DNA of 64,000 nucleotides, taken from contig NZ_CANNEZ010000003.1 in the NCBI RefSeq assembly GCF_947503795.1, positions 150,357-214,356 of the forward strand. Direction: 5' to 3'. The translations under genes and the position numbers were made by a program. This document shows, in pieces, positions 1 to 64,000 of the stretch. A model generated the notes under the pieces. It was not told where the DNA came from and ran no database searches. It saw only the letters and a program-made list of their open reading frames with translations. This DNA comes from an uncultured Jannaschia sp. (GTDB taxonomy: Bacteria > Pseudomonadota > Alphaproteobacteria > Rhodobacterales > Rhodobacteraceae). Numbering within the stretch: the first letter of the stretch is position 1; every line of letters starts with the position of its first letter.

Positions 1-126
1 TCAGGTGCTGGTGGCGGGTGTTCCTGCGGGACAAATCGGGCTCCGGTCCGGGCGCGTCTGGCCCCCGTGTAGCCCGCCCGCCCATCGGTGGACAAGCGCG
101 CGCCGCGAGCGCTATCAGCGGGGCGG

Positions 127-200
127 GGTCCCGTGGCTCAATTGGATAGAGCAGCCCCCTCCTAAGGGGCAGGTTGCAGGTTCGAATCCTGCCGGGATCG
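127..200 (+). tRNA. tRNA-Arg (anticodon CCT)
   Basis: Hand-folded cloverleaf: acceptor GGTCCCG/CGGGATC (one G-U), D arm GCTC-AATTGGATA-GAGC, anticodon arm GCCCC-CTCCTAA-GGGGC, T arm GCAGG-TTCGAAT-CCTGC, discriminator G. CCA is not encoded. Confidence 0.9.
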
Positions 201-313
201 CGCCGACTTCGATCCGGACGGCCGCTGGCAAGCGGTGGCCGACGGAACCGAACGCCGCGAGTGTGCCGGGCCATGTCCTGAGGGCCCCGCCCCGCGCTCC
301 TGACTGTGCGAAA

Positions 314-329
314 TGGCCGCCCGGTCGCA
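314..329 (+). promoter_or_regulatory. candidate sigma-54 (-24/-12) promoter upstream of urtA
   Basis: TGGCCG-N5-TCGCA has the GG/GC spacing of the TGGCAC-N5-TTGCA consensus, about 160 nt upstream of the urtA start. Urea transporters are commonly nitrogen-regulated. Motif match only. Confidence 0.25.
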
Positions 330-489
330 TCGGCGACTTTCCGCGCTGCCCAATCCGATCCCGTCCACGCCCCGATCTGCCGCTTATTTCCGCATCTCGC
401 TGCAACGCGGCATCGCGGCGGCGCCCGGCGCTTGGACCGGACGTTCCCGCGACGGCAGCGTGCGGACGCCAACAACCGGAGTGTCTGCC

Positions 490-1761
490 ATGTCCAAACC
501 CATCCTGATCGCCGCGGCCCTCGCGCTGCCCGCCCTGCCCGCCCTCGCACAGGACTGTCCGGTCAAGGTCGGCGTCCTGCACTCGCTGTCGGGGACGATG
601 GCCATCTCCGAGACGACGCTGAAGGACACCGTCGAGATGCTGGTCGATCAGCAGAACGAGGCAGGGGGCCTCTTGGGTTGCGAGATCGAGGCCGTCGTCG
701 TCGATCCGGCCTCCGACTGGCCGCTCTTTGCCGAGAAGGCGCGCGAGCTTCTGACCGTCGAGGAGGTGGACGTGATCTTCGGCTCCTGGACCTCCGTCAG
801 CCGCAAATCCGCACTCCCCGTGCTCGAGGAGCTGAACGGGCTGATGTTCTACCCCGTGCAATACGAGGGCGAGGAAAGCTCGAAGAACGTCTTCTACACC
901 GGGGCCGCGCCCAACCAGCAGGCGATCCCGGCGGTCGACTACTTCCTCGACGAACTGGGTGTGGAGCGGTTTGCGCTTCTGGGCACCGACTACGTCTATC
1001 CGCGCACGACGAACAACATCCTCGAAGCCTATCTGAAGTCGAAGGGCGTCGCCGAGGAGGATATCTTCGTCAACTACACCCCGTTCGGTCACTCGGACTG
1101 GGCGACCATCGTCGGCGACGTGGTCGAGATGTCCGAGGACGGCCGCCAGGTCGGCGTGATCTCGACCATCAACGGCGACGCCAATATCGGCTTCTACAAG
1201 GAGCTCGCCGCCTCCGAGGTCTCGGCCGACGATATCCCCGTCGTGGCCTTCTCGGTGGGTGAAGAGGAGCTCAGCGGCCTCGACACGACCGATCTCGTCG
1301 GCCACCTCGCGGCGTGGAACTACTTCCAGTCCGCCGAGAGCGACGCCAACGATGAGTTCGTGGCCGCATGGAAGGCCCGGATGGGCGACGACCGCGTGAC
1401 CAACGATCCGATGGAGGCGCATTACATCGGCTTCAACATGTGGGTGAACGCGGTCGAGGCGGCAGGCACCACCGATGTCGATGCGGTGCGAGAGGCGATG
1501 TACGGGCAGGAGTTCCCGAACCTCACGGGCGGCACGGCGGTGATGCTGCCGAACCACCACCTCGCGAAACCGGTGCTGATCGGCGAGATCACCGAGGACG
1601 GCCAGTTCGACATCATCTCGCAGACCACCGAGGTCGAGGGCGATGCCTGGACCGATCACCTGCCGGAATCGGCGGTGCTGACCTCCGACTGGCCGGGTCT
1701 CGGCTGCGGGATGTACAACACCGAGACCGAGAGCTGCGTGCAGATCCAGTCCAACTACTGA
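490..1761 (+). CDS. urtA: urea ABC transporter substrate-binding protein UrtA
   Basis: The C-terminal 423 aa of ORF 313..1761 start at MSKPILIAAALALPALPALAQD (signal peptide). Sequence is the UrtA/amide-binding family (VGVLHSLSGTMAISE..., FGSWTSVSRK). It is followed by urtBCDE. Confidence 0.9.
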   Translation: MSKPILIAAALALPALPALAQDCPVKVGVLHSLSGTMAISETTLKDTVEMLVDQQNEAGGLLGCEIEAVVVDPASDWPLFAEKARELLTVEEVDVIFGSWTSVSRKSALPVLEELNGLMFYPVQYEGEESSKNVFYTGAAPNQQAIPAVDYFLDELGVERFALLGTDYVYPRTTNNILEAYLKSKGVAEEDIFVNYTPFGHSDWATIVGDVVEMSEDGRQVGVISTINGDANIGFYKELAASEVSADDIPVVAFSVGEEELSGLDTTDLVGHLAAWNYFQSAESDANDEFVAAWKARMGDDRVTNDPMEAHYIGFNMWVNAVEAAGTTDVDAVREAMYGQEFPNLTGGTAVMLPNHHLAKPVLIGEITEDGQFDIISQTTEVEGDAWTDHLPESAVLTSDWPGLGCGMYNTETESCVQIQSNY

Positions 1762-1768
1762 CCGCATC

Positions 1769-1793
1769 GGGGCGGCCGGTCTGCGGCCGCCCT
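1769..1793 (+). other. GC-rich intercistronic stem-loop after urtA
   Basis: GGGGCGGCCG-gtctg-CGGCCGCCCT gives a 9-10 bp stem 8 nt after the urtA stop, with no T-tract. Confidence 0.5.
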
Positions 1794-1878
1794 CCACGAC
1801 CAAGAACCGGCGGGCGGGGGATACCCCGCTATCCGGCATTTCCGGCGGGGCGACCCGCCCGACGGGGGATCCTGCTCC

Positions 1879-3816
1879 ATGCGCCTTCTGCTCGCCTTCG
1901 CGATGTTCCTCGCCGTGGCGGTCCCCGTATCTGCACAGCAAGGGCCGATCCAGACCCTGCTCCAGACCCATGCCGACGACATCGCCAAACCCTCGCGGCG
2001 GACGATCCAGCCGGTGCTCGACGATCTCGCGGCATCGGGTCTGCCGGGCATGACGGCGTTCCTCGAAGGCTGGGCCGATCGCGGCATCGTCCAGCGAGAG
2101 GCGGATGGTCTCTTCTTCTTCGGCGACCGCGCCGGTGACGCCTACGCCCTCCGCTCGGTCGAGGATGGCGGCGATGCGGGCGAGATCGGACGCCGCGATG
2201 CATCGCAGCTGCGGCCCAACGCCGGCGTCCGCCGGCTGATCGCGACCAGTCTCGTGCAGTTCCAGCTCAGCGATCCCGATCCGGATCGCCGCCGCGCGGC
2301 GCTTGACGCGCTCGGGCGCAACCCGACCCCCGACCTGCTGGCGCCGCTTCGCGCCTCCATCGAGGGCGAGGAGAACCGGTCCATCCGCGCCCGGAAGGAG
2401 GCGCTCGACCGGCTGATCACCATCCGCTTCGGCACCGATCCCGCGCTCAGGCTCGAGGCGATCGACTGGATGGCAGACCAGGTCTCGATCGAGGCCCGCG
2501 CGGCGCTCAACGCCGTCCTGACGACCAAAACGATCGTCGGCGCGCCGGAGGCCGGGGCCAACGTGGCGCGCATCCTCGAACTCGGCACCGATATCGACGA
2601 AGCGAACGCGCTCGCGCGTCTGGCGCAAGAGGACATCGTGCCCGACGGCGTCACCCGTGCCGACCGCGACGCCGCGCTGATCGCGGCGCTCGACGGCGGC
2701 GCGGTCGCGGGCCTCCCCGTGGCGCAGCTCGACACCGAGGCCGCGCGCTGGACGGCCTATGACCGGCTGGTCGAGGCGGGCACCGCGCCCGCGCGCCCCG
2801 CCCCCGACGCCGCCGCGGCCCTGATTGCCGCCAACCCCATTACCGAGATCTACGACGAACCCGATCCCGCCATCACCGACGCCGCCCGCGCCGCCCTGGC
2901 CGAGGTCGAGGCCCGCGTTGGGCGTGCGCAGGCCGCCGATCTGGGCCTCGACGCGCTGAGCCTCGCCTCGATCTACTTCCTGGCGGCCATCGGTCTCGCC
3001 ATCACCTTCGGGGTCATGGGCGTCATCAACATGGCCCATGGCGAATTCATCATGATCGGCGCCTATACCGGCTATGTCGTGCAGCGCTTCGTGCCCGACT
3101 ACACGGCCTCGCTGGTGATCGCGCTGCCGCTCGCGTTCCTCGTGGCCGCCGCCGCAGGAGTGGCGCTGGAGCGGCTGGTGATCCGGCACCTCGCGCACCG
3201 CCCGCTCGAGACGCTGCTGGCGACCTTCGGTATCTCGGTGGCACTCCAGCAGGTCTTCAAGAACATCTTCGGCACGCAAGCTGTCCCCCTGACCTCGCCC
3301 GACTGGCTGGCGGGGGCATGGGTGCTCAACGACGTGGTCGGCATTTCCTATATCCGCATCGCGATCTTCGTCATCGCACTGGTGTTCCTCGCCCTCCTCG
3401 TCTGGATCCTGCGGCGCACACGCCTCGGGCTCGAGGTCCGCGCGGTCACCCAGAACCCCGGCATGGCCGCGTCGCTCGGGATCGACCCCGACCGGGTCGG
3501 CATGGCGACCTTCGCGCTGGGCTCGGGGATCGCGGGCGTGGCGGGCGTGGCCATCGGCCTCTTCGGGCAGGTCACCTCCGAGATGGGCACCGGCTACATC
3601 GTCCAGTCCTTCATGACCGTCGTCGTGGGCGGCGTCGGTTCGGTCTTCGGCACGCTGGCGGGCGCGGGGCTGATCGGCGGGCTCCAGAAGGGAATCGAGT
3701 GGCTGAACCCGTCGAACACACTGGCGGCGCAAACCTACATGATCCTCTTCATCATCCTCTTCATCCAGGTCCGTCCACGCGGCATCGTCGCCCAGAAGGG
3801 GAGGTTCGTGCAGTGA
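1879..3816 (+). CDS. urtB: urea ABC transporter permease UrtB with long N-terminal extension
   Basis: 645-aa ORF. The C-terminal ~300 aa are a LivH-type permease core (LAAIGLAITFGVMGVINMAHGEF...). The N-terminal ~340 aa begin with a signal-like MRLLLAFAMFLAVAVPVSAQQ. Confidence 0.85.
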   Translation: MRLLLAFAMFLAVAVPVSAQQGPIQTLLQTHADDIAKPSRRTIQPVLDDLAASGLPGMTAFLEGWADRGIVQREADGLFFFGDRAGDAYALRSVEDGGDAGEIGRRDASQLRPNAGVRRLIATSLVQFQLSDPDPDRRRAALDALGRNPTPDLLAPLRASIEGEENRSIRARKEALDRLITIRFGTDPALRLEAIDWMADQVSIEARAALNAVLTTKTIVGAPEAGANVARILELGTDIDEANALARLAQEDIVPDGVTRADRDAALIAALDGGAVAGLPVAQLDTEAARWTAYDRLVEAGTAPARPAPDAAAALIAANPITEIYDEPDPAITDAARAALAEVEARVGRAQAADLGLDALSLASIYFLAAIGLAITFGVMGVINMAHGEFIMIGAYTGYVVQRFVPDYTASLVIALPLAFLVAAAAGVALERLVIRHLAHRPLETLLATFGISVALQQVFKNIFGTQAVPLTSPDWLAGAWVLNDVVGISYIRIAIFVIALVFLALLVWILRRTRLGLEVRAVTQNPGMAASLGIDPDRVGMATFALGSGIAGVAGVAIGLFGQVTSEMGTGYIVQSFMTVVVGGVGSVFGTLAGAGLIGGLQKGIEWLNPSNTLAAQTYMILFIILFIQVRPRGIVAQKGRFVQ

Positions 3817-5078
3817 CCGACGCGACTGCACCCTCCGCGCCTCCCACGCCCGGAACACGGCGCCGCCCGCTCATGGCGCGCATAGACGTCATGGTCGTCC
3901 TCGCGGCGCTCGCGCTCCTGACCATCGCGGTCACGCTGATGGCCTCGGCCGGGCTCGTCTCGACCTCCTTCGTCAAGCTTCTGGGCAAGACGCTCTGCCT
4001 CTGCCTCGCCGCACTCGCCTTCGACCTGGTGTGGGGCTACACCGGCATCCTCAGCCTCGGACATTTCGCGTTCTTCGGGATCGGCGGCTACGCGATCGGC
4101 ATGTGGCTGATGTGGGACCGGACCGAGGGGATCGTCGCCGAGACGCTGGCCCGCGCGCCCCTGCCCCCGACACCCCTCGAACTCGAAGAGGCCATCGGCA
4201 CGCAGATCTTCGGCGTCGTCGGCTCGTCCGAGATCCCGTGGCTCTGGGCCTTCGCGTCGTCGCTGCCGCTGCAACTGGCCTTCGCGGTGCTCGTCCCCGG
4301 TCTCATGGCGTTGATCTTCGGCTGGCTGGCGTTCCGCAGCCGGGTCGCGGGCGTCTATCTCTCGATCCTCACGCAGGCGGGCACGCTGGCGCTGTCGCTT
4401 TGGCTCTTCCAGAACGACAGCGGCCTTCGCGGCAATAACGGCCTCTCGGGGCTGCAGAACATCCCCGGCCTCTCGGACGTGCCCCAGCGCGTCATCTCGC
4501 TCTGGTTCCTCTGGGCCTCGGCGCTGGCGCTGGGCCTCGGCTACCTCCTCGCGGTCTGGGTGGTCTCGGGCCGTTTCGGCTCGGTCCTGCGCGGCATTCG
4601 CGACGACGAGGCGCGGGTCCGGTTCCTTGGCTACGAGGTCGAGCATTACAAGCTCGCCATCTTCACCGGCACCGCAATGGTCACGGGGCTGGCGGGGGCG
4701 CTCTACTATCCGCAGGCGGGCATCGTGAACCCGGCCGAGATCGCGCCCATCGCGTCGATCTACCTCCCCGTCTGGGTCGCCATAGGCGGGCGCGGACGGC
4801 TCTATGGCGCGGTGATCGGGGCGGCGGTCGTGTCGCTGGCCTCGTCGTGGTTCACCGGCGGCGGCGCACCCGATATCGATCTCGGCTTCTACGAAATCCG
4901 CTGGACCGACTGGTGGCTCGTGCTGTTGGGCCTCAGCTTCGTGCTCGTCACGCTTTTCGCGCCCAAGGGCCTCGGCGGGCTGGTCGATCTCTGGACCGAC
5001 CGCCGCGCGGCGCGCACGCGCCAGGGCGATTTCGGACCGGATGTCGGATCACGACGAGCCGAGGAGGAACAGCCATGA
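3813..5078 (+). CDS. urtC: urea ABC transporter permease UrtC
   Basis: The in-frame GTG at 3813 overlaps the urtB stop (GTGA). An alternative ATG lies at 3873 (MARIDVMVVLAAL). LivM-type permease sequence. The upstream part of ORF 3318..5078 overlaps urtB and is not coding. Confidence 0.8.
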   Translation: MTDATAPSAPPTPGTRRRPLMARIDVMVVLAALALLTIAVTLMASAGLVSTSFVKLLGKTLCLCLAALAFDLVWGYTGILSLGHFAFFGIGGYAIGMWLMWDRTEGIVAETLARAPLPPTPLELEEAIGTQIFGVVGSSEIPWLWAFASSLPLQLAFAVLVPGLMALIFGWLAFRSRVAGVYLSILTQAGTLALSLWLFQNDSGLRGNNGLSGLQNIPGLSDVPQRVISLWFLWASALALGLGYLLAVWVVSGRFGSVLRGIRDDEARVRFLGYEVEHYKLAIFTGTAMVTGLAGALYYPQAGIVNPAEIAPIASIYLPVWVAIGGRGRLYGAVIGAAVVSLASSWFTGGGAPDIDLGFYEIRWTDWWLVLLGLSFVLVTLFAPKGLGGLVDLWTDRRAARTRQGDFGPDVGSRRAEEEQP

Positions 5079-5827
5079 GCGCGCTTCTCGAGGTGTCCGG
5101 CGTCACCAAGAGCTTCGACGGCTTCAAGGCCATCGACAATCTCTCCTTCTCGGTGGGCGAGCCGGAACTGCGCGCCATCATCGGCCCGAACGGCGCGGGC
5201 AAGACGACCTTCATGGACCTCGTGACCGGCAAGACCCGGCCCGATAGCGGCTCCATCCGCTACGGCGAGCTGTCGCGCGACCTGACCCGCATGTCCGAGG
5301 CGCGCATCGCCCGCGCGGGCATCGGGCGGAAGTTCCAGAAGCCCACCGTCTTCGAGGACCAGACCGTGGCCGAGAACCTCGCCATGGCGCTCGCCTCGCC
5401 CCGCGCGCCCTTCACGGTTCTGACCCGCCGCCCGCCAATGGGCGAGCGCACCACCGAGATCGCGAACCGCGTCGGGCTCGCCGCCCGGCTGGACGACCGC
5501 GCGGCGATCCTGTCCCATGGCCAGAAACAATGGCTCGAGATCGGCATGCTGCTTGCGCAGGAGCCGCGGCTGCTGCTGGTGGATGAACCCGCCGCTGGCA
5601 TGACCGCAGCCGAGCGCGAGCGGACGACAGCCATGCTGAAGGAGGCCGCGAAGACCCGCGCCGTCGTCGTGATCGAGCATGACATGGAGTTCGTGCGCCG
5701 CCTCGATTGCCGGGTGACGGTCCTTCACGAAGGGCGCGCACTGGCCGAGGGGTCGCTCGACCACGTCTGCGCCGACAGCCGCGTCATCGACGTCTATCTA
5801 GGACGCCCCGAGGCCGCCGATGCTTGA
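5075..5827 (+). CDS. urtD: urea ABC transporter ATP-binding protein UrtD
   Basis: ATG at 5075 overlaps the urtC stop (ATGA). MSALLEVSGVTKSFDGFKAI..., Walker A GPNGAGKTT. Confidence 0.9.
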   Translation: MSALLEVSGVTKSFDGFKAIDNLSFSVGEPELRAIIGPNGAGKTTFMDLVTGKTRPDSGSIRYGELSRDLTRMSEARIARAGIGRKFQKPTVFEDQTVAENLAMALASPRAPFTVLTRRPPMGERTTEIANRVGLAARLDDRAAILSHGQKQWLEIGMLLAQEPRLLLVDEPAAGMTAAERERTTAMLKEAAKTRAVVVIEHDMEFVRRLDCRVTVLHEGRALAEGSLDHVCADSRVIDVYLGRPEAADA

Positions 5828-6509
5828 GGCGCGCGGCATCACCCTCGACTACGGCGGCAGCCGGATCCTCCACGGCATCGATCTCGTAGCCGAGACCGGA
5901 CGCATCACTTGCGTCATGGGGTTGAACGGGACGGGCAAGACCTCGCTTCTGAAGGCCATCGCGGGGCGGCATCCCGCGGGCGGGACCGTGACGCTGGACG
6001 GCGCTGTCTTGCCGCCCGGCGCGCGCGACCGGGCGCGCGCGGGCATCGCCTACGTGCCGCAGGGGCGCGAAGTCTTCCCGCAGCTCACCGTGGCCGAGAA
6101 CCTCGCCACCGCCTTTGCGTGCCTACCCAAGGACGCGCGCCGCGTGGATGACGAGATCTACGACCTGTTTCCGGTCCTCAAGGAGATGCGGGGGCGGCGC
6201 GGCGGCGACCTCTCGGGCGGGCAGCAACAGCAGCTCGCCATTGCGCGGGCACTGGTAACGCGGCCCCGCGTCCTTCTGCTCGACGAGCCGACCGAGGGCA
6301 TCCAGCCCAATATCATAGCCCAGATCGGGCGCGTGGTCGCAGGGCTGAGGGATCGGGGCGACATGGCCATCGTGCTGGTCGAGCAGCGGTTCGACTTCGC
6401 GTGGGGTCTCGCGGATCGCATCGTCGCGCTCCGGCGCGGCTCGGTCCTGCGCGACGAGGCGCGCGTCGGGGCCTCGCGGGAGGACGTGCTGGCCGACGTC
6501 TCGGTCTGA
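5820..6509 (+). CDS. urtE: urea ABC transporter ATP-binding protein UrtE
   Basis: 229 aa with Walker A GLNGTGKTS and signature LSGGQQQQLAIARAL. It overlaps the urtD end by 8 nt. Confidence 0.9.
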   Translation: MLEARGITLDYGGSRILHGIDLVAETGRITCVMGLNGTGKTSLLKAIAGRHPAGGTVTLDGAVLPPGARDRARAGIAYVPQGREVFPQLTVAENLATAFACLPKDARRVDDEIYDLFPVLKEMRGRRGGDLSGGQQQQLAIARALVTRPRVLLLDEPTEGIQPNIIAQIGRVVAGLRDRGDMAIVLVEQRFDFAWGLADRIVALRRGSVLRDEARVGASREDVLADVSV

Positions 6510-6517
6510 CGGGCCCC

Positions 6518-7543
6518 TCAGCCCGGCACCGGCCCCAACGTTCCCCGCAGCACCACCGTCGCCTCCAGCTCGACCGAGGGTCCGTCGATCGTGCGCGCAC
6601 CCACCATGTCCACCAGCAGCCCGGCCGCGCGGCGCCCCATCTCGCGGTGGGGGACGTGAACCGTCGTCAGCGGCGGATCGGCCACGGTGGCCAGATCGAT
6701 ATCGTCGAAGCCGGTGATCGATACGTCCCGCGGCACCGACAGACCGCGCAGCCGTGCCGCGCGCATCGCTCCCACCGCCAACACGTCGTTGCCGCACATC
6801 ACGGCCGTTGGCGGGGTCGCGCAGTTCATCAGCGCGTCGAAGGCCACGCCCCCCTCGGCGACACCGTAGATCGTCTCGATGCAGAGCTCCGGCGCCAAGG
6901 GCGCGCCCGCCGCCGCCAGCATCCGGCGGATGCCGGCCAGACGGTCGCGCGCCCGGTCGTTGCCCACGGTGTCGGCCGAGATCACACCGATCCGGCGGTG
7001 CCCCTCGTCCAGAACGGCGCGCGCCAGCCGCGCCATTGCGGCGGCGTTGTCGAAGCCGATCGCCGGCAGGCGGCCGGGTCCCGGATCATGGGCCCATGCG
7101 ACCAGCGCGGGAATGCCCCGCGCCGCCAGCACCTCGGTCACGGCCGGGTCGCGGTGGTGGCCGATCAACAGAAGACCGTCGGTCCCCCGCGCGGCCAGCG
7201 TCCGAATCTGCTCGGCCTCGAGCGCCTCGCGGTAGGAAGAGGACGCAACCAGAAGCGTGTAGCCCCGCGCGTCGAGTTCCTCCTGAAACGCCTGCAGGCC
7301 GCGCGCGAAGATCGCGTTCTCCATGGTGGGGATTACGGCGCCGATCATGCCAGATCGCCGCGCGGCAAGCGCACGGGCCGCCGTATTGGGCGCGTAGCCC
7401 AGCGCCGCGACCGCATCGAGCACCCGCGCCCGCGTTCCCGGCGACACCCGGTCAGGCGCATTCAGGCAGCGCGAGACCGTCGCCGCCGACACGCCGGCGC
7501 GCAGGGCGACATCCGCCAGCTTGGCCGGGGGGTCGGCATTCAT
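6518..7543 (-). CDS. LacI family transcriptional regulator
   Basis: N-terminal HTH KLADVALRAGVSAATVSRCLN followed by a periplasmic-binding-protein-like sugar-binding fold. Start chosen at MNADPP (7543). In-frame upstream starts at 7582 and 7597 are possible. Divergent from the TRAP operon. Confidence 0.85.
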   Translation of the reverse strand: MNADPPAKLADVALRAGVSAATVSRCLNAPDRVSPGTRARVLDAVAALGYAPNTAARALAARRSGMIGAVIPTMENAIFARGLQAFQEELDARGYTLLVASSSYREALEAEQIRTLAARGTDGLLLIGHHRDPAVTEVLAARGIPALVAWAHDPGPGRLPAIGFDNAAAMARLARAVLDEGHRRIGVISADTVGNDRARDRLAGIRRMLAAAGAPLAPELCIETIYGVAEGGVAFDALMNCATPPTAVMCGNDVLAVGAMRAARLRGLSVPRDVSITGFDDIDLATVADPPLTTVHVPHREMGRRAAGLLVDMVGARTIDGPSVELEATVVLRGTLGPVPG

Positions 7544-7563
7544 ATGCACGATTCTGAAAACAT
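7540..7563 (-). promoter_or_regulatory. candidate 7-codon leader mini-ORF (MFSESCI) coupled to the LacI-family gene start
   Basis: On the minus strand: GGAGGA (7574-7569), 5 nt, then ATG TTT TCA GAA TCG TGC ATA TGA. The TGA overlaps the regulator ATG at 7543 (ATGA). Confidence 0.3.
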
Positions 7564-7616
7564 GAGATTCCTCCACGCGCATGTTCGCCCGCCGCACAAA
7601 GAAACGCCACCGATTG

Positions 7617-7632
7617 ATGAAAGCGCTTGCAC
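7617..7632. promoter_or_regulatory. LacI-type operator O1 (imperfect palindrome)
   Basis: ATGAAAGCGCTTGCAC shares the left arm and centre with O2 and has 2 mismatches in the right arm. Confidence 0.55.
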
Positions 7633-7655
7633 GAATCTTATGAAAGCGCTTTCAT
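7627..7655 (+). promoter_or_regulatory. candidate sigma-70 promoter of the TRAP operon
   Basis: TTGCAC (7627-7632), 17 nt, TTTCAT (7650-7655). Both hexamers lie inside the operators. Confidence 0.35.
7640..7655. promoter_or_regulatory. LacI-type operator O2 (perfect 16-bp palindrome)
   Basis: ATGAAAGCGCTTTCAT is self-complementary over 16 bp and fits the generic LacI/GalR operator pattern TGNAANCGNTTNCA. Confidence 0.75.
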
Positions 7656-7700
7656 CGGGGCGACCGACCGGTCACCACCGACGCTTGGGAGGGCTTCGGA

Positions 7701-7895
7701 ATGGCACTCATCATCGCAGCGATTTTCCTCGCAGCCTTCGTGACCAACGTGGTCATGGGCTCGGTCGCGGGGGACGCACCCTTGGGCAACGTGGCCGAAA
7801 TGCTGCTGCTGCTGACCGCGGCCGTGGCGTTCACCGTCGCGATCCTGCGGCGCGAGGCAGATGCCAAGGCCAAGGCGCGACCGGACGACGACTGA
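7701..7895 (+). CDS. small membrane protein (64 aa, two predicted TM helices), first ORF of the TRAP operon
   Basis: GGGAGGG lies 7 nt upstream of the ATG. Two hydrophobic stretches (ALIIAAIFLAAFVTNVVMGSVAG, MLLLLTAAVAFTVAIL) and a charged tail. High GC3. Confidence 0.5.
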   Translation: MALIIAAIFLAAFVTNVVMGSVAGDAPLGNVAEMLLLLTAAVAFTVAILRREADAKAKARPDDD

Positions 7896-7925
7896 CGACC
7901 CAACCATCCACCAGGGAGGAACGAG

Positions 7926-9074
7926 ATGGACACCAAACGCGACGAGCTGGCCTCCGCCGAGCGCCGCAATTTTCTCAAGCTGACGGGGACCGGTGCGTTC
8001 ACCGCCGCGATGGTCGCGGGGGGCGCGGGCCTTCTGTGGTCCGACGCCGCCGTGGCCCAGACCCAGAACGAGGAGCGCGAGCGCGAAGCCGCCGCCGAAC
8101 ACACCATGACGATCGCGACGGCCTACGTGCTCGGCGCGTCGCGCAGCTATCCGATCATGCAGCTCGACCTCAAGGAGAACATCCAGAACTCCACCGGCGG
8201 CAAGGTCTACGTCAAGCTGGCCCCCGGCGGTCAGCTCGGGGCGGGCGGCGCGCTGGTGCAGGCCGTGCAGGGCGGCACCATCCAGGCCGCGCAGCACTCG
8301 ATCTCGAACTTCGCGCCCTTCGCGCCGATCACCGACCTGATCAACATGCCGTATCTCTGCGGCTCCAATCAGCGGTTCACCAACCTCGTGCATTCGGATG
8401 TCTGGGCGCAGGAAGTGAACCCCAAGGTCGAGGAAGCCGGCTTCAAGCCGCTCTTCTACGTCAATATCGACCCGCGGGTCGTCGCGGTCCGCGCCGGTGG
8501 CGCCGGTCCCGTGCTGACGCCGAGCGACCTTTCGGGCGTGAAGTTCCGCGTGCCCGGCTCGGAGATGCTGCAGCAGTACTATCGCATGGTCGGCGCCAAC
8601 CCGACGCCGGTGGCCTGGGGCGAGACGCCCTCGGCGATCAAGCAGGGCGTGGCCGACGCGCTCGATCCTTCGGTCGGTGCGCTCTACGTGTTCGGCTTCA
8701 AGGACATCCTGAGCCACGTCACCTTCACGCAGGCGGTCCCGGACAGTCAGGTCTATTCGTGCAACCTCGAGTGGTTCAACTCGATGCCCGCCGATGTGCA
8801 GGACGGCATTATGGAGGCCTCGGAGTTCTCGCGGCACCAGAACCTCGCCAAGGTCCCCTCGGCCCGCGCCTATGCCATGGCCGAGCTGATGAAGGCCAAC
8901 GTGGAGTTCCACAGCCTCAGCGACGATCAGCTGGCCGAATGGCAGGATGCCGGCGGCTACCAGAATTCCGACTGGGACAGCTTCAAGATGGAGCTGGCGG
9001 GGTCGATGGACACCTTCGCCAAGCTCGAGGAAGCCGCCGGAACCCAAGGCCGCTACTACGTGCACGACGCCTGA
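7926..9074 (+). CDS. TRAP transporter substrate-binding protein (DctP family) with Tat-type signal
   Basis: 382 aa with an RRNFLKLTGTGAFTAAMVAGGAG twin-arginine leader and a DctP-like body. RBS GGGAGGA. Confidence 0.9.
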   Translation: MDTKRDELASAERRNFLKLTGTGAFTAAMVAGGAGLLWSDAAVAQTQNEEREREAAAEHTMTIATAYVLGASRSYPIMQLDLKENIQNSTGGKVYVKLAPGGQLGAGGALVQAVQGGTIQAAQHSISNFAPFAPITDLINMPYLCGSNQRFTNLVHSDVWAQEVNPKVEEAGFKPLFYVNIDPRVVAVRAGGAGPVLTPSDLSGVKFRVPGSEMLQQYYRMVGANPTPVAWGETPSAIKQGVADALDPSVGALYVFGFKDILSHVTFTQAVPDSQVYSCNLEWFNSMPADVQDGIMEASEFSRHQNLAKVPSARAYAMAELMKANVEFHSLSDDQLAEWQDAGGYQNSDWDSFKMELAGSMDTFAKLEEAAGTQGRYYVHDA

Positions 9075-9096
9075 TCGGCGCCACCTCGCACCTGAC

Positions 9097-9122
9097 GCGC
9101 GGCCCCCGATCCGGGGCCGCGC
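9097..9122 (+). other. GC-rich intercistronic stem-loop after the TRAP SBP gene
   Basis: GCGCGGCCCC-cgatcc-GGGGCCGCGC gives a 10-bp perfect stem 23 nt after the stop. Confidence 0.5.
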
Positions 9123-9151
9123 ACCCCACCCCACTGCCCGAAGGACGCGCC

Positions 9152-9667
9152 ATGCGACCGATCATTCAGGCCCTCGACAAGAACGCCGAACGCTGGGCGC
9201 TTCTGGTCTTCTACGTGATGCTCGTCGGCACGATGTTCATCGAAGTCGTCCGCCGCGAGGTCTTCTCCTACTCCTCGATCTGGGGCGAGGAGATCGTCCG
9301 CTACAGCTTCATCTATCTCGCCTGGATCGGGGCCGCCGCCGCCGTCCGCGAACGCGGCCATATCCGCATCGACGTGCTGATGAACTACGTCCCGCCGCGC
9401 GTGAAGGCGGCGCTCTACATCCTCGGCGACCTCGTGATGTTCTTCGTCGCGGCCATCGCCTTTTACTGGTCTCTGGAGACGGCGCTCGTCTCGGCCAAGT
9501 TCGGCTCGGTGACCCACGGCCTGCGCATCAGCCAGGTCTGGTTCCTGATGGCGGTCCCCATCGGCTTCGGCCTGATGATGTTCCGGCTCATCCAATCCTT
9601 CCTGCGCGATCTGCGCGACCTTCGGGACGGACGCGCCGTCTACGAGGGTGACAAGCTCTTCGACTGA
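9152..9667 (+). CDS. TRAP transporter small permease (DctQ family)
   Basis: The last 171 aa of the spurious 6401..9667 ORF start at MRPIIQALDKNAERWALLVFYVMLVG. Four TM segments typical of DctQ. Confidence 0.9.
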   Translation: MRPIIQALDKNAERWALLVFYVMLVGTMFIEVVRREVFSYSSIWGEEIVRYSFIYLAWIGAAAAVRERGHIRIDVLMNYVPPRVKAALYILGDLVMFFVAAIAFYWSLETALVSAKFGSVTHGLRISQVWFLMAVPIGFGLMMFRLIQSFLRDLRDLRDGRAVYEGDKLFD

Positions 9668-9678
9668 GGGGACGCGCC

Positions 9679-11010
9679 ATGCTCTGGAACCAGCTTCAGG
9701 AACAGACGGTCATCCTGGGATGGGACTTCTACGTTCCCGTGATCCTCTTCGTCCTGCTCGTCGCCCTCGCCGTGCCCGTTTGGGCCGCGATCGGCGTCGC
9801 CGCCATCTCGATGCTCATGCTCTCCGGCGCGCTGCCGCTCAGCCTCGTGGGCGAGAGCCTGTTTCACGGGATCGACCACTTCGCGCTGACGGCCGTGCCG
9901 CTCTTCATCCTGACGGGCGACGTGCTGGTGCGGACCGGCCTCAGCCGCAAGTTCCTCGACGTGGCCGAGGCTCTGACCTGCTGGGCCAAGGGCGGCTTCG
10001 GCTCGGCCACGGTCCTCGTCTGCGGCATGTTCGCCGCCATCTCGGGCTCGGACGCCGCGGGCGCGGCCGCCGTCGGTCGGATGACGATCGACCGCCTGGT
10101 CGAGAGCGGCTACCCCCGGCCCTATGCCTGCGCCCTCGTCGCCGCGGGTGCCTGTACCGGCATCCTCATCCCGCCTTCGATCGCCTATATCATCATCGGC
10201 CTCGTCCTCGGCATTTCGGCCTCGACGCTGTTCCTCGCCGCGCTGATCCCCGGCCTCTGCATCCTCGTGTCGATTCTCGTGACCAACATCGTCATGAACC
10301 GCCTCAACCTCTGGGAGGGCGGCGGCATCCTGACCACGGGCGAATGGGCCGCCAATCTGGGTCGGGCGCTGAAGTCGGGCTGGTACGCCTTCATCGTCCC
10401 CGGCATCATCTTCTACGGCATCTTCTCGGGGCGCCTGACCCCGACCGAAGCCGGCGCCGTGGCCGTTGTCGTGACGATCCTGATGGGTTTCGGCCTGCGC
10501 ACCCTGAAGCTGTCGGATTTCCCGGCGATGCTGGTCTCCTCGGCCAAGGTCAACGGCGTCATCCTGCCCATCATCGCCTTCTCCCTGCCGCTCGCGCAGG
10601 CGCTCGCGATCATGGGCGTGCCGCAGGGCTTCGTGACCGCCGTCACCTCGCTGACCGAAGATCCGACGCTCCTGATCCTCCTGATGGTCGGCATCCTGAT
10701 CGCTGCCGGCTGCGTCATGGAGACGACGCCGAACATCGTCATCCTCGCGCCGATCCTGAAGCCGCTGGCCGACAATATCGGCATGAACGAGATCCAGTTC
10801 TGCATCATGATGATCACCGCGCTGGGCGTCGGTTTCATCACGCCGCCCCTTGGCCTCAACCTCTTCGTGGTGTCCGGGATCACGGGCGAGTCGATCCTCA
10901 AGATCGCATGGCGCGCCATTCCCTTCGTGTTCTTCATGCTGATCGTGACGTTGATCATCGCGCTCTATCCGCCGATCTCCACCGCGCTCCTGCCCGACAT
11001 CTACAAGTGA
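9679..11010 (+). CDS. TRAP transporter large permease (DctM family)
   Basis: 443-aa polytopic membrane protein with DctM-type sequence. Confidence 0.9.
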   Translation: MLWNQLQEQTVILGWDFYVPVILFVLLVALAVPVWAAIGVAAISMLMLSGALPLSLVGESLFHGIDHFALTAVPLFILTGDVLVRTGLSRKFLDVAEALTCWAKGGFGSATVLVCGMFAAISGSDAAGAAAVGRMTIDRLVESGYPRPYACALVAAGACTGILIPPSIAYIIIGLVLGISASTLFLAALIPGLCILVSILVTNIVMNRLNLWEGGGILTTGEWAANLGRALKSGWYAFIVPGIIFYGIFSGRLTPTEAGAVAVVVTILMGFGLRTLKLSDFPAMLVSSAKVNGVILPIIAFSLPLAQALAIMGVPQGFVTAVTSLTEDPTLLILLMVGILIAAGCVMETTPNIVILAPILKPLADNIGMNEIQFCIMMITALGVGFITPPLGLNLFVVSGITGESILKIAWRAIPFVFFMLIVTLIIALYPPISTALLPDIYK

Positions 11011-11018
11011 GGTCCGAC

Positions 11019-12326
11019 ATGCCCATCGAATATCTCAAGAAGGCCACCCTCACCGCGACTTCGGACGCCTCCGACGTGCACGAGACGGTCAAGGGCATCC
11101 TCGACGCGATCGAGGCGGGTGGCGACGCCGTCGCGATGGACTACGCCGCCAAGTTCGACCGCTACGAGGGCAACGTCCTCCTCACCGCCGAGGAAATCGA
11201 CGCGGCCATCGCGCAGGTCCCCGAGAAGCTGAAGGCCGATATCCGGTTCGCTCATGCCAACGTGAAGAAATTCGCCGAGGCGCAGAAGGCGACCGTCAGC
11301 GATGTCGAGGTCGAGATCATCCCGGGCCTCGTCGCAGGACAGAAGGCGATCCCGGTCGATGCCGCGGGCTGCTACGTGCCCGGCGGCCGCTACAGCCACA
11401 TCGCCTCGGCCGTCATGACGGTCACCACCGCCAAGGTCGCGGGCTGCAACCACATCGCCGTCGCCTCGCCGCCCCGGCCCGGCATCGGCATCGCGCCCGC
11501 CATCGTCTACGCCGCGCATATCTGCGGCGCCGACAAGATCCTCGCCATGGGCGGCGTCCAGGGCGTGGCGGCGATGACCTTCGGGTTGTTCGGCCTCCCC
11601 AAGGCCAACATCCTCGTCGGGCCCGGCAACCAGTTCGTCGCCGAGGCCAAGCGCATCCTCTTCGGACGCGTCGGCATCGACATGATCGCGGGCCCGACGG
11701 ATTCGCTGGTGCTCGCCGACAAGGACGCCGACCCGATGATCGCCGCCACCGACCTCGTGAGCCAGGCCGAGCACGGCTACAACTCGCCCGTCTGGCTGGT
11801 GACCGACGACCGCGCCATGGCCGACCGCGTGATGGAGCTGGTGCCCGAACTGATCGACGACCTGCCCGAGCTGAACCGCGACAACGCTCGCGCCGCTTGG
11901 CGCGACTACGCCGAAGTGATCCTCTGCGCCAACCGCGAGGAGATGGCCGCCACATCGGACGCCTACGCGCCCGAGCACCTGACCGTGCTTTGCGAGGATC
12001 TCGACTGGTGGCTGGATCGCCTCACCTGCTACGGCTCGCTCTTCCTCGGCGAGGAGACGACGGTCAGCTTCGGCGACAAGGCGTCGGGCACGAACCACGT
12101 CCTGCCGACCTCGCGCGCGGCGACCTATACGGGCGGCCTCTCGGTCCACAAGTACATGAAGATCGTCACCTGGCAGCGCTCTACCCGCGAGGCGGCGCGC
12201 GAAGTCGCCATCGCCACCGCCCGCATCTCGCGGCTGGAGGGGATGGAGGGCCATGCCCGCGCCGCAGACATCCGGCTCGCCAAGTTCTTCCCGGGCGAGA
12301 ATTTCGACCTCAGCCCCACGGGCTGA
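11019..12326 (+). CDS. histidinol dehydrogenase family protein (HisD paralogue; candidate sulfopropanediol 3-dehydrogenase HpsN)
   Basis: 435 aa starting MPIEYLKKATL within ORF 9648..12326. HisD-family motifs are present (GGRYSHIASAVM, LVSQAEHGYNS, GDKASGTNHVLPT). It sits between TRAP and dehydrogenase genes, not in a his operon. Confidence 0.8.
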   Translation: MPIEYLKKATLTATSDASDVHETVKGILDAIEAGGDAVAMDYAAKFDRYEGNVLLTAEEIDAAIAQVPEKLKADIRFAHANVKKFAEAQKATVSDVEVEIIPGLVAGQKAIPVDAAGCYVPGGRYSHIASAVMTVTTAKVAGCNHIAVASPPRPGIGIAPAIVYAAHICGADKILAMGGVQGVAAMTFGLFGLPKANILVGPGNQFVAEAKRILFGRVGIDMIAGPTDSLVLADKDADPMIAATDLVSQAEHGYNSPVWLVTDDRAMADRVMELVPELIDDLPELNRDNARAAWRDYAEVILCANREEMAATSDAYAPEHLTVLCEDLDWWLDRLTCYGSLFLGEETTVSFGDKASGTNHVLPTSRAATYTGGLSVHKYMKIVTWQRSTREAAREVAIATARISRLEGMEGHARAADIRLAKFFPGENFDLSPTG

Positions 12327-12327
12327 C

Positions 12328-13083
12328 ATGGTCCCCGCCCCCGAGCTTTCGGGCCACGTCGCCCTCGTCACCGGTGCGTCCTCGGGGCTCGGGCGCCGCG
12401 CCGCGCTGACGCTCGCGCGCGCCGGCGCCCGCGTCGTCGCCGTCGCCCGCCGGGCCGAGGCGCTGGACGCGCTGGTGGCCGAGGGCCCCGACCGCGCCAT
12501 TGCCCCCCTGCCCTGGGACCTGACCGACCGCGCGTCGCTACCCGACCTCGCGCGGGCGGCGGCAACGCCCTTCGGCGCCCCCGACATCGCGGTCCACGCG
12601 GCGGGCCTGAACCCCCGGCAGGCCGCGGACGACGTCACCCGCGAGGCCTGGGACGCGACGCTCGACCTCAATCTCGCGGTGCCGTTCTTCCTCAGCTTGG
12701 CGCTCGTTCCCGCGATGCGCAGCAAGGGCTGGGGTCGGATCGTCACCTTCGCTTCGCTCCAGTCGACGCGCGCCTTTCCTGCCGGTCTGGCCTACGGCGC
12801 GTCCAAGGGCGGCGTGGCCCAGCTCACCCGCGCGATGGCCGAAGCCTGGTCGCGGCACGGCATCACCGCCAACGCTATCGGCCCCGGCTTCTTCGAAACC
12901 GAGCTGACAGCCGCCGTCTTCGCCGACCCCGACCGCGCCGCGCGCAACGCCGCCCAGACCTGCATCGGCCGCAACGGCCGCCCCGAGGACATGGACGGGC
13001 CGCTCCTGTTCCTCTGCTCGGACGCCTGCGCCTACGTGACGGGTCAGGTGCTCATGGTCGATGGCGGCTTCACCGCGAAATAG
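12328..13083 (+). CDS. SDR family oxidoreductase (HpsO-like by context)
   Basis: Start MVPAPELSGHVALVTGASSGLGRR lies 1 nt after the upstream stop. TGxxxGxG motif and YGASK catalytic motif. Confidence 0.85.
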   Translation: MVPAPELSGHVALVTGASSGLGRRAALTLARAGARVVAVARRAEALDALVAEGPDRAIAPLPWDLTDRASLPDLARAAATPFGAPDIAVHAAGLNPRQAADDVTREAWDATLDLNLAVPFFLSLALVPAMRSKGWGRIVTFASLQSTRAFPAGLAYGASKGGVAQLTRAMAEAWSRHGITANAIGPGFFETELTAAVFADPDRAARNAAQTCIGRNGRPEDMDGPLLFLCSDACAYVTGQVLMVDGGFTAK

Positions 13084-13091
13084 GAGTTGCC

Positions 13092-14075
13092 ATGAAGGCC
13101 CTTGTCCAGACCGCGCCCGAGGCCCTCGCACTCCGCGAGGTGCCGGACCCGCAGGTCCCGCCCGGCCACCATCTCGTGCGGATCGCGCACTCGGGCATCT
13201 GCGGGTCGGACATGCATGCCTATCTCGGCCATGACGCACGGCGGCCCACACCGCTCATCCTCGGGCACGAGGCCGCGGGCACGATCGAGGGCGGCCCCCG
13301 GCGCGGCGAACGCGTGACGATCAACCCGCTCGTGACCTGCGGCACCTGTCCCGCCTGCCGGTCGGGCCGCGACAACCTCTGCGCGACGCGCCAGATCATC
13401 TCGATGCCGCCCCGCGAGGGCGCCTTCGCCGAGGCCGTCGCCATGCCGGGCGCGAACCTCATCCCCATCCCCGACGACACCGCCTTCGCACAGGCCGCGC
13501 TGGCCGAACCCATCGCTTGCGGCTGGCACACCGTTCGCCTGGCCCGCGGCGCGCTGGACGGCGCCGCTGCGACCGCGCTGGTCATCGGGGGCGGCGCCAT
13601 CGGGCTGGGGGCCGCGCTGTCGCTTGCCGCGCAAGGCGTCGAGACGGTGACCATTCTCGAGCCTAATGCCGCGCGCCGCGCCACGCTCGAGACGACGTGC
13701 CGCCAGACCGCCATCGCGCCAAACGACCTCGATCCGGGCGCGCAGTTCGACCTCGTCATCGACGGCGTCGGTTATGCCGCAACCCGCGCGACGGCCTCGG
13801 CCCATGCGCGCCCCGGCGGCGTGATCGGCCATATCGGGCTGGGCGAGGCCGAGGGCGGGCTCGATATCCGGCGCATGACACTGCAGGAGATCACCTTCAT
13901 CGGCACCTATACCTACACCGCCGCCGATTTCCGCGAGACAGTGGCGGCCATCACCGACGGCCGCCTCGGGCCGCTCGACTGGACCGAAACGCGACCCCTG
14001 TCCGAAGGCGCACAGGCCTTCGCGGATATCCGTGCCGGGGCCGTCGCCGCCCCGAAGGTCCTTCTGGTGCCCTGA
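13092..14075 (+). CDS. zinc-dependent alcohol dehydrogenase (MDR family; HpsP-like by context)
   Basis: 327 aa with GICGSDMHAY, GHEAAG, the structural-Zn Cys cluster CGTCPACRSGRDNLC, and RBS AGGAG. Confidence 0.85.
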   Translation: MKALVQTAPEALALREVPDPQVPPGHHLVRIAHSGICGSDMHAYLGHDARRPTPLILGHEAAGTIEGGPRRGERVTINPLVTCGTCPACRSGRDNLCATRQIISMPPREGAFAEAVAMPGANLIPIPDDTAFAQAALAEPIACGWHTVRLARGALDGAAATALVIGGGAIGLGAALSLAAQGVETVTILEPNAARRATLETTCRQTAIAPNDLDPGAQFDLVIDGVGYAATRATASAHARPGGVIGHIGLGEAEGGLDIRRMTLQEITFIGTYTYTAADFRETVAAITDGRLGPLDWTETRPLSEGAQAFADIRAGAVAAPKVLLVP

Positions 14076-14084
14076 CCGGAAGGG

Positions 14085-16794
14085 ATGCTAGCCCTCGGGT
14101 CGAAGACGACGGGGCCGCGCAGCATGTTCGAGATGACCTTCGCCCTCGGGGCCATCGCCGCCCTTCTCGCGATTCCGGTCGGGCTCGTCGTACTCGCCGT
14201 GCGCTCTGTCCGGCAGGGACGCCGCATCGCGGCACTCGAAGCCGCGCTCGCCGCGATCGACCGACCCGAGGCGCCCGCACGCCAACCGATCGCCGCGCCG
14301 ACCGCACCCGACCCGGCCGTCGCCGCGCCGAACCCATGGACCACGCCCCCTAGGCCCGAACCCGTCCCGGCCGAGGCCTCCGCGCCTCCGCCCGAGCCGG
14401 TCCTCCCCCAGCCGCCCGGCCTCCTCACCCGCGGCGCGGCTTGGCTTGCGGCGAACTGGTTCCTTGCGGCGGCCGCGGCGTCCCTTGCCCTCGCGGGCAT
14501 CTTCCTCGTGCAGTACGGCGCCGAGCGGGGCGTCTTCCCGCCCGTCGTGCGCATCGGCACGGCGCTTGCGTTCGCGGCGGCCCTGATCGTCGCGGGCGAG
14601 GTGATCCGGCAGCGCTTTGGCGACGCGCCCGAATCCGGCGCCACCCTGACGCTCGGGATCCCGTCGGTGCTGTCGGGGGCCGGCATCGTGACCGCCTATG
14701 GTGCTGTTCTCGGCGCGATCCATCTTTACGGCCTCATCGGACCGCTGGCGGGTCTGACCGCCATCGTCGCGATTTCGCTCCTGTCGGTCGTCCTCGGCTG
14801 GTTCCACGGCCCCGTCCTCGTCGCGACCGGTCTGATCGGCGGCGCGCTCTCGCCCTTCGTGGTTGGCGGTGGTGGCGAGGATCTGTCGCTGCTCCACGGC
14901 TACTATGCCGCGCTGGCCCTGCTCGGGCTCGCCATCGACGCCGTCCGCCGCTGGCCCGGTCGCTGGGTGTCCTGGCTGGCGCTCGGCGCGGGTCTCGGCG
15001 GTTCGATCCTGATCCACGCGTCCGACCCGGACAGCGCGCCGGCTCACACGGTCGCGATTGGTGTGATCACGCTCCTTGCGCTCACCTTCCCCGCCGGGCG
15101 CAGCGTCCCGGTCCATCCCGGTCGGATGGTCACCGAATGGCTCACGCGTCGCCGGATGCCCGATCCGTCGACCCTCATGGCGGCGGCCACGATCGCGATC
15201 GGATCACTGGTCGCCTACGGCCTCGCCCGGCAGGATGTCCTTCTCGGCGCGGGCCTTGCTGCGGCTCTATTCCTTGCGATCTCGCTCTTCGGCCGGCATG
15301 CCCGTGCCCTCCAGGACCAAGCTCTGCCGCCGGTCGCGGCGCTCCTGGCGATGGCGCCACTCGCCTGGGCGCGCACGCCCGAACCGCTCGAGCCGAATGT
15401 CGTGCCCGAGGGTCTTCCCGAGGGCGCTTTCGTCATCCTCGCGCTTCTGGTCGTCAGCGCGATCGTCTCGGTCGTGGCCTTCCTGCGCAGCCGAGACCGG
15501 GCTCCGACCTGGAGCACGCCTTGGGCGCTCGGGGCTGTGATCACGTTCCCGGCAATGGGCCTCCTGCTGCATGTCACGGCGAACGCGCCCGCGATCCTGG
15601 GCGCCTACCCTTGGGCGCTGATCGCGATGGCGGCGGCGGCAGCGCTGACAGGGGCCGCGGCGCTCTGGGCGCGGGCCGGGGCGCGGCGTTCAGTGGCCAT
15701 TGCGGGCCTCATGGCAACGACGCTGATCGGCTACGGGCTCGGATGGCTGATCGGTGACACCGCCCTGACCGTCGCTGTCGCGGGGCTCGCCTTCGGCGCG
15801 GCGTGGCTGGCGCGCCGCCTGTCCCTGCCGGAACTCGGCTGGTTCGTCATCCTCGCCGCGCCCTTTGTGACATGGCGCCTGATGGCCGATCCGGGCCTCG
15901 CCTGGCACATCGAGACCGGACCGATCCTCGAAGCCTCCGCCGCGATGGCCCTGCCCGCGATCCTCTTCTGGCTTGCACGCGGACAGCTGACGGGCCTCCC
16001 GCGCCCGGCATCCGCCGCCGCCGACGTGGCCGAGATGGCCGCGCTCGGGGTGGCCGGTTTCACGCTGACGGCGTGGTTGATCCGCGGCATGGAGGCGCTC
16101 GACATCGACACCGGCCACGCGACGGCGGGCCTCATCACGACGATCTGGTTCGGACTGGCCGCGACGCAACTCGAACTCGTCCGCCGGCGGAGCGGTCTCA
16201 GACGGCCCCGTCTCGCGGTTGCGGTGCTGTTCGGCATTCTGGGCCTCGGCGCGCTCTTGGTCGGTGCGACGCTCATCTCGCCGCTCGTGGGCGTCTTCAG
16301 CCAGCCGGTCGCGGGCCCGCCCGTGCTCAACACGCTGATCCCCGCCTATCTCGTCCCGGCTGTGGCCCTTCTGGTGATGGGACGGCGGGTTCGGACGTCG
16401 CATCCTCAAGGGCGCAGGCCTCGCGACGGCGGCCTATTGGGGCATTCTCGCCATCCGCCACGCGATCCGCGGCGCGGGCGAGATGTCGATCGACGACGGC
16501 ATCGCCTCGTCCGAGATGGTCGTCTACACCGTGGCGCTGATCGTGCTGGGCGCGGTGCTCTTCTGGCAGGGACTGGCGCGCGGCGCGCCTACGCTGCGAC
16601 GTGCGGGCACGCTTGTGCTGGGTGCGACGGTCGCGAAGGTCTTCCTCGTGGATGCAGCCGCGTTGGGCGGGCTCTTCCGGGTCACGGCGTTCCTTGCGCT
16701 GGGCCTCGCGCTGATCGGGCTGACATGGGTGGACCGTTGGGCCAGCGCACGGGCTGCCGCCGCGCGCGACGGCGATTCGCCGGATGACGGGTGA
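14085..16794 (+). pseudogene. DUF2339-type polytopic membrane protein, interrupted by a 1-nt frameshift near 16378-16392
   Basis: ORF 14085..16787 reads as a hydrophobic multi-TM protein up to ...AVALLVMG, then becomes Arg/Gly-rich nonsense. The +1 frame (open from 16378 to the stop at 16794) continues as plausible membrane protein (DGGFGRRILKGAGLATAAYWGILAIRH...KVFLVDAAALGGLFRVTAFLALGL). A possible start is also at 14124. Confidence 0.7.
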
Positions 16795-16820
16795 GCGGCG
16801 GTTCGGTTGACCGCCCGGTC

Positions 16821-16844
16821 GAAACTTTCCTAATGTAAAATTAG
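16821..16844. promoter_or_regulatory. AT-rich motif GAAACTTTCCTAATGTAAAATTAG upstream of the LacI-family gene
   Basis: Shares GAAACTT-CC-N-ATGTAAA with the site at 17950-17973. It contains CTAAT-N5-ATTAG. Confidence 0.3.
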
Positions 16845-16916
16845 ACACGGCGCGTGTGGCATTTCCCTTGCCGATTCCGCGGACCGGTCGACTGATCCAC
16901 GCATCGGACCCTTCGT

Positions 16917-17948
16917 ATGGCACCGGAAAAAATCCCGAACATGGAAGCCTTTGCCCGCGTCAGCGGGATCTCGCGGCCAACGATCTCGAAATATTTCCAC
17001 GACCCGGACAGCGTGCGAAAATCGACGCGTGCGAAAATCGAGCAGGCGCTCGAGACCTACGATTACAGCCCCAACATCTACGCCATCAACCAGAACCGCC
17101 GTCTGACCAAGACCGTCGGCATCGTTGTGCCCTATCTCGCCGACCCGTTCTTTGCCGAGATGGCGCGCAATATCGAGCGGCGCTGCATCGATGGCGGCTT
17201 CTCTCCGCTGCTTTTCAGCTCCCACGGCGACGCGCAGCTCGAGGTCCAGATCCTCGATAGCCTTCGATCGCTGAAGCCCGCGGGCGTTCTACTGGCACCG
17301 CTGGGTCGGATCACCGACCGCACCGCTGCCGAGCGGTTCTGCGCGGATGTGCCCACCGTCCTGTTCGACAGCAATATCGAAGGCTTGGGAGAAGCTTTCG
17401 TGGGGTCCGACAATTACAGCTTCGTCAACCAGAGCGTCGACTACCTGGTGGCGACGGGAGAGCCACCTTGCCTCTTCGAGATGGCGCATCCCGCGAACCC
17501 GAACGCCAACAAGCGAAGGTTGGCCTATCTGGCCGCGATGGAACGGCATGGACTGGAGCCGCATCTCGTGCGCATCGAGGGCACCGGCTGGGGGTTCGAG
17601 CAGATCGGCTACGAGGCGGGGATGGCGGCCATCGCCGATCGGTCGCTGCCGTCCAGAACCATCCTGTGCAGCAACGACCGGCTTGCGATCGGGCTCCTGT
17701 CGGCCTGCTACGAATCCGGCCTGAAGGTCGGCCGGGGGACGGGATGCGCATTGCGGATCGCGTCCCACGACGACCATCCGTTCTCCCGATACACCAGCCC
17801 CGCGCTGACGACCGTGGCCCATGATTACGAGGCCGTCTCGAACCGCAGCGTCGAGGCGCTTTTCGAGTTGATCGCGAGCGGCGGACGCTTCGCGGCGCGG
17901 ACCGAATCCCTGTTCGCGGCGCGCCTAATCTTACGGCACTCTGCCTGA
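16917..17948 (+). CDS. LacI family transcriptional regulator (adjacent to the polyol operon)
   Basis: 343 aa with HTH MEAFARVSGISRPTISKYF and a sugar-binding-type effector domain. Confidence 0.85.
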   Translation: MAPEKIPNMEAFARVSGISRPTISKYFHDPDSVRKSTRAKIEQALETYDYSPNIYAINQNRRLTKTVGIVVPYLADPFFAEMARNIERRCIDGGFSPLLFSSHGDAQLEVQILDSLRSLKPAGVLLAPLGRITDRTAAERFCADVPTVLFDSNIEGLGEAFVGSDNYSFVNQSVDYLVATGEPPCLFEMAHPANPNANKRRLAYLAAMERHGLEPHLVRIEGTGWGFEQIGYEAGMAAIADRSLPSRTILCSNDRLAIGLLSACYESGLKVGRGTGCALRIASHDDHPFSRYTSPALTTVAHDYEAVSNRSVEALFELIASGGRFAARTESLFAARLILRHSA

Positions 17949-17949
17949 C

Positions 17950-17997
17950 GAAACTTCCCGATGTAAACTTTACGCGGGTAAAGAATTTTCGTTGACA
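17950..17997 (+). promoter_or_regulatory. candidate operator plus -35 element of the smo operon
   Basis: GAAACTTCCCGATGTAAACTTTAC (17950-17973) contains the palindrome GTAAA-C-TTTAC. TTGACA lies at 17992-17997. Confidence 0.35.
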
Positions 17998-18075
17998 GGT
18001 CTCGGGAGGGCTGGGTAGCCTTGCATGCGAGGGCGCAGACGTTCGCCCCCAACCAGACGTCCAGGGAGGACACCA

Positions 18076-19386
18076 ATGACCATCAAGTACGCGCTTACCG
18101 GCGCGTCGGCCCTTGCGCTCGTCGCGGGGTCGGCCTTCGCCGACGGCCATGCCACCACGCTGACCATCGCCACCGTGAACAACGGCGACATGATCCGCAT
18201 GCAGGGCTACACCGACGATTTCACCGAGAAGACCGGCCACAGCGTCGAATGGGTGACGCTCGAGGAGAACGTGCTGCGCCAGCGCGTCACCACCGACATC
18301 ACCACCAAGGGCGGCGCCTTCGACCTGATGACGATCGGCATGTACGAAGCGCCGATCTGGGGCGCCGCCGGCTGGCTGATCCCGCTCGACGACCTGTCTG
18401 CCGAGTACAACGTGGACGACATCCTGCCCGCGATGGCCGGTGGCCTGTCGCATGACGGCACGCTCTATGCCGCGCCGTTCTACGGCGAATCCTCGATGGT
18501 GATGTACCGCACCGACCTGATGGAGGCCGCGGGCCTCGAGATGCCGGATGCGCCGACCTGGGACTTCATCCGCGAAGCGGCCGCGGCGATGACCGATCGC
18601 GACGCCGAGATCAACGGCATCTGCCTGCGCGGCAAGGCCGGCTGGGGCGAAGGCGGCGCGTTCATCAATTCGATGGCCAACTCCTTCGGCGCGCGCGTCT
18701 TCGACGAGGACTGGACCCCGCAACTCGACAGCGAGCAGTGGGCCACCACGGTCAACTTCTTCAAGGACATGATGGACGAGTCCGGCCCCGCCGGATACGC
18801 GACCAACGGCTTCAACGAGAACCTCGCGCTGTTCCAGCAGGGCAAGTGCGGCATGTGGATCGACGCGACCGTCGCCGCGTCCTTCGTGACCAATCCCGAT
18901 GATTCGACCGTCGCGGATTCGGTCGGTTTCGCGCTGGCGCCCGACAACGGCCTCGGCAAGCGCTCGAACTGGCTCTGGGCCTGGGCGCTGGGCATCCCGG
19001 CCGGCACGCAGAAGGAAGCCGCCGCCAAGGAGTTCATCGAGTGGGCCACCGGGACCGCCTATATCGAGATGGTCGCCGCCAACGAGGGCTGGGCCAACGT
19101 GCCGCCGGGTGCGCGCCAGTCGCTCTATGACAACCCCGAGTACCAGACCGTGCCCTTCGCGCAGATGACCCTGGACTCGATCCTGTCGGCCGACCCGAAC
19201 AACCCGACCGTCGACCCGGTGCCGTATGTCGGCATCCAGTTCGCCGCGATCCCCGAATGGGCCGGTATCTGGACCCAGGTCAGCCAGGAGCTCTCGGCCG
19301 CCTATGCCGGTCAGCAGACCGTCGAGGAAGCGCTCGAGAAGGCGCAGGCCATCACCACCGAAGAGATGGAAGCCGCAGGCTACTGA
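18076..19386 (+). CDS. smoE: sorbitol/mannitol ABC transporter substrate-binding protein
   Basis: Start MTIKYALTGASALALVAGSAFADG (signal peptide) follows GGGAGGA. Family-1 sugar SBP. First gene of a smoEFGK-smoS-mtlK order as in R. sphaeroides. Confidence 0.85.
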   Translation: MTIKYALTGASALALVAGSAFADGHATTLTIATVNNGDMIRMQGYTDDFTEKTGHSVEWVTLEENVLRQRVTTDITTKGGAFDLMTIGMYEAPIWGAAGWLIPLDDLSAEYNVDDILPAMAGGLSHDGTLYAAPFYGESSMVMYRTDLMEAAGLEMPDAPTWDFIREAAAAMTDRDAEINGICLRGKAGWGEGGAFINSMANSFGARVFDEDWTPQLDSEQWATTVNFFKDMMDESGPAGYATNGFNENLALFQQGKCGMWIDATVAASFVTNPDDSTVADSVGFALAPDNGLGKRSNWLWAWALGIPAGTQKEAAAKEFIEWATGTAYIEMVAANEGWANVPPGARQSLYDNPEYQTVPFAQMTLDSILSADPNNPTVDPVPYVGIQFAAIPEWAGIWTQVSQELSAAYAGQQTVEEALEKAQAITTEEMEAAGY

Positions 19387-19396
19387 TCTCGACCAC

Positions 19397-19421
19397 GGGG
19401 GGCGGCCGCGCGCCGCCCCCC
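19397..19421 (+). other. GC-rich intercistronic stem-loop after smoE
   Basis: GGGGGGCGGC-cgcgc-GCCGCCCCCC gives a 10-bp stem 11 nt after the stop. Confidence 0.5.
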
Positions 19422-19520
19422 GGATCCGGATGATGGCCGCCGACCTCGCGCCGGCCGCATCCCCATCGCATCCCGACGGCTTCGCACCCATGCCGGGCGC
19501 CGCCCAAGGAGGAGACCGAC

Positions 19521-20384
19521 ATGGCCACAGCCCATTCCCGATCCGCCGCCCGCCTTATGATGGCACCCGCGGTCACGCTGCTCCTGGGCTGGATGCTCGT
19601 GCCGCTGTGCATGACGCTCTACTTCTCCTTCGCCGATTACCGCCCGCTGCGCGGCGTGTTCGAGCCGTGGATCGGCTTCGACAACTACGTCCGCTTCGTC
19701 AGCTCCTCGGCTTTCCTCGACTCGGTCTGGACGACGCTCATCCTCGTGAGTGCGGTGCTGGCGATCACCGTGACGCTGGGCATCCTGCTGGCGATGCTCC
19801 TGAACGAGGAGATCTTCGGCCAGGGCATTGTCCGGATCCTCGTCATCTCGCCCTTCTTCATCATGCCGACCGTGTCCGCGCTGGTCTGGAAGAACATGAT
19901 GATGGACCCGACCAACGGCGTCCTCAGCCATGTCTGGCGCTTCTTCGGCGCGACGCCTCACGACTTCCTGTCGCAATCGCCGCTCCTGTCGCTGATCCTG
20001 ATCCTGTCATGGCAATGGCTGCCGTTTGCGACGCTGATCCTGCTGACCGCGATCCAGTCGCTCGATTCCGAGCAACTGGAGGCCGCCGAGATGGATGGCG
20101 CGCCGCCGCTCGCGCGGTTCTGGCACCTGATCCTGCCGCATCTGGGGCGCGCGATCACCATCGTGATCCTGATCCAGACGATCTTCCTGCTGGCGGTCTT
20201 CGCCGAGATCTTCGTCACCACCGGCGGCGCCTTCGGGACGCGGACGCTGTCGTACCTCGTGTTCCAGCGCGTCCTCGAGAGCCAGAATGTCGGCCTCGGC
20301 TCCGCGGGCGGCATCTTCGCCGTCATCCTCGCCAACATCGTCGCGATCTTCCTGATGCGGATCGTCGGCAAGAATCTCGACTGA
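19521..20384 (+). CDS. smoF: polyol ABC transporter permease
   Basis: 287-aa MalF/BPD-type permease. RBS GGAGGAGA. Confidence 0.85.
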   Translation: MATAHSRSAARLMMAPAVTLLLGWMLVPLCMTLYFSFADYRPLRGVFEPWIGFDNYVRFVSSSAFLDSVWTTLILVSAVLAITVTLGILLAMLLNEEIFGQGIVRILVISPFFIMPTVSALVWKNMMMDPTNGVLSHVWRFFGATPHDFLSQSPLLSLILILSWQWLPFATLILLTAIQSLDSEQLEAAEMDGAPPLARFWHLILPHLGRAITIVILIQTIFLLAVFAEIFVTTGGAFGTRTLSYLVFQRVLESQNVGLGSAGGIFAVILANIVAIFLMRIVGKNLD

Positions 20385-20396
20385 GGAGACACAGAC

Positions 20397-21227
20397 ATGG
20401 CCCGCGCCGTCACGCCTCGCCGCAAGGCGATCGTCTCCCTCCTCGCCTGGGGGATCGGTCTTCTGCTGTTCTTCCCGATCCTCTGGACGATCCTGACCAG
20501 CTTCAAGACCGAGGCCGAGGCCATTGCCTCGCCGCCGAACTTCATCGCCTTCGACTGGACGCTCGAGAATTACGAGGTTGTGCAGGAGCGGTCCGACTAC
20601 ATGAAGTTCCTCTGGAACAGCATCATCATCGCGGGCGGATCGACCATTCTCGGGGTGCTGGTGGCGGTCCCCGCCGCGTGGTCGATGGCCTTCGTGCCGT
20701 CGAAGCGCACCAAGGACATCCTGCTCTGGATGCTCTCGACCAAGATGCTGCCGGCGATCGGCGTGCTCTACCCGATCTACCTCATTTGCATCGAGTTCGG
20801 CATCCTCGACAGCCGGATCGCCCTCGTCGTGATCCTGATGCTGATCAACCTGCCGATCATCGTCTGGATGCTCTATACGTATTTCCGCGAGATTCCGTCC
20901 GAGATCCTCGAAGCCGCGCGGATGGACGGGGCGGGCCTCAAATCCGAGATCCTTTACGTGCTGACGCCGATGGCGGTGCCGGGCATCGCCTCGACGCTGC
21001 TCCTGAACTTCATCCTCGCGTGGAACGAGGCGTTCTGGACGCTGAACCTGACGGCCGCGAACGCCGCGCCGCTGACCGCATTCATCGCCAGCTATTCGTC
21101 GCCCGAGGGGCTCTTCTTCGCCAAGCTCTCGGCCGCGTCGACCATGGCCATCGCGCCGATCCTCATCATGGGCTGGTTCAGCCAGAAGCAACTTGTCCGG
21201 GGTCTCACCTTCGGCGCCGTCAAGTAA
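20397..21227 (+). CDS. smoG: polyol ABC transporter permease
   Basis: 276-aa MalG-type permease carrying the EAA-loop region ([10 protein letters not shown]). Confidence 0.85.
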
Positions 21228-21237
21228 GGAGACCGAT

Positions 21238-22244
<1,007 letters not shown>

Positions 22245-22248
<4 letters not shown>

Positions 22249-23015
22249 AGCTCGACGGACGATCCGCCCTGATCACGGGTGCGGCGCGCGGCATCGGGCG
22301 TGGCTTCGCGATGGCCTACGCGGCCGAGGGTGCGACCGTGGCCGTCGCCGATATCGACCGCGCCGCCGCCGAGGCCACGGCGACCGAGATCGGCCACGGC
22401 GCCTATGCCGTCGAGATCGACGTGAGCGACCAGCGGAGCATCGATGCAGCCGTTACCACGGTCGTGGACCGCGCGGGGAAGCTCGACATCCTCGTCAATA
22501 ACGCCGCCCTCTTCGATGCCTCCGAGACCGTGGACATCACGCGGGCGACCTATGACCGGCTCTACGCGGTGAACGTGGCGGGCACGCTCTTCACCATGCA
22601 GGCCGCCGCGCGCCAGATGATCGCACAAGGACATGGCGGCAAGATCATCAACATGGCCAGCCAGGCAGGCCGCCGGGGCGAGCCGCTGGTGCTGGTCTAT
22701 TGCTCGACCAAGGCCGCGGTCATCTCGATGACGCAATCGGCGGGGCTCGACCTCATCCGTCACGGGATCAACGTCAACGCCATCGCGCCCGGCGTCGTCG
22801 ACGGCGAGCACTGGGTGCATGTCGACGCGACCTTCGCGCGGCTCGAAGGCAAGCGCCCCGGCCAGAAGAAGGCCGAGGTCGAGGCAGGGGTGCCCGCGGG
22901 CCGCTTCGCCGTGCCTTCCGACCTCGCGCCGATGGCGGTCTTCCTCGCCTCGGCCGACAGCGACTATGTCGTCTCGCAATGCTTCAACGTGGACGGTGGC
23001 CAGTGGATGAGCTGA
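22245..23015 (+). CDS. smoS: sorbitol dehydrogenase (SDR family)
   Basis: [22 protein letters not shown]...[13 protein letters not shown]...[17 protein letters not shown]...[15 protein letters not shown] is very similar, from memory, to R. sphaeroides SmoS. The ATG overlaps the smoK stop (ATGA). Confidence 0.9.
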
Positions 23016-24481
23016 CGCCCCTGTCGAACGCGACCCTGGGCGACCTGCCGCCGGGCGTGTCCGTCCCGACCTATGATCGGGCGGCGCTGACGGCGGGCAT
23101 CGTCCATATCGGGCTCGGCAATTTCCACCGGGCGCACCAGGCGTGGTATCTGCACCGGCTGATGCAGGACGGGCTGGCCCATGACTGGGCCATTGTCGGC
23201 GCGGGCGTGCGCCCCGCCGATGCGGCGATGCGCGAACGCCTTCTGGCGCAGGACGGCCTGACGACGCTGATCGAGCTGTCGCCCGAGGGCGTCTCGGCGG
23301 AAGTGATCGGTCCGATGATCGAGTTCGTCGAACTTACCGACGGCCATGGCCCCCTGATCGCCCGCATGGCCGAGCCCGATATCCGCATCGTCTCGCTGAC
23401 GGTGACCGAAGGTGGATATTTCATCGACGCCGCCACCAAGGGCTTCGATGCGGACCACCCCGACATCCGACACGACGCAGCCCATCCGGAGACGCCCCGC
23501 ACCGCATTCGGCGCCATGATCGAGGCATTGCGCCGTCGCCGCGATGCCGGCCACGGGCCGTTCACCTGCCAGTCCTGCGACAATCTTCAGGGCAATGGCG
23601 ACATCCTGCGCCAGACGGTCGTGTCTCTGGCGCGCTACTCGGACCCCGACCTCGCGGACTGGATCGACGCGCACGCAACCTTCCCCAACGCGATGGTCGA
23701 TTCGATCGCCCCGGCGACGGGCCCGGCCGAGCTGGCGCTCGTGCGCGACCTCGGGATTGCGGATGCCGCGCCGGTGACCCACGAGAACTTCCGCCAATGG
23801 GTGATCGAGGATGATTTCTGCGCCGGGCGGCCGCCATGGGACCACGCGGGTGCGACCTTCTCGTCGGATGTCCATGCCTACGAGGCGATGAAGATCCGCC
23901 TGCTCAACGCGGGCCACCAGGTGATCGCCGATCCGGGCGAACTGTTGGGGATCGAGACCATCGCGGGCTGCATGGCGCATCCGGCCATCGCCGCGCTCTT
24001 CCGCAAGGTCGAGCTCGAGGAGATCGTCCCCCATGTCGCGCCGGTGCCCGGCATGACGCCCGAAGCCTATGTCGACCTGGTGGCGGCCCGGTTCTCGAAC
24101 GCGCGGATCGTGGACACCGTGCGCCGCGTCGCCTTCGACGGCGCGTCGCGACATACGGGGTTTCTGCATCCTGTGATTCGCGACGCGCTGGCGGCCGGGA
24201 CGTCGGTCGAGGGGCTGGCGCTGGTCCAGGCGCTCTGGGCGCGAATGTGCGAGGGCACGCGCGAGGACGGCAGCGAGATCGCGCCCAACGACCCGATCTG
24301 GGACCGTTTGCAGACCGTCGCCGCCGTCGCGCGGGAACGACCGCAGGCCTGGCTCGAGCAGGAGGCGCTCTACGGCGATCTGGGCGAGCAGCCGCGCTTT
24401 GCGGATGCCTTCGCGGGCTGGCTCCGGCTGATCTGGAACGACGGCACCGAGGCGGCGCTGGCCGCGTATCTGCGCAGCTAG
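23003..24481 (+). CDS. mtlK: mannitol 2-dehydrogenase (long-chain polyol dehydrogenase family)
   Basis: IVHIGLGNFHRAHQAWYLHRLM is the dinucleotide-binding region of the family. The start is ambiguous (GTG 23003 or ATG 22979), and both overlap the smoS end. Confidence 0.85.
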   Translation: MDELTPLSNATLGDLPPGVSVPTYDRAALTAGIVHIGLGNFHRAHQAWYLHRLMQDGLAHDWAIVGAGVRPADAAMRERLLAQDGLTTLIELSPEGVSAEVIGPMIEFVELTDGHGPLIARMAEPDIRIVSLTVTEGGYFIDAATKGFDADHPDIRHDAAHPETPRTAFGAMIEALRRRRDAGHGPFTCQSCDNLQGNGDILRQTVVSLARYSDPDLADWIDAHATFPNAMVDSIAPATGPAELALVRDLGIADAAPVTHENFRQWVIEDDFCAGRPPWDHAGATFSSDVHAYEAMKIRLLNAGHQVIADPGELLGIETIAGCMAHPAIAALFRKVELEEIVPHVAPVPGMTPEAYVDLVAARFSNARIVDTVRRVAFDGASRHTGFLHPVIRDALAAGTSVEGLALVQALWARMCEGTREDGSEIAPNDPIWDRLQTVAAVARERPQAWLEQEALYGDLGEQPRFADAFAGWLRLIWNDGTEAALAAYLRS

Positions 24482-24494
24482 GCGAACCGGCCGC

Positions 24495-25727
24495 TCAAGC
24501 CACCGCGAGCCCCGCGTTCGTGTTCAGCATGAACTGCGAGAAGATCGGCGCACTTGCCGCGCCCAGCGCGCGCGCGTTCGGCCCGATATTGCCCGGCTCG
24601 ATTCGCGGCGGGATCAGACCGCGCACGTCTTGATTGGCCAGGTAACGGCGCACCCGTTCCACGAGGTCCTGCCGGATCTCGGCGGGGAAAGCCCCGTCGA
24701 TCAGGATCGCCTCGAAATCGATGACGGCGCAGATCGAGAGGCTCGCCCGCGCCAGCTCCTGCGCCACCCGCCCCAGCCAGGGATCGACATGCCGTTCCAG
24801 CCCCGACCAGTCGAGCGGCTGCCGCCAGAGCAGGTCGGGATCGAGGTCGGATTCGCGCAGCCGCCGTTCCAGCACATGGATCGACGCCATGTCCGCAAGC
24901 TGCATCGCCTCGCCATTGGGCCCGACGCTTCGGATCGAACCCAGCGCACCCGCATTGCCCTGCCGCCCCTCATAGACCGAGTGGTTGAGCACGACGCCGC
25001 CGCCCACGAACGCACCGATGAAGATGTAGGCATAGTCCCGGAACTCGCGCCCGCGGCCATAGACCTGCTCGGCCTGACAGGCGGCGGTCGCATCGTTGAG
25101 GACGATCACCGACAGTCCCGTCAGCGCCTCGACGCGTGCGCGCAGATCGACCGTATGCCACGCCCCGAACACGTCCTCCGGACCGTTCGTCGCGTGGGTC
25201 GGGCGGTTCCAGAGCTCGAAGGGTGCGGCGACGCCGATCCCGCAGAGACAGCTCCGCTGCACCGGGTCGAGCGTCGCCGCAATCTCCTCGATCGAACGCG
25301 CGAGGAATGCGAAGACCGTCTCGGGGATCGGACGCGCATAAGTCAGGCGGCGTTCGGCGCGAATCACGCCGGTCAGATCCATCAGAACGAGGTCCGCCGA
25401 GCGACGCCCGATCTTTAGCCCCCAGGACAGCGCCCCGTCGGGCCGCACGAGCATCGGCATCGACGGCTTGCCGACCTTGCCGCGCATCGGCTCGCCCCGC
25501 TCGATCACACCTTCGGATTCGAGACGCCGCAGGATCACGGAAACGGTCGGCGGCGAGAGCCCCGCGCGCCGCGCCAATTCGCTCGCCGGAAGGCCCCCGT
25601 GGCGTTGCAGAAGCGACAGCAGCAGCCGTTCATTATGCGCCCGCACACCCTTCTGGCTCAGCCCCGCGCTGATCTGCGTCACCACGCGGGCGCCGAAGAG
25701 GGGATCGATGTCGGATGGGTCGCTCAT
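24495..25727 (-). CDS. frcR: ROK family transcriptional regulator
   Basis: N-terminal MarR-like wHTH (LLSLLQRHGGLPASELARRAGLSPPTVSVILRRLESEG) plus a ROK sugar-kinase-like domain. Divergent from frcBCAK. The start is ATG 25727 or GTG 25742. Confidence 0.8.
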   Translation of the reverse strand: MSDPSDIDPLFGARVVTQISAGLSQKGVRAHNERLLLSLLQRHGGLPASELARRAGLSPPTVSVILRRLESEGVIERGEPMRGKVGKPSMPMLVRPDGALSWGLKIGRRSADLVLMDLTGVIRAERRLTYARPIPETVFAFLARSIEEIAATLDPVQRSCLCGIGVAAPFELWNRPTHATNGPEDVFGAWHTVDLRARVEALTGLSVIVLNDATAACQAEQVYGRGREFRDYAYIFIGAFVGGGVVLNHSVYEGRQGNAGALGSIRSVGPNGEAMQLADMASIHVLERRLRESDLDPDLLWRQPLDWSGLERHVDPWLGRVAQELARASLSICAVIDFEAILIDGAFPAEIRQDLVERVRRYLANQDVRGLIPPRIEPGNIGPNARALGAASAPIFSQFMLNTNAGLAVA

Positions 25728-25799
25728 GGCCCTCTCTCGCACTCCGGGCGTCAGCGCACCATGGCACGCGCCGATTAATAAGGAAAGTAAACTAATTTA

Positions 25800-25825
25800 T
25801 TGACAGCGATCGCCACCGTCTGTCA
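25800..25825 (+). promoter_or_regulatory. TTGACA hexamer plus inverted repeat TGACAG-N13-CTGTCA in the frcR/frcB intergenic region
   Basis: Immediately downstream of the AT-rich island ATTAATAAGGAAAGTAAACTAATTTAT (25774-25800). Seen in sequence only. Confidence 0.3.
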
Positions 25826-25912
25826 GGCACGGGGACATCGTCCCGGCGCACCGGGTCGGATCATCGAGGTCGCCGGGGCAGTACCGGAGGCCCAGCTTCT
25901 GGGAGGAAGAAT

Positions 25913-26932
25913 ATGAAAGCGCTTCTCGCCGGCACCACGATCGCCGCCACTCTGACCGCAGGCCTCGCCGCCGCGGATGGGCATGCCGTCTCCGCCTGCC
26001 TCATCACCAAGACCGACACCAACCCGTTCTTCGTCAAGATGCGCGAAGGCGCGCTGGCCAAGGCCGAGGAGCTGGGCATCAACCTGTCCACCTATGCCGG
26101 TCAAGTTGATGGCGACCACGAAACGCAGGTGCAGGCGATCGAGACCTGCATCCTCGACGGCGCCAAGGGCATCCTGATCACCGCCTCCGACACCTCGTCC
26201 ATCGTGCCCGCCGTCCAGCAGGCCCGCGACGCCGGTCTTCTGGTCATCGCGCTGGATACCCCGCTCGAGCCGATCGACGCCGCCGACATGACCTTCGCCA
26301 CCGACAATTTCCTGGCCGGTGAACTGATCGGCCAATGGGCCGCCGCGACGCTGGGCGACGATGCCGAGACCGCGAAGATCGCCATGCTCGACCTCGCCGT
26401 CAGCCAGCCGACCGTGGGCGTGCTGCGCGACCAGGGCTTCCTGCAGGGCTTCGGCATCGATCTGGCCGATCCGAACGTCAACGGCGATGAGGACGATCCC
26501 CGCATCGTCGGCAACGACGTCACCGCGGGCAACGAGGAAGGCGGCCGCCGCGCCATGGAGAACCTCCTGGCCGTCGATCCCGAGATCAACGTCGTCTATA
26601 CCATCAACGAGCCCGCCGCTGCCGGCGCCTATGAGGCGCTGAAGTCGATCGGCCGCGAGAACGATGTCCTGATCGTGTCCGTCGATGGCGGCTGCCCCGG
26701 CGTCCAGAACATCGCCGATGGCGTGATCGGGGCCACGTCGCAGCAATACCCGCTGCTGATGGCGTCCAAGGGCATCGAGGCGATCGCCGCCTGGGCCGCC
26801 GACGGCACCAAGCCCGAGGCGACCGACGGCAAGGACTTCTTCGACACGGGCGTGGCCCTCGTGACCGACCGTCCCGCCGACGGTGTCGAGTCGATCAGCG
26901 TCGGAGAGGGCACGGAGCTCTGCTGGGGTTGA
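25913..26932 (+). CDS. frcB: fructose/monosaccharide ABC transporter substrate-binding protein
   Basis: 339 aa with a signal peptide. RbsB-like family-2 SBP. The gene order frcB-C-A-K matches the Sinorhizobium meliloti fructose transporter (from memory). Confidence 0.8.
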
Positions 26933-26957
26933 TCCCGGCGAAACTCTGATAGGATGG

Positions 26958-26981
26958 ATGCGGGCCCCGGCGGGCCCGCAT
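26958..26981 (+). other. GC-rich intercistronic stem-loop after frcB
   Basis: ATGCGGGCCC-cggc-GGGCCCGCAT gives a 10-bp perfect stem. Confidence 0.5.
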
Positions 26982-27002
26982 CGCGACGGAGGGGACCCCG
27001 AC

Positions 27003-28064
27003 ATGACCGACCGCGACGACTACGAGGGCGCGACCCGCGCCGCCGACGCCCGCGTGGCGCAATTCGACGACCACGCCTCGGGCTTCGTCGGTCGCTTCCA
27101 CCACGCTCTGCACACGACACCTGCTCTGGTGCCGCTCATCGTGCTGCTGGCGGCCATCGTGACCTTCGGACTGCTGCTCGGATCCAAGTTCTTCAGCCCC
27201 TTCGCCCTGACGCTGATCCTGCAGCAGGTGCAGATCGTCGGCATCGTCGCCGCCGCCCAGAGCCTCGTGATCCTGACCGCGGGCATCGACCTCAGCGTCG
27301 GCGCCATCGCGGTCATCTCCTCGGTCGTGATGGGACAGTTCACCTTCCGCTACGGCCTGCCGGCCGAGATCTCGATCGTCTGCGGCCTGGCCGTCGGCAC
27401 GCTGATCGGCGCGGTGAACGGCATCCTCGTCGCCGTCGTCCGCCTGCCGCCCTTCATCGTGACGCTGGGCATGTGGCAGATCGTTCTGGCCGCCAACTTC
27501 CTCTATTCCGCGAACGAGACCATCCGCAGCCAGGATATCTCGAACGACGCGCCCGTGCTGCAACTGCTGGGCTGGAAATTCCAGATCGGCGGCGCGGTCT
27601 TCACCGTGGGCGTCGTCGTGATGATCGCGCTCGTCTTCATCCTCGCCTACGTGCTGCGTCACACGGCATGGGGCCGACATGTCTATGCGGTGGGCGACGA
27701 CCCGGACGCGGCCGAGCTTTCGGGCGTCGCGGTCAAGCGGACCCTCATCAGCGTCTACGCCACCGCGGGCTTCATCTGCGCCATCGCGGGCTGGGCCCTG
27801 ATCGGGCGCATCGGTTCGGTCTCGCCGACCTCGGGCCAGCTTCTCAATATCGAGAGCATCACCGCCGTGGTGATCGGCGGCATCAGCCTCTTCGGCGGGC
27901 GCGGCTCGATCCTCGGCACGCTCTTCGGCGCGCTGATCGTCGGCGTCTTCACTCTCGGGCTGCGCCTGATGGGGGCCGACGCGCAATGGACCTACCTGCT
28001 GATCGGCGTGCTCATCATCGCGGCCGTTGCGGTGGACCAGTGGATTCGAAAGGTGGCGGCATGA
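27003..28064 (+). CDS. frcC: sugar ABC transporter permease
   Basis: Start MTDRDDYEGATRAAD follows GGAGGGGA. RbsC-type permease. Confidence 0.85.
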   Translation: MTDRDDYEGATRAADARVAQFDDHASGFVGRFHHALHTTPALVPLIVLLAAIVTFGLLLGSKFFSPFALTLILQQVQIVGIVAAAQSLVILTAGIDLSVGAIAVISSVVMGQFTFRYGLPAEISIVCGLAVGTLIGAVNGILVAVVRLPPFIVTLGMWQIVLAANFLYSANETIRSQDISNDAPVLQLLGWKFQIGGAVFTVGVVVMIALVFILAYVLRHTAWGRHVYAVGDDPDAAELSGVAVKRTLISVYATAGFICAIAGWALIGRIGSVSPTSGQLLNIESITAVVIGGISLFGGRGSILGTLFGALIVGVFTLGLRLMGADAQWTYLLIGVLIIAAVAVDQWIRKVAA

Positions 28065-28834
28065 CCACGACACCCATTCTCGCGGCCTCGGGCCTGACCA
28101 AGCGCTACGGGCGGGTCACCGCATTGGACCGCTGCGATTTCGAGCTGATGCCCGGCGAGATCCTCGCCGTGATCGGCGACAACGGCGCGGGCAAGTCGAC
28201 GCTGATCAAGGCGCTTTCGGGGGCGGTCGTCGCCGATGAGGGCACGATCCAGCTCGACGGGCGCGACGTCCGCTTCTCCTCGCCCATCGAGGCGCGCGAG
28301 GCGGGGATCGAGACGGTCTACCAGACCCTTGCCATGTCGCCGGCCCTGTCGATCGCCGACAACATGTTCATGGGCCGCGAATTGCGACGACCGGGCATCG
28401 CGGGTTCGGTCTTCCGGATGCTTGACCGCCCCCGGATGGAGGAGGAGGCGCGCGCCAAGCTGAACGACCTCGGGCTGATGACAATTCAGAACATCAACCA
28501 GGCGGTCGAGACCCTGTCCGGCGGCCAGCGCCAAGGTGTTGCGGTGGCACGCGCGGCGGCTTTCGGATCGAAGGTGATCATCCTCGACGAGCCGACGGCC
28601 GCGCTGGGCGTCAAGGAGTCGCGGCGCGTCCTCGACCTGATTCAGGATGTCCGCGCCCGTGGCATCCCGATCATCCTGATCTCGCACAACATGCCCCATG
28701 TCTTCGAGGTCGCGGACCGCATCCATGTCCATCGGCTCGGCCGTCGCCTCGCCGTCATCGATCCCAAAGATTACACCATGTCCGACGCGGTCGCCTTCAT
28801 GACGGGCGCCAAGGACGCGCCGGTCGCGGCGTGA
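28061..28834 (+). CDS. frcA: sugar ABC transporter ATP-binding protein
   Basis: Start MTTTPILAASGLTKRYG overlaps the frcC stop (ATGA). Walker A GDNGAGKST and LSGGQRQGVAVARA. Confidence 0.9.
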   Translation: MTTTPILAASGLTKRYGRVTALDRCDFELMPGEILAVIGDNGAGKSTLIKALSGAVVADEGTIQLDGRDVRFSSPIEAREAGIETVYQTLAMSPALSIADNMFMGRELRRPGIAGSVFRMLDRPRMEEEARAKLNDLGLMTIQNINQAVETLSGGQRQGVAVARAAAFGSKVIILDEPTAALGVKESRRVLDLIQDVRARGIPIILISHNMPHVFEVADRIHVHRLGRRLAVIDPKDYTMSDAVAFMTGAKDAPVAA

Positions 28835-29418
28835 CGCTCGATCCGATCCTCGACCGGCTGGCCGATCTTGGGGGCGATCGCCTGCTCGTGGCCCTCGTCG
28901 GGCCGCCCGCCTCGGGCAAATCGACCCTGGCCGAGGCGCTGGTTGCCCAGCTAGGCGACGCGGCCCTCCTGCCGATGGACGGCTTCCATCTCGACGACCG
29001 CATCTTGACCCCGCGCGGCGACCGCCCGCGGAAGGGCGCGCCCCACACCTTCGATATCGGCGGGCTGTCCCGCGTGCTGGACGGGCTCCGGGCGGGCGAG
29101 GACGTCTATCACCCGATCTTCGACCGCAGCCGCGAGATCGCCATCGCGGGGGCGGGCCATATCCCCGCCGCGATCCGCACCGTGGTCGTTGAAGGCAACT
29201 GGCTCCTCCTCGACGAGCCAGGCTGGCGCGATCTCGGACCGTGGGACCTGACCGTTCGGCTGGACGTCCCCGACGAGGTGCTGCGTGCGCGACTGGCCGA
29301 TCGGTGGGCGAACCTCGCCCCCGCCGAGGCCGCCGCGAAGATCGACGGCAACGACCTCCCCAATGCCGCGCGTGTCCGCGATGGCTCGCGCCCGGCGGAC
29401 GTGGTTCTCGGGGTCTAG
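28831..29418 (+). CDS. frcK: P-loop nucleoside/sugar kinase-like protein (FrcK-like)
   Basis: 195 aa. The GTG start overlaps the frcA stop. P-loop GPPASGKST. Uridine kinase/phosphoribulokinase-like family. Confidence 0.7.
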   Translation: MTLDPILDRLADLGGDRLLVALVGPPASGKSTLAEALVAQLGDAALLPMDGFHLDDRILTPRGDRPRKGAPHTFDIGGLSRVLDGLRAGEDVYHPIFDRSREIAIAGAGHIPAAIRTVVVEGNWLLLDEPGWRDLGPWDLTVRLDVPDEVLRARLADRWANLAPAEAAAKIDGNDLPNAARVRDGSRPADVVLGV

Positions 29419-30260
29419 CGGAACGGGTCGCGGTGGTGCCGCGCCCGGTAGCGGCGCGGCGTCGTGTCGTAGGCGCGCTGGAACAAGCGGTAGAAATAGC
29501 TCGTATTGGCAAAGCCGCAGGCCAGCGCGACATTCTCGATCGCCGTGTCCTCGCTGCGCAGCAGATGCGCGGCATGATCGACGCGGATACGGTTCACGAA
29601 CTCGGTCGGAGTGATGCCCAGCACGTCACGACAGGTGCGGCAGACATGCTCGTGGCTGCGGCCCGCGGCGGCGATGAACCCGGCGGCCCCGGCGCGAAAC
29701 ACCGCGGGCGCCTGCGCGGCCATGCAAGCGCGCGCGAACCAGGCGGGCCCGTCGCGGACCGCATGGCTCTGGTCGGACGCGACCCGGTTTACCAGCGTCA
29801 GCAGGAACTCCTCGATCCGCGCGAGCGACCGATCGGTCACCTGAAGCTGCCCCGCGACGGTCAGCGCCCGCTCGAACCGCGCGGGATCGAGGAGATGCGC
29901 CTCGGGCAGAGCCGCATCGCTGTCGAAGAACCGCCCGGCAACCGTGTCGGCATAGCGCCCGGCCAGATGCGCCGCCGTCTCGGATCGGAACATGACGTTG
30001 ACGATCCGGCATCCGACGCGCCGGTCGGCCCGGAAGGCATGCGCGTCCCCCGGCCGCACGAAGGCCAGATGCCCCTCGCCGAGCACCTGCGTGACGCCGT
30101 TCACCCAATGCTCGGTATGTCCTTCGGTGATCAGGAAGACCTCGTGGAAATCGTGGTCATGCGCGCGCGCGGGCCAGCGCCGCGCCAAGCCCTTGCGGGC
30201 GAAGTGAAACGCCTCGCTGGCGGGAATATAGCTGGAGATGCGGAAGGTCTCGATCTGCAT
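29415..30260 (-). CDS. AraC family transcriptional regulator (cupin-type N-terminal domain)
   Basis: Start MQIETFRISSY (30260). C-terminal double HTH (ACGFANTSYFYRLFQRAYDTTPRRYR). The upstream part of ORF 29415..30464 crosses the intergenic promoter region. Confidence 0.85.
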   Translation of the reverse strand: MQIETFRISSYIPASEAFHFARKGLARRWPARAHDHDFHEVFLITEGHTEHWVNGVTQVLGEGHLAFVRPGDAHAFRADRRVGCRIVNVMFRSETAAHLAGRYADTVAGRFFDSDAALPEAHLLDPARFERALTVAGQLQVTDRSLARIEEFLLTLVNRVASDQSHAVRDGPAWFARACMAAQAPAVFRAGAAGFIAAAGRSHEHVCRTCRDVLGITPTEFVNRIRVDHAAHLLRSEDTAIENVALACGFANTSYFYRLFQRAYDTTPRRYRARHHRDPFR

Positions 30261-30299
30261 GGGGCAAACCAGGGTAAGGATATTCCCATCCTGCCCATG

Positions 30300-30331
30300 A
30301 AATATCAAACCTGTCCAAAAAAATATCAACC
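30300..30331. promoter_or_regulatory. direct repeats AAATATCAAACC / AAATATCAACC spaced 21 bp (candidate AraC-family binding sites)
   Basis: The two copies start at 30300 and 30321 in the AT-rich divergent intergenic region, 60-90 bp upstream of the PhyH-family gene. Confidence 0.4.
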
Positions 30332-30391
30332 GAAGGCGCAGCGCCCCGGCCCCGGCGTCCCTAACGTCGAAGGCCAGCATGGAGGGATGGG

Positions 30392-31216
30392 ATGCTGGCG
30401 ACCGAGCTCGATCTCGGGTTTCGACCCGTGCGGACCGACACGGCCACGCGTCTGACGCGGGCACAGGTCGAAACCTATAACCGCGACGGGTTCGTGCAGC
30501 CCTTCGACGTCTTCGATGCCACCGAAATCGCCGCGATCCGGGGCTATGTCGACGGGCTGATGGCGGAAATGGGCGAGGCCGGGGCCTACGGCATCAATTG
30601 CTACCAGGCGCGGCTGTCGGGGCTTTACGACATCGCGACCGATCCGCGGATCCTCGACCTCGTGCAGGACATTATCGGCCCCGACATCCTCTGCTGGGCG
30701 AGTGCCATCCTGTCGAAGCGGCCCCATGATCCGAAGGCCGTGCCGTGGCACCAGGACGCGAGCTTCTGGTCGTTGAATCCGGCGCGTACCGTCACGGTCT
30801 GGCTGGCCATCGACGACGCCGATGCCGAGAATTCCGCGATGCGTTTCATTCCGGGCACCCATGACCGCGGCGCGCTGTCGGTACAGGCGACCGGGGGCGA
30901 AGCGGTGTTCCACAAGGAAACGGCGGATGCCGACGCGCTGGGCGCGCCCTTCGACAACGTGCTGGCCGCCGGTCAGGTCTCGCTCCATGCCGACATGCTG
31001 GTGCATGGCTCGCAGCCCAATCGCTCGGATCGCCGCCGCTGCGGCCTGACGCTGCGCTATTGCCCGCCCGAGGTCCGCATAACAGACGCCGCCTGGGCGC
31101 GGGGGGTCGAGGCGATCCTCTGCCGGGGCGAGCCGGGCGATTGGTCGGTCCATCCCCGTCCCGAAAACGATGACATCACCGCCACCACCAGCCCTCACAT
31201 CGTGGGGAACAACTGA
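30392..31216 (+). CDS. phytanoyl-CoA dioxygenase (PhyH) family Fe(II)/2-oxoglutarate oxygenase
   Basis: 274 aa with HxD in WHQDASFW and a distal His in LHADMLVHGSQPN. RBS GGAGGGA. Confidence 0.8.
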   Translation: MLATELDLGFRPVRTDTATRLTRAQVETYNRDGFVQPFDVFDATEIAAIRGYVDGLMAEMGEAGAYGINCYQARLSGLYDIATDPRILDLVQDIIGPDILCWASAILSKRPHDPKAVPWHQDASFWSLNPARTVTVWLAIDDADAENSAMRFIPGTHDRGALSVQATGGEAVFHKETADADALGAPFDNVLAAGQVSLHADMLVHGSQPNRSDRRRCGLTLRYCPPEVRITDAAWARGVEAILCRGEPGDWSVHPRPENDDITATTSPHIVGNN

Positions 31217-31893
31217 TGCGGGTGACGTGGTTCGGTCAGGCCGCGATGCTGTTCGAAGGGGCGGAGCGGTCGGTGATGACCGATCCCTTCACGCCCGATG
31301 TGCTGGGATACCCGGCGATCACCGAGACCGCCGATATCGTCCTGACCTCGTCGGATGACGACGACGCGCATTGCCGCTCGGACCTGATTGCGGGCGACCC
31401 CGTGACCTGCAACACGCTCGACATCGCGGGCGACGGGCAGGGCGAGGCGGAGGTCGGCGGCCTGCGCGTCCGGGCCATCGCCGCCGAGGAATGGGAGCAT
31501 CATCCGCGCGGCACGGCCAACCAGAACGCGATGTACCGCTTCGCGCTCGACGGGATCGAGATCGCGCATATGGGCGATGTGGGCAACGCGCTCAACGAGG
31601 ACCAGACCGCCTTCTTCGAGGGGGTCGACGTGCTCTGCGCGCTGACCGGGGGTCCGCCGACGATCCGGCTGCCAGACCTGATGCACATGATCCACCGGGT
31701 GCGGCCGAAGCTCGTCATCCCGATCCACTTCCGGACGCTCGCCTACCGACCCGCGAACATCCAGTGGCTCCAGGATTTTCTCGATCACTTCAACGAGGAC
31801 GACATCGACTTCGCCTTCGGCCCGCGCGCCGACCTGGCGGCGGACGACCTGCCGGACCGCACCCGCGTGCTGGTCCTCGATCACCTCAGATAA
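31216..31893 (+). CDS. MBL-fold (Lactamase_B_3/UPF0173-like) protein with degenerate metal motif
   Basis: 225 aa. MRVTWFGQAAMLFEG...MTDPF aligns by eye to UPF0173-type MBL hydrolases, but the HxHxDH position reads SSDDDDAH. The start overlaps the upstream stop (TGATG). Confidence 0.7.
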   Translation: MRVTWFGQAAMLFEGAERSVMTDPFTPDVLGYPAITETADIVLTSSDDDDAHCRSDLIAGDPVTCNTLDIAGDGQGEAEVGGLRVRAIAAEEWEHHPRGTANQNAMYRFALDGIEIAHMGDVGNALNEDQTAFFEGVDVLCALTGGPPTIRLPDLMHMIHRVRPKLVIPIHFRTLAYRPANIQWLQDFLDHFNEDDIDFAFGPRADLAADDLPDRTRVLVLDHLR

Positions 31894-31914
31894 GCACCAC
31901 CAAGGGAGAGACAC

Positions 31915-33645
31915 ATGACCATCCGATATCTCGTCACGGGAACCGCCGCGTTGGCGCTGCTCGCCGGCACGGCCTTCGCGCAGGACGCAAGCCGCGAGGA
32001 AACCGTGATCTTCGACCTCGACCGCACGATCACCGATCCGGCCAATTTCAACTGGCTGACCGACGGGACGGGCGTCCGCCGTATGCATGGCGGCCATCAG
32101 GTCATGTGGGAGCCGATGTTCATCCTCAACTACGGCACGGGCGAGCTGGACCCCTGGTTGGCCACCGGCTTCGAGGCCAATGACGACAGCACGGAGTTCA
32201 CCATTTCGCTTCGCGACGGCGTCGAGTGGTCCGACGGCGAGGCCTTCGATGCCGACGACGTGGTGTTCAGCGTCGAGATGGCGCTTGAGAACGAGGAGAT
32301 CACCGCGCGGGAGGCCGCCACGCTCCGCAGCCAGGTCGCCAGCATCGAGAAGGTCGACGCCCAGACGGTGCGCATCGCGCTGCAGGCACCCAACCCGCGC
32401 TTCATGGTCGAAAATTTCGGCATCCGCATCTTCGGCTCGTTCCTCATCATGCCCGAGCATGTCTGGGCCGGCGAGGACCCGGCGACCTTCACCTTCCCCG
32501 AGCCGATCGGCACCGGTCCCTATACCTTCACGAGCGCGGCGACGAACCGCGCCATCTGGGACCGCAACGACGACTGGTGGGGTGCCAAGACCGGCTTCAT
32601 GGACCTGCCCGCGCCGCGCCGCGTCGTCTTCCTCGAGACCGGTGGCGAGGAGAGCCGGGCACAGCTGATAGCTTCGAACCAGCTCGATGCCGCTCAGAAC
32701 GTCACCATCGGCACGTTCGAGGCGATCCAGGCCCAGAACCCCGAAGTGATCGCCTGGCACGAAGGCTATCCCTACGCGGCCGCCGACCCCTGCGCGCGCC
32801 AGCTCGAGATCAACACCACGGTCGCGCCCTGGGACAACGCCGCGATGCGCCGCGCCGTCGCCCACATCATCGACCGCAACCAGATCGTGAATGTCGCCTA
32901 CGAGGGCACGACCGAGGCGTCGCGCACGATGTTCGCGCAATACGGCTCGATGGCGCCCTTCATCGATGCCATCGCCGAGGCCGGCTACGACCTTCCGGCG
33001 AGTGCCGATACCGAGGCCGGGCAGGCCCTGATCGAGGGCGAGGGCTGGACCCGCGACGGCGACTATTACCAGAAGGACGGCGAGACGCTGAGCGTCGAGA
33101 TCCACGTCAATTCGGCCTCGACCGAGTACACGCGGACGATCGACGTCATCGTCGAGCAGCTTCAGCGGGCGGGCATCGACGCCCGCGCCGTGCCGGTCGA
33201 GAACGGCGTCTTCTGGGGCGAGGTCCTGCCCTTCGGCGCCTACGAAATGAGCTACAGCTGGCTCAGCTGCGGATCGGTGAACGAGCCCTGGGCCTCGATG
33301 GGCCGCTACACGACCGGCGACGTGGTCCCGGTGGGCGAGCGCTCGCCCGGCTTCAACAATACCTCGCGCTGGAGCGGCGAAGCGGCCGAGGCCTATTCGG
33401 CGATCATGGACGACATCGAGGGACGCGCGCTCGGCGACCCAGAGATCCCCGCGCTGGTGGCCGAGGCCTACCAGTATCTCGACGCCGAGATGCCCTTCGT
33501 GCCGCTGGTACAGGCCGCCAAGCTGATCCCGTTCAACACGACTTATTGGGAGGGCTGGCCGACGGCGGACAACTACTACAACCACCCGTTCTTCTGGTGG
33601 AACCACGCCCACCAGATCATCCACAACCTCGAAGCCGCCGAGTAG
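31915..33645 (+). CDS. ABC transporter substrate-binding protein, family 5 (peptide/oligosaccharide type)
   Basis: 576 aa with signal peptide MTIRYLVTGTAALALLAGTAFAQD. DppA/OppA-like fold family. Confidence 0.85.
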   Translation: MTIRYLVTGTAALALLAGTAFAQDASREETVIFDLDRTITDPANFNWLTDGTGVRRMHGGHQVMWEPMFILNYGTGELDPWLATGFEANDDSTEFTISLRDGVEWSDGEAFDADDVVFSVEMALENEEITAREAATLRSQVASIEKVDAQTVRIALQAPNPRFMVENFGIRIFGSFLIMPEHVWAGEDPATFTFPEPIGTGPYTFTSAATNRAIWDRNDDWWGAKTGFMDLPAPRRVVFLETGGEESRAQLIASNQLDAAQNVTIGTFEAIQAQNPEVIAWHEGYPYAAADPCARQLEINTTVAPWDNAAMRRAVAHIIDRNQIVNVAYEGTTEASRTMFAQYGSMAPFIDAIAEAGYDLPASADTEAGQALIEGEGWTRDGDYYQKDGETLSVEIHVNSASTEYTRTIDVIVEQLQRAGIDARAVPVENGVFWGEVLPFGAYEMSYSWLSCGSVNEPWASMGRYTTGDVVPVGERSPGFNNTSRWSGEAAEAYSAIMDDIEGRALGDPEIPALVAEAYQYLDAEMPFVPLVQAAKLIPFNTTYWEGWPTADNYYNHPFFWWNHAHQIIHNLEAAE

Positions 33646-33662
33646 GCGCCGCCGATATCGAC

Positions 33663-33688
33663 GGACGGGGCGCCCCGGCGGCCCGTCC
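33663..33688 (+). other. GC-rich intercistronic stem-loop after the family-5 SBP gene
   Basis: GGACGGG...CCCGTCC outer stem with inner GC pairs, 18 nt after the stop. Confidence 0.4.
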
Positions 33689-33707
33689 CCACCCCGGAGG
33701 ACCAGAC

Positions 33708-34718
33708 ATGCTCGGCATCCCGCGCGACTACCTCGTCAATCGCCTGATCACGCTCGTGCTGACCGTGGTGATCGCCGCGACGATCATCTGGATCATCCCC
33801 CGCCTCTCGCCGGTCGACCCCGCCGAGATCGCGCTGGGCCGTATGGCCTCGGGTGCGGGTTCGGTCGCCAATGCCGACGAGATCCTGGCCCAGCTTCGCG
33901 CCAACATGGGCATCGACCAGCCGCTGGTCGTGCAATATCTCAAGTTCCTCGGTGGCGCGCTGACCTTCGATTTCGGCATCTCGACCGCCGCCTTCCCAAC
34001 GCCCGTCTCGTCGCTGATCCTGACGGCCTTGCCCTGGACGCTGGGCCTGATGATCCTGTCGCTGATCGTGACCTTCGTGATCGGCAACCTGCTGGGCGCG
34101 CTGATGGTCTGGGACCGGTCGCCCAAGCTCGTCCGCGTGGCGATCCCGGCGGCGATGGTCTTCACCTCGATCCCGCCGATCCTGTCGGGACTGCTCCTGA
34201 TGTGGATCTTCGCGGCCAAGCTCCAATGGTTCCCGCTGACAGGCGCCTATGGCCTGATGGTCGAACCGGGCTGGGACTGGGCCTTTGTCCAATCCGTCAT
34301 CCACCACGGCATCCTGCCCGCGCTCTCGATCGTGATCGTGACCTTCGGGTTCTGGGCGCTGGGGATGCGCGGCCTGATGATCACCGTGCAGGGCGAGGAT
34401 TACGTCAAGCTGGCCGAGGCCAAGGGGCTGCGTCCGCGCTACATTCTCTACCGCTACATGATCCGCAACGCGATCCTGCCGCAGATCACGGCCTTCGCGC
34501 TGAAGATCGGCCTCCTGATCGCGGGGCAAGTGCTGGTCGAACGCATCTTCGCCTACAACGGCATGGGCAAGCTGCTTTACGACGCGATCCTCAACCAGGA
34601 CTTCCCCGTCATCCAGGGCGTCAGCTTCGTCATCATCCTGATGACCGCGATCAGCGTGTTCCTGGTGGACCTGCTCTACCCGTTCATCGACCCCCGCATC
34701 CGGCATGAGAGCGCGTGA
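33708..34718 (+). CDS. ABC transporter permease (DppB/OppB type)
   Basis: Start MLGIPRDYLVNRLITLVLTVV within ORF 32577..34718. 336 aa. Confidence 0.85.
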   Translation: MLGIPRDYLVNRLITLVLTVVIAATIIWIIPRLSPVDPAEIALGRMASGAGSVANADEILAQLRANMGIDQPLVVQYLKFLGGALTFDFGISTAAFPTPVSSLILTALPWTLGLMILSLIVTFVIGNLLGALMVWDRSPKLVRVAIPAAMVFTSIPPILSGLLLMWIFAAKLQWFPLTGAYGLMVEPGWDWAFVQSVIHHGILPALSIVIVTFGFWALGMRGLMITVQGEDYVKLAEAKGLRPRYILYRYMIRNAILPQITAFALKIGLLIAGQVLVERIFAYNGMGKLLYDAILNQDFPVIQGVSFVIILMTAISVFLVDLLYPFIDPRIRHESA

Positions 34719-34844
34719 GATGATGCAAGGACGTCATGCCATCCGACGCGCAGGTATGCATCGCCCCGCGATATGTCCGCCGCACCCGGTCGCCATCGCG
34801 AGCGCGCCGCGCCCCTCGCCGAACCCATCCCACGGAGACCAGCC

Positions 34845-35807
34845 ATGACCAGCTACTCCACCGACGACGACACCGCCCAGGCCGAGAGCCATCTGCCCCT
34901 GACCCGTGCCGAGAAGCGGCAGGCGCGGCGCATCCGGCGGTTCGACAACCCGTGGCTGAACCCCAAGCTGATCTGGGGCGCGGCACTGCTTCTGGGGATC
35001 GTGGCACTCGGGTTGATCGGACGGCTGCTCTGGGATCTCGATCTCGTCTTCACCGGCTCCGCACCGCTCAAGCTGCCGCCCGTCGGTTTCGAGAACCTGC
35101 GTGGCCAGCCCGGCGTCGGGTCCTATCCCCTGGGCACGGACGGCGCGGGGCGCGACATGCTGGCGATGATCGTCGTCGGTGCGCCGAACACGCTCTTCGT
35201 TGGCCTCCTCGCCAGCCTCATCGGGATGAGCGCGGGTATCGCGCTGGGCTTCTCGGCGGGTTTCATCGGCGGTCGGGTCGACGACACGATCCGGGTTCTG
35301 GCCGACGTGATGATCACGATCCCCCCGCTCCTGATCCTGGTGGTGTTCCAGACCTCCTACGGTGATGTCAGCCTCACGATGATGGCGCTCCTGATTGCGG
35401 GGTTCGTCTGGCAATCGCCGACCCGGCTGATCCGCGCGCAGGTCCTGTCGATGAAGCGGTCCGGCTATGTCCAGATGGCGCAGCTCTCGGGCGCCTCGAC
35501 GCCGCACATCATGTTCCGCGAGATGCTGCCCAACCTCGTGCCCTATCTCTTCGGGTCGTTCATCGCCTCGGTCACCACGTCGATCGTCACGGCCGTCGGC
35601 CTCGAGGTGCTGGGCCTCGGCCCCCAGCGTATCCCGACCCTCGGGCGTACCATCTACGAGGCCATCAACGCGGGCGCGCTGATCCAGAATCTCTGGTGGT
35701 GGTGGGGCATTCCGACGATCCTGCTGGCGGTGATCTTCATCGGCCTCCTGCTCATTAACCTCGGCCTCGACGAGGTCTCGAACCCCCGCCTGAGGAAGCT
35801 GAGCTGA
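34845..35807 (+). CDS. ABC transporter permease (DppC/OppC type)
   Basis: Start MTSYSTDDDTAQ follows GGAGA. 320 aa. Confidence 0.85.
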   Translation: MTSYSTDDDTAQAESHLPLTRAEKRQARRIRRFDNPWLNPKLIWGAALLLGIVALGLIGRLLWDLDLVFTGSAPLKLPPVGFENLRGQPGVGSYPLGTDGAGRDMLAMIVVGAPNTLFVGLLASLIGMSAGIALGFSAGFIGGRVDDTIRVLADVMITIPPLLILVVFQTSYGDVSLTMMALLIAGFVWQSPTRLIRAQVLSMKRSGYVQMAQLSGASTPHIMFREMLPNLVPYLFGSFIASVTTSIVTAVGLEVLGLGPQRIPTLGRTIYEAINAGALIQNLWWWWGIPTILLAVIFIGLLLINLGLDEVSNPRLRKLS

Positions 35808-37549
35808 TGGATGATGCGACCCTCGACAAGCCGGTCCTGACGCTGCGCGATCTCTCGATCGAATTCCCGACACCCAAGGGCATCGTCCAGGCGGTCAAAG
35901 CCCTCGACCTCACCATCCACAAGGGGCGTCGCGTCGGCTTCATCGGCGAGAGCGGGTCGGGCAAGACCACGACCGCGCTTGCCGTGATGCAGATGCTGGC
36001 CGAGCCGGGGCGCGTGTCGTCCGGCACGATCGACCTCGCGGGCACCGACATCCTGTCGCTCTCCGAAGAAGAGATGCGCCGCACGCGGCTCGACCGGATC
36101 GCCTATATCCCGCAGGGCGCGATGAACTCGCTGAACCCCGTGATGCGGGTCGAGCCGCAGATGTGGGATGCGATCATCGCCCATGAAGGCAACGTTCCAC
36201 GCGCCGATCTCAAGGCCCGCTCGGATGCGGCGCTGACTTCGGTGGGCCTGCCCGCTCATACCGGCCGCCTCTACCCGCACGAACTCTCGGGCGGCATGAA
36301 GCAGCGGGTCTGCATCGCGCTCGGGATCATCCTCAACCCGGACCTCATCTTCGCGGACGAACCGACCTCGGCGCTCGACGTCGTCACCCAACGGCAGGTG
36401 ATGCAGACGCTGAACGCCATCCAGGCGCAGATCGGGTCCGGCCTGATCCTGATCGGACACGACATGGGGCTGATGGCGCAATCGGTGGACGAGCTCGCGG
36501 TGCTGAAGGACGGCGAACTGGTCGAGCACGGCACCGTCCGCCAGATCATCGAGGCCCCGAAGCATCCTTACACGCAGGACCTCATCTCCTCGGTGCCGCT
36601 AGTCGGCGGCGAGAGTTTCCTCAACCCCGACCGCGGCGCGCCCGCGCCCCGCCGCGACAGTCCCGAACCGCTCCTGCGCTTCGAGGATGTCTCCAAGCGC
36701 TACGGCGCGGTCACGGCGCTTCACCCGATGTCCTTCGCGCTCGAGGGCGACACGCCGCAGATCATCTCGATCGTCGGCCAGTCGGGGTCCGGCAAGTCGA
36801 CGATGGGGTCGATCATGCTGGGCTTCAATCCGCCCTCGGACGGCCGCGTCCTCTTCGAGGGGCGCGACGTCTACGGCATGGGCGCCGCCGAACGCCTCGG
36901 ATTCCGCAAGAACGTGCAGGCCGTGTTCCAGGACCCCTATGCCTGCTTCAATCCGTTCTACCGCGTCAGTCACGCGCTGCGCTTCCCGTTCAAGCGCTTC
37001 GGCCTGGCCAGATCCGAGGCCCACACCAGACAGGCCATGGAAGACGCCTGCGGGGCGGTCGGCCTCGACCCCGATCTCGTGCTGCCGCGCTATCCGCACC
37101 AGCTTTCGGGCGGTCAGCGCCAGCGCCTGATCGTCGCCCGCGCCCTGATGCTCAGCCCCAAGCTCCTGATCGCGGACGAGCCCGTCTCGATGGTCGATGC
37201 CTCGCTCCGCGCCTCGATCCTGTCGAATATCTACGGCCTGAAGGACAAGCACGGCATCTCGATCCTCTACATCACCCACGACCTGGCGACGGCCTATCAT
37301 GTCAGCGATTACGTCATGGTTCTCTTCAAGGGACACGTGGTCGAGTCGGGGCCGCCCCGGCAGGTGATCGGCGATCCGCAGCACCCCTACACGCGGCTTC
37401 TGATCGATTCGATCCCGTGGCCCGATCTCGACCGCGCGTGGGGCGGCGGCGGCATCGACTGGGATCCGTCGGCGGACGAGGCCGAGGCTGCGCGCACCGC
37501 CGCGGTCCATCGCGGCACGGTGCCCGGGTTCGACCTGACCCCCGCCTGA
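35807..37549 (+). CDS. fused two-domain ABC transporter ATP-binding protein (DppD/DppF type)
   Basis: 580 aa with two Walker A motifs (GESGSGKTT, GQSGSGKST) and two LSGG signatures. The start overlaps the upstream stop (TGATG). Confidence 0.9.
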   Translation: MDDATLDKPVLTLRDLSIEFPTPKGIVQAVKALDLTIHKGRRVGFIGESGSGKTTTALAVMQMLAEPGRVSSGTIDLAGTDILSLSEEEMRRTRLDRIAYIPQGAMNSLNPVMRVEPQMWDAIIAHEGNVPRADLKARSDAALTSVGLPAHTGRLYPHELSGGMKQRVCIALGIILNPDLIFADEPTSALDVVTQRQVMQTLNAIQAQIGSGLILIGHDMGLMAQSVDELAVLKDGELVEHGTVRQIIEAPKHPYTQDLISSVPLVGGESFLNPDRGAPAPRRDSPEPLLRFEDVSKRYGAVTALHPMSFALEGDTPQIISIVGQSGSGKSTMGSIMLGFNPPSDGRVLFEGRDVYGMGAAERLGFRKNVQAVFQDPYACFNPFYRVSHALRFPFKRFGLARSEAHTRQAMEDACGAVGLDPDLVLPRYPHQLSGGQRQRLIVARALMLSPKLLIADEPVSMVDASLRASILSNIYGLKDKHGISILYITHDLATAYHVSDYVMVLFKGHVVESGPPRQVIGDPQHPYTRLLIDSIPWPDLDRAWGGGGIDWDPSADEAEAARTAAVHRGTVPGFDLTPA

Positions 37550-37554
37550 CCCCC

Positions 37555-40500
37555 ATGCCCGAACGTCACCACACCTGGCGCTTCACCCGCGAGAAGATCG
37601 CGACCCGGCTCAAGCTGATCGAACCGATGATCCATCGCCGGCATCTCGCGCTGCCGTCGCTGCGGCTGATGCCGCTGACCGGCCCGATGATCGACGCGCC
37701 GATCTGCGCCGACCCGACCGGCTGGCCCGAAATCCCGCCGGGCACCTATTGGGGCGGGGCCGATCTCGACTTCGTGCTGAAGACGTCCTTCACCGTCCCG
37801 GCGGACTGGAAGCCGGAACACCTCGCGCTGCACCTGCCGCTTGGGCTCTCGGGCGACATCTTCAACCATCCCGAGGCGCTGCTGCATATCGACAGGACGC
37901 CCATCGGGTCCGCAGACCGCTATCACCACACCGTCCCGCTCGACGACGGGCTGGCCGATGGCGCGTCCCATGTCGTCTCGCTTCACGGCTGGACGGGGCT
38001 GGCCGGGTGGCCGCCGGATCCGGACGCCCGCGCCAAGCTGATGATGGGCACGCCCGCGCTCGTGCAGCGGTGCCCCGCCACGCTCGCATTCCACAGGCTG
38101 GCCGAAACGGCGCTCGACGTGGCGACCACCCTCCCCCGCGACGACGCCACCGCGCGGGGCCTGCTCGATGCGCTCGACGCCGCGTTTCTCGTGCTCGACA
38201 CGCGCGACCCGATGGGCGAGCGGTTCTACGCGTCTGTCCCGGATGCCATGCGATGCCTGGAAGCCGGTATCGCCGCCGCCGGTCCGCCCCGCGACGAGGT
38301 CCTGCACGGCATCGGCCACGCGCATATGGACATCGCCTATCTCTGGACGGTCGATCAGATCCGCCTGAAGAACGCGCGGACCTACTCCAACGTCCTGCGC
38401 CTGATGGAGGCCGATCCCGACTATCGGTTCTCGCATTCCCAGCCCGCCCTCTACGAGATGACGCGGCAGGACTATCCCGAAATGTTCGACGCGATCCGCG
38501 CCCGCGTCGCCGAGGGCCGCTGGGAGGTGATGGGCGGCATGTGGGTCGAACCCGACCTGAACATCCCCGGCCCCGAAGCGCTGGTGCGCCAGCTCACCCT
38601 CGGCCGCGCGTGGTTCGCCGAGATGTTCGGCGACGTGGAAACGCCCGTGCTCTGGCTGCCCGACACGTTCGGCTTCCCCGGCCAGGTGCCGCAGCTGATG
38701 CGACAGGCGGGTCTCGACTGGTTCGTCACAAACAAGCTCAACTGGAACCAGATCAACCGCGTCCCGTTCTCGACCCATCACTGGGAGGGGATCGACGGCA
38801 GCCGGGTGCTGGCCCACATCCTGACGACGCCGCGCCCGGTCCAGTACCTGCCCTTCCCGACGAACTACAAATCCGATCTGAGCGCAGCCGAGGTGCTGGG
38901 CACCGTCACCCACGCCCAGGGCCCGGCCACGACCGGCTTGCCGATCTGCTACGGCTATGGCGACGGCGGTGGCGGCCCGACCGAGACGCTCCTGGAAAAG
39001 GCCCGCATCATGGGCGGAATGCCGGGGATGCCACGCCTGCGCATGTCGACGGTGCGCGACGCGCTCGCCGCTCTGGAGACGACGCCCGACCTACCGATCT
39101 GGCATGGCGAGCACTACATGGAGGGCCATCGCGGCACCTTCACGTCGCAGGGCTGGATCAAGCGGGCCAACCGCTTCGCCGAGCGCGCCCTGCACGAGGC
39201 CGAGGCGCTGTCGGCGATGGCCGGTCTCGCGCCCGATCTGACCGACGCGTGGCGCCTCCTCTGCCTCAACCAGTTCCACGACATCCTGACCGGCACCTCC
39301 ATCGGCGCCGTCTTCGAGGATGCCGGTCGCGACTACGCCCGGCTGGCCGAGATGACGGAGGCTGCCGCCACGGCCGCCGCTGCGCGACTGGCGGGCGCCG
39401 TGCCGCATGTTCTGAACACCTGCCCGACCACCGGGCCGCGCGTCGCCCTCCTGCCCGCCGAAGCAGCGGGCCAAGTCACGCCGGACGGCACGCTCCGCCT
39501 GCTGCCCGACCTGCCCGCCTATTCCGTCACGGCCCTGCCCGAGGCCGCCACGCCAGACGCACCCGCCACGATCACGCAAGACGGCACGACCCATATCCTC
39601 GCCAATAGCCAGGTCGAGCTCACCGTCGCCGCCAACGGCCAGCTTCTCGCGGTGACCGACCGCGTCACAGGCCGCGAGATCCTGACCGACATGCCCGCGA
39701 ACCGCCTTCTGGCCTTCGAGGACCGCCCGATCTGCTGGGACGCGTGGGATATCGATCCACATTACGAAGACCGCTGCGAGGCCATCGCCGCCCCCGCCAT
39801 TTGCGAGATCGTCGAGACCGGGCCGGTGCGCGTGGCCCTCCGCGTGACCCATAACTGGCGCGACAGCGCGATCGTCCAGACGATCCGCCTCACCGCCGGA
39901 TCGGCGCGGATCGATTTCGACACCGAGGTCGACTGGCACGAGCGCCACATCCTCCTGAAGGCGGCCTTCCCCGTCGCGCTCGAGGCGGACACTGCGCTCT
40001 ACGATATCCAGTGGGGCACGATCGCCCGGGCGACCTCCCGCGTGTCGGCCTTCGACGCCGCCCGATTCGAGGTGCCGGCCCAGAAATGGGCGCAGCTCAC
40101 CGACGGGTCCCAAGCCGTCGCGCTCCTGAACGACTGCAAGTACGGGCACGACACCCAGGGCTCGACCATGCGGCTGACGCTGATCAAGTCGGCGACCTCG
40201 CCCGACCCGCAGGCCGACCAGGGGGCGCATCGCTTCACTTACGCGCTGATGCCGTTTCCCGCGGATCGGCAGGACCTGCTCGACCACGCGGCCTATGATT
40301 TGAACACGCCGCTGCGGATCATCCCGGCCGGCGGCGCGACCGCGCCGGGCATCGCGATCCGCTGCGACACGCCGGGCGTGATCGTGGAAACCCTGAAGCC
40401 TGCATTCGATGGCGATGGCTGGACGCTGCGCCTCTTCGAACGGCTGGGGCACGAGACGGAGGCGCGGATCACGCTCGACCGCCCCGCACGATCCATCCAG

Positions 40501-40608
40501 CCGACCGACCTGCACGAAATGCCCACGGGTACGCCGTTGCCATCGGGCGCCGTCATCGAAGTGCCCCTCGGACCGTTCGAGATCGCGACGCTGCGCCTTC
40601 GGTTCTAG
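37555..40608 (+). CDS. glycoside hydrolase family 38 alpha-mannosidase (cytoplasmic)
   Basis: 1017 aa from MPERHHTWRF. GH38 N-terminal catalytic region HGIGHAHMDIAYLWT...GGMWVEPDLNIPG. No signal peptide. Confidence 0.85.
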   Translation: MPERHHTWRFTREKIATRLKLIEPMIHRRHLALPSLRLMPLTGPMIDAPICADPTGWPEIPPGTYWGGADLDFVLKTSFTVPADWKPEHLALHLPLGLSGDIFNHPEALLHIDRTPIGSADRYHHTVPLDDGLADGASHVVSLHGWTGLAGWPPDPDARAKLMMGTPALVQRCPATLAFHRLAETALDVATTLPRDDATARGLLDALDAAFLVLDTRDPMGERFYASVPDAMRCLEAGIAAAGPPRDEVLHGIGHAHMDIAYLWTVDQIRLKNARTYSNVLRLMEADPDYRFSHSQPALYEMTRQDYPEMFDAIRARVAEGRWEVMGGMWVEPDLNIPGPEALVRQLTLGRAWFAEMFGDVETPVLWLPDTFGFPGQVPQLMRQAGLDWFVTNKLNWNQINRVPFSTHHWEGIDGSRVLAHILTTPRPVQYLPFPTNYKSDLSAAEVLGTVTHAQGPATTGLPICYGYGDGGGGPTETLLEKARIMGGMPGMPRLRMSTVRDALAALETTPDLPIWHGEHYMEGHRGTFTSQGWIKRANRFAERALHEAEALSAMAGLAPDLTDAWRLLCLNQFHDILTGTSIGAVFEDAGRDYARLAEMTEAAATAAAARLAGAVPHVLNTCPTTGPRVALLPAEAAGQVTPDGTLRLLPDLPAYSVTALPEAATPDAPATITQDGTTHILANSQVELTVAANGQLLAVTDRVTGREILTDMPANRLLAFEDRPICWDAWDIDPHYEDRCEAIAAPAICEIVETGPVRVALRVTHNWRDSAIVQTIRLTAGSARIDFDTEVDWHERHILLKAAFPVALEADTALYDIQWGTIARATSRVSAFDAARFEVPAQKWAQLTDGSQAVALLNDCKYGHDTQGSTMRLTLIKSATSPDPQADQGAHRFTYALMPFPADRQDLLDHAAYDLNTPLRIIPAGGATAPGIAIRCDTPGVIVETLKPAFDGDGWTLRLFERLGHETEARITLDRPARSIQPTDLHEMPTGTPLPSGAVIEVPLGPFEIATLRLRF

Positions 40609-40940
40609 CTCGACCCCCGCGCCTGCGCCTCGGCGTCGAGACCGGCCCACCATTCCGCATACTCGGTGTTCCAGGGCGCCCGCCTCGTGACGTCCGGCGC
40701 ACCATCCGCCCACCAGACCGGACCCCGTTCGCCCAATCGGACCTTGGCATCCTGCACCCGCGCTCGCGCGGCCCGCATCGCATCGGGCCCATCGGCATCG
40801 CGGACCGCGCGGCGCGCCGCCATCAGGTCTCGCACGGCCGTCTGCCGCGCGTCCTCGGGCAGAGACGGGTCGGTCTTGCGCCAGAGGCGCGCCTTGGCCA
40901 CGAAATAGCGGCCGTCCGGGGTTTCGGGATAGTTCGGCAT
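40605..40940 (-). CDS. conserved hypothetical protein (111 aa)
   Basis: Start MPNYPETPDGRYFVAKARLWRK at 40940 within ORF 40605..41102. High GC3. No family recognised with confidence. Confidence 0.6.
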   Translation of the reverse strand: MPNYPETPDGRYFVAKARLWRKTDPSLPEDARQTAVRDLMAARRAVRDADGPDAMRAARARVQDAKVRLGERGPVWWADGAPDVTRRAPWNTEYAEWWAGLDAEAQARGSS

Positions 40941-40957
40941 GACAGGGCAGATAGCCC

Positions 40958-41659
40958 TCACATCATGCGGATCACCTTCGGATCGAGTGCCAGCACATAA
41001 CCCTGCCGCGTGATGTTGCGGATCAGCAGATGGGTCACGATCTGGTTGCCCAGCGCGTCGCGCAGCCGTTTGATGCGCGTGGCCCCCGCCGCCTCCTCGC
41101 AATCGCTTTCGGGCTTGCCCGAGATCATCGCCTCGATCTGCGCGCCGGTCAGCATGTCGCCGTCCAGCCGCGCCTCGGCCAGAACCGACAATGTCTCCAT
41201 CGCCGCATCGGTCAGCTTCAGCTCGATATCGTTGAGCATCACCGCGTTCTCGGCCCGCGCCAGCACCAGCGACGTCACCTGGATGCCCGAGCGCTCGATC
41301 TCGCCCATCCGGCGGTTCAGCGTCACGATGGCCAGAAGCAGCACGACGCAGGCGATCAGCAGCGCGGTCGCGAAGACCAGCAGCACGAATATGACGGTCC
41401 GGTAGCTGGCCAGGACTTCGCCGAAGGCGGTGCCCGACTGGGCCAGAACCTCCAGAAGGCCGATCTCGGCGCGGGTGGTCAGGTCGGCTTCGACGAACAG
41501 GCGCTCGACGCGCATGTTGAACGCGTTGCCGTCGGGCAGCGTGGCGAACAGGAAGATCGCCGCCGCCGCCAGGATGACGACGATCGCGGCGATGCCGAAG
41601 CCCACGACCTTGGCCGAGGCCGCGCGCGTCTCAGTAACGGAGGAAGTATTCGCCGGCAC
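40958..41659 (-). CDS. membrane-anchored protein with two N-terminal TM helices and a C-terminal OmpR/PhoB-type winged-helix domain
   Basis: 233 aa. TM1 VVGFGIAAIVVILAAAAIFLFATL and TM2 TVIFVLLVFATALLIACVVLLLAIVTL. The C-terminus IELKLTDAAMETLSVLAEA...ATRIKRLRDALG...LIRNITRQGYVLAL fits the trans_reg_C pattern. GTG start; an alternative GTG lies at 41605. Confidence 0.65.
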   Translation of the reverse strand: MPANTSSVTETRAASAKVVGFGIAAIVVILAAAAIFLFATLPDGNAFNMRVERLFVEADLTTRAEIGLLEVLAQSGTAFGEVLASYRTVIFVLLVFATALLIACVVLLLAIVTLNRRMGEIERSGIQVTSLVLARAENAVMLNDIELKLTDAAMETLSVLAEARLDGDMLTGAQIEAMISGKPESDCEEAAGATRIKRLRDALGNQIVTHLLIRNITRQGYVLALDPKVIRMM

Positions 41660-41909
41660 TCTCTTCCCTTTCCTCGAGCCCGTCTGGGCCGAACACGGAC
41701 GTCACCTCGAGCAATTGCCAGCCGTCGCCCAGCCGGGCGGCGATGACTTCGGAGGCGGAGCCGATATCGCATCGGTCATCCGGCAGTTCGACCACACCGT
41801 AGTGCAGGCGCAAGGGGTCGTCCTGCTTTGCCTTGTAATCGGCATAGCACGCCGCCCAGCCCGGAGAGGCAAGGGCGAAGGTCAGGATCAGGGGAAGTGC
41901 GGGGTTCAT
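41631..41909 (-). CDS. small secreted protein (92 aa), unknown function
   Basis: Signal peptide MNPALPLILTFALASPGWAAC, two Cys, acidic C-terminus. It lies upstream of the winged-helix membrane protein gene and overlaps it. Confidence 0.6.
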   Translation of the reverse strand: MNPALPLILTFALASPGWAACYADYKAKQDDPLRLHYGVVELPDDRCDIGSASEVIAARLGDGWQLLEVTSVFGPDGLEEREESAGEYFLRY

Positions 41910-42066
41910 GCCTCCCTGATGGGGGATCGCGGCGCCGCAATCAATATCCGAGGCGATTCAGGGCGCGGCTATCCCATGACACCGCTCCGTTATTGAGGGA
42001 CCCGGCCGACCTGGGCGACGGACGGGGTGTCCGACCTCGAACCCCGACCGCGAAGGAGCCCTGCCC

Positions 42067-42594
42067 ATGATCCGCATTCTGACCGCCGCGATCCTGTCCG
42101 CCGCCATCGCCCTGCCTGCCACCACCGCCCCCGCCCGCGCCGATGCCGAGGACGTGGCCAAGGTGCTGGGCGGTCTCGCCGCGCTCTACATCCTCAAGGA
42201 GGCCGTCGAGCGAAACCGCGAACGCCGCGCCGCGCCCGTCGCCCGTGCGCCCGTCCACCAACCGGAATATTACAGCCATCGGCATTCCGGGCTCGGGGCC
42301 CACAGCCACCGTACCGGCACGGATCATACCCGCGCCCACCCCCATCGCGATCGGCCCCGGCAAGACCGCCGCAATGTCCGCGTCCTGCCCGAGCAGTGCT
42401 ACGTGACGCTGCGCACCGATCGCGGCCTCGTCTCGGGCTACGGCGCGCGCTGCATGCAGAACGCCGTCGCACGTCCCGGCGCGCTGCCGCCGCAATGCAT
42501 TCGACAGCTGCGGACCGACCGGGGTCCGCGCAACATCTACGGCCCGCGCTGCCTTGCGCGGGACGGCTGGTCTCCCCGCACCGCAAGGCGTTGA
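42067..42594 (+). CDS. secreted His-rich protein with tandem Cys-containing repeat, unknown function
   Basis: 175 aa. Signal peptide MIRILTAAILSAAIALPATTAPARA. His-rich stretch HQPEYYSHRHSGLGAHSHRTGTDHTRAHPHRD. Two ~30-aa repeats of the form LPxQC..LRTDRG...YGxRC. High GC3. Confidence 0.65.
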   Translation: MIRILTAAILSAAIALPATTAPARADAEDVAKVLGGLAALYILKEAVERNRERRAAPVARAPVHQPEYYSHRHSGLGAHSHRTGTDHTRAHPHRDRPRQDRRNVRVLPEQCYVTLRTDRGLVSGYGARCMQNAVARPGALPPQCIRQLRTDRGPRNIYGPRCLARDGWSPRTARR

Positions 42595-42641
42595 CGCGCA
42601 TGCGTTGACGTCACGCCGGGAGAGGGGGCAGGGTTGGCCGC

Positions 42642-43259
42642 GTGTCGATCCTGCCCCCGCAATCCATTTACGAGCAGGCCGCCCGTGACCGCGGGGCGCG
42701 CGTCATCGTCGGGCTCGACGAGGTCGGTCGCGGGCCCTGGGCCGGGCCGGTCGTGGCCTGCGCCGCGCGCCTGATCGGGCCGCCCCCCGAGGGGTTGGAC
42801 GATTCGAAGAGATTGACCGCCCGGCGCCGCGAGGCCCTCGCGGCCCTCCTCGAGGCCTGCTGCGAGATCGGCTACGGCGAGGCGAGCGTCGCCGAGATCG
42901 ACACGCTCAATATCCGCGCGGCCACCCACCTCGCCATGGCGCGCGCCGTCGCGGCCCTCGGCACGCCGCCCGACCACCTGCTGATCGATGGAAACGACCG
43001 GCCCGGCTGGGTCGATTGTCCCCATACGCTCATCATAGGCGGCGACGGGCTCTCACCGTCCATCGCGGCGGCCTCGGTTCTGGCGAAAATAAGGCGGGAT
43101 CGGGGCATGGCGGCGCTGGCGCAACAGCATCCGGGCTATGGCTGGGAGCGGAACGCCGGATACGGCACGCGGCAACACCAGGACGGCCTCGCACAATACG
43201 GTGTGACGCAACATCATCGGCGTAGCTTCGCACCAATACGCAAGATGTTGTGTCAGTAA
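42642..43259 (+). CDS. rnhB: ribonuclease HII
   Basis: 205 aa with the GLDEVGRGPWAGPVVA active-site motif. GTG start. Confidence 0.9.
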   Translation: MSILPPQSIYEQAARDRGARVIVGLDEVGRGPWAGPVVACAARLIGPPPEGLDDSKRLTARRREALAALLEACCEIGYGEASVAEIDTLNIRAATHLAMARAVAALGTPPDHLLIDGNDRPGWVDCPHTLIIGGDGLSPSIAAASVLAKIRRDRGMAALAQQHPGYGWERNAGYGTRQHQDGLAQYGVTQHHRRSFAPIRKMLCQ

Positions 43260-43300
43260 CCCTGCCCCGATCTTGCCGCATTCCACTTGTGGACCAATGA

Positions 43301-44485
<1,185 letters not shown>

Positions 44486-44540
44486 CCTCCCGACGAGTTA
44501 CCGCCTGCGCCCGCTGTCCAATGTCCGGCGGGCGCACCTT

Positions 44541-44578
44541 GACCCCCGTGCCCTTGTGGCATGGGGGTCCTTTTTATT
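44541..44578 (+). terminator. rho-independent terminator downstream of ccrM
   Basis: GACCCCCGTGCC-cttgt-GGCATGGGGGTC (12-bp stem) followed by CTTTTTATT. The T-tract overlaps the stop codon of the convergent gene. Confidence 0.75.
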
Positions 44579-45521
44579 CCGACCCTTCCGTTAGAAGGCA
44601 GAGCGCGCCCGATGATCCTTCGCGATGCGCGACGGCCAGCCCCGCCGCCCCCGACGGCGTTGTCGCGTGGCCCAGCCCCGCCGCAAGCTCGACCGCGGCA
44701 CGGGAGTCGGCCTCGGTCAGCGTGGCGTAGCGCACGTCGCAGCGGGCGAGGATCTCGACGGCCAGCATCGAGGGCGCCTTGCAGTCCAGTCGCCCCATGA
44801 TGCTGACATCGCCCTTGACGGTGACGGGTCTGCCCACGGCCGCGCTGGCCGCAAGGCAGGCCGCCCGGTCGGGCTCCACCACGACGATCTCGGGCTGGAC
44901 CGGCCAGTCGGCGCGGATCGTCTCGGCCAATGCCGCCGCCATCCCCCCGACCCCGGCCTGAAGATAGACGCGGTCGGGCCAGACCCGCGTTTCGGTCGCG
45001 ATCTCGCGGGCGATCACGGTGTACCCCTCCATCACGAGGCGCGGCGGCTCGGTGTAGCCGCGCCACGACCCGTCGGCGAGATGGGTTGCGCCCGTCGCCT
45101 CGGCATCGTCGATGGCCGCCGCGACGCTCTCTTCATAGGTCTCGCCGGACCGCACGACCTCGGCGCCGCGCCCCTGCAACCTCCGGGCGAATCGGTCGGG
45201 CACCTGCGCGCTCAGGTGGACACGCGCGTGCGCCCCGAACAGCCGGGCCCCGGCCGCGACCGCCAGACCGTGGTTTCCTGCGCTGGCACAGACGAACACG
45301 CGACCCCGGCCGGCGCTTCCGTCGGCCAGCGCCTCGGGGGTGCCGCCCAGCAGGCGAGCGACGGCATAAACCCCGCCCAACGCCTTGAACGCCCCGAGGC
45401 CCATCCGTTCGGATTCGAGCTTCAGCCGGAGATCACCGTGGCGCACCAAAGGCGTCGCCGCGTGGATCGGACAGTGTCGGAGAAGGGCGAGGGCGCGATC
45501 GGGTTCGAGCAGGCGGATCAT
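44574..45521 (-). CDS. PLP-dependent enzyme of the tryptophan synthase beta superfamily (diaminopropionate ammonia-lyase-like)
   Basis: 315 aa with the lysine motif GAFKALGG and ASAGNHG. Confidence 0.7.
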   Translation of the reverse strand: MIRLLEPDRALALLRHCPIHAATPLVRHGDLRLKLESERMGLGAFKALGGVYAVARLLGGTPEALADGSAGRGRVFVCASAGNHGLAVAAGARLFGAHARVHLSAQVPDRFARRLQGRGAEVVRSGETYEESVAAAIDDAEATGATHLADGSWRGYTEPPRLVMEGYTVIAREIATETRVWPDRVYLQAGVGGMAAALAETIRADWPVQPEIVVVEPDRAACLAASAAVGRPVTVKGDVSIMGRLDCKAPSMLAVEILARCDVRYATLTEADSRAAVELAAGLGHATTPSGAAGLAVAHREGSSGALCLLTEGSE

Positions 45522-45556
45522 AGCCCAGCATGGTCGAACGCGCGCCTGTCGCCCAA

Positions 45557-45592
45557 GAAAAAAGAGCGCCCCCGGAGGGACGCCCTTTTCTT
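45557..45592. terminator. A-tract/T-tract flanked hairpin (possible bidirectional terminator)
   Basis: AAAAAAGAGCGCCCC-cgga-GGGACGCCCTTTTCTT, with two mismatches in the stem. It lies downstream of the small minus-strand gene. Confidence 0.4.
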
Positions 45593-45624
45593 GAAACCTA
45601 CGAAAGGCTCCGTCGTCGTTCGGA

Positions 45625-45807
45625 TCAGTCCGAAGCGGCGGCGGCGGCCAGCAGGATCAGCGCCAGGATCGGAACGACGATGCCAGCGGACGAGGACGAG
45701 GTGTCCTCGACGATGACAACGGGCTCGACCGGAGCGGGCGCGATGTTGCCTGCGAAGGCGGTGGTGGCGGCGCCGGTCAGAACGGCGGCGAGAGCGAGTT
45801 TCTTCAT
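45625..45807 (-). CDS. tiny exported/anchored protein (60 aa)
   Basis: Start MKKLALAAVLTGAATTAFAG is preceded by a strong SD GGAGGATA. Ser-rich centre and hydrophobic C-terminal segment IVVPILALILLAAAAA. Confidence 0.6.
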   Translation of the reverse strand: MKKLALAAVLTGAATTAFAGNIAPAPVEPVVIVEDTSSSSAGIVVPILALILLAAAAASD

Positions 45808-45957
45808 AGTATCCTCCAAGATACGCCATCGGTGAGGCGACAGTTGCCACACCATATGGCACCCAAGACTGTACCTCGTGCAAGCTCGTTAAACAGTTAC
45901 GCGGGGCCAATGCAACGGGAAGTAAAGTGAATTCCTGTGTCCTCCCGGCAAGCTACG

Positions 45958-46545
45958 TCAAATAAGCAACACCTGTGTTCCGACCCGTGTCATCGCGAAA
46001 ACCTCGGCGATGTGTTCATTGTAGAGGCCGATGCAACCGGAGGACGAACGCCGCCCGATCTTGCGCGTGTCGTGCGTCCCGTGAATCCGGTAGTAGGTCC
46101 AGCCCAGATAGAGCGCATGCGTGCCCAGCGGATTGTTCGGACCCGGCCCAACGACGGCGGGCCATTCGGGGTTGCGGCGGCGCATGTTCGGGGTCGGGCG
46201 CCACGTCGGCCCCACCACCTTCTGGACGACGCGGGTCCGGCCCCGGCGCGTCAGCTGCTCGCTGGACGGAACCGACGACGGATAAAGGTGATATCCGCCA
46301 TTCTCCTGCCACATATGCAGGGCGCGGCTTTCGATATCGACGAGAATCGCCCCGTTGCGCAGATTCGAGAAGAATGGCCGCCAATCATGGGAGCGAAAGC
46401 TCGCCATATTGTGCCGCGTCGTGCCCGAGAGCGCGCTGCGGGTCTGCACCGTATCCGGCAGGGTCTGCGACAGGGCCGGGGCGGCCAGTCCGGCGGTGGC
46501 GGCACTCGCGGTCAGCAGCAGGGCGCGGCGGTTCAGCTTACGCAT
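45958..46545 (-). CDS. L,D-transpeptidase (YkuD domain) with Tat-like signal
   Basis: Start MRKLNRRALLLTASAATAGLAAPA follows AAGGAGAG. Catalytic HGT...SSGCIGL motif. Confidence 0.85.
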   Translation of the reverse strand: MRKLNRRALLLTASAATAGLAAPALSQTLPDTVQTRSALSGTTRHNMASFRSHDWRPFFSNLRNGAILVDIESRALHMWQENGGYHLYPSSVPSSEQLTRRGRTRVVQKVVGPTWRPTPNMRRRNPEWPAVVGPGPNNPLGTHALYLGWTYYRIHGTHDTRKIGRRSSSGCIGLYNEHIAEVFAMTRVGTQVLLI

Positions 46546-46748
46546 CAGTCTCTCCTTCATCTTGTCGCGCGCAGGCGCGCGGAATTGGCGATCCTGTTCC
46601 AAAGGCTAGGGCGCGGCCGGGTCGCGATCAAATCAAACCACGCGCGAATCGGGGAAATCTCGCGCATTCCACCTCGCGCGGCATTTGCCTTGGCATCCGC
46701 TCCGCTATAGTCCCGTCGAAATCGCGAAAGACCGACGGGAACCCGACC

Positions 46749-47258
46749 ATGAATCGCCGCACCGCCCTGATCCTGCTCTCCGGCACCGCTTTGGCGGCCT
46801 GCGCGCCGCCGCCGCCCAGCGTGGGACCGGACGGGAAGCCGCTGCCGAAGCTCTATCGCATCTCCTCGGCCGACGGGCGCCGCATCCCGTTCCGGGTGCT
46901 CGATTCGGTCAATGCGCTGCGCCAGGGGGCCGGGGCCGCCCCGCTGGCCCTCAACTCCGAGCTATCGGCCGCCGCCGCGACCCATTCCCGCGACATGTCG
47001 CTCCAGAACCGGCCGTGGCATTTCGGCTCCGACGGCTCCAGCCCGATCGATCGCGCGCGGCGCGTCGGCTATTCGGGGCGCCTTCTGGGCGAAGCCATCT
47101 CGGAGACCTACGAATCCGAACTCGAGACCGTCGCCGCCTGGATGCAGGAGGCCGGCCCCCGCCGCGTCATCCTCGACGCCAACGCGCGCCAGATGGGCTT
47201 CGCCTATTACCAGGAAAACAACGGCAAGATCTGGTACACCCTGACCACGGGCACCTGA
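46749..47258 (+). CDS. CAP/SCP domain lipoprotein
   Basis: 169 aa from MNRRTALILLSGTALAAC (lipobox). CAP-domain-like body (LSAAAATHSRDM..., WMQEAGPRRVILDANARQMGFAY). Confidence 0.75.
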   Translation: MNRRTALILLSGTALAACAPPPPSVGPDGKPLPKLYRISSADGRRIPFRVLDSVNALRQGAGAAPLALNSELSAAAATHSRDMSLQNRPWHFGSDGSSPIDRARRVGYSGRLLGEAISETYESELETVAAWMQEAGPRRVILDANARQMGFAYYQENNGKIWYTLTTGT

Positions 47259-47266
47259 CCCGACCG

Positions 47267-47764
47267 TCAGGGGAAGATGTCGATCGGCGTGCCGTTCTGG
47301 ACCATCGCGTAGATCTTCTTCATCTCGCGATTCTTCACGGCGATGCAGCCCGCGGTCCAGTCGTTCGACCGGCCCCGCCGCTTGTCGCCCCAGCCGTGGA
47401 TGAAGATGTCGCCGCCGGGCTTCAGCCCCCGGCTTGACGCGAACTCCCGGTCTTGCTCGTTGGGATAATCGATCCCGATCGAGAGGTAGAATGCGCTGTC
47501 GGGATTGCGCCGGTCGATCATGTAGCGCCCCTCGGGCGTGCGTCCGTCGCCCTCGAACTGCTTGGGGCCCGCGGCGGTGAAGCCCAACTGGATGTCGAAC
47601 GCCTCCAGCAGCTGGTCGTGATGGAAGAGATACATCTTGCGGTTGGTCTTCTGCACCTCGACCCGCGTGACCTGCGGCCCGCGATAGGTGATGAACTTGC
47701 TACAGGCCGTGAGCGGGGCCGACGCGATGAGCGCCAGCGCCAGGCGGCGCGAAAATACGGTCAT
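47267..47764 (-). CDS. L,D-transpeptidase family lipoprotein
   Basis: 165 aa from MTVFSRRLALALIASAPLTAC (lipobox). IFIHGW...TAGCIAV catalytic motif. Confidence 0.85.
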   Translation of the reverse strand: MTVFSRRLALALIASAPLTACSKFITYRGPQVTRVEVQKTNRKMYLFHHDQLLEAFDIQLGFTAAGPKQFEGDGRTPEGRYMIDRRNPDSAFYLSIGIDYPNEQDREFASSRGLKPGGDIFIHGWGDKRRGRSNDWTAGCIAVKNREMKKIYAMVQNGTPIDIFP

Positions 47765-47843
47765 GTCTGCCTGCGACGTGTCATTGCACTGTTCTTGGCG
47801 CGAACCTACCGCAACTTCGCGGCGCGCGAAACGGGGTGCGGCA

Positions 47844-48689
47844 TCATTCCGCGTCGGCGAGCAATGCCGCCAGTCCGGTGCGGTAATCGGGATACAGGAG
47901 CTGCACGCCCAGCGCGTCCTTGATCCGGTCGTTTCGCACCTTCTTCGATTCGGCATAGAAGCTGCGCGCCATCGGCGACATCTCGGCGGTTGCGAAGTCC
48001 TCGGCCGGGGGGACCGGCAGGCCCAGAAGCTCCGCCGCATGGGCGATCACATCCTCGGGCGGTGCCGGGTCGTCATCGCAGAGATTGTAGACCGCGCCGG
48101 GATCGGGCCGCGCGATGCTGGCCGCCAGAACCTGCGCGATGTCGTCGCGATGGATACGGCTGAAGACCTGGCCCGGCTTGACGATCCGCCGTGCCGTGCC
48201 TGCGCGCACCTTGGCGAAGGGTCCGCGTCCCGGTCCGTAGATACCCGCCAGGCGGAACATGTGGGTCGCCGGGCAGATCGCGCGCCAGGCCGCTTCGGCC
48301 GCGACGCGCATCCGACCCCGTTCGGTCGAGGGTGAGAGCGGTGTCGTCTCATCCACCCAAGCCCCAACATGATCGCCATACACGCCAGTCGTCGAAAGGT
48401 ATCCGACCCAATCCATGCGCCCCAAATGCGGCTCTAACACGGGCGAATAGGCGTCCAGTACCGGATCTCGGGCCGATGTCGGCGCCACCGAGGTCAGCAC
48501 ATGGGTCACCTCTGTGATCACATCATCGAGCGGCCCGCCGAAAATCAGCGGTTCGACACCTTCGGCGTGCAAGGCATCCGCCTTATCCGCCGTCCGGGTC
48601 GTCCCTATGATCCGCCAGCCTTTGGCCAGAAGATGCGGCGTCAACGCCCGCGCGGAATACCCGTGCCCGAAGCTCAGGAGCGTCTTCAC
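47844..48689 (-). CDS. NAD(P)-binding SDR/epimerase-like oxidoreductase
   Basis: 281 aa from GTG ([16 protein letters not shown]). The start overlaps the queG stop (GTGA). The upstream part of ORF 47844..49154 overlaps queG. Confidence 0.75.
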
Positions 48690-49657
48690 GAGAGCCGCTC
48701 CACCGCCCAGCGGGCCGCATCGGCGACAACCGCGTCGCGATCCTCGCTCAGACCCTGTACAACGGGTTTGAGCCTTTGTTGCTGACCGTTCCCGATCGCG
48801 TAGCAGACATTCCGCACCATCCGGTCCCGCCCGATCCGCTTGATCGGCGACCCCGAGAATCGCGCGCGAAACCCGGCGTCGTCCAGCCTGGCCAATTCGT
48901 CGAGCGGCGGGGCGCGATGCGGTCCGTGATAGCGCAGGTCCGACGCCGTGACAGCGAACTTGTTCCAGGGGCAGACCGCAAGGCAATCGTCGCAGCCATA
49001 GATCCGGTTTCCCATCTTCCCCCTCAACTCCTCGTCCACCGGGCCGCGATGCTCGATCGTCAGGTAGGAAATGCAGCGCCGTGCATCGAGCTGAAATGGC
49101 GCCGGAAACGCATCTGTCGGGCAGATATCCAGACAGGCCCGGCAGGATCCGCAATGCTCCTCCTCCGGCGCGTCGGGCTCCAATTCCAGCGTGGTGAAGA
49201 TCGCGCCGAGAAAGACCCAGTTGCCAAAGTCGCGGCTCAGCAGGTTGGTGTGCTTGCCCTGCCAGCCCAGCCCCGCGGCCTCGGCCAGCGGCTTCTCCAT
49301 CACCGGGGCGGTGTCGACGAAGACCTTCACGGCGCAGTCTGTCTCGGCCACCATCCAGCGCGCGACGCGCTTCAGGGCCTTTTTGACGATATCGTGGTAG
49401 TCCCGCCCTTGGGCATAGACGCTGATTGCCCCGTGTTCGGGACGATTCAGGTCACCGAGAGGGTCGTGGTCAGGCGCGTAGGAATGGGCCAGCATCACCA
49501 CCGACCGCGCCTTCGGCCAGAGCGCGGACGCGTCACCGCGCCAAGCGGTCCGCTCGGTCATCCAATGCATCTGTCCGTGATATCCGGCGTCCAGAAACGC
49601 GGCCAGTCGCGCGCTGGTCTCGGGCACGGCATCGGGCCGCGTCACGCCGAAGGACAC
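48686..49657 (-). CDS. queG: epoxyqueuosine reductase QueG
   Basis: Two 4Fe-4S motifs ([23 protein letters not shown]). The N-terminus is probably longer, with a possible CTG start at 49705 (see findings). Confidence 0.85.
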
Positions 49658-49701
49658 GAAGCCCGCGTCCCGGATCTCGGCGCCGAGGCGGGTGCGGAGG
49701 C

Positions 49702-50367
49702 TCAGAAGTCCAGGTCCGCGTAATGCGCCGCCGGGCGGAATCCCGGCACGACATCGGCCAGGATCGAGCGGAAGGCGGGCCGCGACTTCACCTTCGCATA
49801 CCAGTCACGCACACCTTCGTTCCGGTTCCAGTCGACATCCGAGCTGTAGTCGAGACAGCTCAGATGCGCCGCGGCCGCAAAGTCGGCGAGGCTCATGTCA
49901 GGCCCGGCCAGCCACCGGTTCCGATCCAGCAGCCAGCCCATGTAATCGAGATGGAAGCGGATCGCCTTGACCCCGTTCTTGACGTTCGCGCCGTCGGGAT
50001 AGCCCGCGCGGGTCAGCTTCTTGTTGATCCGCTCGTAGACCAGCTTCGACGTCACCTCGTGGTGGAACTTGTCGTCGAACCACGCGACCAGCCGCCGGAT
50101 CTCGGCCCGCTGCGCCGCGTCGCCGGGCAAGAGGCTCGGGGTGGGAACGGTCTCCTCGAGGTACTCGCAGATCGCGCCGCTGTCGCTGAGCGTGGCACCG
50201 TCGATGCGGAGCACGGGCACCTTGCCGGCGGCGTTGCGGCGCAGGAACTCGGACGACGCCTCCCAGTAGCGCTCCTCGACGAGTTCGACCTCCAGCTTCT
50301 TCTCGGCCAGCACGAGGCGGACCTTCCGGCAGAAGGGCGACAGGGCGAAGTGATAGAGCTGGATCAT
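49702..50367 (-). CDS. glutathione S-transferase
   Basis: 221 aa from [24 protein letters not shown]- and C-terminal domains. Confidence 0.85.
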
Positions 50368-50398
50368 GGCACCCGGATACAGGGGCCGCCGGGACGGC

Positions 50399-51139
50399 TC
50401 AATCCTCGAAACAGGCGGCGCGGCCATCGGCGCGGATGGTCGCCGCCCCATCCGCGACCCGGCGGGCCTTCCGCTGCATCTCCGCCGACGGTCGCGCAGC
50501 ACTCCGGGCCTTGGGATTGGGCAGGATCGCCGCGATCCGCGCGGCCTGCGCCGGCGTCAGGTCGTCGGCATCCACGCCGAACCAATGCCGGGCCGCGGCC
50601 TGCGCGCCGAACACGCCCTCGCCCATCTCGGCCACGTTGAGATAGACCTCGACGATACGCCGCTTGGGCCAGAGCGTCTCCATCACAGGTGTGATCACGG
50701 CTTCCGCCGCCTTTCGCACCCAAGACCGTCCCTGCCAGAGAAACGCGTTCTTCACGACCTGTTGGCTGATGGTCGAGGCGCCGCGATTGGCTCCGGCTTC
50801 GATGGCGCTCCGGATGGCGTTGACGTCGAACCCCCAGTGATCACAGAAATTCGCATCTTCGGCGGCGACCACCGATCGGGCGAGCGACGGGGCGATCGCA
50901 TCGAGATCCCGCCAGTCGCGCGACACGGCGCCCAGTCGCTGCCCTTCGGACCAGATATAGGGCGTCGTCGGCGGGTCGATCCACCGATAGGCCAAAACCC
51001 AGACGAACACGATCACCGCAACGGCCACGACACCGCGCAACAGCCAGCCGATCACACGGCGCAGACCCGACCCGACCCGGGTGCGGATCGTCGGTTTCGC
51101 CTTGCGGGCACGGCTTGATCGGGAGGTTTTCTTCGCCAC
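50399..51139 (-). CDS. mtgA: monofunctional biosynthetic peptidoglycan transglycosylase
   Basis: 246 aa with an N-terminal anchor and the GT51 motifs EDANFCDHWGFD and GASTISQQVVKN. Confidence 0.9.
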   Translation of the reverse strand: MAKKTSRSSRARKAKPTIRTRVGSGLRRVIGWLLRGVVAVAVIVFVWVLAYRWIDPPTTPYIWSEGQRLGAVSRDWRDLDAIAPSLARSVVAAEDANFCDHWGFDVNAIRSAIEAGANRGASTISQQVVKNAFLWQGRSWVRKAAEAVITPVMETLWPKRRIVEVYLNVAEMGEGVFGAQAAARHWFGVDADDLTPAQAARIAAILPNPKARSAARPSAEMQRKARRVADGAATIRADGRAACFED

Positions 51140-51173
51140 GCCCCCTCCAACCGCGTCGCCGGGCGCCGGTCAA

Positions 51174-51205
51174 GGAAAACCCCGCCCGCGGCGTCGCGGA
51201 CGGGG
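51174..51205 (-). terminator. rho-independent terminator downstream of gltB
   Basis: Minus strand reads CCCCGTCCGC-gacgcc-GCGGGCGGGG followed by TTTTCC, about 25 nt after the gltB stop. Confidence 0.65.
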
Positions 51206-51230
51206 TGACTTGAAGGGACGAAGAGCGTCT

Positions 51231-54200
51231 CTATTCCGCGGGGATCGCGCCCGCCTCCTCGGTCAGCGGGGCGGGCAGGTGGATCAGCATCTCCTTGGGG
51301 CAGATCTGCAGGAAGTGCCGCTTCTCGGTCTCCCAGTCCTGCAGGATCGCCCCGGCCTTGCGCGATCCGGTCTCGGCGCGGTGCCGTTCGACGAGACCGC
51401 GCAGCTCCGCCTCCCAATGCGCGACGGTGACGGGACAAGTCACAAGCGTTTCGGGGTTCATCAGGCTCGGGGCGACCCCGTCAGGGTCGTAGAGATACGC
51501 CATCCCACCGGTCATGCCGGCGCCGAAATTGGCGCCGATTTCGCCCAGGATGACGGCCACACCGCCGGTCATGTATTCGCAACCGTTCGAGCCGCAGCCC
51601 TCGATCACGACCTTCGCGCCGGAGTTGCGCACCGCGAACCGCTCGCCTGCCCGGCCCGCGGCGAAGAGATAGCCGTCCGTCGCACCATAAAGGACCGTGT
51701 TCCCGATGATGACATTGGCATCCGCCTTGAGCGGGGAGGCCATCGGCGGACGCACCACGACCGTTCCGCCGGAGAGGCCCTTGCCGACGTAATCGTTGGC
51801 GTCGCCCGAGACCTCGATCTTCATGCCGGGGGCCAGGAATGCGCCGAGCGACTGCCCCGCCGAGCCCTGAAGCTTGACGTGGAGGTGGTCGGGCTGGAGC
51901 CCGTTCCGCATCCCGAACTTCGACACGATATGGCTGGAGGTGCGCGTGCCGACCGTGCGGAGCGTGTTCTGCACCGCGTAGGACAGCTGCATCTTCTCGC
52001 CATCGTCGAGGAAGCGTTGCGCGTCCTGCACGATCTGCGCGTCGAGCGTATCCAACACCGTGTTGCGCGGCTTGGCGCGGTCGTATTCGATCCGGTCCGC
52101 GCCATCGACGGTGATCAGGAGCGGGTTCAGGTCGAGATCGTCCAGATGCGCGGAGCCACGCGAGACCTGCGTCAGAAGGTCCGCGCGCCCGATCACGTCG
52201 TCAAGCGACCGCGCCCCGATCTCGGCCAGGATTTCTCGCACCTCCTGGGCGTAGAAGGTGATCAGGTTCACGACCTTGTCGGCGGTGCCGGTGAACTTGG
52301 CCCGAAGCTCGGGGTTCTGGGTGCAGACGCCGACCGGACAGGTGTTCGACTGGCACTGGCGCACCATGATGCAGCCCATCGCGATCAGCGCGGCGGTGCC
52401 GATGCCGTATTCCTCGGCCCCCATCATCGCGGCCATGACGATGTCTCGCCCCGTGCGCAGCCCGCCATCGGTGCGCAGCGTCACACGGCTCCGCAGGTTG
52501 TTCATCGCCAGCACCTGATGCGCCTCGGTCAGGCCCATCTCCCACGGCAGGCCCGCATATTTGATGCTGGTCGCGGGGCTGGCCCCGGTGCCGCCGTTAT
52601 GCCCAGAGATCAGGATGACGTCGGCCTTGGCCTTGGCCACGCCCGCGGCGATCGTGCCCACGCCCGAGGACGCAACCAGCTTCACGGTCACCTTGGCCCG
52701 CGGGTTGATCTGCTTGAGGTCGTAGATCAGCTGCGCGAGGTCCTCGATCGAATAGATGTCGTGATGCGGCGGCGGCGAAATCAGCGTCACGCCCTTAGTC
52801 GAATGCCGCAGCCGCGCAATCAGGTCGGTGACCTTCATGCCCGGAAGCTGCCCGCCCTCGCCGGGCTTGGCCCCCTGCGCGACCTTGATCTCGAGTTCTT
52901 CACAATGGTTGAGGTACTCGGCCGTCACGCCGAAGCGTCCGGATGCCACCTGCTTGATCTTGGCCGAGGGGTTGTCGCCATTGGGCTCGGGGACGAAATG
53001 CGCCGGATCCTCGCCGCCCTCACCCGAATCCGACTTCGCGCCGATCCGGTTCATCGCCACATTGAGAAGCTTGTGTGCCTCGGGCGAGAGCGCGCCCAGC
53101 GACATGCCCGGCGTCACGAAGCGCTTGCGGATCGAGGTGATGCTCTCGACCTCCTCGATGGGGATCGACTTGCCCATCGGCTTGATCGCCAGCAGGTCGC
53201 GCAGATGGATCGGCGGGTTCGCCTGCATCGCGGCCGAGAACTGCTTCCAGAGCTCGAACGACCCCCGGTCGCAGGCCGCCTGCAGCATGTGCATCGTCTG
53301 CGCTTCCCAGGCGTGCTTCTCGCCCGAACGCCGCGCCTTGTAGAAGCCGCCGATGGGCAGGACGTTGGAGGTGCCCTGCCAGCCCTGCGCATGGACCTGC
53401 TCGGCCTTCCGCTGGAGGCCGGTCGTCCCGATCCCGGAAATCCGGCTCAGCATGCCGGGGAAATACTCGGCCACCATCGCACGGCTGAGACCGACCGCCT
53501 CGAAGTTGAGACCGCCGCGATAGGAGGAGATGACGGAAATCCCCATCTTCGCCATGATCTTGAGGAGGCCCGCGTCGATCGCCGCGCGATACCGGGCGAC
53601 CGCCTCGTCCAACGAGCACTCCAGAAGACCGCGTGAAATGCGATCGGCCAGGCTGTCCTGCGCGAGATAGGCGTTCACAGTGGTCGCGCCGCAGCCGATC
53701 AGCACCGCGAAATAATGCGGGTCGATGCACTCGGCCGAGCGCACGTTGATCGAGCAGAACGTCCGCAGACCCTTTCGCGTCAGCCAGGAATGCACCGCGC
53801 TGGTGGCCAGGATCATCGGCATGGCGACCTTGTCGTCACCTTGGAAGCGGTCGGTCAGGACGATATGGCCCGCACCCGACCGCACGGCATCCTCGGCCTC
53901 GGCCCGAATGCGCTCCAGCCCGTCGCGCAGCGCATTGGGCGCGCCGCCCGCCGGGAAGGTGCAATCGATGGTCGTCACCGAATCCTCGAAATGCTCGAAC
54001 ATCGCCTGGAACTGGGCGTTGCCGACAAAGGGGCTGTCGAGGACGAGGATCTCGGTCTGGCTGCTGTCCTGATCCAGCACGTTCTTGAGATTGCCGAACC
54101 GCGTCTTGAGGCTCATGACGCGGAATTCGCGCAGGCTGTCGATCGGCGGGTTCGTGACCTGGCTGAAGCTCTGACGGAAGAAGTGGCTGAGTGGGCGGTA

Positions 54201-55766
54201 CTTCTCGGAGAGGACCGCCGAGGGCGTGTCGTCACCCATGGACGCCAGCGTCTCCTTGCCGTCTTCGGCCATGGGCGCGAGAATCTGCTCCAGCTCCTCG
54301 ACCGAGTAGCCGGCGGCGACCTGTCGCGTGCGCAGTTCGGCCCCGTCATGGATCGCCGTCTCGGCGATGCCCTTGGTGACCTCCTCCAGATCGGTGATCT
54401 TCTCGACCCACTCCCCGAAGGGCAGCGTTGCGGCCAGCTCGTCCTTCAGCTCCTGATCGTGGAAGAGCTTGCCGGTCGTCATGTCGACCGCGATCATCTG
54501 GCCGGGCCCCAGCGCGCCCTTTTCGATCACCTTGGATTCGTCGACCGGCACCATGCCCGTCTCGGACCCCGCGATCAGGAGGCCGTCGCCCGATACGGTA
54601 TAGCGCATCGGCCGCAGGCCGTTGCGGTCCAGCCCCGCGCAGACCCAGCGGCCGTCGGTCATGGCCAGCGCGGCAGGACCGTCCCACGGCTCCATCACCG
54701 AGTTGCAGTAGGAATACATGTCGCGCCACGCCTGCGGCAGCTCGACCGCTTGTTGCGACCAGCTCTCGGGGACCAGCATCGTCTTGGCCATCGGCGCGTT
54801 GCGGCCTGCGCGCACCAGCACCTCGAACACCGAATCCAGCGCCGCGCTGTCACTGGCGCCCTGCGGCACGATCGGCTTGATGTCGCCTGCATGGTCCCCG
54901 AACGCGCCACCGGCCATCCGGATCTCGTGGGACTTCATCCAGTTGACGTTGCCCTTGAGCGTGTTGATCTCGCCGTTATGGGCGAGCATCCGGAAGGGCT
55001 GCGCCAGCCACCACTGCGGGAAGGTGTTGGTCGAATAGCGCTGGTGATAGATCGCGAAGGCGCTCTCGAACCGCTCGTCCTTGAGGTCGGGATAGAACTC
55101 GGCCACCTGCTCGGCCAGCATCATGCCCTTGTAGATGATCGACCGGCAGGACAGCGACGCGATGTAGAGCCCGCCGATCTGCGACGCGATGGCGGCCTTC
55201 TCGATCCGCCGCCGGATGACATAGAGCTCGCGCTCGAATGTCTCCTCGTCCACGCCCTTGGCGTTCGAGATCAGGATCTGCTCGATCTCGGGCCGGGTGG
55301 CGTTGGCCTTCTCGCCCAGCACCTCGATGTTCACAGGCACGTGCCGCCAGCCGTAGATGTAGTGCCCCATCCGCAGCACTTCGGTCTCGACGATCGTCCG
55401 GCAGGTTTCCTGCGCGCCGAAATCGTTCCGCGGCAGGAAGACCTGGCCCACGGCCAGCGCCTCGTCCCGGACGGTGTGGCCCGTGCGCGCGACCTGCTCG
55501 CCGAAAAACTTGAAGGGAATCTGGACATGGATGCCCGCGCCGTCGCCGGTCTTGCCGTCCGCATCGACCGCGCCGCGGTGCCAGATCGCCTTGAGCGCAT
55601 TGATCCCGGCCTGTACGACCTTGCGGGACTTCTTGCCCTTGATGTCGACAACGAGGCCCACGCCACAAGACGCATGCTCGGACTCTTCGTGATAGAGACT
55701 GGTCTCAGCCGTCTTTGCCCGCCGCGCCAGCTCGTCGCGCTCCCATTCGGTGAACCAATGCGTCAT
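51231..55766 (-). CDS. gltB: glutamate synthase large subunit
   Basis: 1511 aa from MTHWFTEWERDELARRA...EHASCGVGLV (Ntn amidotransferase Cys) with FMN and GXGXG domains. The upstream part of ORF 51231..56168 overlaps the GFA gene. Confidence 0.95.
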   Translation of the reverse strand: MTHWFTEWERDELARRAKTAETSLYHEESEHASCGVGLVVDIKGKKSRKVVQAGINALKAIWHRGAVDADGKTGDGAGIHVQIPFKFFGEQVARTGHTVRDEALAVGQVFLPRNDFGAQETCRTIVETEVLRMGHYIYGWRHVPVNIEVLGEKANATRPEIEQILISNAKGVDEETFERELYVIRRRIEKAAIASQIGGLYIASLSCRSIIYKGMMLAEQVAEFYPDLKDERFESAFAIYHQRYSTNTFPQWWLAQPFRMLAHNGEINTLKGNVNWMKSHEIRMAGGAFGDHAGDIKPIVPQGASDSAALDSVFEVLVRAGRNAPMAKTMLVPESWSQQAVELPQAWRDMYSYCNSVMEPWDGPAALAMTDGRWVCAGLDRNGLRPMRYTVSGDGLLIAGSETGMVPVDESKVIEKGALGPGQMIAVDMTTGKLFHDQELKDELAATLPFGEWVEKITDLEEVTKGIAETAIHDGAELRTRQVAAGYSVEELEQILAPMAEDGKETLASMGDDTPSAVLSEKYRPLSHFFRQSFSQVTNPPIDSLREFRVMSLKTRFGNLKNVLDQDSSQTEILVLDSPFVGNAQFQAMFEHFEDSVTTIDCTFPAGGAPNALRDGLERIRAEAEDAVRSGAGHIVLTDRFQGDDKVAMPMILATSAVHSWLTRKGLRTFCSINVRSAECIDPHYFAVLIGCGATTVNAYLAQDSLADRISRGLLECSLDEAVARYRAAIDAGLLKIMAKMGISVISSYRGGLNFEAVGLSRAMVAEYFPGMLSRISGIGTTGLQRKAEQVHAQGWQGTSNVLPIGGFYKARRSGEKHAWEAQTMHMLQAACDRGSFELWKQFSAAMQANPPIHLRDLLAIKPMGKSIPIEEVESITSIRKRFVTPGMSLGALSPEAHKLLNVAMNRIGAKSDSGEGGEDPAHFVPEPNGDNPSAKIKQVASGRFGVTAEYLNHCEELEIKVAQGAKPGEGGQLPGMKVTDLIARLRHSTKGVTLISPPPHHDIYSIEDLAQLIYDLKQINPRAKVTVKLVASSGVGTIAAGVAKAKADVILISGHNGGTGASPATSIKYAGLPWEMGLTEAHQVLAMNNLRSRVTLRTDGGLRTGRDIVMAAMMGAEEYGIGTAALIAMGCIMVRQCQSNTCPVGVCTQNPELRAKFTGTADKVVNLITFYAQEVREILAEIGARSLDDVIGRADLLTQVSRGSAHLDDLDLNPLLITVDGADRIEYDRAKPRNTVLDTLDAQIVQDAQRFLDDGEKMQLSYAVQNTLRTVGTRTSSHIVSKFGMRNGLQPDHLHVKLQGSAGQSLGAFLAPGMKIEVSGDANDYVGKGLSGGTVVVRPPMASPLKADANVIIGNTVLYGATDGYLFAAGRAGERFAVRNSGAKVVIEGCGSNGCEYMTGGVAVILGEIGANFGAGMTGGMAYLYDPDGVAPSLMNPETLVTCPVTVAHWEAELRGLVERHRAETGSRKAGAILQDWETEKRHFLQICPKEMLIHLPAPLTEEAGAIPAE

Positions 55767-56224
55767 GGGTCGTCTCCTTCGACGAAAAGCGAACGGGCCT
55801 CGTATTCGGCGCGCGTCGCGGTTGCATGGTCGCCGGCGAGCCGCGCATAGGCGGGCGCCCGGTCGATATAGATCTCGGAGATCAGCGGGAAATCGGCGGC
55901 GGCCGCGAAGACCCCCGGCGCGAATTCGTATTCCGCATCCCCGTCGGTGTCGCGGAACCACAGATGGCTGCCGCAGGTCGGACAGAAGGCCCTCTCGGCA
56001 AATTTCGAGGAGGCATAGGTCGCGACGGCCCCGGTCACGGTGACGCCTGCGGGATCGGCGGCGAACCCGCCCTGTACCACGCCGGACCAGCGCCGGCACA
56101 TCGCGCAATGACACGCACCGACAGCCGCGACATGGGGGCCGTCCACGGTGATCTGCACGTCGCCGCACAGGCAGCGTCCGTCCAGACGGCCGACCCGGCG
56201 ATAGGGGGTGACATCGACGCTCAT
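55763..56224 (-). CDS. GFA (glutathione-dependent formaldehyde-activating/CENP-V) family protein
   Basis: 153 aa with the Cys pattern CLCGDV...CHCAMCRRWSG...CPTCGSHLW typical of GFA. ATGA overlaps occur at both ends. Confidence 0.8.
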   Translation of the reverse strand: MSVDVTPYRRVGRLDGRCLCGDVQITVDGPHVAAVGACHCAMCRRWSGVVQGGFAADPAGVTVTGAVATYASSKFAERAFCPTCGSHLWFRDTDGDAEYEFAPGVFAAAADFPLISEIYIDRAPAYARLAGDHATATRAEYEARSLFVEGDDP

Positions 56225-56988
56225 GCCGTCAGTTCCCTTGAATAGCGTCTGAAAAACGTCGTGACGCGCTTGGTCCGGCCCAACACGATGGCTGTGATCA
56301 CATTGCTCAGATGACCCGCGGCCTTGAGGCGGCCGGCCACGTTATGCGCCCGTCCGGGGAGGACGAAGCGGTGCAGCCGTTCGTGCTCGGGGAGCAGGTC
56401 GAGATGCGCCATATCCGCCTCGCAGCCCTTCGCCGCGGCGACGTAGAATTCCGCATCGACCGCGCCCACGAGGTCGGCGGTGGACCGGATCGGCAGGGGG
56501 CCGAAGGTGGCGGCGACGTCGGGCCAGCGCACGTCCCGCAGGATGCCAGGGTCCATCGAGACCTGCGGCGAGAATGCGATGGCGCGCCGGACCGGCAGGT
56601 CGCGCGTCGCCAGCATGGCCCCGAAGCCGCCCATCGAGTTGCCCAGCGTCACCAGCTCGGTCGTCTTCTCGACTGCCATCACGTCGCTGACCAATCGAAC
56701 GATCCGGTCCCAGAGGCCCGGCGCGGCGTACCAGCTCTGGCGGCGATCGGTGACGAAGAGGACGTCGTTCGCACCACCGCCCGACGCGCTGGCCGCGAAT
56801 TCGTCGAGCTGCGCGCCGCCGAACCCCGCGCCGATGCCCGTGAACACGACGACAAGACGGCCCGAGATCCCCTTTAGGAACCGGACGTGCAGATCGTCGT
56901 CGCGCAGGACGTCTTCGATGGGCAGGGTCATGGGCGTGACCTCAGCGCCGACGGCCGACGATCGGACCACGCCGAATGGAACATTCAC
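56221..56988 (-). CDS. alpha/beta-hydrolase-like protein, unknown function
   Basis: 255 aa (GTG 56988; alternative ATG 56931). GNSMGG nucleophile-elbow motif. No specific family recognised. Confidence 0.65.
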   Translation of the reverse strand: MNVPFGVVRSSAVGAEVTPMTLPIEDVLRDDDLHVRFLKGISGRLVVVFTGIGAGFGGAQLDEFAASASGGGANDVLFVTDRRQSWYAAPGLWDRIVRLVSDVMAVEKTTELVTLGNSMGGFGAMLATRDLPVRRAIAFSPQVSMDPGILRDVRWPDVAATFGPLPIRSTADLVGAVDAEFYVAAAKGCEADMAHLDLLPEHERLHRFVLPGRAHNVAGRLKAAGHLSNVITAIVLGRTKRVTTFFRRYSRELTA

Positions 56989-56991
56989 CGT

Positions 56992-58461
56992 TCATTCGGC
57001 TGCAACCGTGGTCTGGCCGACCGCCAGCCGATCGAGGATCGCCTCGGCAGCCTCGCGCCCGTCGCGGATGGCCCAGACCACGAGCGAGGCACCGCGCACG
57101 ATGTCGCCGACCGCGTAGACGCCGTCGAGCCCCGTCTCGTGGGTGCGGAAATCGGCCTTCACCGTGCCCCAGCGCGTCACCTCCAGCTCCGGGGCGCCCC
57201 AGAGCGTCGGCAGATCCTCGGGCTCGAAGCCCAGGGCCTTGATGACGAGGTCCGCCTCTTCGAGATAGTCGGCGCCCTCGATGATCTCGGGACGCTGACG
57301 CCCGGTGGCATCGGCCTCGCCCAGCCGCATCTTCTGGACCGTGACACCCTTGATCGGCGCGACCTGTCCCGTCTCGGCGGTGTCGACGACGGGGTGAACT
57401 TCGAAGCCGCCGGGCGCGGTCAGCCAGACGAACTCGACGCCCTCCTCCTCGGCGTTCTGAACCTCGCGCTGCGAGCCGGGCATGTTGGCCCGATCCCTGC
57501 GATAGAGACACTTCACGCTGGTCGCGCCCTGCCGGATCGCCGTGCGGACGCAATCCATCGCCGTATCGCCACCACCGATGACGACGACGCGCTTTCCATG
57601 CGCATCCATCTCGCCGCTCTCGAATTCGGGGACATCGTCGCCGAAATACTTCTTCGACGACACCGTCAGGTAATCGATGGCGCGCACGACACCCGGCGCG
57701 TTCGAATTCGCTTCGTCCAGCTCGCGCGACTTGTAGACGCCTGTGGCGACGATGACGGCGTGGTGCTCGGCCCGGATTTCCTCGAACCCAATGTCCCGCC
57801 CGACCTCGACGCCCAGCTCGAACGCCACGCCGCCTTGGGCGAGTTGGTCGTTGCGCCGGGTGACGATCTCCTTCTCCAGCTTGAAGCCGGGAATGCCGTA
57901 GCTCAGGAGGCCGCCCGCGCGGTCGTAGCGATCATAGACCGTGACCTGAATGCCCGCACGCCGGAGCATGTCCGCCGCCGCCAGCCCGCCGGGCCCGGCA
58001 CCGATGATGCCGACGCTCTCGCTCCGCTCGACGCGGGGCGCAATGGCAGGCACCCAGCCATTCTCGAAGGCGGTGTCGGTGATGTATTTCTCGACCGCGC
58101 CGATGGTGACAGTGCCGTGGCCCGACTGCTCGATGACGCAGTTCCCTTCGCAAAGACGGTCCTGCGGGCAGATACGCCCACAGATCTCGGGGAAGGTGTT
58201 GGTCGCCTGGCTGATCTCGTAGGCCTCCTGGAGCCGCCCCTCGGCGGTCAGGCGGAGCCAGTCGGGAATGTTGTTGTGGAGCGGGCAATGGGTCTGGCAA
58301 TAGGGCACGCCGCACTGGCTGCATCGCGCGGCCTGCTCCTCGGCCCGCGCAGTCGCGAACTCGCGGTAGATCTCGCCGAAATCGTCGGTGCGGTCCGAGG
58401 CATCTCGCTTTTCGGGCGTCTGCCGTTCGACCGTCACGAAACGGAGCATCTTGTTCGCCAT
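56992..58461 (-). CDS. gltD: glutamate synthase small subunit
   Basis: 489 aa with an N-terminal Fe-S Cys cluster (CSQCGVPYCQTHCP) and two dinucleotide-binding motifs (IIGAGPGG, VIGGGDTAMD). Confidence 0.95.
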   Translation of the reverse strand: MANKMLRFVTVERQTPEKRDASDRTDDFGEIYREFATARAEEQAARCSQCGVPYCQTHCPLHNNIPDWLRLTAEGRLQEAYEISQATNTFPEICGRICPQDRLCEGNCVIEQSGHGTVTIGAVEKYITDTAFENGWVPAIAPRVERSESVGIIGAGPGGLAAADMLRRAGIQVTVYDRYDRAGGLLSYGIPGFKLEKEIVTRRNDQLAQGGVAFELGVEVGRDIGFEEIRAEHHAVIVATGVYKSRELDEANSNAPGVVRAIDYLTVSSKKYFGDDVPEFESGEMDAHGKRVVVIGGGDTAMDCVRTAIRQGATSVKCLYRRDRANMPGSQREVQNAEEEGVEFVWLTAPGGFEVHPVVDTAETGQVAPIKGVTVQKMRLGEADATGRQRPEIIEGADYLEEADLVIKALGFEPEDLPTLWGAPELEVTRWGTVKADFRTHETGLDGVYAVGDIVRGASLVVWAIRDGREAAEAILDRLAVGQTTVAAE

Positions 58462-58513
58462 ACCACCTCCAGGACCAGACGCCCTCCATACACAAGGCCT
58501 CTGTCGATATAAA

Positions 58514-58528
58514 GTCAGCTTTGCTGAC
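58514..58528. promoter_or_regulatory. palindrome GTCAGC-TTT-GCTGAC in the gltD/uppP divergent intergenic region
   Basis: Perfect 6-3-6 inverted repeat in the AT-richest part of the 206-bp intergenic region, flanked by TGTCGA/TGTCGG half-sites. Confidence 0.3.
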
Positions 58529-58667
58529 CCATTTGTCGGATTTTCTATGCATGTCCGCGGATTTCCGCAAGCAGCCGTCGCATATTAGGGCCGAGTCGGC
58601 CCCATACCTTCGCTTTCCCTGCCTGCACGGGTGATTCACACTGCGCGCAAACAAGGCGAATCGAGCA

Positions 58668-59468
58668 ATGGCCCTCTGGCATCTCTTTCTTCTGGCCGTC
58701 CTTCAGGGCGTGACGGAGTTCCTTCCGGTCTCCTCCTCGGGGCATCTCATCCTGCTGCCCGCGCTGACCGGGCTGGCGGATCAGGGACCGGTTCTCGATG
58801 TGGCGGTGCATGTCGGCACGCTGGGGGCCGTGATCCTCTACTTCCGGTCCGACGTGGCGCGCGCGCTGGTCGGGATGCTGGGGCTCTTGCAGGGGCGGAA
58901 GGATGCGGAGACGCGGCTTGCCGCCGGGCTGGCGATCGCGACGATCCCGGTGATCCTCGCCGGGCTGGCGATCAAGCTCACGGTCGGCACCGAGGCGATG
59001 CGCTCGGTCGCGGTGATCGGGTGGGCCATGCTGGGGTTCGGCCTCCTGCTCTGGTGGTTCGACCGGCGGGGCGCGCAGCTGAAGGGCCTCGCGGACTGGA
59101 CACCGCGCGCCGCGCTGAAGCTCGGGCTCTGGCAGGCCGTCGCCCTCATTCCCGGCACGTCGCGCTCGGGGATCTGCATCACCGGCGCGCGCGCCATGGG
59201 CTACGAGCGGTCCGAGGCCGCGCGGATCGCGATGCTGATGTCGATCCCGACGATCCTCGCCTCCGGTGTCCTGGTGGGGCTCGACGTGGTCGGTGAGGCC
59301 GATGGCGCGCTGGCCCGCGATGCCGGCATCGCCGCCGTCCTGTCTTTCGGCGCGGCCCTCGTGGCGCTCCAGCTGATGTTCCGACTGCTGCAGTCGGTCA
59401 GCTTCACGCCCTACGTCATCTATCGCATCGCCCTGGGGCTGTTCCTGTTGGCCTGGGCCTACACCTGA
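58668..59468 (+). CDS. uppP: undecaprenyl-diphosphate phosphatase
   Basis: 266-aa BacA/UppP family (LQGVTEFLPVSSSGHL, PGTSRSG). Confidence 0.9.
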   Translation: MALWHLFLLAVLQGVTEFLPVSSSGHLILLPALTGLADQGPVLDVAVHVGTLGAVILYFRSDVARALVGMLGLLQGRKDAETRLAAGLAIATIPVILAGLAIKLTVGTEAMRSVAVIGWAMLGFGLLLWWFDRRGAQLKGLADWTPRAALKLGLWQAVALIPGTSRSGICITGARAMGYERSEAARIAMLMSIPTILASGVLVGLDVVGEADGALARDAGIAAVLSFGAALVALQLMFRLLQSVSFTPYVIYRIALGLFLLAWAYT

Positions 59469-60847
59469 CCCGGAACGACGCGGGCGGGTGCCGCGACGCC
59501 GACGAACTCCGTCTCCAGAAGGTCCACCGAGCGCGCGGCGACCAGCACGGCCCATGCCCCGAAGAGGTTCGCCACCACCGCCGCCCCGAGGATCCCCGGA
59601 TACCCGAAGAGCGTGACGCCCAACCACGCGAGCGGCACGTAGATCGCGAGGACCCGCGCCACCGACAGCACCATCGCGTGCCCCGAGCGCGAGATCGCGT
59701 TCAGCGCGGCGTTGCCGGTCACCAGCATCCCGAAGCCGAAGATCGACCAGCCGACGACCCGGAGATAGGACGCGGCGGCTTCGGTGCTTTCCTCGCCCGC
59801 GCCGAACGCGGTGGCGATGGGTCCGGCGAAGAAGGTCAGGACGAGCGCCACGAGAAGGCCGTAGCCGACCGAGAAGATCAGGCACTGCTTCAGGGCCAGC
59901 CGCGCGCGGTCATGCGCCTCGGCGCCCCAGTTCTGGCCCACCACCGGGCCGATCCCCGAGGACAGCGCCAGAAGCGGAACCGACAGGACGCTTTCGACAC
60001 GCGTCGCCGCACCGAAGCCGCCGACCGCGCTTGCGCCCACCGTCGCGACCGCTGCCGTCACCAGCGCCATGCCCGCCGGGTTGATCGCGTTCGACGTGGC
60101 CGCCGGACCGCCGACGCCCGCGATGGCTTTGACGTTGGACCAGAGGTTCCGCAGCGGGGCCGTGCAGGGGTTGAGGATGCCGTCGCGCCACGCCAGCCAG
60201 AAGGCCACGCCCGAACCTGCGACCATCGCCACCAGCGTGCCCAGCGCCGCGCCCGCGATCCCGAGCTCCGGTGCCGGGCCGAGCCCGAGGATGAAGACCG
60301 GCGTCGTCGCGACGTTCACGATGGCCGAGGCGACCATCACCATCGCCGAGGTGCCGCCATTGCCATGCGCCCGGAACACCGCGTTGATCAGCATCATCGA
60401 GACGAGGAACGGGAAGGCCACGCACCAGAGCGGCGTATAGCGAAGCGCCGCGTCGAGCACCTCGCCCTCGGCCCCGAGCATGCCCAGCAGCCAGCCGTCG
60501 ACCAGCCAGAAGACCAATGCGGCGAGCGTCGCCAGCACCAGCCCGAGGCCCAGCGCGTGCAGCCCCCGCCGGGTGACGTCGTTGTCGTCCTCCTTGCGGC
60601 CGAGCGCCTGGCTGATGACCGCACTTGCCCCCGCCGAGAGACCGATGGAGAGCGACGCGATGGCGGTCGTGACAGGGTATATGAAGCCGACCGCGGCCAG
60701 TGCCTCCGGCGACACCTTGGCCAAGAAATACGCATCGACCAGCCCGGTCGAGAGCACCGCGGCGATGCCCAGCATCATAGGCCCCGACAGCCGGGCAAGT
60801 GCCATCCAGACCGGGCCTTCGGTCAGGTCTTTGGTGTTCTGCGCCAT
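59459..60847 (-). CDS. MATE family efflux transporter
   Basis: 462 aa, 12-TM type, with N-terminal LTEGPVWMALARLSGPMMLG typical of MATE. Confidence 0.85.
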   Translation of the reverse strand: MAQNTKDLTEGPVWMALARLSGPMMLGIAAVLSTGLVDAYFLAKVSPEALAAVGFIYPVTTAIASLSIGLSAGASAVISQALGRKEDDNDVTRRGLHALGLGLVLATLAALVFWLVDGWLLGMLGAEGEVLDAALRYTPLWCVAFPFLVSMMLINAVFRAHGNGGTSAMVMVASAIVNVATTPVFILGLGPAPELGIAGAALGTLVAMVAGSGVAFWLAWRDGILNPCTAPLRNLWSNVKAIAGVGGPAATSNAINPAGMALVTAAVATVGASAVGGFGAATRVESVLSVPLLALSSGIGPVVGQNWGAEAHDRARLALKQCLIFSVGYGLLVALVLTFFAGPIATAFGAGEESTEAAASYLRVVGWSIFGFGMLVTGNAALNAISRSGHAMVLSVARVLAIYVPLAWLGVTLFGYPGILGAAVVANLFGAWAVLVAARSVDLLETEFVGVAAPARVVPGQV

Positions 60848-60899
60848 CGCGGGGTCCTGTCAGCTTGTCTGCGCGGACCTAGTGCGCGACCCGTCGCCG

Positions 60900-61883
60900 T
60901 CAGGTGCGCAGATTGCGGGCGCTTTCCTTGATCTCGGCATATTGCCCCGAGGGCCGGAAGCGCCAAAGGTAATCCGGCAGCACCGCCTCCATCGCGGTGG
61001 GTTCGATGCCCAGTTCGGCAAAGCCCGGATGGTCGCCGCCCACCACATTGTCGCGCGCGAGGTTGCGGACCTGATCGCGCGTCAGGAGGCCGTTGCGGAG
61101 CGCGCCGAAGGTCACGAACTGCAGCCCGTCGAGCACCGTCGCCATGACGCGGGCCACCCAGAAGGGCACCCCGAGCACCAGCGCGCGCCGCCGGATCACG
61201 CGCAGCATCGTCTGCATGAGCTCGCGGAAGGTGTCGATATCCGGCCCGCCCAGCTCGTGGATGCCGGGCGCGGCGCGGCCCGCGAGCGCCAGTTCGGCGG
61301 CATGGGCGACGTCGTCGACATAGACCGGCTGGAACCGGGTGTTCGGACCGACGACCGGCAGGACCGGACCCAGCCGCGCCATGGACGCGAAGCGGTTGAA
61401 GAATTCGTCCTCGGGGCCGAACACGATGGACGGCCGCAGGATCACCGCATCGGGGACGTGGCGCAGGACCGCGGCCTCGCCCTCGGCCTTGCTGCGGGCA
61501 TAGCCACTGTCGCTGTCGCTGTCGGCGCCGATCGCCGAGATCTGGACGAGTGACCGGATGCCCGCCGCCGCACAGAGCCGCGCGACCCGCTCGGCGCCGT
61601 CGGACTGCACCGCGTCGAAGGTCTGGCGGCCGCCCTCGGCCAGGATGCCGACGCAGTTCACGGCGGCATCGGCCCCCATCAGCGCGGCGGCGACGCTGGC
61701 ATCGTCGCGGATGTTGGAGAAGACCGGCTCGACCTGTCCGACGCTGCCGTACATGCGGACGAAATGCGCCTCGTTCGGGCGGCGGACGGCGACCCGGACC
61801 CGCCAGCCCGCCTTGGCCATGCGGCGCGCGATATAGCGTCCGACGAAGCCGGAACCGCCGAAGATGGTGACGAGCTTCTGCAT
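60900..61883 (-). CDS. NAD(P)H-binding complex I NDUFA9-like SDR protein
   Basis: 327 aa. MQKLVTIFGGSGFVGRYIARRM Rossmann motif. Atypical SDR family. Confidence 0.8.
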   Translation of the reverse strand: MQKLVTIFGGSGFVGRYIARRMAKAGWRVRVAVRRPNEAHFVRMYGSVGQVEPVFSNIRDDASVAAALMGADAAVNCVGILAEGGRQTFDAVQSDGAERVARLCAAAGIRSLVQISAIGADSDSDSGYARSKAEGEAAVLRHVPDAVILRPSIVFGPEDEFFNRFASMARLGPVLPVVGPNTRFQPVYVDDVAHAAELALAGRAAPGIHELGGPDIDTFRELMQTMLRVIRRRALVLGVPFWVARVMATVLDGLQFVTFGALRNGLLTRDQVRNLARDNVVGGDHPGFAELGIEPTAMEAVLPDYLWRFRPSGQYAEIKESARNLRT

Positions 61884-61965
61884 GGGGTCACTCCTGATCC
61901 GATGGGCCCGCGATACCCCCGGCGGCCAAGCCAGACAAGGGCGGCGAAATATCGCGTGGGGGCGA

Positions 61966-61992
61966 TTGACAGCGCGGGGGCGCAGTTATACC
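61966..61992 (+). promoter_or_regulatory. candidate promoter of tRNA-Leu
   Basis: TTGACA (61966-61971) and TATACC (61987-61992). The spacing is only 15 nt, so this is tentative. Confidence 0.3.
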
Positions 61993-62009
61993 TCGCCTCC
62001 ACCGTGGAT

Positions 62010-62096
<87 letters not shown>

Positions 62097-62111
62097 CGGT
62101 CTACCACACGA

Positions 62112-62137
62112 AACGCCCAGCCCCCGCGCTGGGCGTT
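62112..62137 (+). terminator. hairpin downstream of tRNA-Leu
   Basis: AACGCCCAGC-ccccgc-GCTGGGCGTT gives a 10-bp stem. Only a weak T-run (TTT) follows. Confidence 0.45.
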
Positions 62138-62157
62138 CGCGTTTCCGGGAGGCCGCC

Positions 62158-62787
62158 ATGACCATCGCCCAATCCGACATCACCCTTCACGCGCGCGACC
62201 TGCCGGACGGGATGAGCTTCCCCGACGGCGTCGCGATCGACTGCGAGACGATGGGCCTCAACCCCCATCGCGATCGGCTCTGCCTCGTGCAGCTGTCGGG
62301 CGGCGACGGACATGCGCATCTGGTGCAGATCGAGAAGGGCCAGACCTCGGCGCCGAACCTCGAAGCGCTGCTGCGTGACAAGACCGTCACCAAGCTCTTT
62401 CATTTCGGCCGCTTCGACATCGCGGCGATGTATCACGCCTTCGGCGCGCTGGCCGAGCCGGTCTGGTGTTCGAAGATCGCATCGCGGCTGGTGCGGACCT
62501 ATACCGACCGGCACGGGCTCAAGGCGCTCCTGTCTGAATGCCTCGGCGTCGACATCTCCAAGCTGCAGCAGACCTCCGATTGGGGCGCCGAGGAGTTGAG
62601 CGAGGCGCAGATGGCCTATGCCGCGTCGGACGTGCTGTATCTCCACCGCCTGCGCGACGTGCTGGACGCCCGCCTGCTGCGCGAAGACCGGACGGATATC
62701 GCGCAGGCCTGCTTCGACTTCCTGCCGACCCGCGCCAAGCTCGACCTGATCGGCTATCCCGAGACGGACATCTTCGCGCATTCCTGA
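62158..62787 (+). CDS. rnd: ribonuclease D-like 3'-5' exonuclease (short form)
   Basis: 209 aa from MTIAQSDITLHARD. DEDDy motifs (IDCETMGL, HFGRFD, YAASDVLYL). The upstream part of ORF 62047..62787 overlaps the tRNA. Confidence 0.85.
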   Translation: MTIAQSDITLHARDLPDGMSFPDGVAIDCETMGLNPHRDRLCLVQLSGGDGHAHLVQIEKGQTSAPNLEALLRDKTVTKLFHFGRFDIAAMYHAFGALAEPVWCSKIASRLVRTYTDRHGLKALLSECLGVDISKLQQTSDWGAEELSEAQMAYAASDVLYLHRLRDVLDARLLREDRTDIAQACFDFLPTRAKLDLIGYPETDIFAHS

Positions 62788-62800
62788 CAGAAGGGACCGC

Positions 62801-63415
62801 ATGGACCCGCCCGATCGCACCCGCGGCACCCACAGCCGCATCGTCCGGATCGCGACGATCGTATTGCCGGTCGGGGCGCTGGCCCTCTTGTCGACGCTGT
62901 TCCTCCTGGCGCGCACGGTGGACCCGAACGACGCGATCCCCTTCGCCGAGGTGGACGTCTCGGAGCGCGCGCGCGACCAGCAACTGACTGCGCCGCGCCT
63001 GACGGGCCTCGCGGGTGACGGCACGGCCTTCGTGCTGTCGGCGGCGAGCGCGCGGCCCGATCCCGACGATCCGCGCCGCATGACCGCCGAGACGATGCGG
63101 CTCGTCCTTGAAGGCGAAGCCGGCGGACGCGCCGTCGTCTCGGCCCTGCGCGGACGCGTCGATTCGGGCGAGCGTGCGGTGGATCTCGCGGGGGCCGTCC
63201 GCATCCAGACCTCGACCGGCTTTACCCTGCGGACCGAGCGCCTTCTGGGGTCGCTGGCCGAGCTCGACATCGTCTCGCCGGGCGAGGTGACCGGCGACGG
63301 GCCTCTCGGCGATCTGCGCGCCGGGGGCATGCGGATCGACGAGGATGAGACCGGCGCCGCCCGGCTGGTCTTCACCGATGGCGTCGATCTGCTATACGTC
63401 CCGCCAACCCGATAG
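62801..63415 (+). CDS. lptC: LPS export system protein LptC
   Basis: 204 aa with a single N-terminal TM. Assigned from its position directly upstream of lptA-lptB. Confidence 0.7.
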   Translation: MDPPDRTRGTHSRIVRIATIVLPVGALALLSTLFLLARTVDPNDAIPFAEVDVSERARDQQLTAPRLTGLAGDGTAFVLSAASARPDPDDPRRMTAETMRLVLEGEAGGRAVVSALRGRVDSGERAVDLAGAVRIQTSTGFTLRTERLLGSLAELDIVSPGEVTGDGPLGDLRAGGMRIDEDETGAARLVFTDGVDLLYVPPTR

Positions 63416-63426
63416 GATCCCTGCCC

Positions 63427-63903
63427 ATGCTGCCGCGTCTGACCGCCCTCATGTTGATGCTCGCCCTGCCGGTGGCCGCGCAGGATGCCCGCGTGGGCTT
63501 CGGCGGCGGCAATCACGACGCCGACGCGCCGGTCGAGGTCGCGGCCGACAATCTCGAGGTCGATCAGGCCACGGGCCGCGCGGTCCTGACGGGCAATGTC
63601 GTGATCGTGCAGGGCGACTTCCGGCTGGCCGCGAACCGCGTCACCGTCGACTATGCCACCCCGGGCGAGGATCGCCGGATCGAGCGGATGAACGCCACCG
63701 GCGACGTGCTGATCGTCGCGGGCGAAGACGCCGCCGAGGGCCAGACCGCGACCTACACCCTGGGCTCGTCCGACATCGTTCTGACCGGCGACGTCGTCGT
63801 CACCCAGGCCGGCAGCACGCTGGCGGGCGACCGGCTTCTGGTCAATCTCGACAGCGGGGCGGGCACCGTGACCGGTCGTGTGCGCACCACGTTGCAGCCA
63901 TGA
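63427..63903 (+). CDS. lptA: LPS transport periplasmic protein LptA (OstA-like)
   Basis: 158 aa with a signal peptide and the OstA-type repeats VEVAADNLEVDQATGRAVLTGNVVIVQGDFRLAANRVTVDY. Confidence 0.8.
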   Translation: MLPRLTALMLMLALPVAAQDARVGFGGGNHDADAPVEVAADNLEVDQATGRAVLTGNVVIVQGDFRLAANRVTVDYATPGEDRRIERMNATGDVLIVAGEDAAEGQTATYTLGSSDIVLTGDVVVTQAGSTLAGDRLLVNLDSGAGTVTGRVRTTLQP

Positions 63904-64000
63904 CCGGCCCGTCGGTCATCGAGGGCGGCGGCGGGTTGAAGATCCGCGCGCTGCGCAAGTCCTACAAGAAGCGGCCGGTGATCCGAGACGTGTCGATGGA
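63900..64000 (+). CDS. lptB: LPS export ABC transporter ATP-binding protein LptB (5' fragment, runs off the window)
   Basis: The ATG overlaps the lptA stop (ATGA). MTGPSVIEGGGGLKIRALRKSYKKRPVIRDVSM matches the LptB N-terminus upstream of Walker A. Confidence 0.75.
   Translation, partial: MTGPSVIEGGGGLKIRALRKSYKKRPVIRDVSM

Follow-up and report, generated by a model that had tools for sequence, protein, structure and literature searches.

An uncharacterised AraC-linked sugar cassette of Rhodobacterales combines an Opp-type importer and a GH38 alpha-mannosidase with a PhyH-family oxygenase and an MBL-like protein

The cluster C uptake systems of Vibrio (chitooligosaccharide binding protein, 1zty) and Thermotoga maritima (TM1223/TM1226; mannoside binding proteins, 4pft and 4pfu) pair a family-5 binding protein with permeases of the OppBC type and ATPases of the OppDF type, and they take up oligosaccharides for hydrolysis in the cytoplasm. 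Trimming of mannose after uptake is also the logic of the Ams1/Man2C1 class of GH38 alpha-mannosidases and of the bacterial structures 7ufr-7ufu, which we take to be intracellular N-glycan mannosidases of Bifidobacterium longum. These are large, signal-less proteins of about 1,000 amino acids with a long N-terminal extension. In Escherichia coli, the GH38 enzyme MngB likewise cleaves an imported alpha-mannoside in the cytoplasm, its transporter MngA being a PTS system that phosphorylates the substrate. Oxygenases also occur in glycan-catabolic clusters, where they strip a decoration from the sugar and thereby allow its breakdown: the porphyran/agar loci of the Bacteroidetes Zobellia galactanivorans and Formosa agariphila carry a CYP236A P450 that demethylates 6-O-methyl-D-galactose (Robb et al. 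2018, PMC6292453).

We compared these systems with a locus of a marine Jannaschia sp., in which a gene for an AraC/cupin regulator is divergent from seven tightly packed genes (30392-40608). The window, that is, the whole stretch of DNA analysed, is 64 kb long. The features are as follows.

29415..30260, minus strand: regulator of the AraC/XylS family, with a sugar-sensing cupin domain at the N terminus (HTH_18, HTH_AraC, AraC_binding, Cupin_2)
30301..30329, no strand: putative operator for the AraC regulator, AATATCAA-N13-AATATCAA, a direct repeat of 21-bp period; the PhyH ATG lies about 90 nt downstream
30392..31216, plus strand: PhyH-1, Fe(II)/2-oxoglutarate (2OG) dioxygenase (PF05721 at 7.5e-31)
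31216..31893, plus strand: MBL-like protein of the TM0207/UlaG type (PF13483, Lactamase_B_3, at 2.7e-39), translationally coupled to PhyH-1
31915..33645, plus strand: family-5 (cluster C) solute-binding protein, oligosaccharide-binding type, predicted periplasmic (SBP_bac_5, PF00496, at 6.4e-58)
33708..34718, plus strand: ABC permease 1, OppB/DppB/NikB type (BPD_transp_1 and BPD_transp_1_N)
34845..35807, plus strand: ABC permease 2, OppC/DppC type (BPD_transp_1)
35807..37549, plus strand: double ABC ATPase of the OppD-OppF type fused in one chain of 580 aa (two ABC_tran and two oligo_HPY domains)
37555..40608, plus strand: GH38 alpha-mannosidase of the Ams1/Man2C1-like class, predicted cytoplasmic, with four GH38 Pfam domains (Glyco_hydro_38N at 9e-75, Alpha-mann_mid, 38C and 38C2)

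Reading frames and Pfam matches upheld the gene set and coordinates of a sequence-only reading of this DNA, with one minor correction: the AraC start codon is the ATG at 30260 rather than 30263. Third-position GC is 0.82-0.91 in each of the eight genes, which is typical of real genes in a genome of 68% GC. The PhyH-1 and MBL-like genes overlap at a TGATG, as read from the sequence, and a gap of 21 nt with a GGGAGAG ribosome-binding site leads to the binding-protein gene. Gaps of 62 nt and 126 nt precede permease 1 and permease 2, whose start at 34845 agrees with the N termini of its homologues; a second TGATG overlap joins permease 2 to the ATPase gene, and 5 nt separate the latter from the GH38 gene. 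In the translations, the binding protein carries a leader of the Sec type, MTIRYLVTGTAALALLAGTAFA/QD, and PhyH-1, the MBL-like protein and GH38 have none.

The regulator (HTH_18 at 1.4e-21) has RhaS as its best NCBIfam match, partial and C-terminal, and ChbR as a weak, near full-length one; both are sugar-responsive AraC regulators. It lies divergently beside the cassette in most related loci. Of the 72 related loci with an AraC-side intergenic region, 62 have the pattern NNNNTCAA-N13-NNNNTCAA at the same relative position; on both strands of the whole window it has only three matches. The conserved operator, together with collinearity of the block across genera, bears out the proposal of one AraC-linked operon.

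Related loci were retrieved with the MBL-like protein as search marker, so that its gene is present in every cassette. The marker occurs in 383 species genomes, mostly of Rhodobacterales. Gene order was collinear in about 65 of 80 related loci across genera, and GH38 came after the ATPase in all 55 loci that were informative, so the PhyH-MBL-SBP-GH38 neighbourhood, for which the sequence-only reading had called for a conservation analysis, is indeed conserved. In contrast, the flanking genes are not, and the cassette spans unrelated genomic contexts and several alphaproteobacterial families. The cassette is a real functional unit. No NCBIfam equivalog reached its cutoff for the proteins of the operon, and neither NCBIfam nor the literature yielded a characterised pathway matching the cassette, in agreement with the earlier statement that no pathway could be named.

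The SBP_bac_5, BPD_transp_1 and ATPase domains confirm an Opp-type importer. It had been contrasted with classical sugar transporters; the Opp type stands, but Opp-type sugar importers are not unusual per se. Among solved structures, those closest to the binding protein are 8i5j and 1zty (both 6e-36), and 4pft/4pfu follow at 1e-33; the resemblance to the Vibrio and Thermotoga systems is thus only at the level of 1e-33 to 1e-36. As these relatives bind oligosaccharides and not peptides, the suggestion of a mannosyl-peptide substrate is weakened. Permease 1 is 70-91% identical among related cassettes. Unlike the Vibrio and Thermotoga systems, the Jannaschia operon fuses its ATPases into one chain, which aligns end-to-end with YejF/GsiA-type fused ATPases below their NCBIfam cutoffs, and it embeds oxygenase and MBL-like genes.

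GH38, the sole glycosidase of the operon and signal-less as originally described, has the metal and catalytic motifs GHAHMDIAYLW, LPDTFGF and NQFHDILTGT. It shares the size and architecture of the Ams1/Man2C1 class, whose structures, with 7ufr-7ufu, align to residues 251-1015 at 1e-109 to 5.5e-119; the latter value is that of Ams1 (6lz1, 402 bits). The mannosylglycerate hydrolase model NF007331 reached only 59.5 bits, its cutoff being 1138, and matched just the N-terminal 175 residues. Assignment as MngB was therefore rejected, and the mannosylglycerate-type substrate proposed earlier lost support, the enzyme being close to Ams1-type cytosolic oligomannosidases. The operon also differs from the Mng system in using an ABC importer, and from N-glycan systems in that no core partners (beta-mannosidase, GlcNAc-ase or GH125) were found in the cassette.

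The facial triad (H120-Q-D122 ... H205) and the 2OG-binding motif (S207/N210/S212/R216) of PhyH-1 are invariant in 28 homologues. As judged from these residues, the active site is intact and, with its HxD, of the hydroxylase rather than the halogenase type. The nearest structure to PhyH-1 (AF2 model, pLDDT 86.9) is ThoJ (6zyl, 29% identity). PhyH-1 is only 27% identical to PhyH-2, a second enzyme of this family found in sister cassettes, and the nearest structures to both, at 20-29% identity, are of proteins whose substrates are peptides, amino acids or antibiotic sugars.

The MBL-like protein has the fold and size of the TM0207/UPF0173/UlaG group (PF13483). TM0207 (1vjn) is the top match both by sequence (2.9e-20) and, with the AF2 model (pLDDT 88.8), by Foldseek (E 2e-16, TMt 0.86). 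However, TM0207 keeps the HxHxDH motif, in place of which the MBL-like family has S-S-D-D-D-x-A-H. The protein had been called degenerate; the motif is altered, but random degeneration does not fit its retention in 34 homologues down to 57% identity, with S45, S46, D49 and H52 invariant and D47, D48, A51 and C53 almost invariant. Residues H118, D121 and H171 do not vary either, and the metal site is probably a harder, carboxylate-liganded one. As no function is known for TM0207, no mechanism can be read from the resemblance. Among the non-transport partners of GH38, the MBL-like protein is the most constant, and it stays even in cassettes without an oxygenase.

The cassettes vary at the slot between the binding-protein and permease genes. 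This slot is empty in the Jannaschia window, as in 44 related loci; it holds PhyH-2 in 20, PhyH-2 plus a P450 in 2 and a P450 alone in 2. Additional P450 cassettes were found (L056, L093, L094 and L096), and the P450 and PhyH-2 genes occur in both orders. The cassette P450 matches the Zobellia 6-O-methyl-galactose demethylase (6g5o) at 1.6e-94, compared with 7e-36 for the next-best P450. It conserves the sugar-contact residues Glu62, Arg66 and Gln70 and keeps the GGRDT acid/alcohol motif, but it departs from the demethylase at hydrophobic residues around the methyl group (V58P, F73I and M270I). Sharing only about 39% identity with the Zobellia enzyme P450ZoGa, it is not a member of the CYP236A subfamily. 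Homology to these P450s does not by itself settle the substrate, since cyclohexane too is oxidised by a member of CYP236A (PMC11910816). P450s of the cassette clade are also attached to a GH13 alpha-glucoside ABC operon, indicating that the clade tracks glycoside import-and-hydrolysis operons and not a particular aglycone. No ferredoxin, reductase or formaldehyde-detoxification genes were found within the cassettes.

We favor, with a probability of roughly 45%, a model in which alpha-mannosides that carry a decoration, probably O-methyl groups, are taken up and hydrolysed in the cytoplasm, the decoration being removed by oxidation. The regulator would bind the 21-bp-spaced direct repeat in the divergent promoter and turn the operon on in the presence of its ligand. 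An alpha-mannose-containing oligosaccharide or glycoside would be captured in the periplasm by the binding protein, taken in intact by the permeases and the fused ATPase, and cut at its alpha-mannosidic bonds by GH38 in the cytoplasm, steps that family membership and localisation signals suggest. PhyH-1, co-produced with the MBL-like protein, may remove or transform a decoration that otherwise blocks catabolism, most likely an O-methyl ether. Hydroxylation of the methyl carbon would give a hemiacetal that falls apart into a free hydroxyl and formaldehyde, as in the reaction of CYP236A P450s on 6-O-methyl-galactose. We infer this decoration step by association only, from sister cassettes that carry PhyH-2 and/or a CYP236-family sugar-demethylase homologue; as the window has neither, demethylation reaches PhyH-1 only through guilt by association. 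No Fe/2OG enzyme is known to us to demethylate a sugar, and none was found in the literature searched. The parallel with the porphyran/agar loci also has its differences: an alphaproteobacterial host with an ABC importer instead of Bacteroidetes with SusC/D, a GH38 mannosidase instead of an agarase or porphyranase, and, in the Jannaschia window, an Fe/2OG PhyH enzyme in place of the P450. The model leaves the MBL-like protein without an assigned role.

The sequence-only reading had placed the oxidation on the aglycone: GH38 would free mannose from a small mannosylated metabolite (mannosylglycerate/digeneaside or another osmolyte glycoside) or a mannosyl-peptide, and PhyH-1 and the MBL-like protein would catabolise the remainder. 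In its favor, most PhyH-family enzymes that have been characterised, for example EctD, proline and leucine hydroxylases and ThoJ, act as hydroxylases of small molecules and amino acids; opines, metallophores and peptides are also among the ligands of family-5 binding proteins; and translational coupling of the PhyH and MBL genes is expected for two consecutive steps. Nevertheless, we consider this unlikely, given a GH38 far from MngB and close to oligomannoside-trimming Ams1 and a binding protein whose nearest solved relatives are oligosaccharide binders. Glycerate, moreover, needs no oxygenase. As the accessory slot of relatives holds a homologue of a carbohydrate O-demethylase P450 with its sugar contacts conserved, from a clade that also serves a GH13 glucoside operon, the sugar itself is the likelier target. 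The simplest option, scavenging of plain alpha-mannooligosaccharides or high-mannose N-glycans with PhyH-1 and the MBL-like protein serving some purpose apart from the substrate that is imported, appears improbable. The transporter and GH38 would suffice for unmodified alpha-mannooligosaccharides, and four cassettes have no oxygenase at all, but 62 of 68 cassettes have PhyH-1 and all have the MBL-like protein, which served as search marker. Within the operon, the two genes follow the promoter and precede those of the transporter, their stop and start codons overlap, and they stay with the cassette across its unrelated contexts and families.

Two further alternatives give the MBL-like protein a reaction of its own. 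PhyH-1 might hydroxylate the C-H beside a glycosidic oxygen, for example at C1 of a residue that GH38 cannot remove, so that the glycosidic bond collapses to an aldonolactone, which the MBL-like protein would hydrolyse as a UlaG-type lactonase. The TGATG overlap of the two genes would suit such a pair, the lactonase UlaG belongs to PF13483/COG2220, several homologues are named UlaG by JGI, and the J. maritima MBL-like gene adjoins an oxidative sugar-acid locus (GFO/IDH/MocA dehydrogenase, DHDPS-type aldolase, aldehyde dehydrogenase and PfkB kinase) in which a lactonase would be required. UlaG structures (2wyl/2wym) are among the Foldseek matches of the MBL-like model, but the match is weak (TM about 0.57, 17% identity), the top match is the functionally unassigned TM0207, and the metal motif typical of UlaG is not retained. 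Because the MBL-like protein also persists where the oxygenase is absent, and since we know of no precedent for 2OG-dependent glycoside cleavage, this scheme appears improbable. Equally doubtful is an ester decoration in place of a methyl ether, on a mannan or N-glycan carrying phosphonate, phosphate or sulfate and processed by a PhnY- or AtsK-like PhyH-1 and by the MBL-like protein as phosphodiesterase or sulfatase. In its favor, both PhyH paralogues match methylphosphonate hydroxylase in NCBIfam (PhyH-1, 2.6e-8; PhyH-2, 2.6e-10), but weakly and far below family cutoffs (33.7 bits versus 500), and neither an HD-domain PhnZ partner nor phosphonate genes were found in any cassette. Foldseek matches of the MBL-like model include the phosphodiesterases PhnP and NAPE-PLD, a cAMP-bound MBL protein and the MBL-fold arylsulfatase 8gyg, yet the His-rich site that holds Zn in MBL phosphodiesterases and sulfatases is not retained, and the P450 clue indicates methyl ethers.

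This eight-gene sugar cassette is uncharacterised and common to hundreds of related species. If the decorated-mannoside model is right, it is a self-contained, sugar-inducible catabolic unit of marine Rhodobacterales.

The host DNA is an alphaproteobacterial chromosome of 68% GC. Its nearest genome is that of Jannaschia sp. KMU-145, with protein identities of 92-99% over the cassette. Third-position GC picked out one minus-strand regulator gene and seven co-directional plus-strand genes, and their products were assigned with Pfam as follows.

29415-30260, minus strand: AraC/cupin regulator
30392-31216, plus strand: PhyH dioxygenase (PF05721), hereafter PhyH-1
31216-31893, plus strand: Lactamase_B_3 MBL-fold protein (PF13483), hereafter the MBL-like protein
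31915-33645, plus strand: SBP_bac_5 binding protein
33708-34718, plus strand: permease 1 (BPD_transp_1)
34845-35807, plus strand: permease 2 (BPD_transp_1), its start confirmed by homologue N-termini
35807-37549, plus strand: double ABC ATPase in a single chain, with oligo_HPY regions
37555-40608, plus strand: GH38 protein with all four domains of the family

The genes and their packing were as the sequence-only reading had described them, the junctions (a TGATG overlap, gaps of 21, 62 and 126 nt, a second TGATG overlap and 5 nt) being exact. Its placement of the AraC gene divergent from the operon also held, with the start codon corrected to the ATG at 30260. An in-frame ATG at 34773, upstream of the permease-2 start, was ruled out by homologue alignment. 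Among the translated cassette proteins, only the binding protein carries a signal peptide. The 126-nt spacer between the permease genes (34719-34844) is also present in KMU-145, whereas in most other genera these genes abut or overlap (0-4 nt). PhyH-1 and GH38 (30392-31216 and 37555-40608) are just 92% identical to their KMU-145 counterparts, compared with 98-99% for the six genes between or beside them; the two ends of the operon thus look mosaic, possibly through recombination.

The operon stands at the end of a carbohydrate island (16917-29418). One part of the island comprises a LacI regulator, a family-1 sugar ABC importer and a long mannitol-dehydrogenase-family enzyme, whose best NCBIfam match, D-arabinitol 4-dehydrogenase, is sub-threshold. 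The other comprises a ROK regulator, a ribose/xylose-type ABC importer and a nucleoside/nucleotide-kinase-family protein, the stop of whose gene overlaps that of the convergent AraC gene (29415-29418). Directly downstream of GH38, a minus-strand ORF of 233 aa (40958-41659) shows a third-position GC of 0.90 and hydrophobic segments; it had no Pfam or NCBIfam match and is not conserved beside the cassette elsewhere. Also in the window, next to RNase HII, is the gene of a DNA methyltransferase (N6_N4_Mtase, 43376-44485) with a C-terminal RAMA domain; this enzyme resembles the alphaproteobacterial cell-cycle methylase of the CcrM type. A very long minus-strand ORF (51231-56168, 1645 aa) shows gene-like codon bias.

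The regulator has the features of AraC/XylS sugar-responsive activators, namely a C-terminal double HTH and an N-terminal cupin domain (Pfam), together with a tandem direct-repeat operator. In the divergent intergenic region, two direct half-sites with a 21-bp period form the repeat AAWRTCAA-N13-nnnRTCAA, and 62 of 72 loci have it some 90 nt before the PhyH start. The window copy lies at 30301-30329, and a loose version of the pattern occurs only three times across the whole 64 kb. This geometry is that expected for an AraC-family activator and supports the regulatory link; going by its family, the regulator would control the operon from this conserved tandem putative operator. No RNA element was matched in Rfam, no intrinsic terminator was found after GH38, and neither a stem-loop after the binding-protein gene nor the region after GH38 was more stably folded than its shuffled versions (z = -0.26 and +1.63, respectively).

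The importer belongs to the cluster C/family 5 Opp type, with an SBP_bac_5 protein bearing a signal peptide, OppB/C-type permeases and OppD/F-type ATPases with oligo_HPY. The binding protein reached no cutoff of the NCBIfam equivalogs NikA, DppA, OppA and GsiB. Its nearest solved relatives are the cluster C oligosaccharide binders 8i5j, 1zty, 4pft and 4pfu (E values of 1e-33 to 6e-36), of which 1zty is a Vibrio chitooligosaccharide binding protein and 4pft and 4pfu are Thermotoga mannoside binding proteins; nickel and peptide binders scored lower. GH38 exceeded the cutoffs of all its family domains (PF01074, 252 bits against 25; PF09261, 78.1 against 31.1; PF07748, 196.7 against 25; PF17677, 47.2 against 22). 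Its translation contains the motifs GHAHMDIAYLW, LPDTFGF and NQFHDILTGT, which we take to hold the Zn ligands and nucleophile by analogy with dGMII and Ams1. Residues 251-1015 align with the cytosolic/vacuolar mannosidase Ams1 (5.5e-119) and with the tetrameric bacterial GH38s 7ufr-7ufu. The mannosylglycerate-type substrate suggested earlier lost ground, as GH38 scored 59.5 bits against a cutoff of 1138 for the mannosylglycerate hydrolase MngB (NF007331), over residues 250-424 only, and is Ams1-like instead. From family membership, the substrate is thus predicted to be captured in the periplasm by an oligosaccharide-type cluster C protein and imported by an Opp-type ABC system, and the Ams1-like GH38 would cleave alpha-mannosidic bonds in the cytoplasm.

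Relatives of the MBL-like protein, used as the marker of the cassette, were found in 383 of about 185,000 species-representative genomes, and the best 80 of these 383 were taken into the cassette comparison. Nearly all of the 80 are Rhodobacterales (Jannaschia, Dinoroseobacter, Marivita, Litoreibacter, Yoonia, Nereida, Tateyamaria, Pontivivens and Roseobacter sp. CCS2), with a minority from Devosiaceae, Rhizobiaceae, Roseitalea, Inquilinaceae and Geminicoccaceae. Among the carriers in culture are Jannaschia sp. KMU-145, Roseobacter sp. CCS2, Marivita hallyeonensis DSM 29431 and Pontivivens ytuae. In tblastn searches with the eight window proteins, gene order and orientation were the same in about 65 loci, those departing from it being mostly at contig ends, and GH38 followed the ATPase in all 55 loci with enough sequence. 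The neighbourhood check thus bore out co-conservation of the block across Rhodobacterales. Independent gene calls with precomputed Pfam assignments gave the same picture in Pontivivens ytuae, a Nereida sp. and a Paracoccaceae MAG. Clustering of all flanking ORFs of the related loci revealed no conserved gene outside the cassette, indicating that it moves as a module. In a plasmid collection, the MBL-like protein had only homologues of about 33% identity, and these were in unrelated contexts.

Departures from the common layout were also observed. In the Dinoroseobacter clade (L017:4109-7504 and seven or eight other loci), genes for a 790-aa aldehyde-dehydrogenase-family protein and a DeoC/LacD-type aldolase lie past the AraC gene; such aldehyde dehydrogenase and DeoC genes adjoin the cassette in 8-9 loci only. 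A YdcZ-type membrane protein gene is also inserted there between the PhyH-1 and MBL-like genes, and these extra genes may be clade-specific pathway additions. A Paracoccaceae MAG with a 6.3-Mb chromosome (L002/L028:10001-20681) carries a decaying copy, in which GH38 is split by an IS element (rve integrase) and the binding-protein, PhyH-2 (see below) and ATPase genes are called as fragments.

PhyH-1 scored 108.5 bits against PF05721 (cutoff, 22), and its facial triad (H120, D122 and H205) and 2OG-binding R216 are invariant in 28 homologues. Database entries for PhyH-1 homologues bear names such as 'chlorinating enzyme' and 'syringomycin biosynthesis enzyme'. The SyrB2-type halogenase model (TIGR01762) was reached with 79.2 bits only, against a cutoff of 226.3, and the motif is H-Q-D with an invariant Asp, not HxA/G. 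Judged by the full HxD...H triad and the arginine, invariant in homologues, PhyH-1 is predicted to be a hydroxylase-type enzyme and not a halogenase. Foldseek searches of the PDB with an AF2 model confirmed the fold through matches to ThoJ and SyrB2; the closest structure, ThoJ (29% identity), gives no substrate.

The gap between the binding-protein and permease-1 genes proved to be a variable slot. Among 68 non-redundant related cassettes, it is empty in 44 (40 with PhyH-1, the architecture of the window, and 4 without any oxygenase), holds a second PhyH gene (PhyH-2, 27% identical to PhyH-1) in 20, PhyH-2 together with a cytochrome P450 in 2, and a P450 alone in 2. The window, with its slot of only 62 nt, lacks the CYP236-type P450, which is present in the sister cassettes L013, L054, L056, L093, L094 (at 3748-4923) and L096. 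The last three came from a search starting with the P450, and L096 has P450 and PhyH-2 in the opposite order. No cassette contains genes for P450 redox partners (ferredoxin, reductase) or formaldehyde detoxification, and a metagenome scan with the P450 yielded a single relative on a 2.6-kb contig.

This P450 is not a generic one, as it matches PDB 6g5o/6g5q at 1.6e-94, compared with 7e-36 for the next-best P450. 6G5O is P450ZoGa of Zobellia galactanivorans, which oxidatively demethylates 6-O-methyl-D-galactose to galactose and formaldehyde; in its structure, Glu62, tuned by Arg66, and Gln70 hydrogen-bond O2, O3 and O4 of the sugar (PMC6292453). All cassette P450s examined share Glu62, Arg66, Gln70 and the GGRDT acid/alcohol motif without variation, and substitutions occur among the hydrophobic residues around the methyl group (V58P, F73I, M270I). 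At about 39% overall identity, the cassette P450 belongs to another subfamily, and its preferred methyl sugar is plausibly another one as well. One CYP236A member hydroxylates cyclohexane in vitro (PMC11910816), so that homology does not fix the substrate.

Related P450s also occur outside the cassette. The gene of one such P450 from the cassette clade, 53% identical to the cassette P450, closes an alpha-glucoside operon that comprises a family-1 sugar ABC importer and a GH13 alpha-amylase-family enzyme and is surrounded by transposase and recombinase genes (L095:4642-11167). This suggests that the sugar-type P450 is mobile and can be attached to various glycoside operons. In Jannaschia maritima LMIT008 (L097:2318-4328, also represented by L014), a homologue 76% identical to the MBL-like protein of the window occurs without a mannosidase cassette or GH38, directly upstream of a co-directional cassette-clade P450 gene (163-nt gap). 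The pair is flanked by a PfkB kinase gene in a monosaccharide-catabolic neighbourhood, and a convergent operon encodes an aldehyde dehydrogenase, a DHDPS-type aldolase, a GFO/IDH/MocA oxidoreductase and a ribose-type sugar ABC importer.

The MBL-like protein appears as the core non-transport partner of GH38, being kept even in cassettes without any oxygenase; its gene is translationally coupled to PhyH-1 and elsewhere adjoins the P450. It scored 135 bits against PF13483, and its AF2 model (pLDDT 88.8) matched TM0207, a structural-genomics protein of unknown function, at a TMt of 0.86. In the PDB, the confident folds of PhyH-1 and of the MBL-like protein thus found distant or uncharacterised analogues only. 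The canonical HxHxDH is absent: where TM0207 has SHQHFD-H, the homologues align as S-D-D-D-D-A-H, their motif S-S-D-D-D-x-A-H lacking the first two His. An MBL-fold protein with a degenerate motif had been placed at the head of the operon; the position stood, but the motif is rebuilt rather than decayed, as S45, S46, D49, H52, H118, D121 and H171 are invariant. This invariance of a carboxylate-rich site points to a functional centre, probably for a harder metal, rather than a dead one.

We propose that the oxygenases would act as tailoring enzymes on the carbohydrate itself. With the slot filled alternately by PhyH-2, the P450 or both, the most economical reading is that PhyH-2 and the sugar O-demethylase-type P450 would do analogous jobs, namely to take off O-methyl groups by oxidation, perhaps from different positions on the ring; the chemistry of PhyH-1 would be of the same kind. 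The methyl ether would be hydroxylated to a hemiacetal, from which formaldehyde would be released. Fe/2OG enzymes are well capable of such chemistry, as AlkB and the plant codeine and thebaine O-demethylases illustrate; we know of no sugar-demethylating Fe/2OG example, and the only enzyme class for sugar demethylation known to us is the Bacteroidetes P450. Candidate substrates are the 3-O- or 6-O-methylmannose-bearing N-glycans of green and red microalgae, methylmannose polysaccharides, and methylated mannose in marine dissolved polysaccharide. We give this full model of mannoside import, GH38 cleavage and oxidative O-demethylation a probability of about 0.45; its generic core, mannoside import with cytoplasmic GH38 and some oxidative tailoring, is very probable. 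It is a tentative proposal, and rather unlikely as a whole, that PhyH-1 and PhyH-2 are the first Fe(II)/2OG carbohydrate O-demethylases, interchangeable with CYP236-type P450s and accompanied by a new carboxylate-rich MBL metalloprotein, for the use of O-methylated alpha-mannans or microalgal N-glycans by Roseobacter-group bacteria.

Demethylation needs no hydrolase, and the O-demethylation model leaves the MBL-like protein without an explained role. It could possibly be a UlaG-type lactonase, an esterase or phosphodiesterase acting on another decoration, or a protein that supports the oxygenase structurally. Oxidative cleavage of the glycoside followed by a lactonase would account for the coupling of the PhyH and MBL-like genes, but it is without precedent and seems improbable. 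Hardly more can be expected of a phosphonate, phosphate or sulfate ester decoration, to which sub-threshold matches alone point. The sequence-only reading had PhyH-1 and the MBL-like protein process the aglycone of an imported mannosylated small molecule; the proteins to which the binding protein and GH38 are related, together with the sugar-type P450 of sister cassettes, weaken this, and we consider it unlikely. That the two genes have nothing to do with the imported substrate is still harder to believe, given their near-universal conservation inside the operon.

The sequence-only reading could not name a pathway, and the block matched no characterised one: none of the eight cassette proteins reached an NCBIfam equivalog cutoff, and the searchable literature yielded neither the cassette nor any 2OG-dependent sugar demethylase, only the P450 papers being informative. 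Its logic of transport and hydrolysis resembles that of Opp-type sugar importers and import-then-trim GH38 systems, and the porphyran loci of Bacteroidetes already provide a case of oxidative demethylation inside a glycan locus. As far as the searchable literature shows, the novelty lies in the combination, an alphaproteobacterial ABC/GH38 cassette with a PhyH dioxygenase as its standard tailoring enzyme, a remodelled MBL protein paired with it and a modular slot for further oxygenases. The chance that a new enzyme activity is concealed in it is realistic, if a minority one.

The Roseobacter group ranks among the main consumers of algal organic matter, yet little has been charted of the glycans it takes up, since the well-studied SusC/D loci are missing from these bacteria. 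Methylation makes marine O-methylated mannans and N-glycans resistant to ordinary glycosidases. The cassette occurs in at least 383 species-level genomes without an assigned substrate. If its oxygenases remove methyl ethers, they would constitute a new enzyme class for sugar demethylation, would show how methylated mannose from microalgal N-glycans, mannans and dissolved organic matter re-enters the carbon cycle, and would give a function to a whole MBL-fold subfamily with a rebuilt metal site. Read conservatively, the cassette still offers a defined marker of alpha-mannoside use among marine Alphaproteobacteria, in the form of an operon linked to its regulator and available in cultured strains.

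Follow-up and report, generated by a model that had tools for sequence, protein, structure and literature searches.

How might a bacterial cell carry information about its envelope to a promoter through a single membrane protein? This question is raised by three adjacent genes in the window, the whole 64,000-nucleotide stretch of Jannaschia-like chromosomal DNA analysed here, in which a small exported protein (gene A) and a membrane protein ending in a winged helix (gene B) are encoded on one strand and a four-Cys protein (gene C) is encoded divergently from them. The original prediction had read these genes as an envelope-sensing module, and the ORF listing confirms its three reading frames and the gap between the divergent genes (Table 1), with the correction that genes A and B overlap by 29 nt. 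All three are real genes rather than chance ORFs, as follows from the number of homologues of each protein: at least 7,986 for gene B at E<=0.001, among the best 8,000 candidates scored, and 1,627 for gene A and 70 for gene C in protein searches. No Rfam family was found at the three genes, the RNAs of the window being two tRNAs only, and our literature search found no paper naming RSP_1471, RSP_6002 or RSP_1472, the R. sphaeroides orthologues.

Table 1 Features of the three-gene locus and its surroundings, in window coordinates.
Feature	Position	Strand	Basis
Gene B, 233-aa hairpin membrane protein with C-terminal winged helix, GTG start	40958..41659	-	ORF call
Gene B winged helix, residues ~126-226	40982..41284	-	Pfam, homologue matches, Foldseek
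Gene B TM2, residues ~88-113	41321..41398	-	Hydropathy and model
Gene B periplasmic loop (predicted), ~46 aa, residues 42-87	41399..41536	-	Invariant columns, charge, two model helices
Gene B TM1, residues ~18-41	41537..41608	-	Hydropathy; helix 8-40 in model
Overlap of gene A stop with gene B start, 29 nt	41631..41659	-
Gene A, 92-aa exported protein	41631..41909	-	ORF call, 1,627 homologues
Divergent intergenic gap, 157 bp	41910-42066
-10-like hexamer CATCAG	41916..41921	-
Motif B (box 2), GGATATTGATTGCGG in the window, family consensus GGTTATTGAATAWC	41935..41949	-	Alignment, regex census
-35-like hexamer TTGATT, inside motif B	41939-41944	-
Motif A: half-site AATAAC, 8 nt, box 1 palindrome; TCAATAACGGAGCGG-TGTCATGGGATAGC on the minus strand	41968..41996	-	Alignment, regex census
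Gene C, divergent 175-aa four-Cys protein	42067..42594	+	ORF call
rnhB, context gene	42642-43259	+	Pfam
ccrM-type methyltransferase, context gene	43376-44485	+	Pfam

Gene B joins a DNA-binding domain and transmembrane segments in one polypeptide that has neither a receiver nor a kinase domain. Hydropathy gives two hydrophobic segments, and the net charge is +1 at the N-terminus, -3 in the 46-aa loop and positive just past TM2, a pattern that fits a predicted N-in, loop-out, C-in topology. The loop is strongly conserved (LPDxNAFNxRVERxF...LLExLAQSGTxF), is invariant in a 26-sequence alignment and forms two helices in the structure model, while the TM2 helix extends into the cytoplasm in the AF2 model. 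The proposed two-TM topology is thus supported, and the domain order read from it (N-tail, TM1, 46-aa loop, TM2, winged helix) is, as claimed, opposite to that of ToxR and CadC.

The winged helix itself is recognized by several approaches. Trans_reg_C (PF00486) matches residues 146-223 of the window copy with E=6e-4 and covers profile positions 3-77 of 77; at 20.2 bits, this match lies below the gathering cut-off of 26.2, and a match at E<=0.01 is found in 25 of 26 homologues (best E=2.7e-6), several homologues also carrying precomputed PF00486 matches. In the AF2 model, strands at 131-148, helices at 151-166, 172-180 and 189-219, and strands at 223-232 reproduce, with moderate confidence, the N-terminal beta-sheet, three helices and C-terminal beta-hairpin wing of this fold, and the top ~45 Foldseek matches in the PDB are all OmpR/PhoB DNA-binding domains with a probability of ~1, several of them solved on DNA (E 0.02-1, rmsd ~3 A over 75-80 columns, TM-score ~0.55-0.6 relative to the target). 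The quoted winged-helix motifs are present, and the 26-sequence alignment shows no variation in the recognition helix AAGATRIKRLRD. A profile search with Response_reg found no match in gene B, which thus has no receiver domain, and NCBIfam response-regulator models reach only residues ~106-223, far under their cut-offs. Taken together, these results support the original description, two TM segments and a C-terminal OmpR/PhoB winged helix with no receiver, and from this fold class DNA binding by gene B is predicted. Besides the sub-threshold Pfam score, several observations argue against a regulator: confidence in the full-length AF2 model is low (pLDDT 65.7), the gene B family profile found nothing at E<=1 among PDB sequences, and the linker between TM2 and the winged helix is only ~12-17 residues long, so that DNA would sit very near the membrane. 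An hhalign comparison of the gene B family with one PhoB sequence gave the expected register with a weak E=0.11, which also counts against.

Gene A encodes a hydrophobic leader, or signal peptide, ending AxA, followed by a mature start (A/E/D)CYADYKAKQDxPLRLHYGV, a conserved second Cys and a conserved C-terminal tail, AGxYFLR[YF]. Its two Cys, C21 and C47, are invariant in the alignment together with 21 further columns, and its AF2 model (pLDDT 81.5) has a beta-beta-alpha-beta-alpha fold for which no fold relatives were found in the PDB; the gene A profile gave nothing useful among PDB sequences, and the window protein has no Pfam match at E<=10. DUF4177, a name attached to some UniRef homologues, was rejected, as 0 of 32 members match at E<=1. 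We likewise rejected a lipoprotein, because the lipobox [LVI][ASTVI][GAS]C is lacking at the cleavage site: E or D often precedes the Cys, L, V or I seldom occupies position -3, and the leaders end AxA.

Across 10-kb neighbourhoods from 80 Rhodobacterales species, gene A lies directly upstream of gene B in 79, the identical 29-nt overlap recurs in 76 of 79 related loci, and the divergent four-Cys gene is found at ~75 of 81 loci. The predicted small secreted two-Cys gene upstream on the same strand and the co-occurrence of all three genes are thus both borne out, and we conclude that they form a three-gene module specific to Rhodobacterales; the overlap further suggests translational coupling of A and B. 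Throughout the order, the gene B protein keeps an identity of 64-93%, and conservation at this level indicates that the module is under strong purifying selection. A missing fold and missing synteny had been named as grounds for abandoning the original prediction; both the fold and the synteny were found. Among the loci compared, no conserved gene lies 3' of gene B, and the downstream 111-aa ORF, which just 1 of 80 loci carries in this place, was rejected as a module member. On the other side, rnhB (77 of 80 loci) and ccrM (74 of 80) are conserved neighbours, linked to the module by position alone.

Motifs A and B were obtained from an alignment of 81 upstream regions and mark a conserved operator-like region between the divergent genes. 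The conserved elements are two 13-bp palindromes, GTTAT-N3-ATAWC, and one half-site, with the box 1 family consensus TGTTATCnGATAWC. In a regex census, the two boxes are 21-22, 32-33 or 42-43 bp apart, corresponding to 2, 3 or 4 helical turns, and all 184 palindrome matches fall in the 200 nt that precede gene A, with 0 elsewhere in 832 kb of related DNA; within the window, no second copy of the box was found. A metagenome scan with box 1 (TGTTATCnGATATCA) met the module in 1 of 120 among the matches listed, most of which are chance occurrences in low-GC DNA, and the flanking motifs are absent from the eight other listed matches with a G+C of at least 0.55. These conserved intergenic elements are previously unreported.

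Two promoter-like units stand back to back in this region, and the palindromes overlap their -35-like hexamers. Facing gene A, the -10-like hexamer lies 17 nt past the -35-like hexamer and 6 nt ahead of the ATG, and for this reason the gene A mRNA would be leaderless or near-leaderless; an in-frame start codon follows the motif B TTG by 35-38 nt in 72 of 82 loci. In 53 of 78 loci, compared with a 6% background, a mirror-image unit points towards gene C. Both the promoter and the leaderless assignments are putative readings of the sequence, and a simple promoter and terminator scan returned nothing relevant. CtrA boxes (TTAA-N7-TTAA) were rejected, being present in 0 of the 81 upstream regions, and GANTC methylation sites occur in 7 of 81; with these counts a functional link to the neighbouring ccrM is unsupported.

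Would gene B be the protein that reads these boxes? The half-sites, TGTTAT/TGTCAT, resemble both the PhoB half-site TGTCA and the ArcA half-site TGTTA, and as with PhoB-type activators, which are bound at the -35 position, one site lies over the -35. By contrast, the sites of the module are inverted repeats whereas OmpR-family domains usually bind direct repeats, which counts against gene B as the regulator, and the CenR motif TGA-N8-TGA does not fit the intergenic motifs. Some other transcription factor might therefore bind the palindromes while gene B acts elsewhere, or while its winged helix binds protein rather than DNA as part of an envelope complex with A and C. Classical dimeric HTH or RHH repressors, rather than OmpR-type proteins, typically use inverted repeats spaced by 3 bp, and this alternative would also accommodate the sub-threshold Pfam score, the empty PDB sequence searches, the very short linker and the finding that wing residues of gene B and box variants do not covary, which in itself argues against a regulator. 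We nevertheless consider it unlikely, as the confinement of the boxes to the locus in 832 kb fits a local regulator encoded alongside them, the recognition helix is as invariant as the boxes are, and the fold of gene B matches DNA-binding domains exclusively.

A second alternative leaves the palindromes to gene B and changes how it reaches them. Here, gene B would be latent and freed by regulated proteolysis, the loop being cut first and then TM2, with gene A shielding the loop in the way that TcpH shields TcpP. The predicted hairpin, whose two TMs enclose a short extracytoplasmic loop that is highly conserved, recalls SREBP, the short linker would hamper DNA binding by a membrane-held protein, and one may speculate that the AGxYFLR[YF] tail of gene A is a protease or PDZ ligand. 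However, the loci compared show no protease gene linked with the module and a symmetric dimer in the membrane already accounts for palindromic sites, making this scheme, in our view, decidedly improbable.

Gene C has an N-terminal hydrophobic leader and, further on, another hydrophobic helix (VLGGLAALYIL). A basic His/Arg linker, which varies in length and composition in the alignment, leads to a C-terminal domain whose four invariant Cys fall into two repeats (LPxxC...Y..RC); no Pfam or PDB relatives were found. The part after the second hydrophobic helix has a median net charge of +17, and this strongly basic character makes export doubtful. Of the divergent secreted His/Cys protein originally proposed, the four Cys therefore stand, secretion is in doubt given the second hydrophobic helix and the charge, and the His-richness falls: the window copy has eight His, positional orthologues have between 1 and 27, and a conserved His-rich tract is absent as a family trait, leaving the idea of a metal function unsupported. 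A metal- or redox-sensing module with a His/Cys-rich secreted gene C protein as its metal-binding target, hinted at in the original prediction, would have in its favour the eight His and four Cys of the window copy, the Cys of A and C that are invariant in their own alignments and Cys187 of gene B, invariant in the 26-sequence alignment, but is highly improbable, given that His numbers vary so widely between species, that the basic C-terminal part of gene C speaks against a simple periplasmic metal binder, that Ala replaces Cys187 in two species (2 of 80 loci) and that the intergenic motifs do not match ICE, RirA/Iron-Rhodo (TGA-N9-TCA), Mur, MntR or IscR boxes or any other of the iron or manganese boxes known from alpha-proteobacteria.

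Published RNA-seq from R. sphaeroides, in which orthologues were assigned via gene order and length, points to an input. Upon deletion of cenK, expression of RSP_1471 (gene C) increases by log2 4.93, or ~30-fold, and that of RSP_1472 (gene B) by log2 1.03; within the supplements of the CenKR paper, the two genes appear in the RNA-seq file only and are absent from the other text supplements. The cenK deletion strain has an envelope defect (CenKR paper), and we suggest that the module probably senses the state of the cell envelope. RSP_1471, RSP_6002 and RSP_1472 tolerate transposon insertions and are thus non-essential, which counts against the regulator model.

Altogether, we favour a model whereby gene B is a one-component regulator in the membrane, has gene A as its periplasmic partner and controls the divergent pair, and we give this model, in which DNA binding and the signal are predicted, an even chance of being correct. 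Its observed parts are the genes, their architecture and fold class, synteny, the overlap, the phased locus-specific cis-elements and the induction in the cenK mutant. In our model, gene B would be anchored in the inner membrane as a helical hairpin, N-in and C-in with the conserved 46-aa loop in the periplasm, and would hold its winged helix on the cytoplasmic side right after TM2. Gene A, made from the same mRNA and coupled to B via the overlap, would be exported as an alpha/beta protein of 70 residues that has a single conserved pair of Cys, and might assist the loop as its partner or co-sensor in the periplasm through a putative A-B interaction. A symmetric dimer of gene B may bind the phased palindromes and the extra half-site and may thereby control its own operon and gene C, a presumed basic, membrane-associated four-Cys output protein, with the envelope state as the most likely input.

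Parts of this arrangement have precedents among ToxR-like transmembrane transcription regulators, which have been surveyed as a class (PMC10269533). ToxR/ToxS and TcpP/TcpH of Vibrio cholerae and CadC of E. coli share with gene B a receiver-less OmpR/PhoB winged helix tethered to the inner membrane and a one-component path from periplasm to promoter, predicted in the case of gene B, and the first two also have a small periplasm-exposed partner from the same operon. Unlike in these proteins, where the winged helix is N-terminal and precedes a single TM, that of gene B is C-terminal and follows a two-TM hairpin; gene B moreover has a 46-aa loop in place of the periplasmic sensor domain of ToxR and CadC, a linker of ~12-17 residues where theirs span tens, and a sequence relationship to them that is detectable in the domain only. 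The partner differs as well from those of the ToxR and TcpP systems in being soluble, exported and encoded upstream with an overlap. Given its inverted domain order, gene B would work like the ToxR/CadC class while standing outside the family proper. The OmpR/PhoB response regulators PhoB, ArcA and CenR have in common with gene B the effector fold and the RxxRLR recognition-helix signature, and differ from it in that gene B lacks a receiver and a linked kinase and is anchored in the membrane. SREBP and RseA-sigmaE logic likewise involve a two-TM hairpin, a short extracytoplasmic loop and a cytoplasmic regulatory domain; in SREBP-type factors the DNA-binding domain precedes the first TM whereas in gene B it follows TM2, and the module has no linked protease. 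Finally, small exported gene A beside a presumed membrane sensor that it may modulate, with expression tied to envelope perturbation, is reminiscent of CpxP/CpxA, although the fold of A is unrelated to that of CpxP and the sensor here would itself be the transcription factor. The parts are thus of known kinds in a new arrangement, and the module itself is unstudied as far as our literature search showed.

Most well-studied regulators of envelope stress are missing from alpha-proteobacteria (CenKR paper). It is tempting to speculate, as an extension that is unlikely to hold in full, that the module constitutes an order-specific envelope-stress pathway in which A senses, a dimer of B reads the two phased palindromes at partly leaderless back-to-back promoters, from the membrane or after proteolysis, and C is the output, forming a counterpart of Cpx and Rcs surveillance with a domain order undescribed for ToxR-like regulators. 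The candidate operator, the non-essential genes in a tractable host and the inducing condition, loss of cenK, make the hypothesis directly testable, and the module occurs in hundreds of Rhodobacterales species, including abundant marine roseobacters and R. sphaeroides. If true, it would give the transmembrane transcription regulators a second topology, in which the winged helix is C-terminal and comes after a hairpin, and could show an OmpR-type domain reading inverted repeats.

The reading best supported by our analysis is that gene B, the regulator gene, encodes a one-component transmembrane transcription regulator that would respond to the state of the envelope, with the product of the adjacent gene A as its exported partner, and would act on a divergent promoter pair and hence on gene C, the divergently oriented neighbor. 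The original prediction had proposed an envelope-sensing module made of these three genes, and all three open reading frames were found where it placed them, with 157 bp between A and C.

Features of the module and RNA genes of the window, in window coordinates
Feature	Position	Strand	Basis
tRNA gene	127-200	+	Rfam
Gene B, 233 aa, GTG start	40958-41659	-	ORF
Gene A, 92 aa	41631-41909	-	ORF
-10-like hexamer	41916-41921		
Motif B, family consensus GGTTATTGAATAWC, second copy of the palindrome (box 2)	41935-41949		Alignment
-35-like hexamer TTGATT, within motif B	41939-41944		
Motif A, family consensus CAATAWCG-N6-TGTTATCnGATAWCAG, half-site plus 13-bp palindrome GTTAT-N3-ATAWC (box 1)	41968-41996		Alignment
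Gene C, 175 aa	42067-42594	+	ORF
tRNA gene	62010-62093	+	Rfam

The gene B protein has two hydrophobic segments, TM1 and TM2 (residues ~18-41 and ~88-113 by hydropathy), separated by a 46-aa loop of net charge -3; the N-terminal tail carries +1 and an Arg-rich stretch follows TM2, a distribution that by the positive-inside rule fits a predicted N-in, loop-out, C-in topology. Pfam Trans_reg_C aligns to residues 146-223 along its full length (profile positions 3-77 of 77) and matches 25 of 26 family members (best E=2.7e-6), although the window's copy, at 20.2 bits, falls under the 26.2-bit cut-off. Response-regulator models align to the C-terminal half only, and the protein has no receiver domain, in line with the original prediction. 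The AlphaFold2 (AF2) model (mean pLDDT 65.7) shows TM1, two periplasmic helices, TM2 running on as a helix into the cytoplasm and then a domain of beta-sheet, three helices and hairpin, for which the best ~45 Foldseek matches in the PDB are all OmpR/PhoB DNA-binding domains (probability ~1, E 0.02-1, rmsd ~3 A over 75-80 columns), including those of ArlR, GlnR, RpaA, CovR, PhoB on DNA, SaeR, YycF, and CadC. Hydropathy, profile alignment and structural matches thus agree with the proposed two-TM protein ending in an OmpR/PhoB winged helix. A search of PDB sequences with the family profile found nothing at E<=1, and hhalign of the family against one PhoB sequence placed IKRLRDAL on IRRLRKAL and QGYVL on TGYRF, the register expected, at a weak E=0.11. 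Neither the periplasmic loop, LPDxNAFNxRVERxF...LLExLAQSGTxF, nor the recognition helix, EAAGATRIKRLRD, varies across a 26-sequence alignment. Just before that helix, the cytoplasmic Cys187 (DC[DE]EAAG) is Ala in loci L042 (HLUCCO18) and L049 (Roseicyclus) and otherwise invariant; box 2 in both loci is also of the Jannaschia type (TGTCATTGCCTG / TGTCATTGCATG).

Judged by sequence, the gene B family is narrow. At least 7,986 homologs reach E<=0.001 among the 8,000 candidates scored, and the best 120 are 213-244 aa long; at this threshold just 193 of 1.84 billion cluster representatives (50% identity) match, mostly fragments, with no response regulator among them. Even the most distant full-length members, at 41-47% identity and including one from Amylibacter, retain the whole architecture. 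Relatives are encoded in at least 582 genome stretches, the best 80 loci are all from Rhodobacterales, and databases already tag the protein automatically as winged helix-turn-helix or OmpR/PhoB-type domain. The closest homologs come from Jannaschia (93% identity), which identifies the window as a Rhodobacterales chromosome.

Gene A lies directly upstream of gene B in 79/80 species loci, and the two overlap by exactly 29 nt in 76/79, as in the window (41631-41659), so that the conserved C-terminal tail of A and N-terminal tail of B share bases in two frames. This overlap is far longer than the common 1- or 4-nt overlaps. In two Roseovarius loci (L056 and L065, ~4708-4968) the gene A product is truncated C-terminally to 81-85 aa, lacking the YFLRY tail and the overlap, and gene B is intact. 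On the divergent side, rnhB is kept in 77/80 loci and ccrM in 74/80, encoding the RNase HII and CcrM-type methyltransferase that adjoin the module in the window; downstream of gene B no gene is conserved in the 80 species loci, and we therefore take the unit to be C divergent from A-B. Farther neighbors encode a GH38 alpha-mannosidase, an ABC ATPase, a PLP enzyme, and a YkuD L,D-transpeptidase. Directly 3' of gene B, a 111-aa ORF (MPNYPETPDGRYFVAKARLWRK..., 40605-40940, minus strand) without a Pfam match occurs at the same position in just one related locus, L004, and its 3' end shares 4 nt with the convergent mannosidase gene. A 76-aa ORF (45625-45855, minus strand), also without a Pfam match, probably starts internally at MKKLALAAV and may, with its signal-peptide-like start and hydrophobic C-terminal segment, be a small envelope-anchored protein. 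The window also holds a very long ORF of 1,645 aa (51231-56168, minus strand), and an Rfam scan found nothing beyond the two tRNA genes.

Gene A has 1,627 homologs. Their leaders end in AxA, and E or D often precedes the first Cys, which leaves no lipobox, and we rejected a lipoprotein. The mature N-terminus CYADYKAKQDxPLRLHYGV is conserved, as are a second Cys and the C-terminal AGxYFLR[YF]. The mature part is modeled confidently by AF2 as a beta-beta-alpha-beta-alpha domain (mean pLDDT 81.5, >90 in the core) without a relative among PDB folds; the protein has no Pfam family, and DUF4177, the name on some UniRef entries, was dismissed for want of a match to that model.

Gene C has only 70 direct homologs; by position, orthologs of the same layout occur at ~75/81 loci with four invariant Cys, upholding the predicted divergent four-Cys gene and its co-occurrence with A-B. 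At the N-terminus, a hydrophobic leader ends in conserved APARA; after a loop of 7-12 aa comes another hydrophobic helix, GGLAAxxxxG, with a median of 15 uncharged residues (11 in the window's copy). A basic and variable linker then leads to a C-terminal domain that holds the four Cys in two repeats. The predicted His-richness is not a family trait, since orthologs have 1 to 27 His. "Secreted" is doubtful too: past the second helix, the median net charge is +17, and this part may therefore be cytoplasmic, in which case the protein would be hairpin or type-I anchored. No Pfam or PDB relative was found.

When the 170-nt regions upstream of gene A were aligned across 81 loci, strongly conserved non-coding blocks emerged, motifs A and B. 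A search with the palindrome pattern found 184 strand matches, spread over 62 loci; every one falls within 200 nt upstream of gene A, and the rest of 832 kb holds no match, against an estimated chance expectation of ~1-2. The spacing between box 1 and box 2 is 32-33 bp in 48 loci, 21-22 bp in 6, and 42-43 bp in 3; it changes in increments of a helical turn, which would be expected if proteins sat on one DNA face. Motif B holds a -35-like TTGAAT (TTGATT in the window), with a CAnnnT hexamer 17-18 nt on and the start codon 6-7 nt later; in 72/82 loci the distance from the TTG to an in-frame start is 35-38 nt, and this fixed geometry suggests that gene A mRNA is leaderless or near-leaderless in most roseobacters. 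In Cereibacter, Tabrizicola, and Pseudorhodobacter loci the leader is 20-45 nt longer, and in Cereibacter (L081) it shows an AGGAG Shine-Dalgarno. On the opposite strand, the motif A half-site gives a mirror-image unit (GTTATTGCCT, 18 nt, CAnnnT, 5 nt, CATC) in 53/78 loci versus a 6% background, degenerate in the window. We infer putative promoters at both units; a generic scan for sigma-70 promoters picked up neither. A GANTC site (GATTC, 41955-41959) between the boxes, close to ccrM, is probably incidental because it recurs in only 7/81 related upstream regions.

By sequence, gene order is the same in Cereibacter changlensis, which also carries both motifs. In R. sphaeroides 2.4.1, where the orthologs were assigned from gene lengths, the module (RSP_1471, gene C, 465 bp; RSP_6002, gene A, 291 bp; RSP_1472, gene B, 705 bp) sits between rnhB (RSP_1470) and nspC (RSP_1474), and the three genes tolerate transposon insertions (18, 18.5, and 32 sites, respectively; neighboring ccrM, none). 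By RNA-seq, deletion of cenK, which causes an envelope defect with sensitivity to detergent and polymyxin, raises RSP_1471 (log2 4.93, FDR 8e-5) and RSP_1472 (log2 1.03, FDR 0.0014), and cenR(D56A) raises RSP_1471 (log2 1.10) (PMC9275681). Among the CenKR supplement texts searched, these ids occur in RNA-seq file 9 only (PMC9275681), and we found no mention of the module's locus tags in the text of any paper. A few genes past ccrM lie a DsbA-family thioredoxin-fold gene and dciA (C. changlensis L081, 1-1017; R. sphaeroides RSP_1464-1465); expression of the former is also altered in CenKR mutants.

Counting against the regulator reading are the sub-threshold score of B and its very short membrane linker. 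The inverted repeats fit B as a parallel membrane dimer, because such a dimer would be two-fold symmetric. The half-sites TGTTAT/TGTCAT resemble those that PhoB and ArcA recognize, and PhoB-type activation typically involves a site that overlaps the -35. One rival is that another factor, not B, binds the boxes. A second rival has B released by proteolysis. Metal or redox sensing, hinted at in the original prediction, is the least supported given the variable His count of gene C. As a membrane-bound regulator with partner A, B would resemble ToxR/ToxS, TcpP/TcpH, and CadC in its way of working but not in layout, since ToxR, TcpP, and CadC are defined by a winged helix at the N-terminus, followed by a single TM and a periplasmic domain. 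Most transmembrane regulators in a census are single-pass (PMC10269533). What is new here is a three-gene unit that extends across the order, with its 29-nt coupling, phased palindromes, promoter geometry, and link to an envelope mutant.
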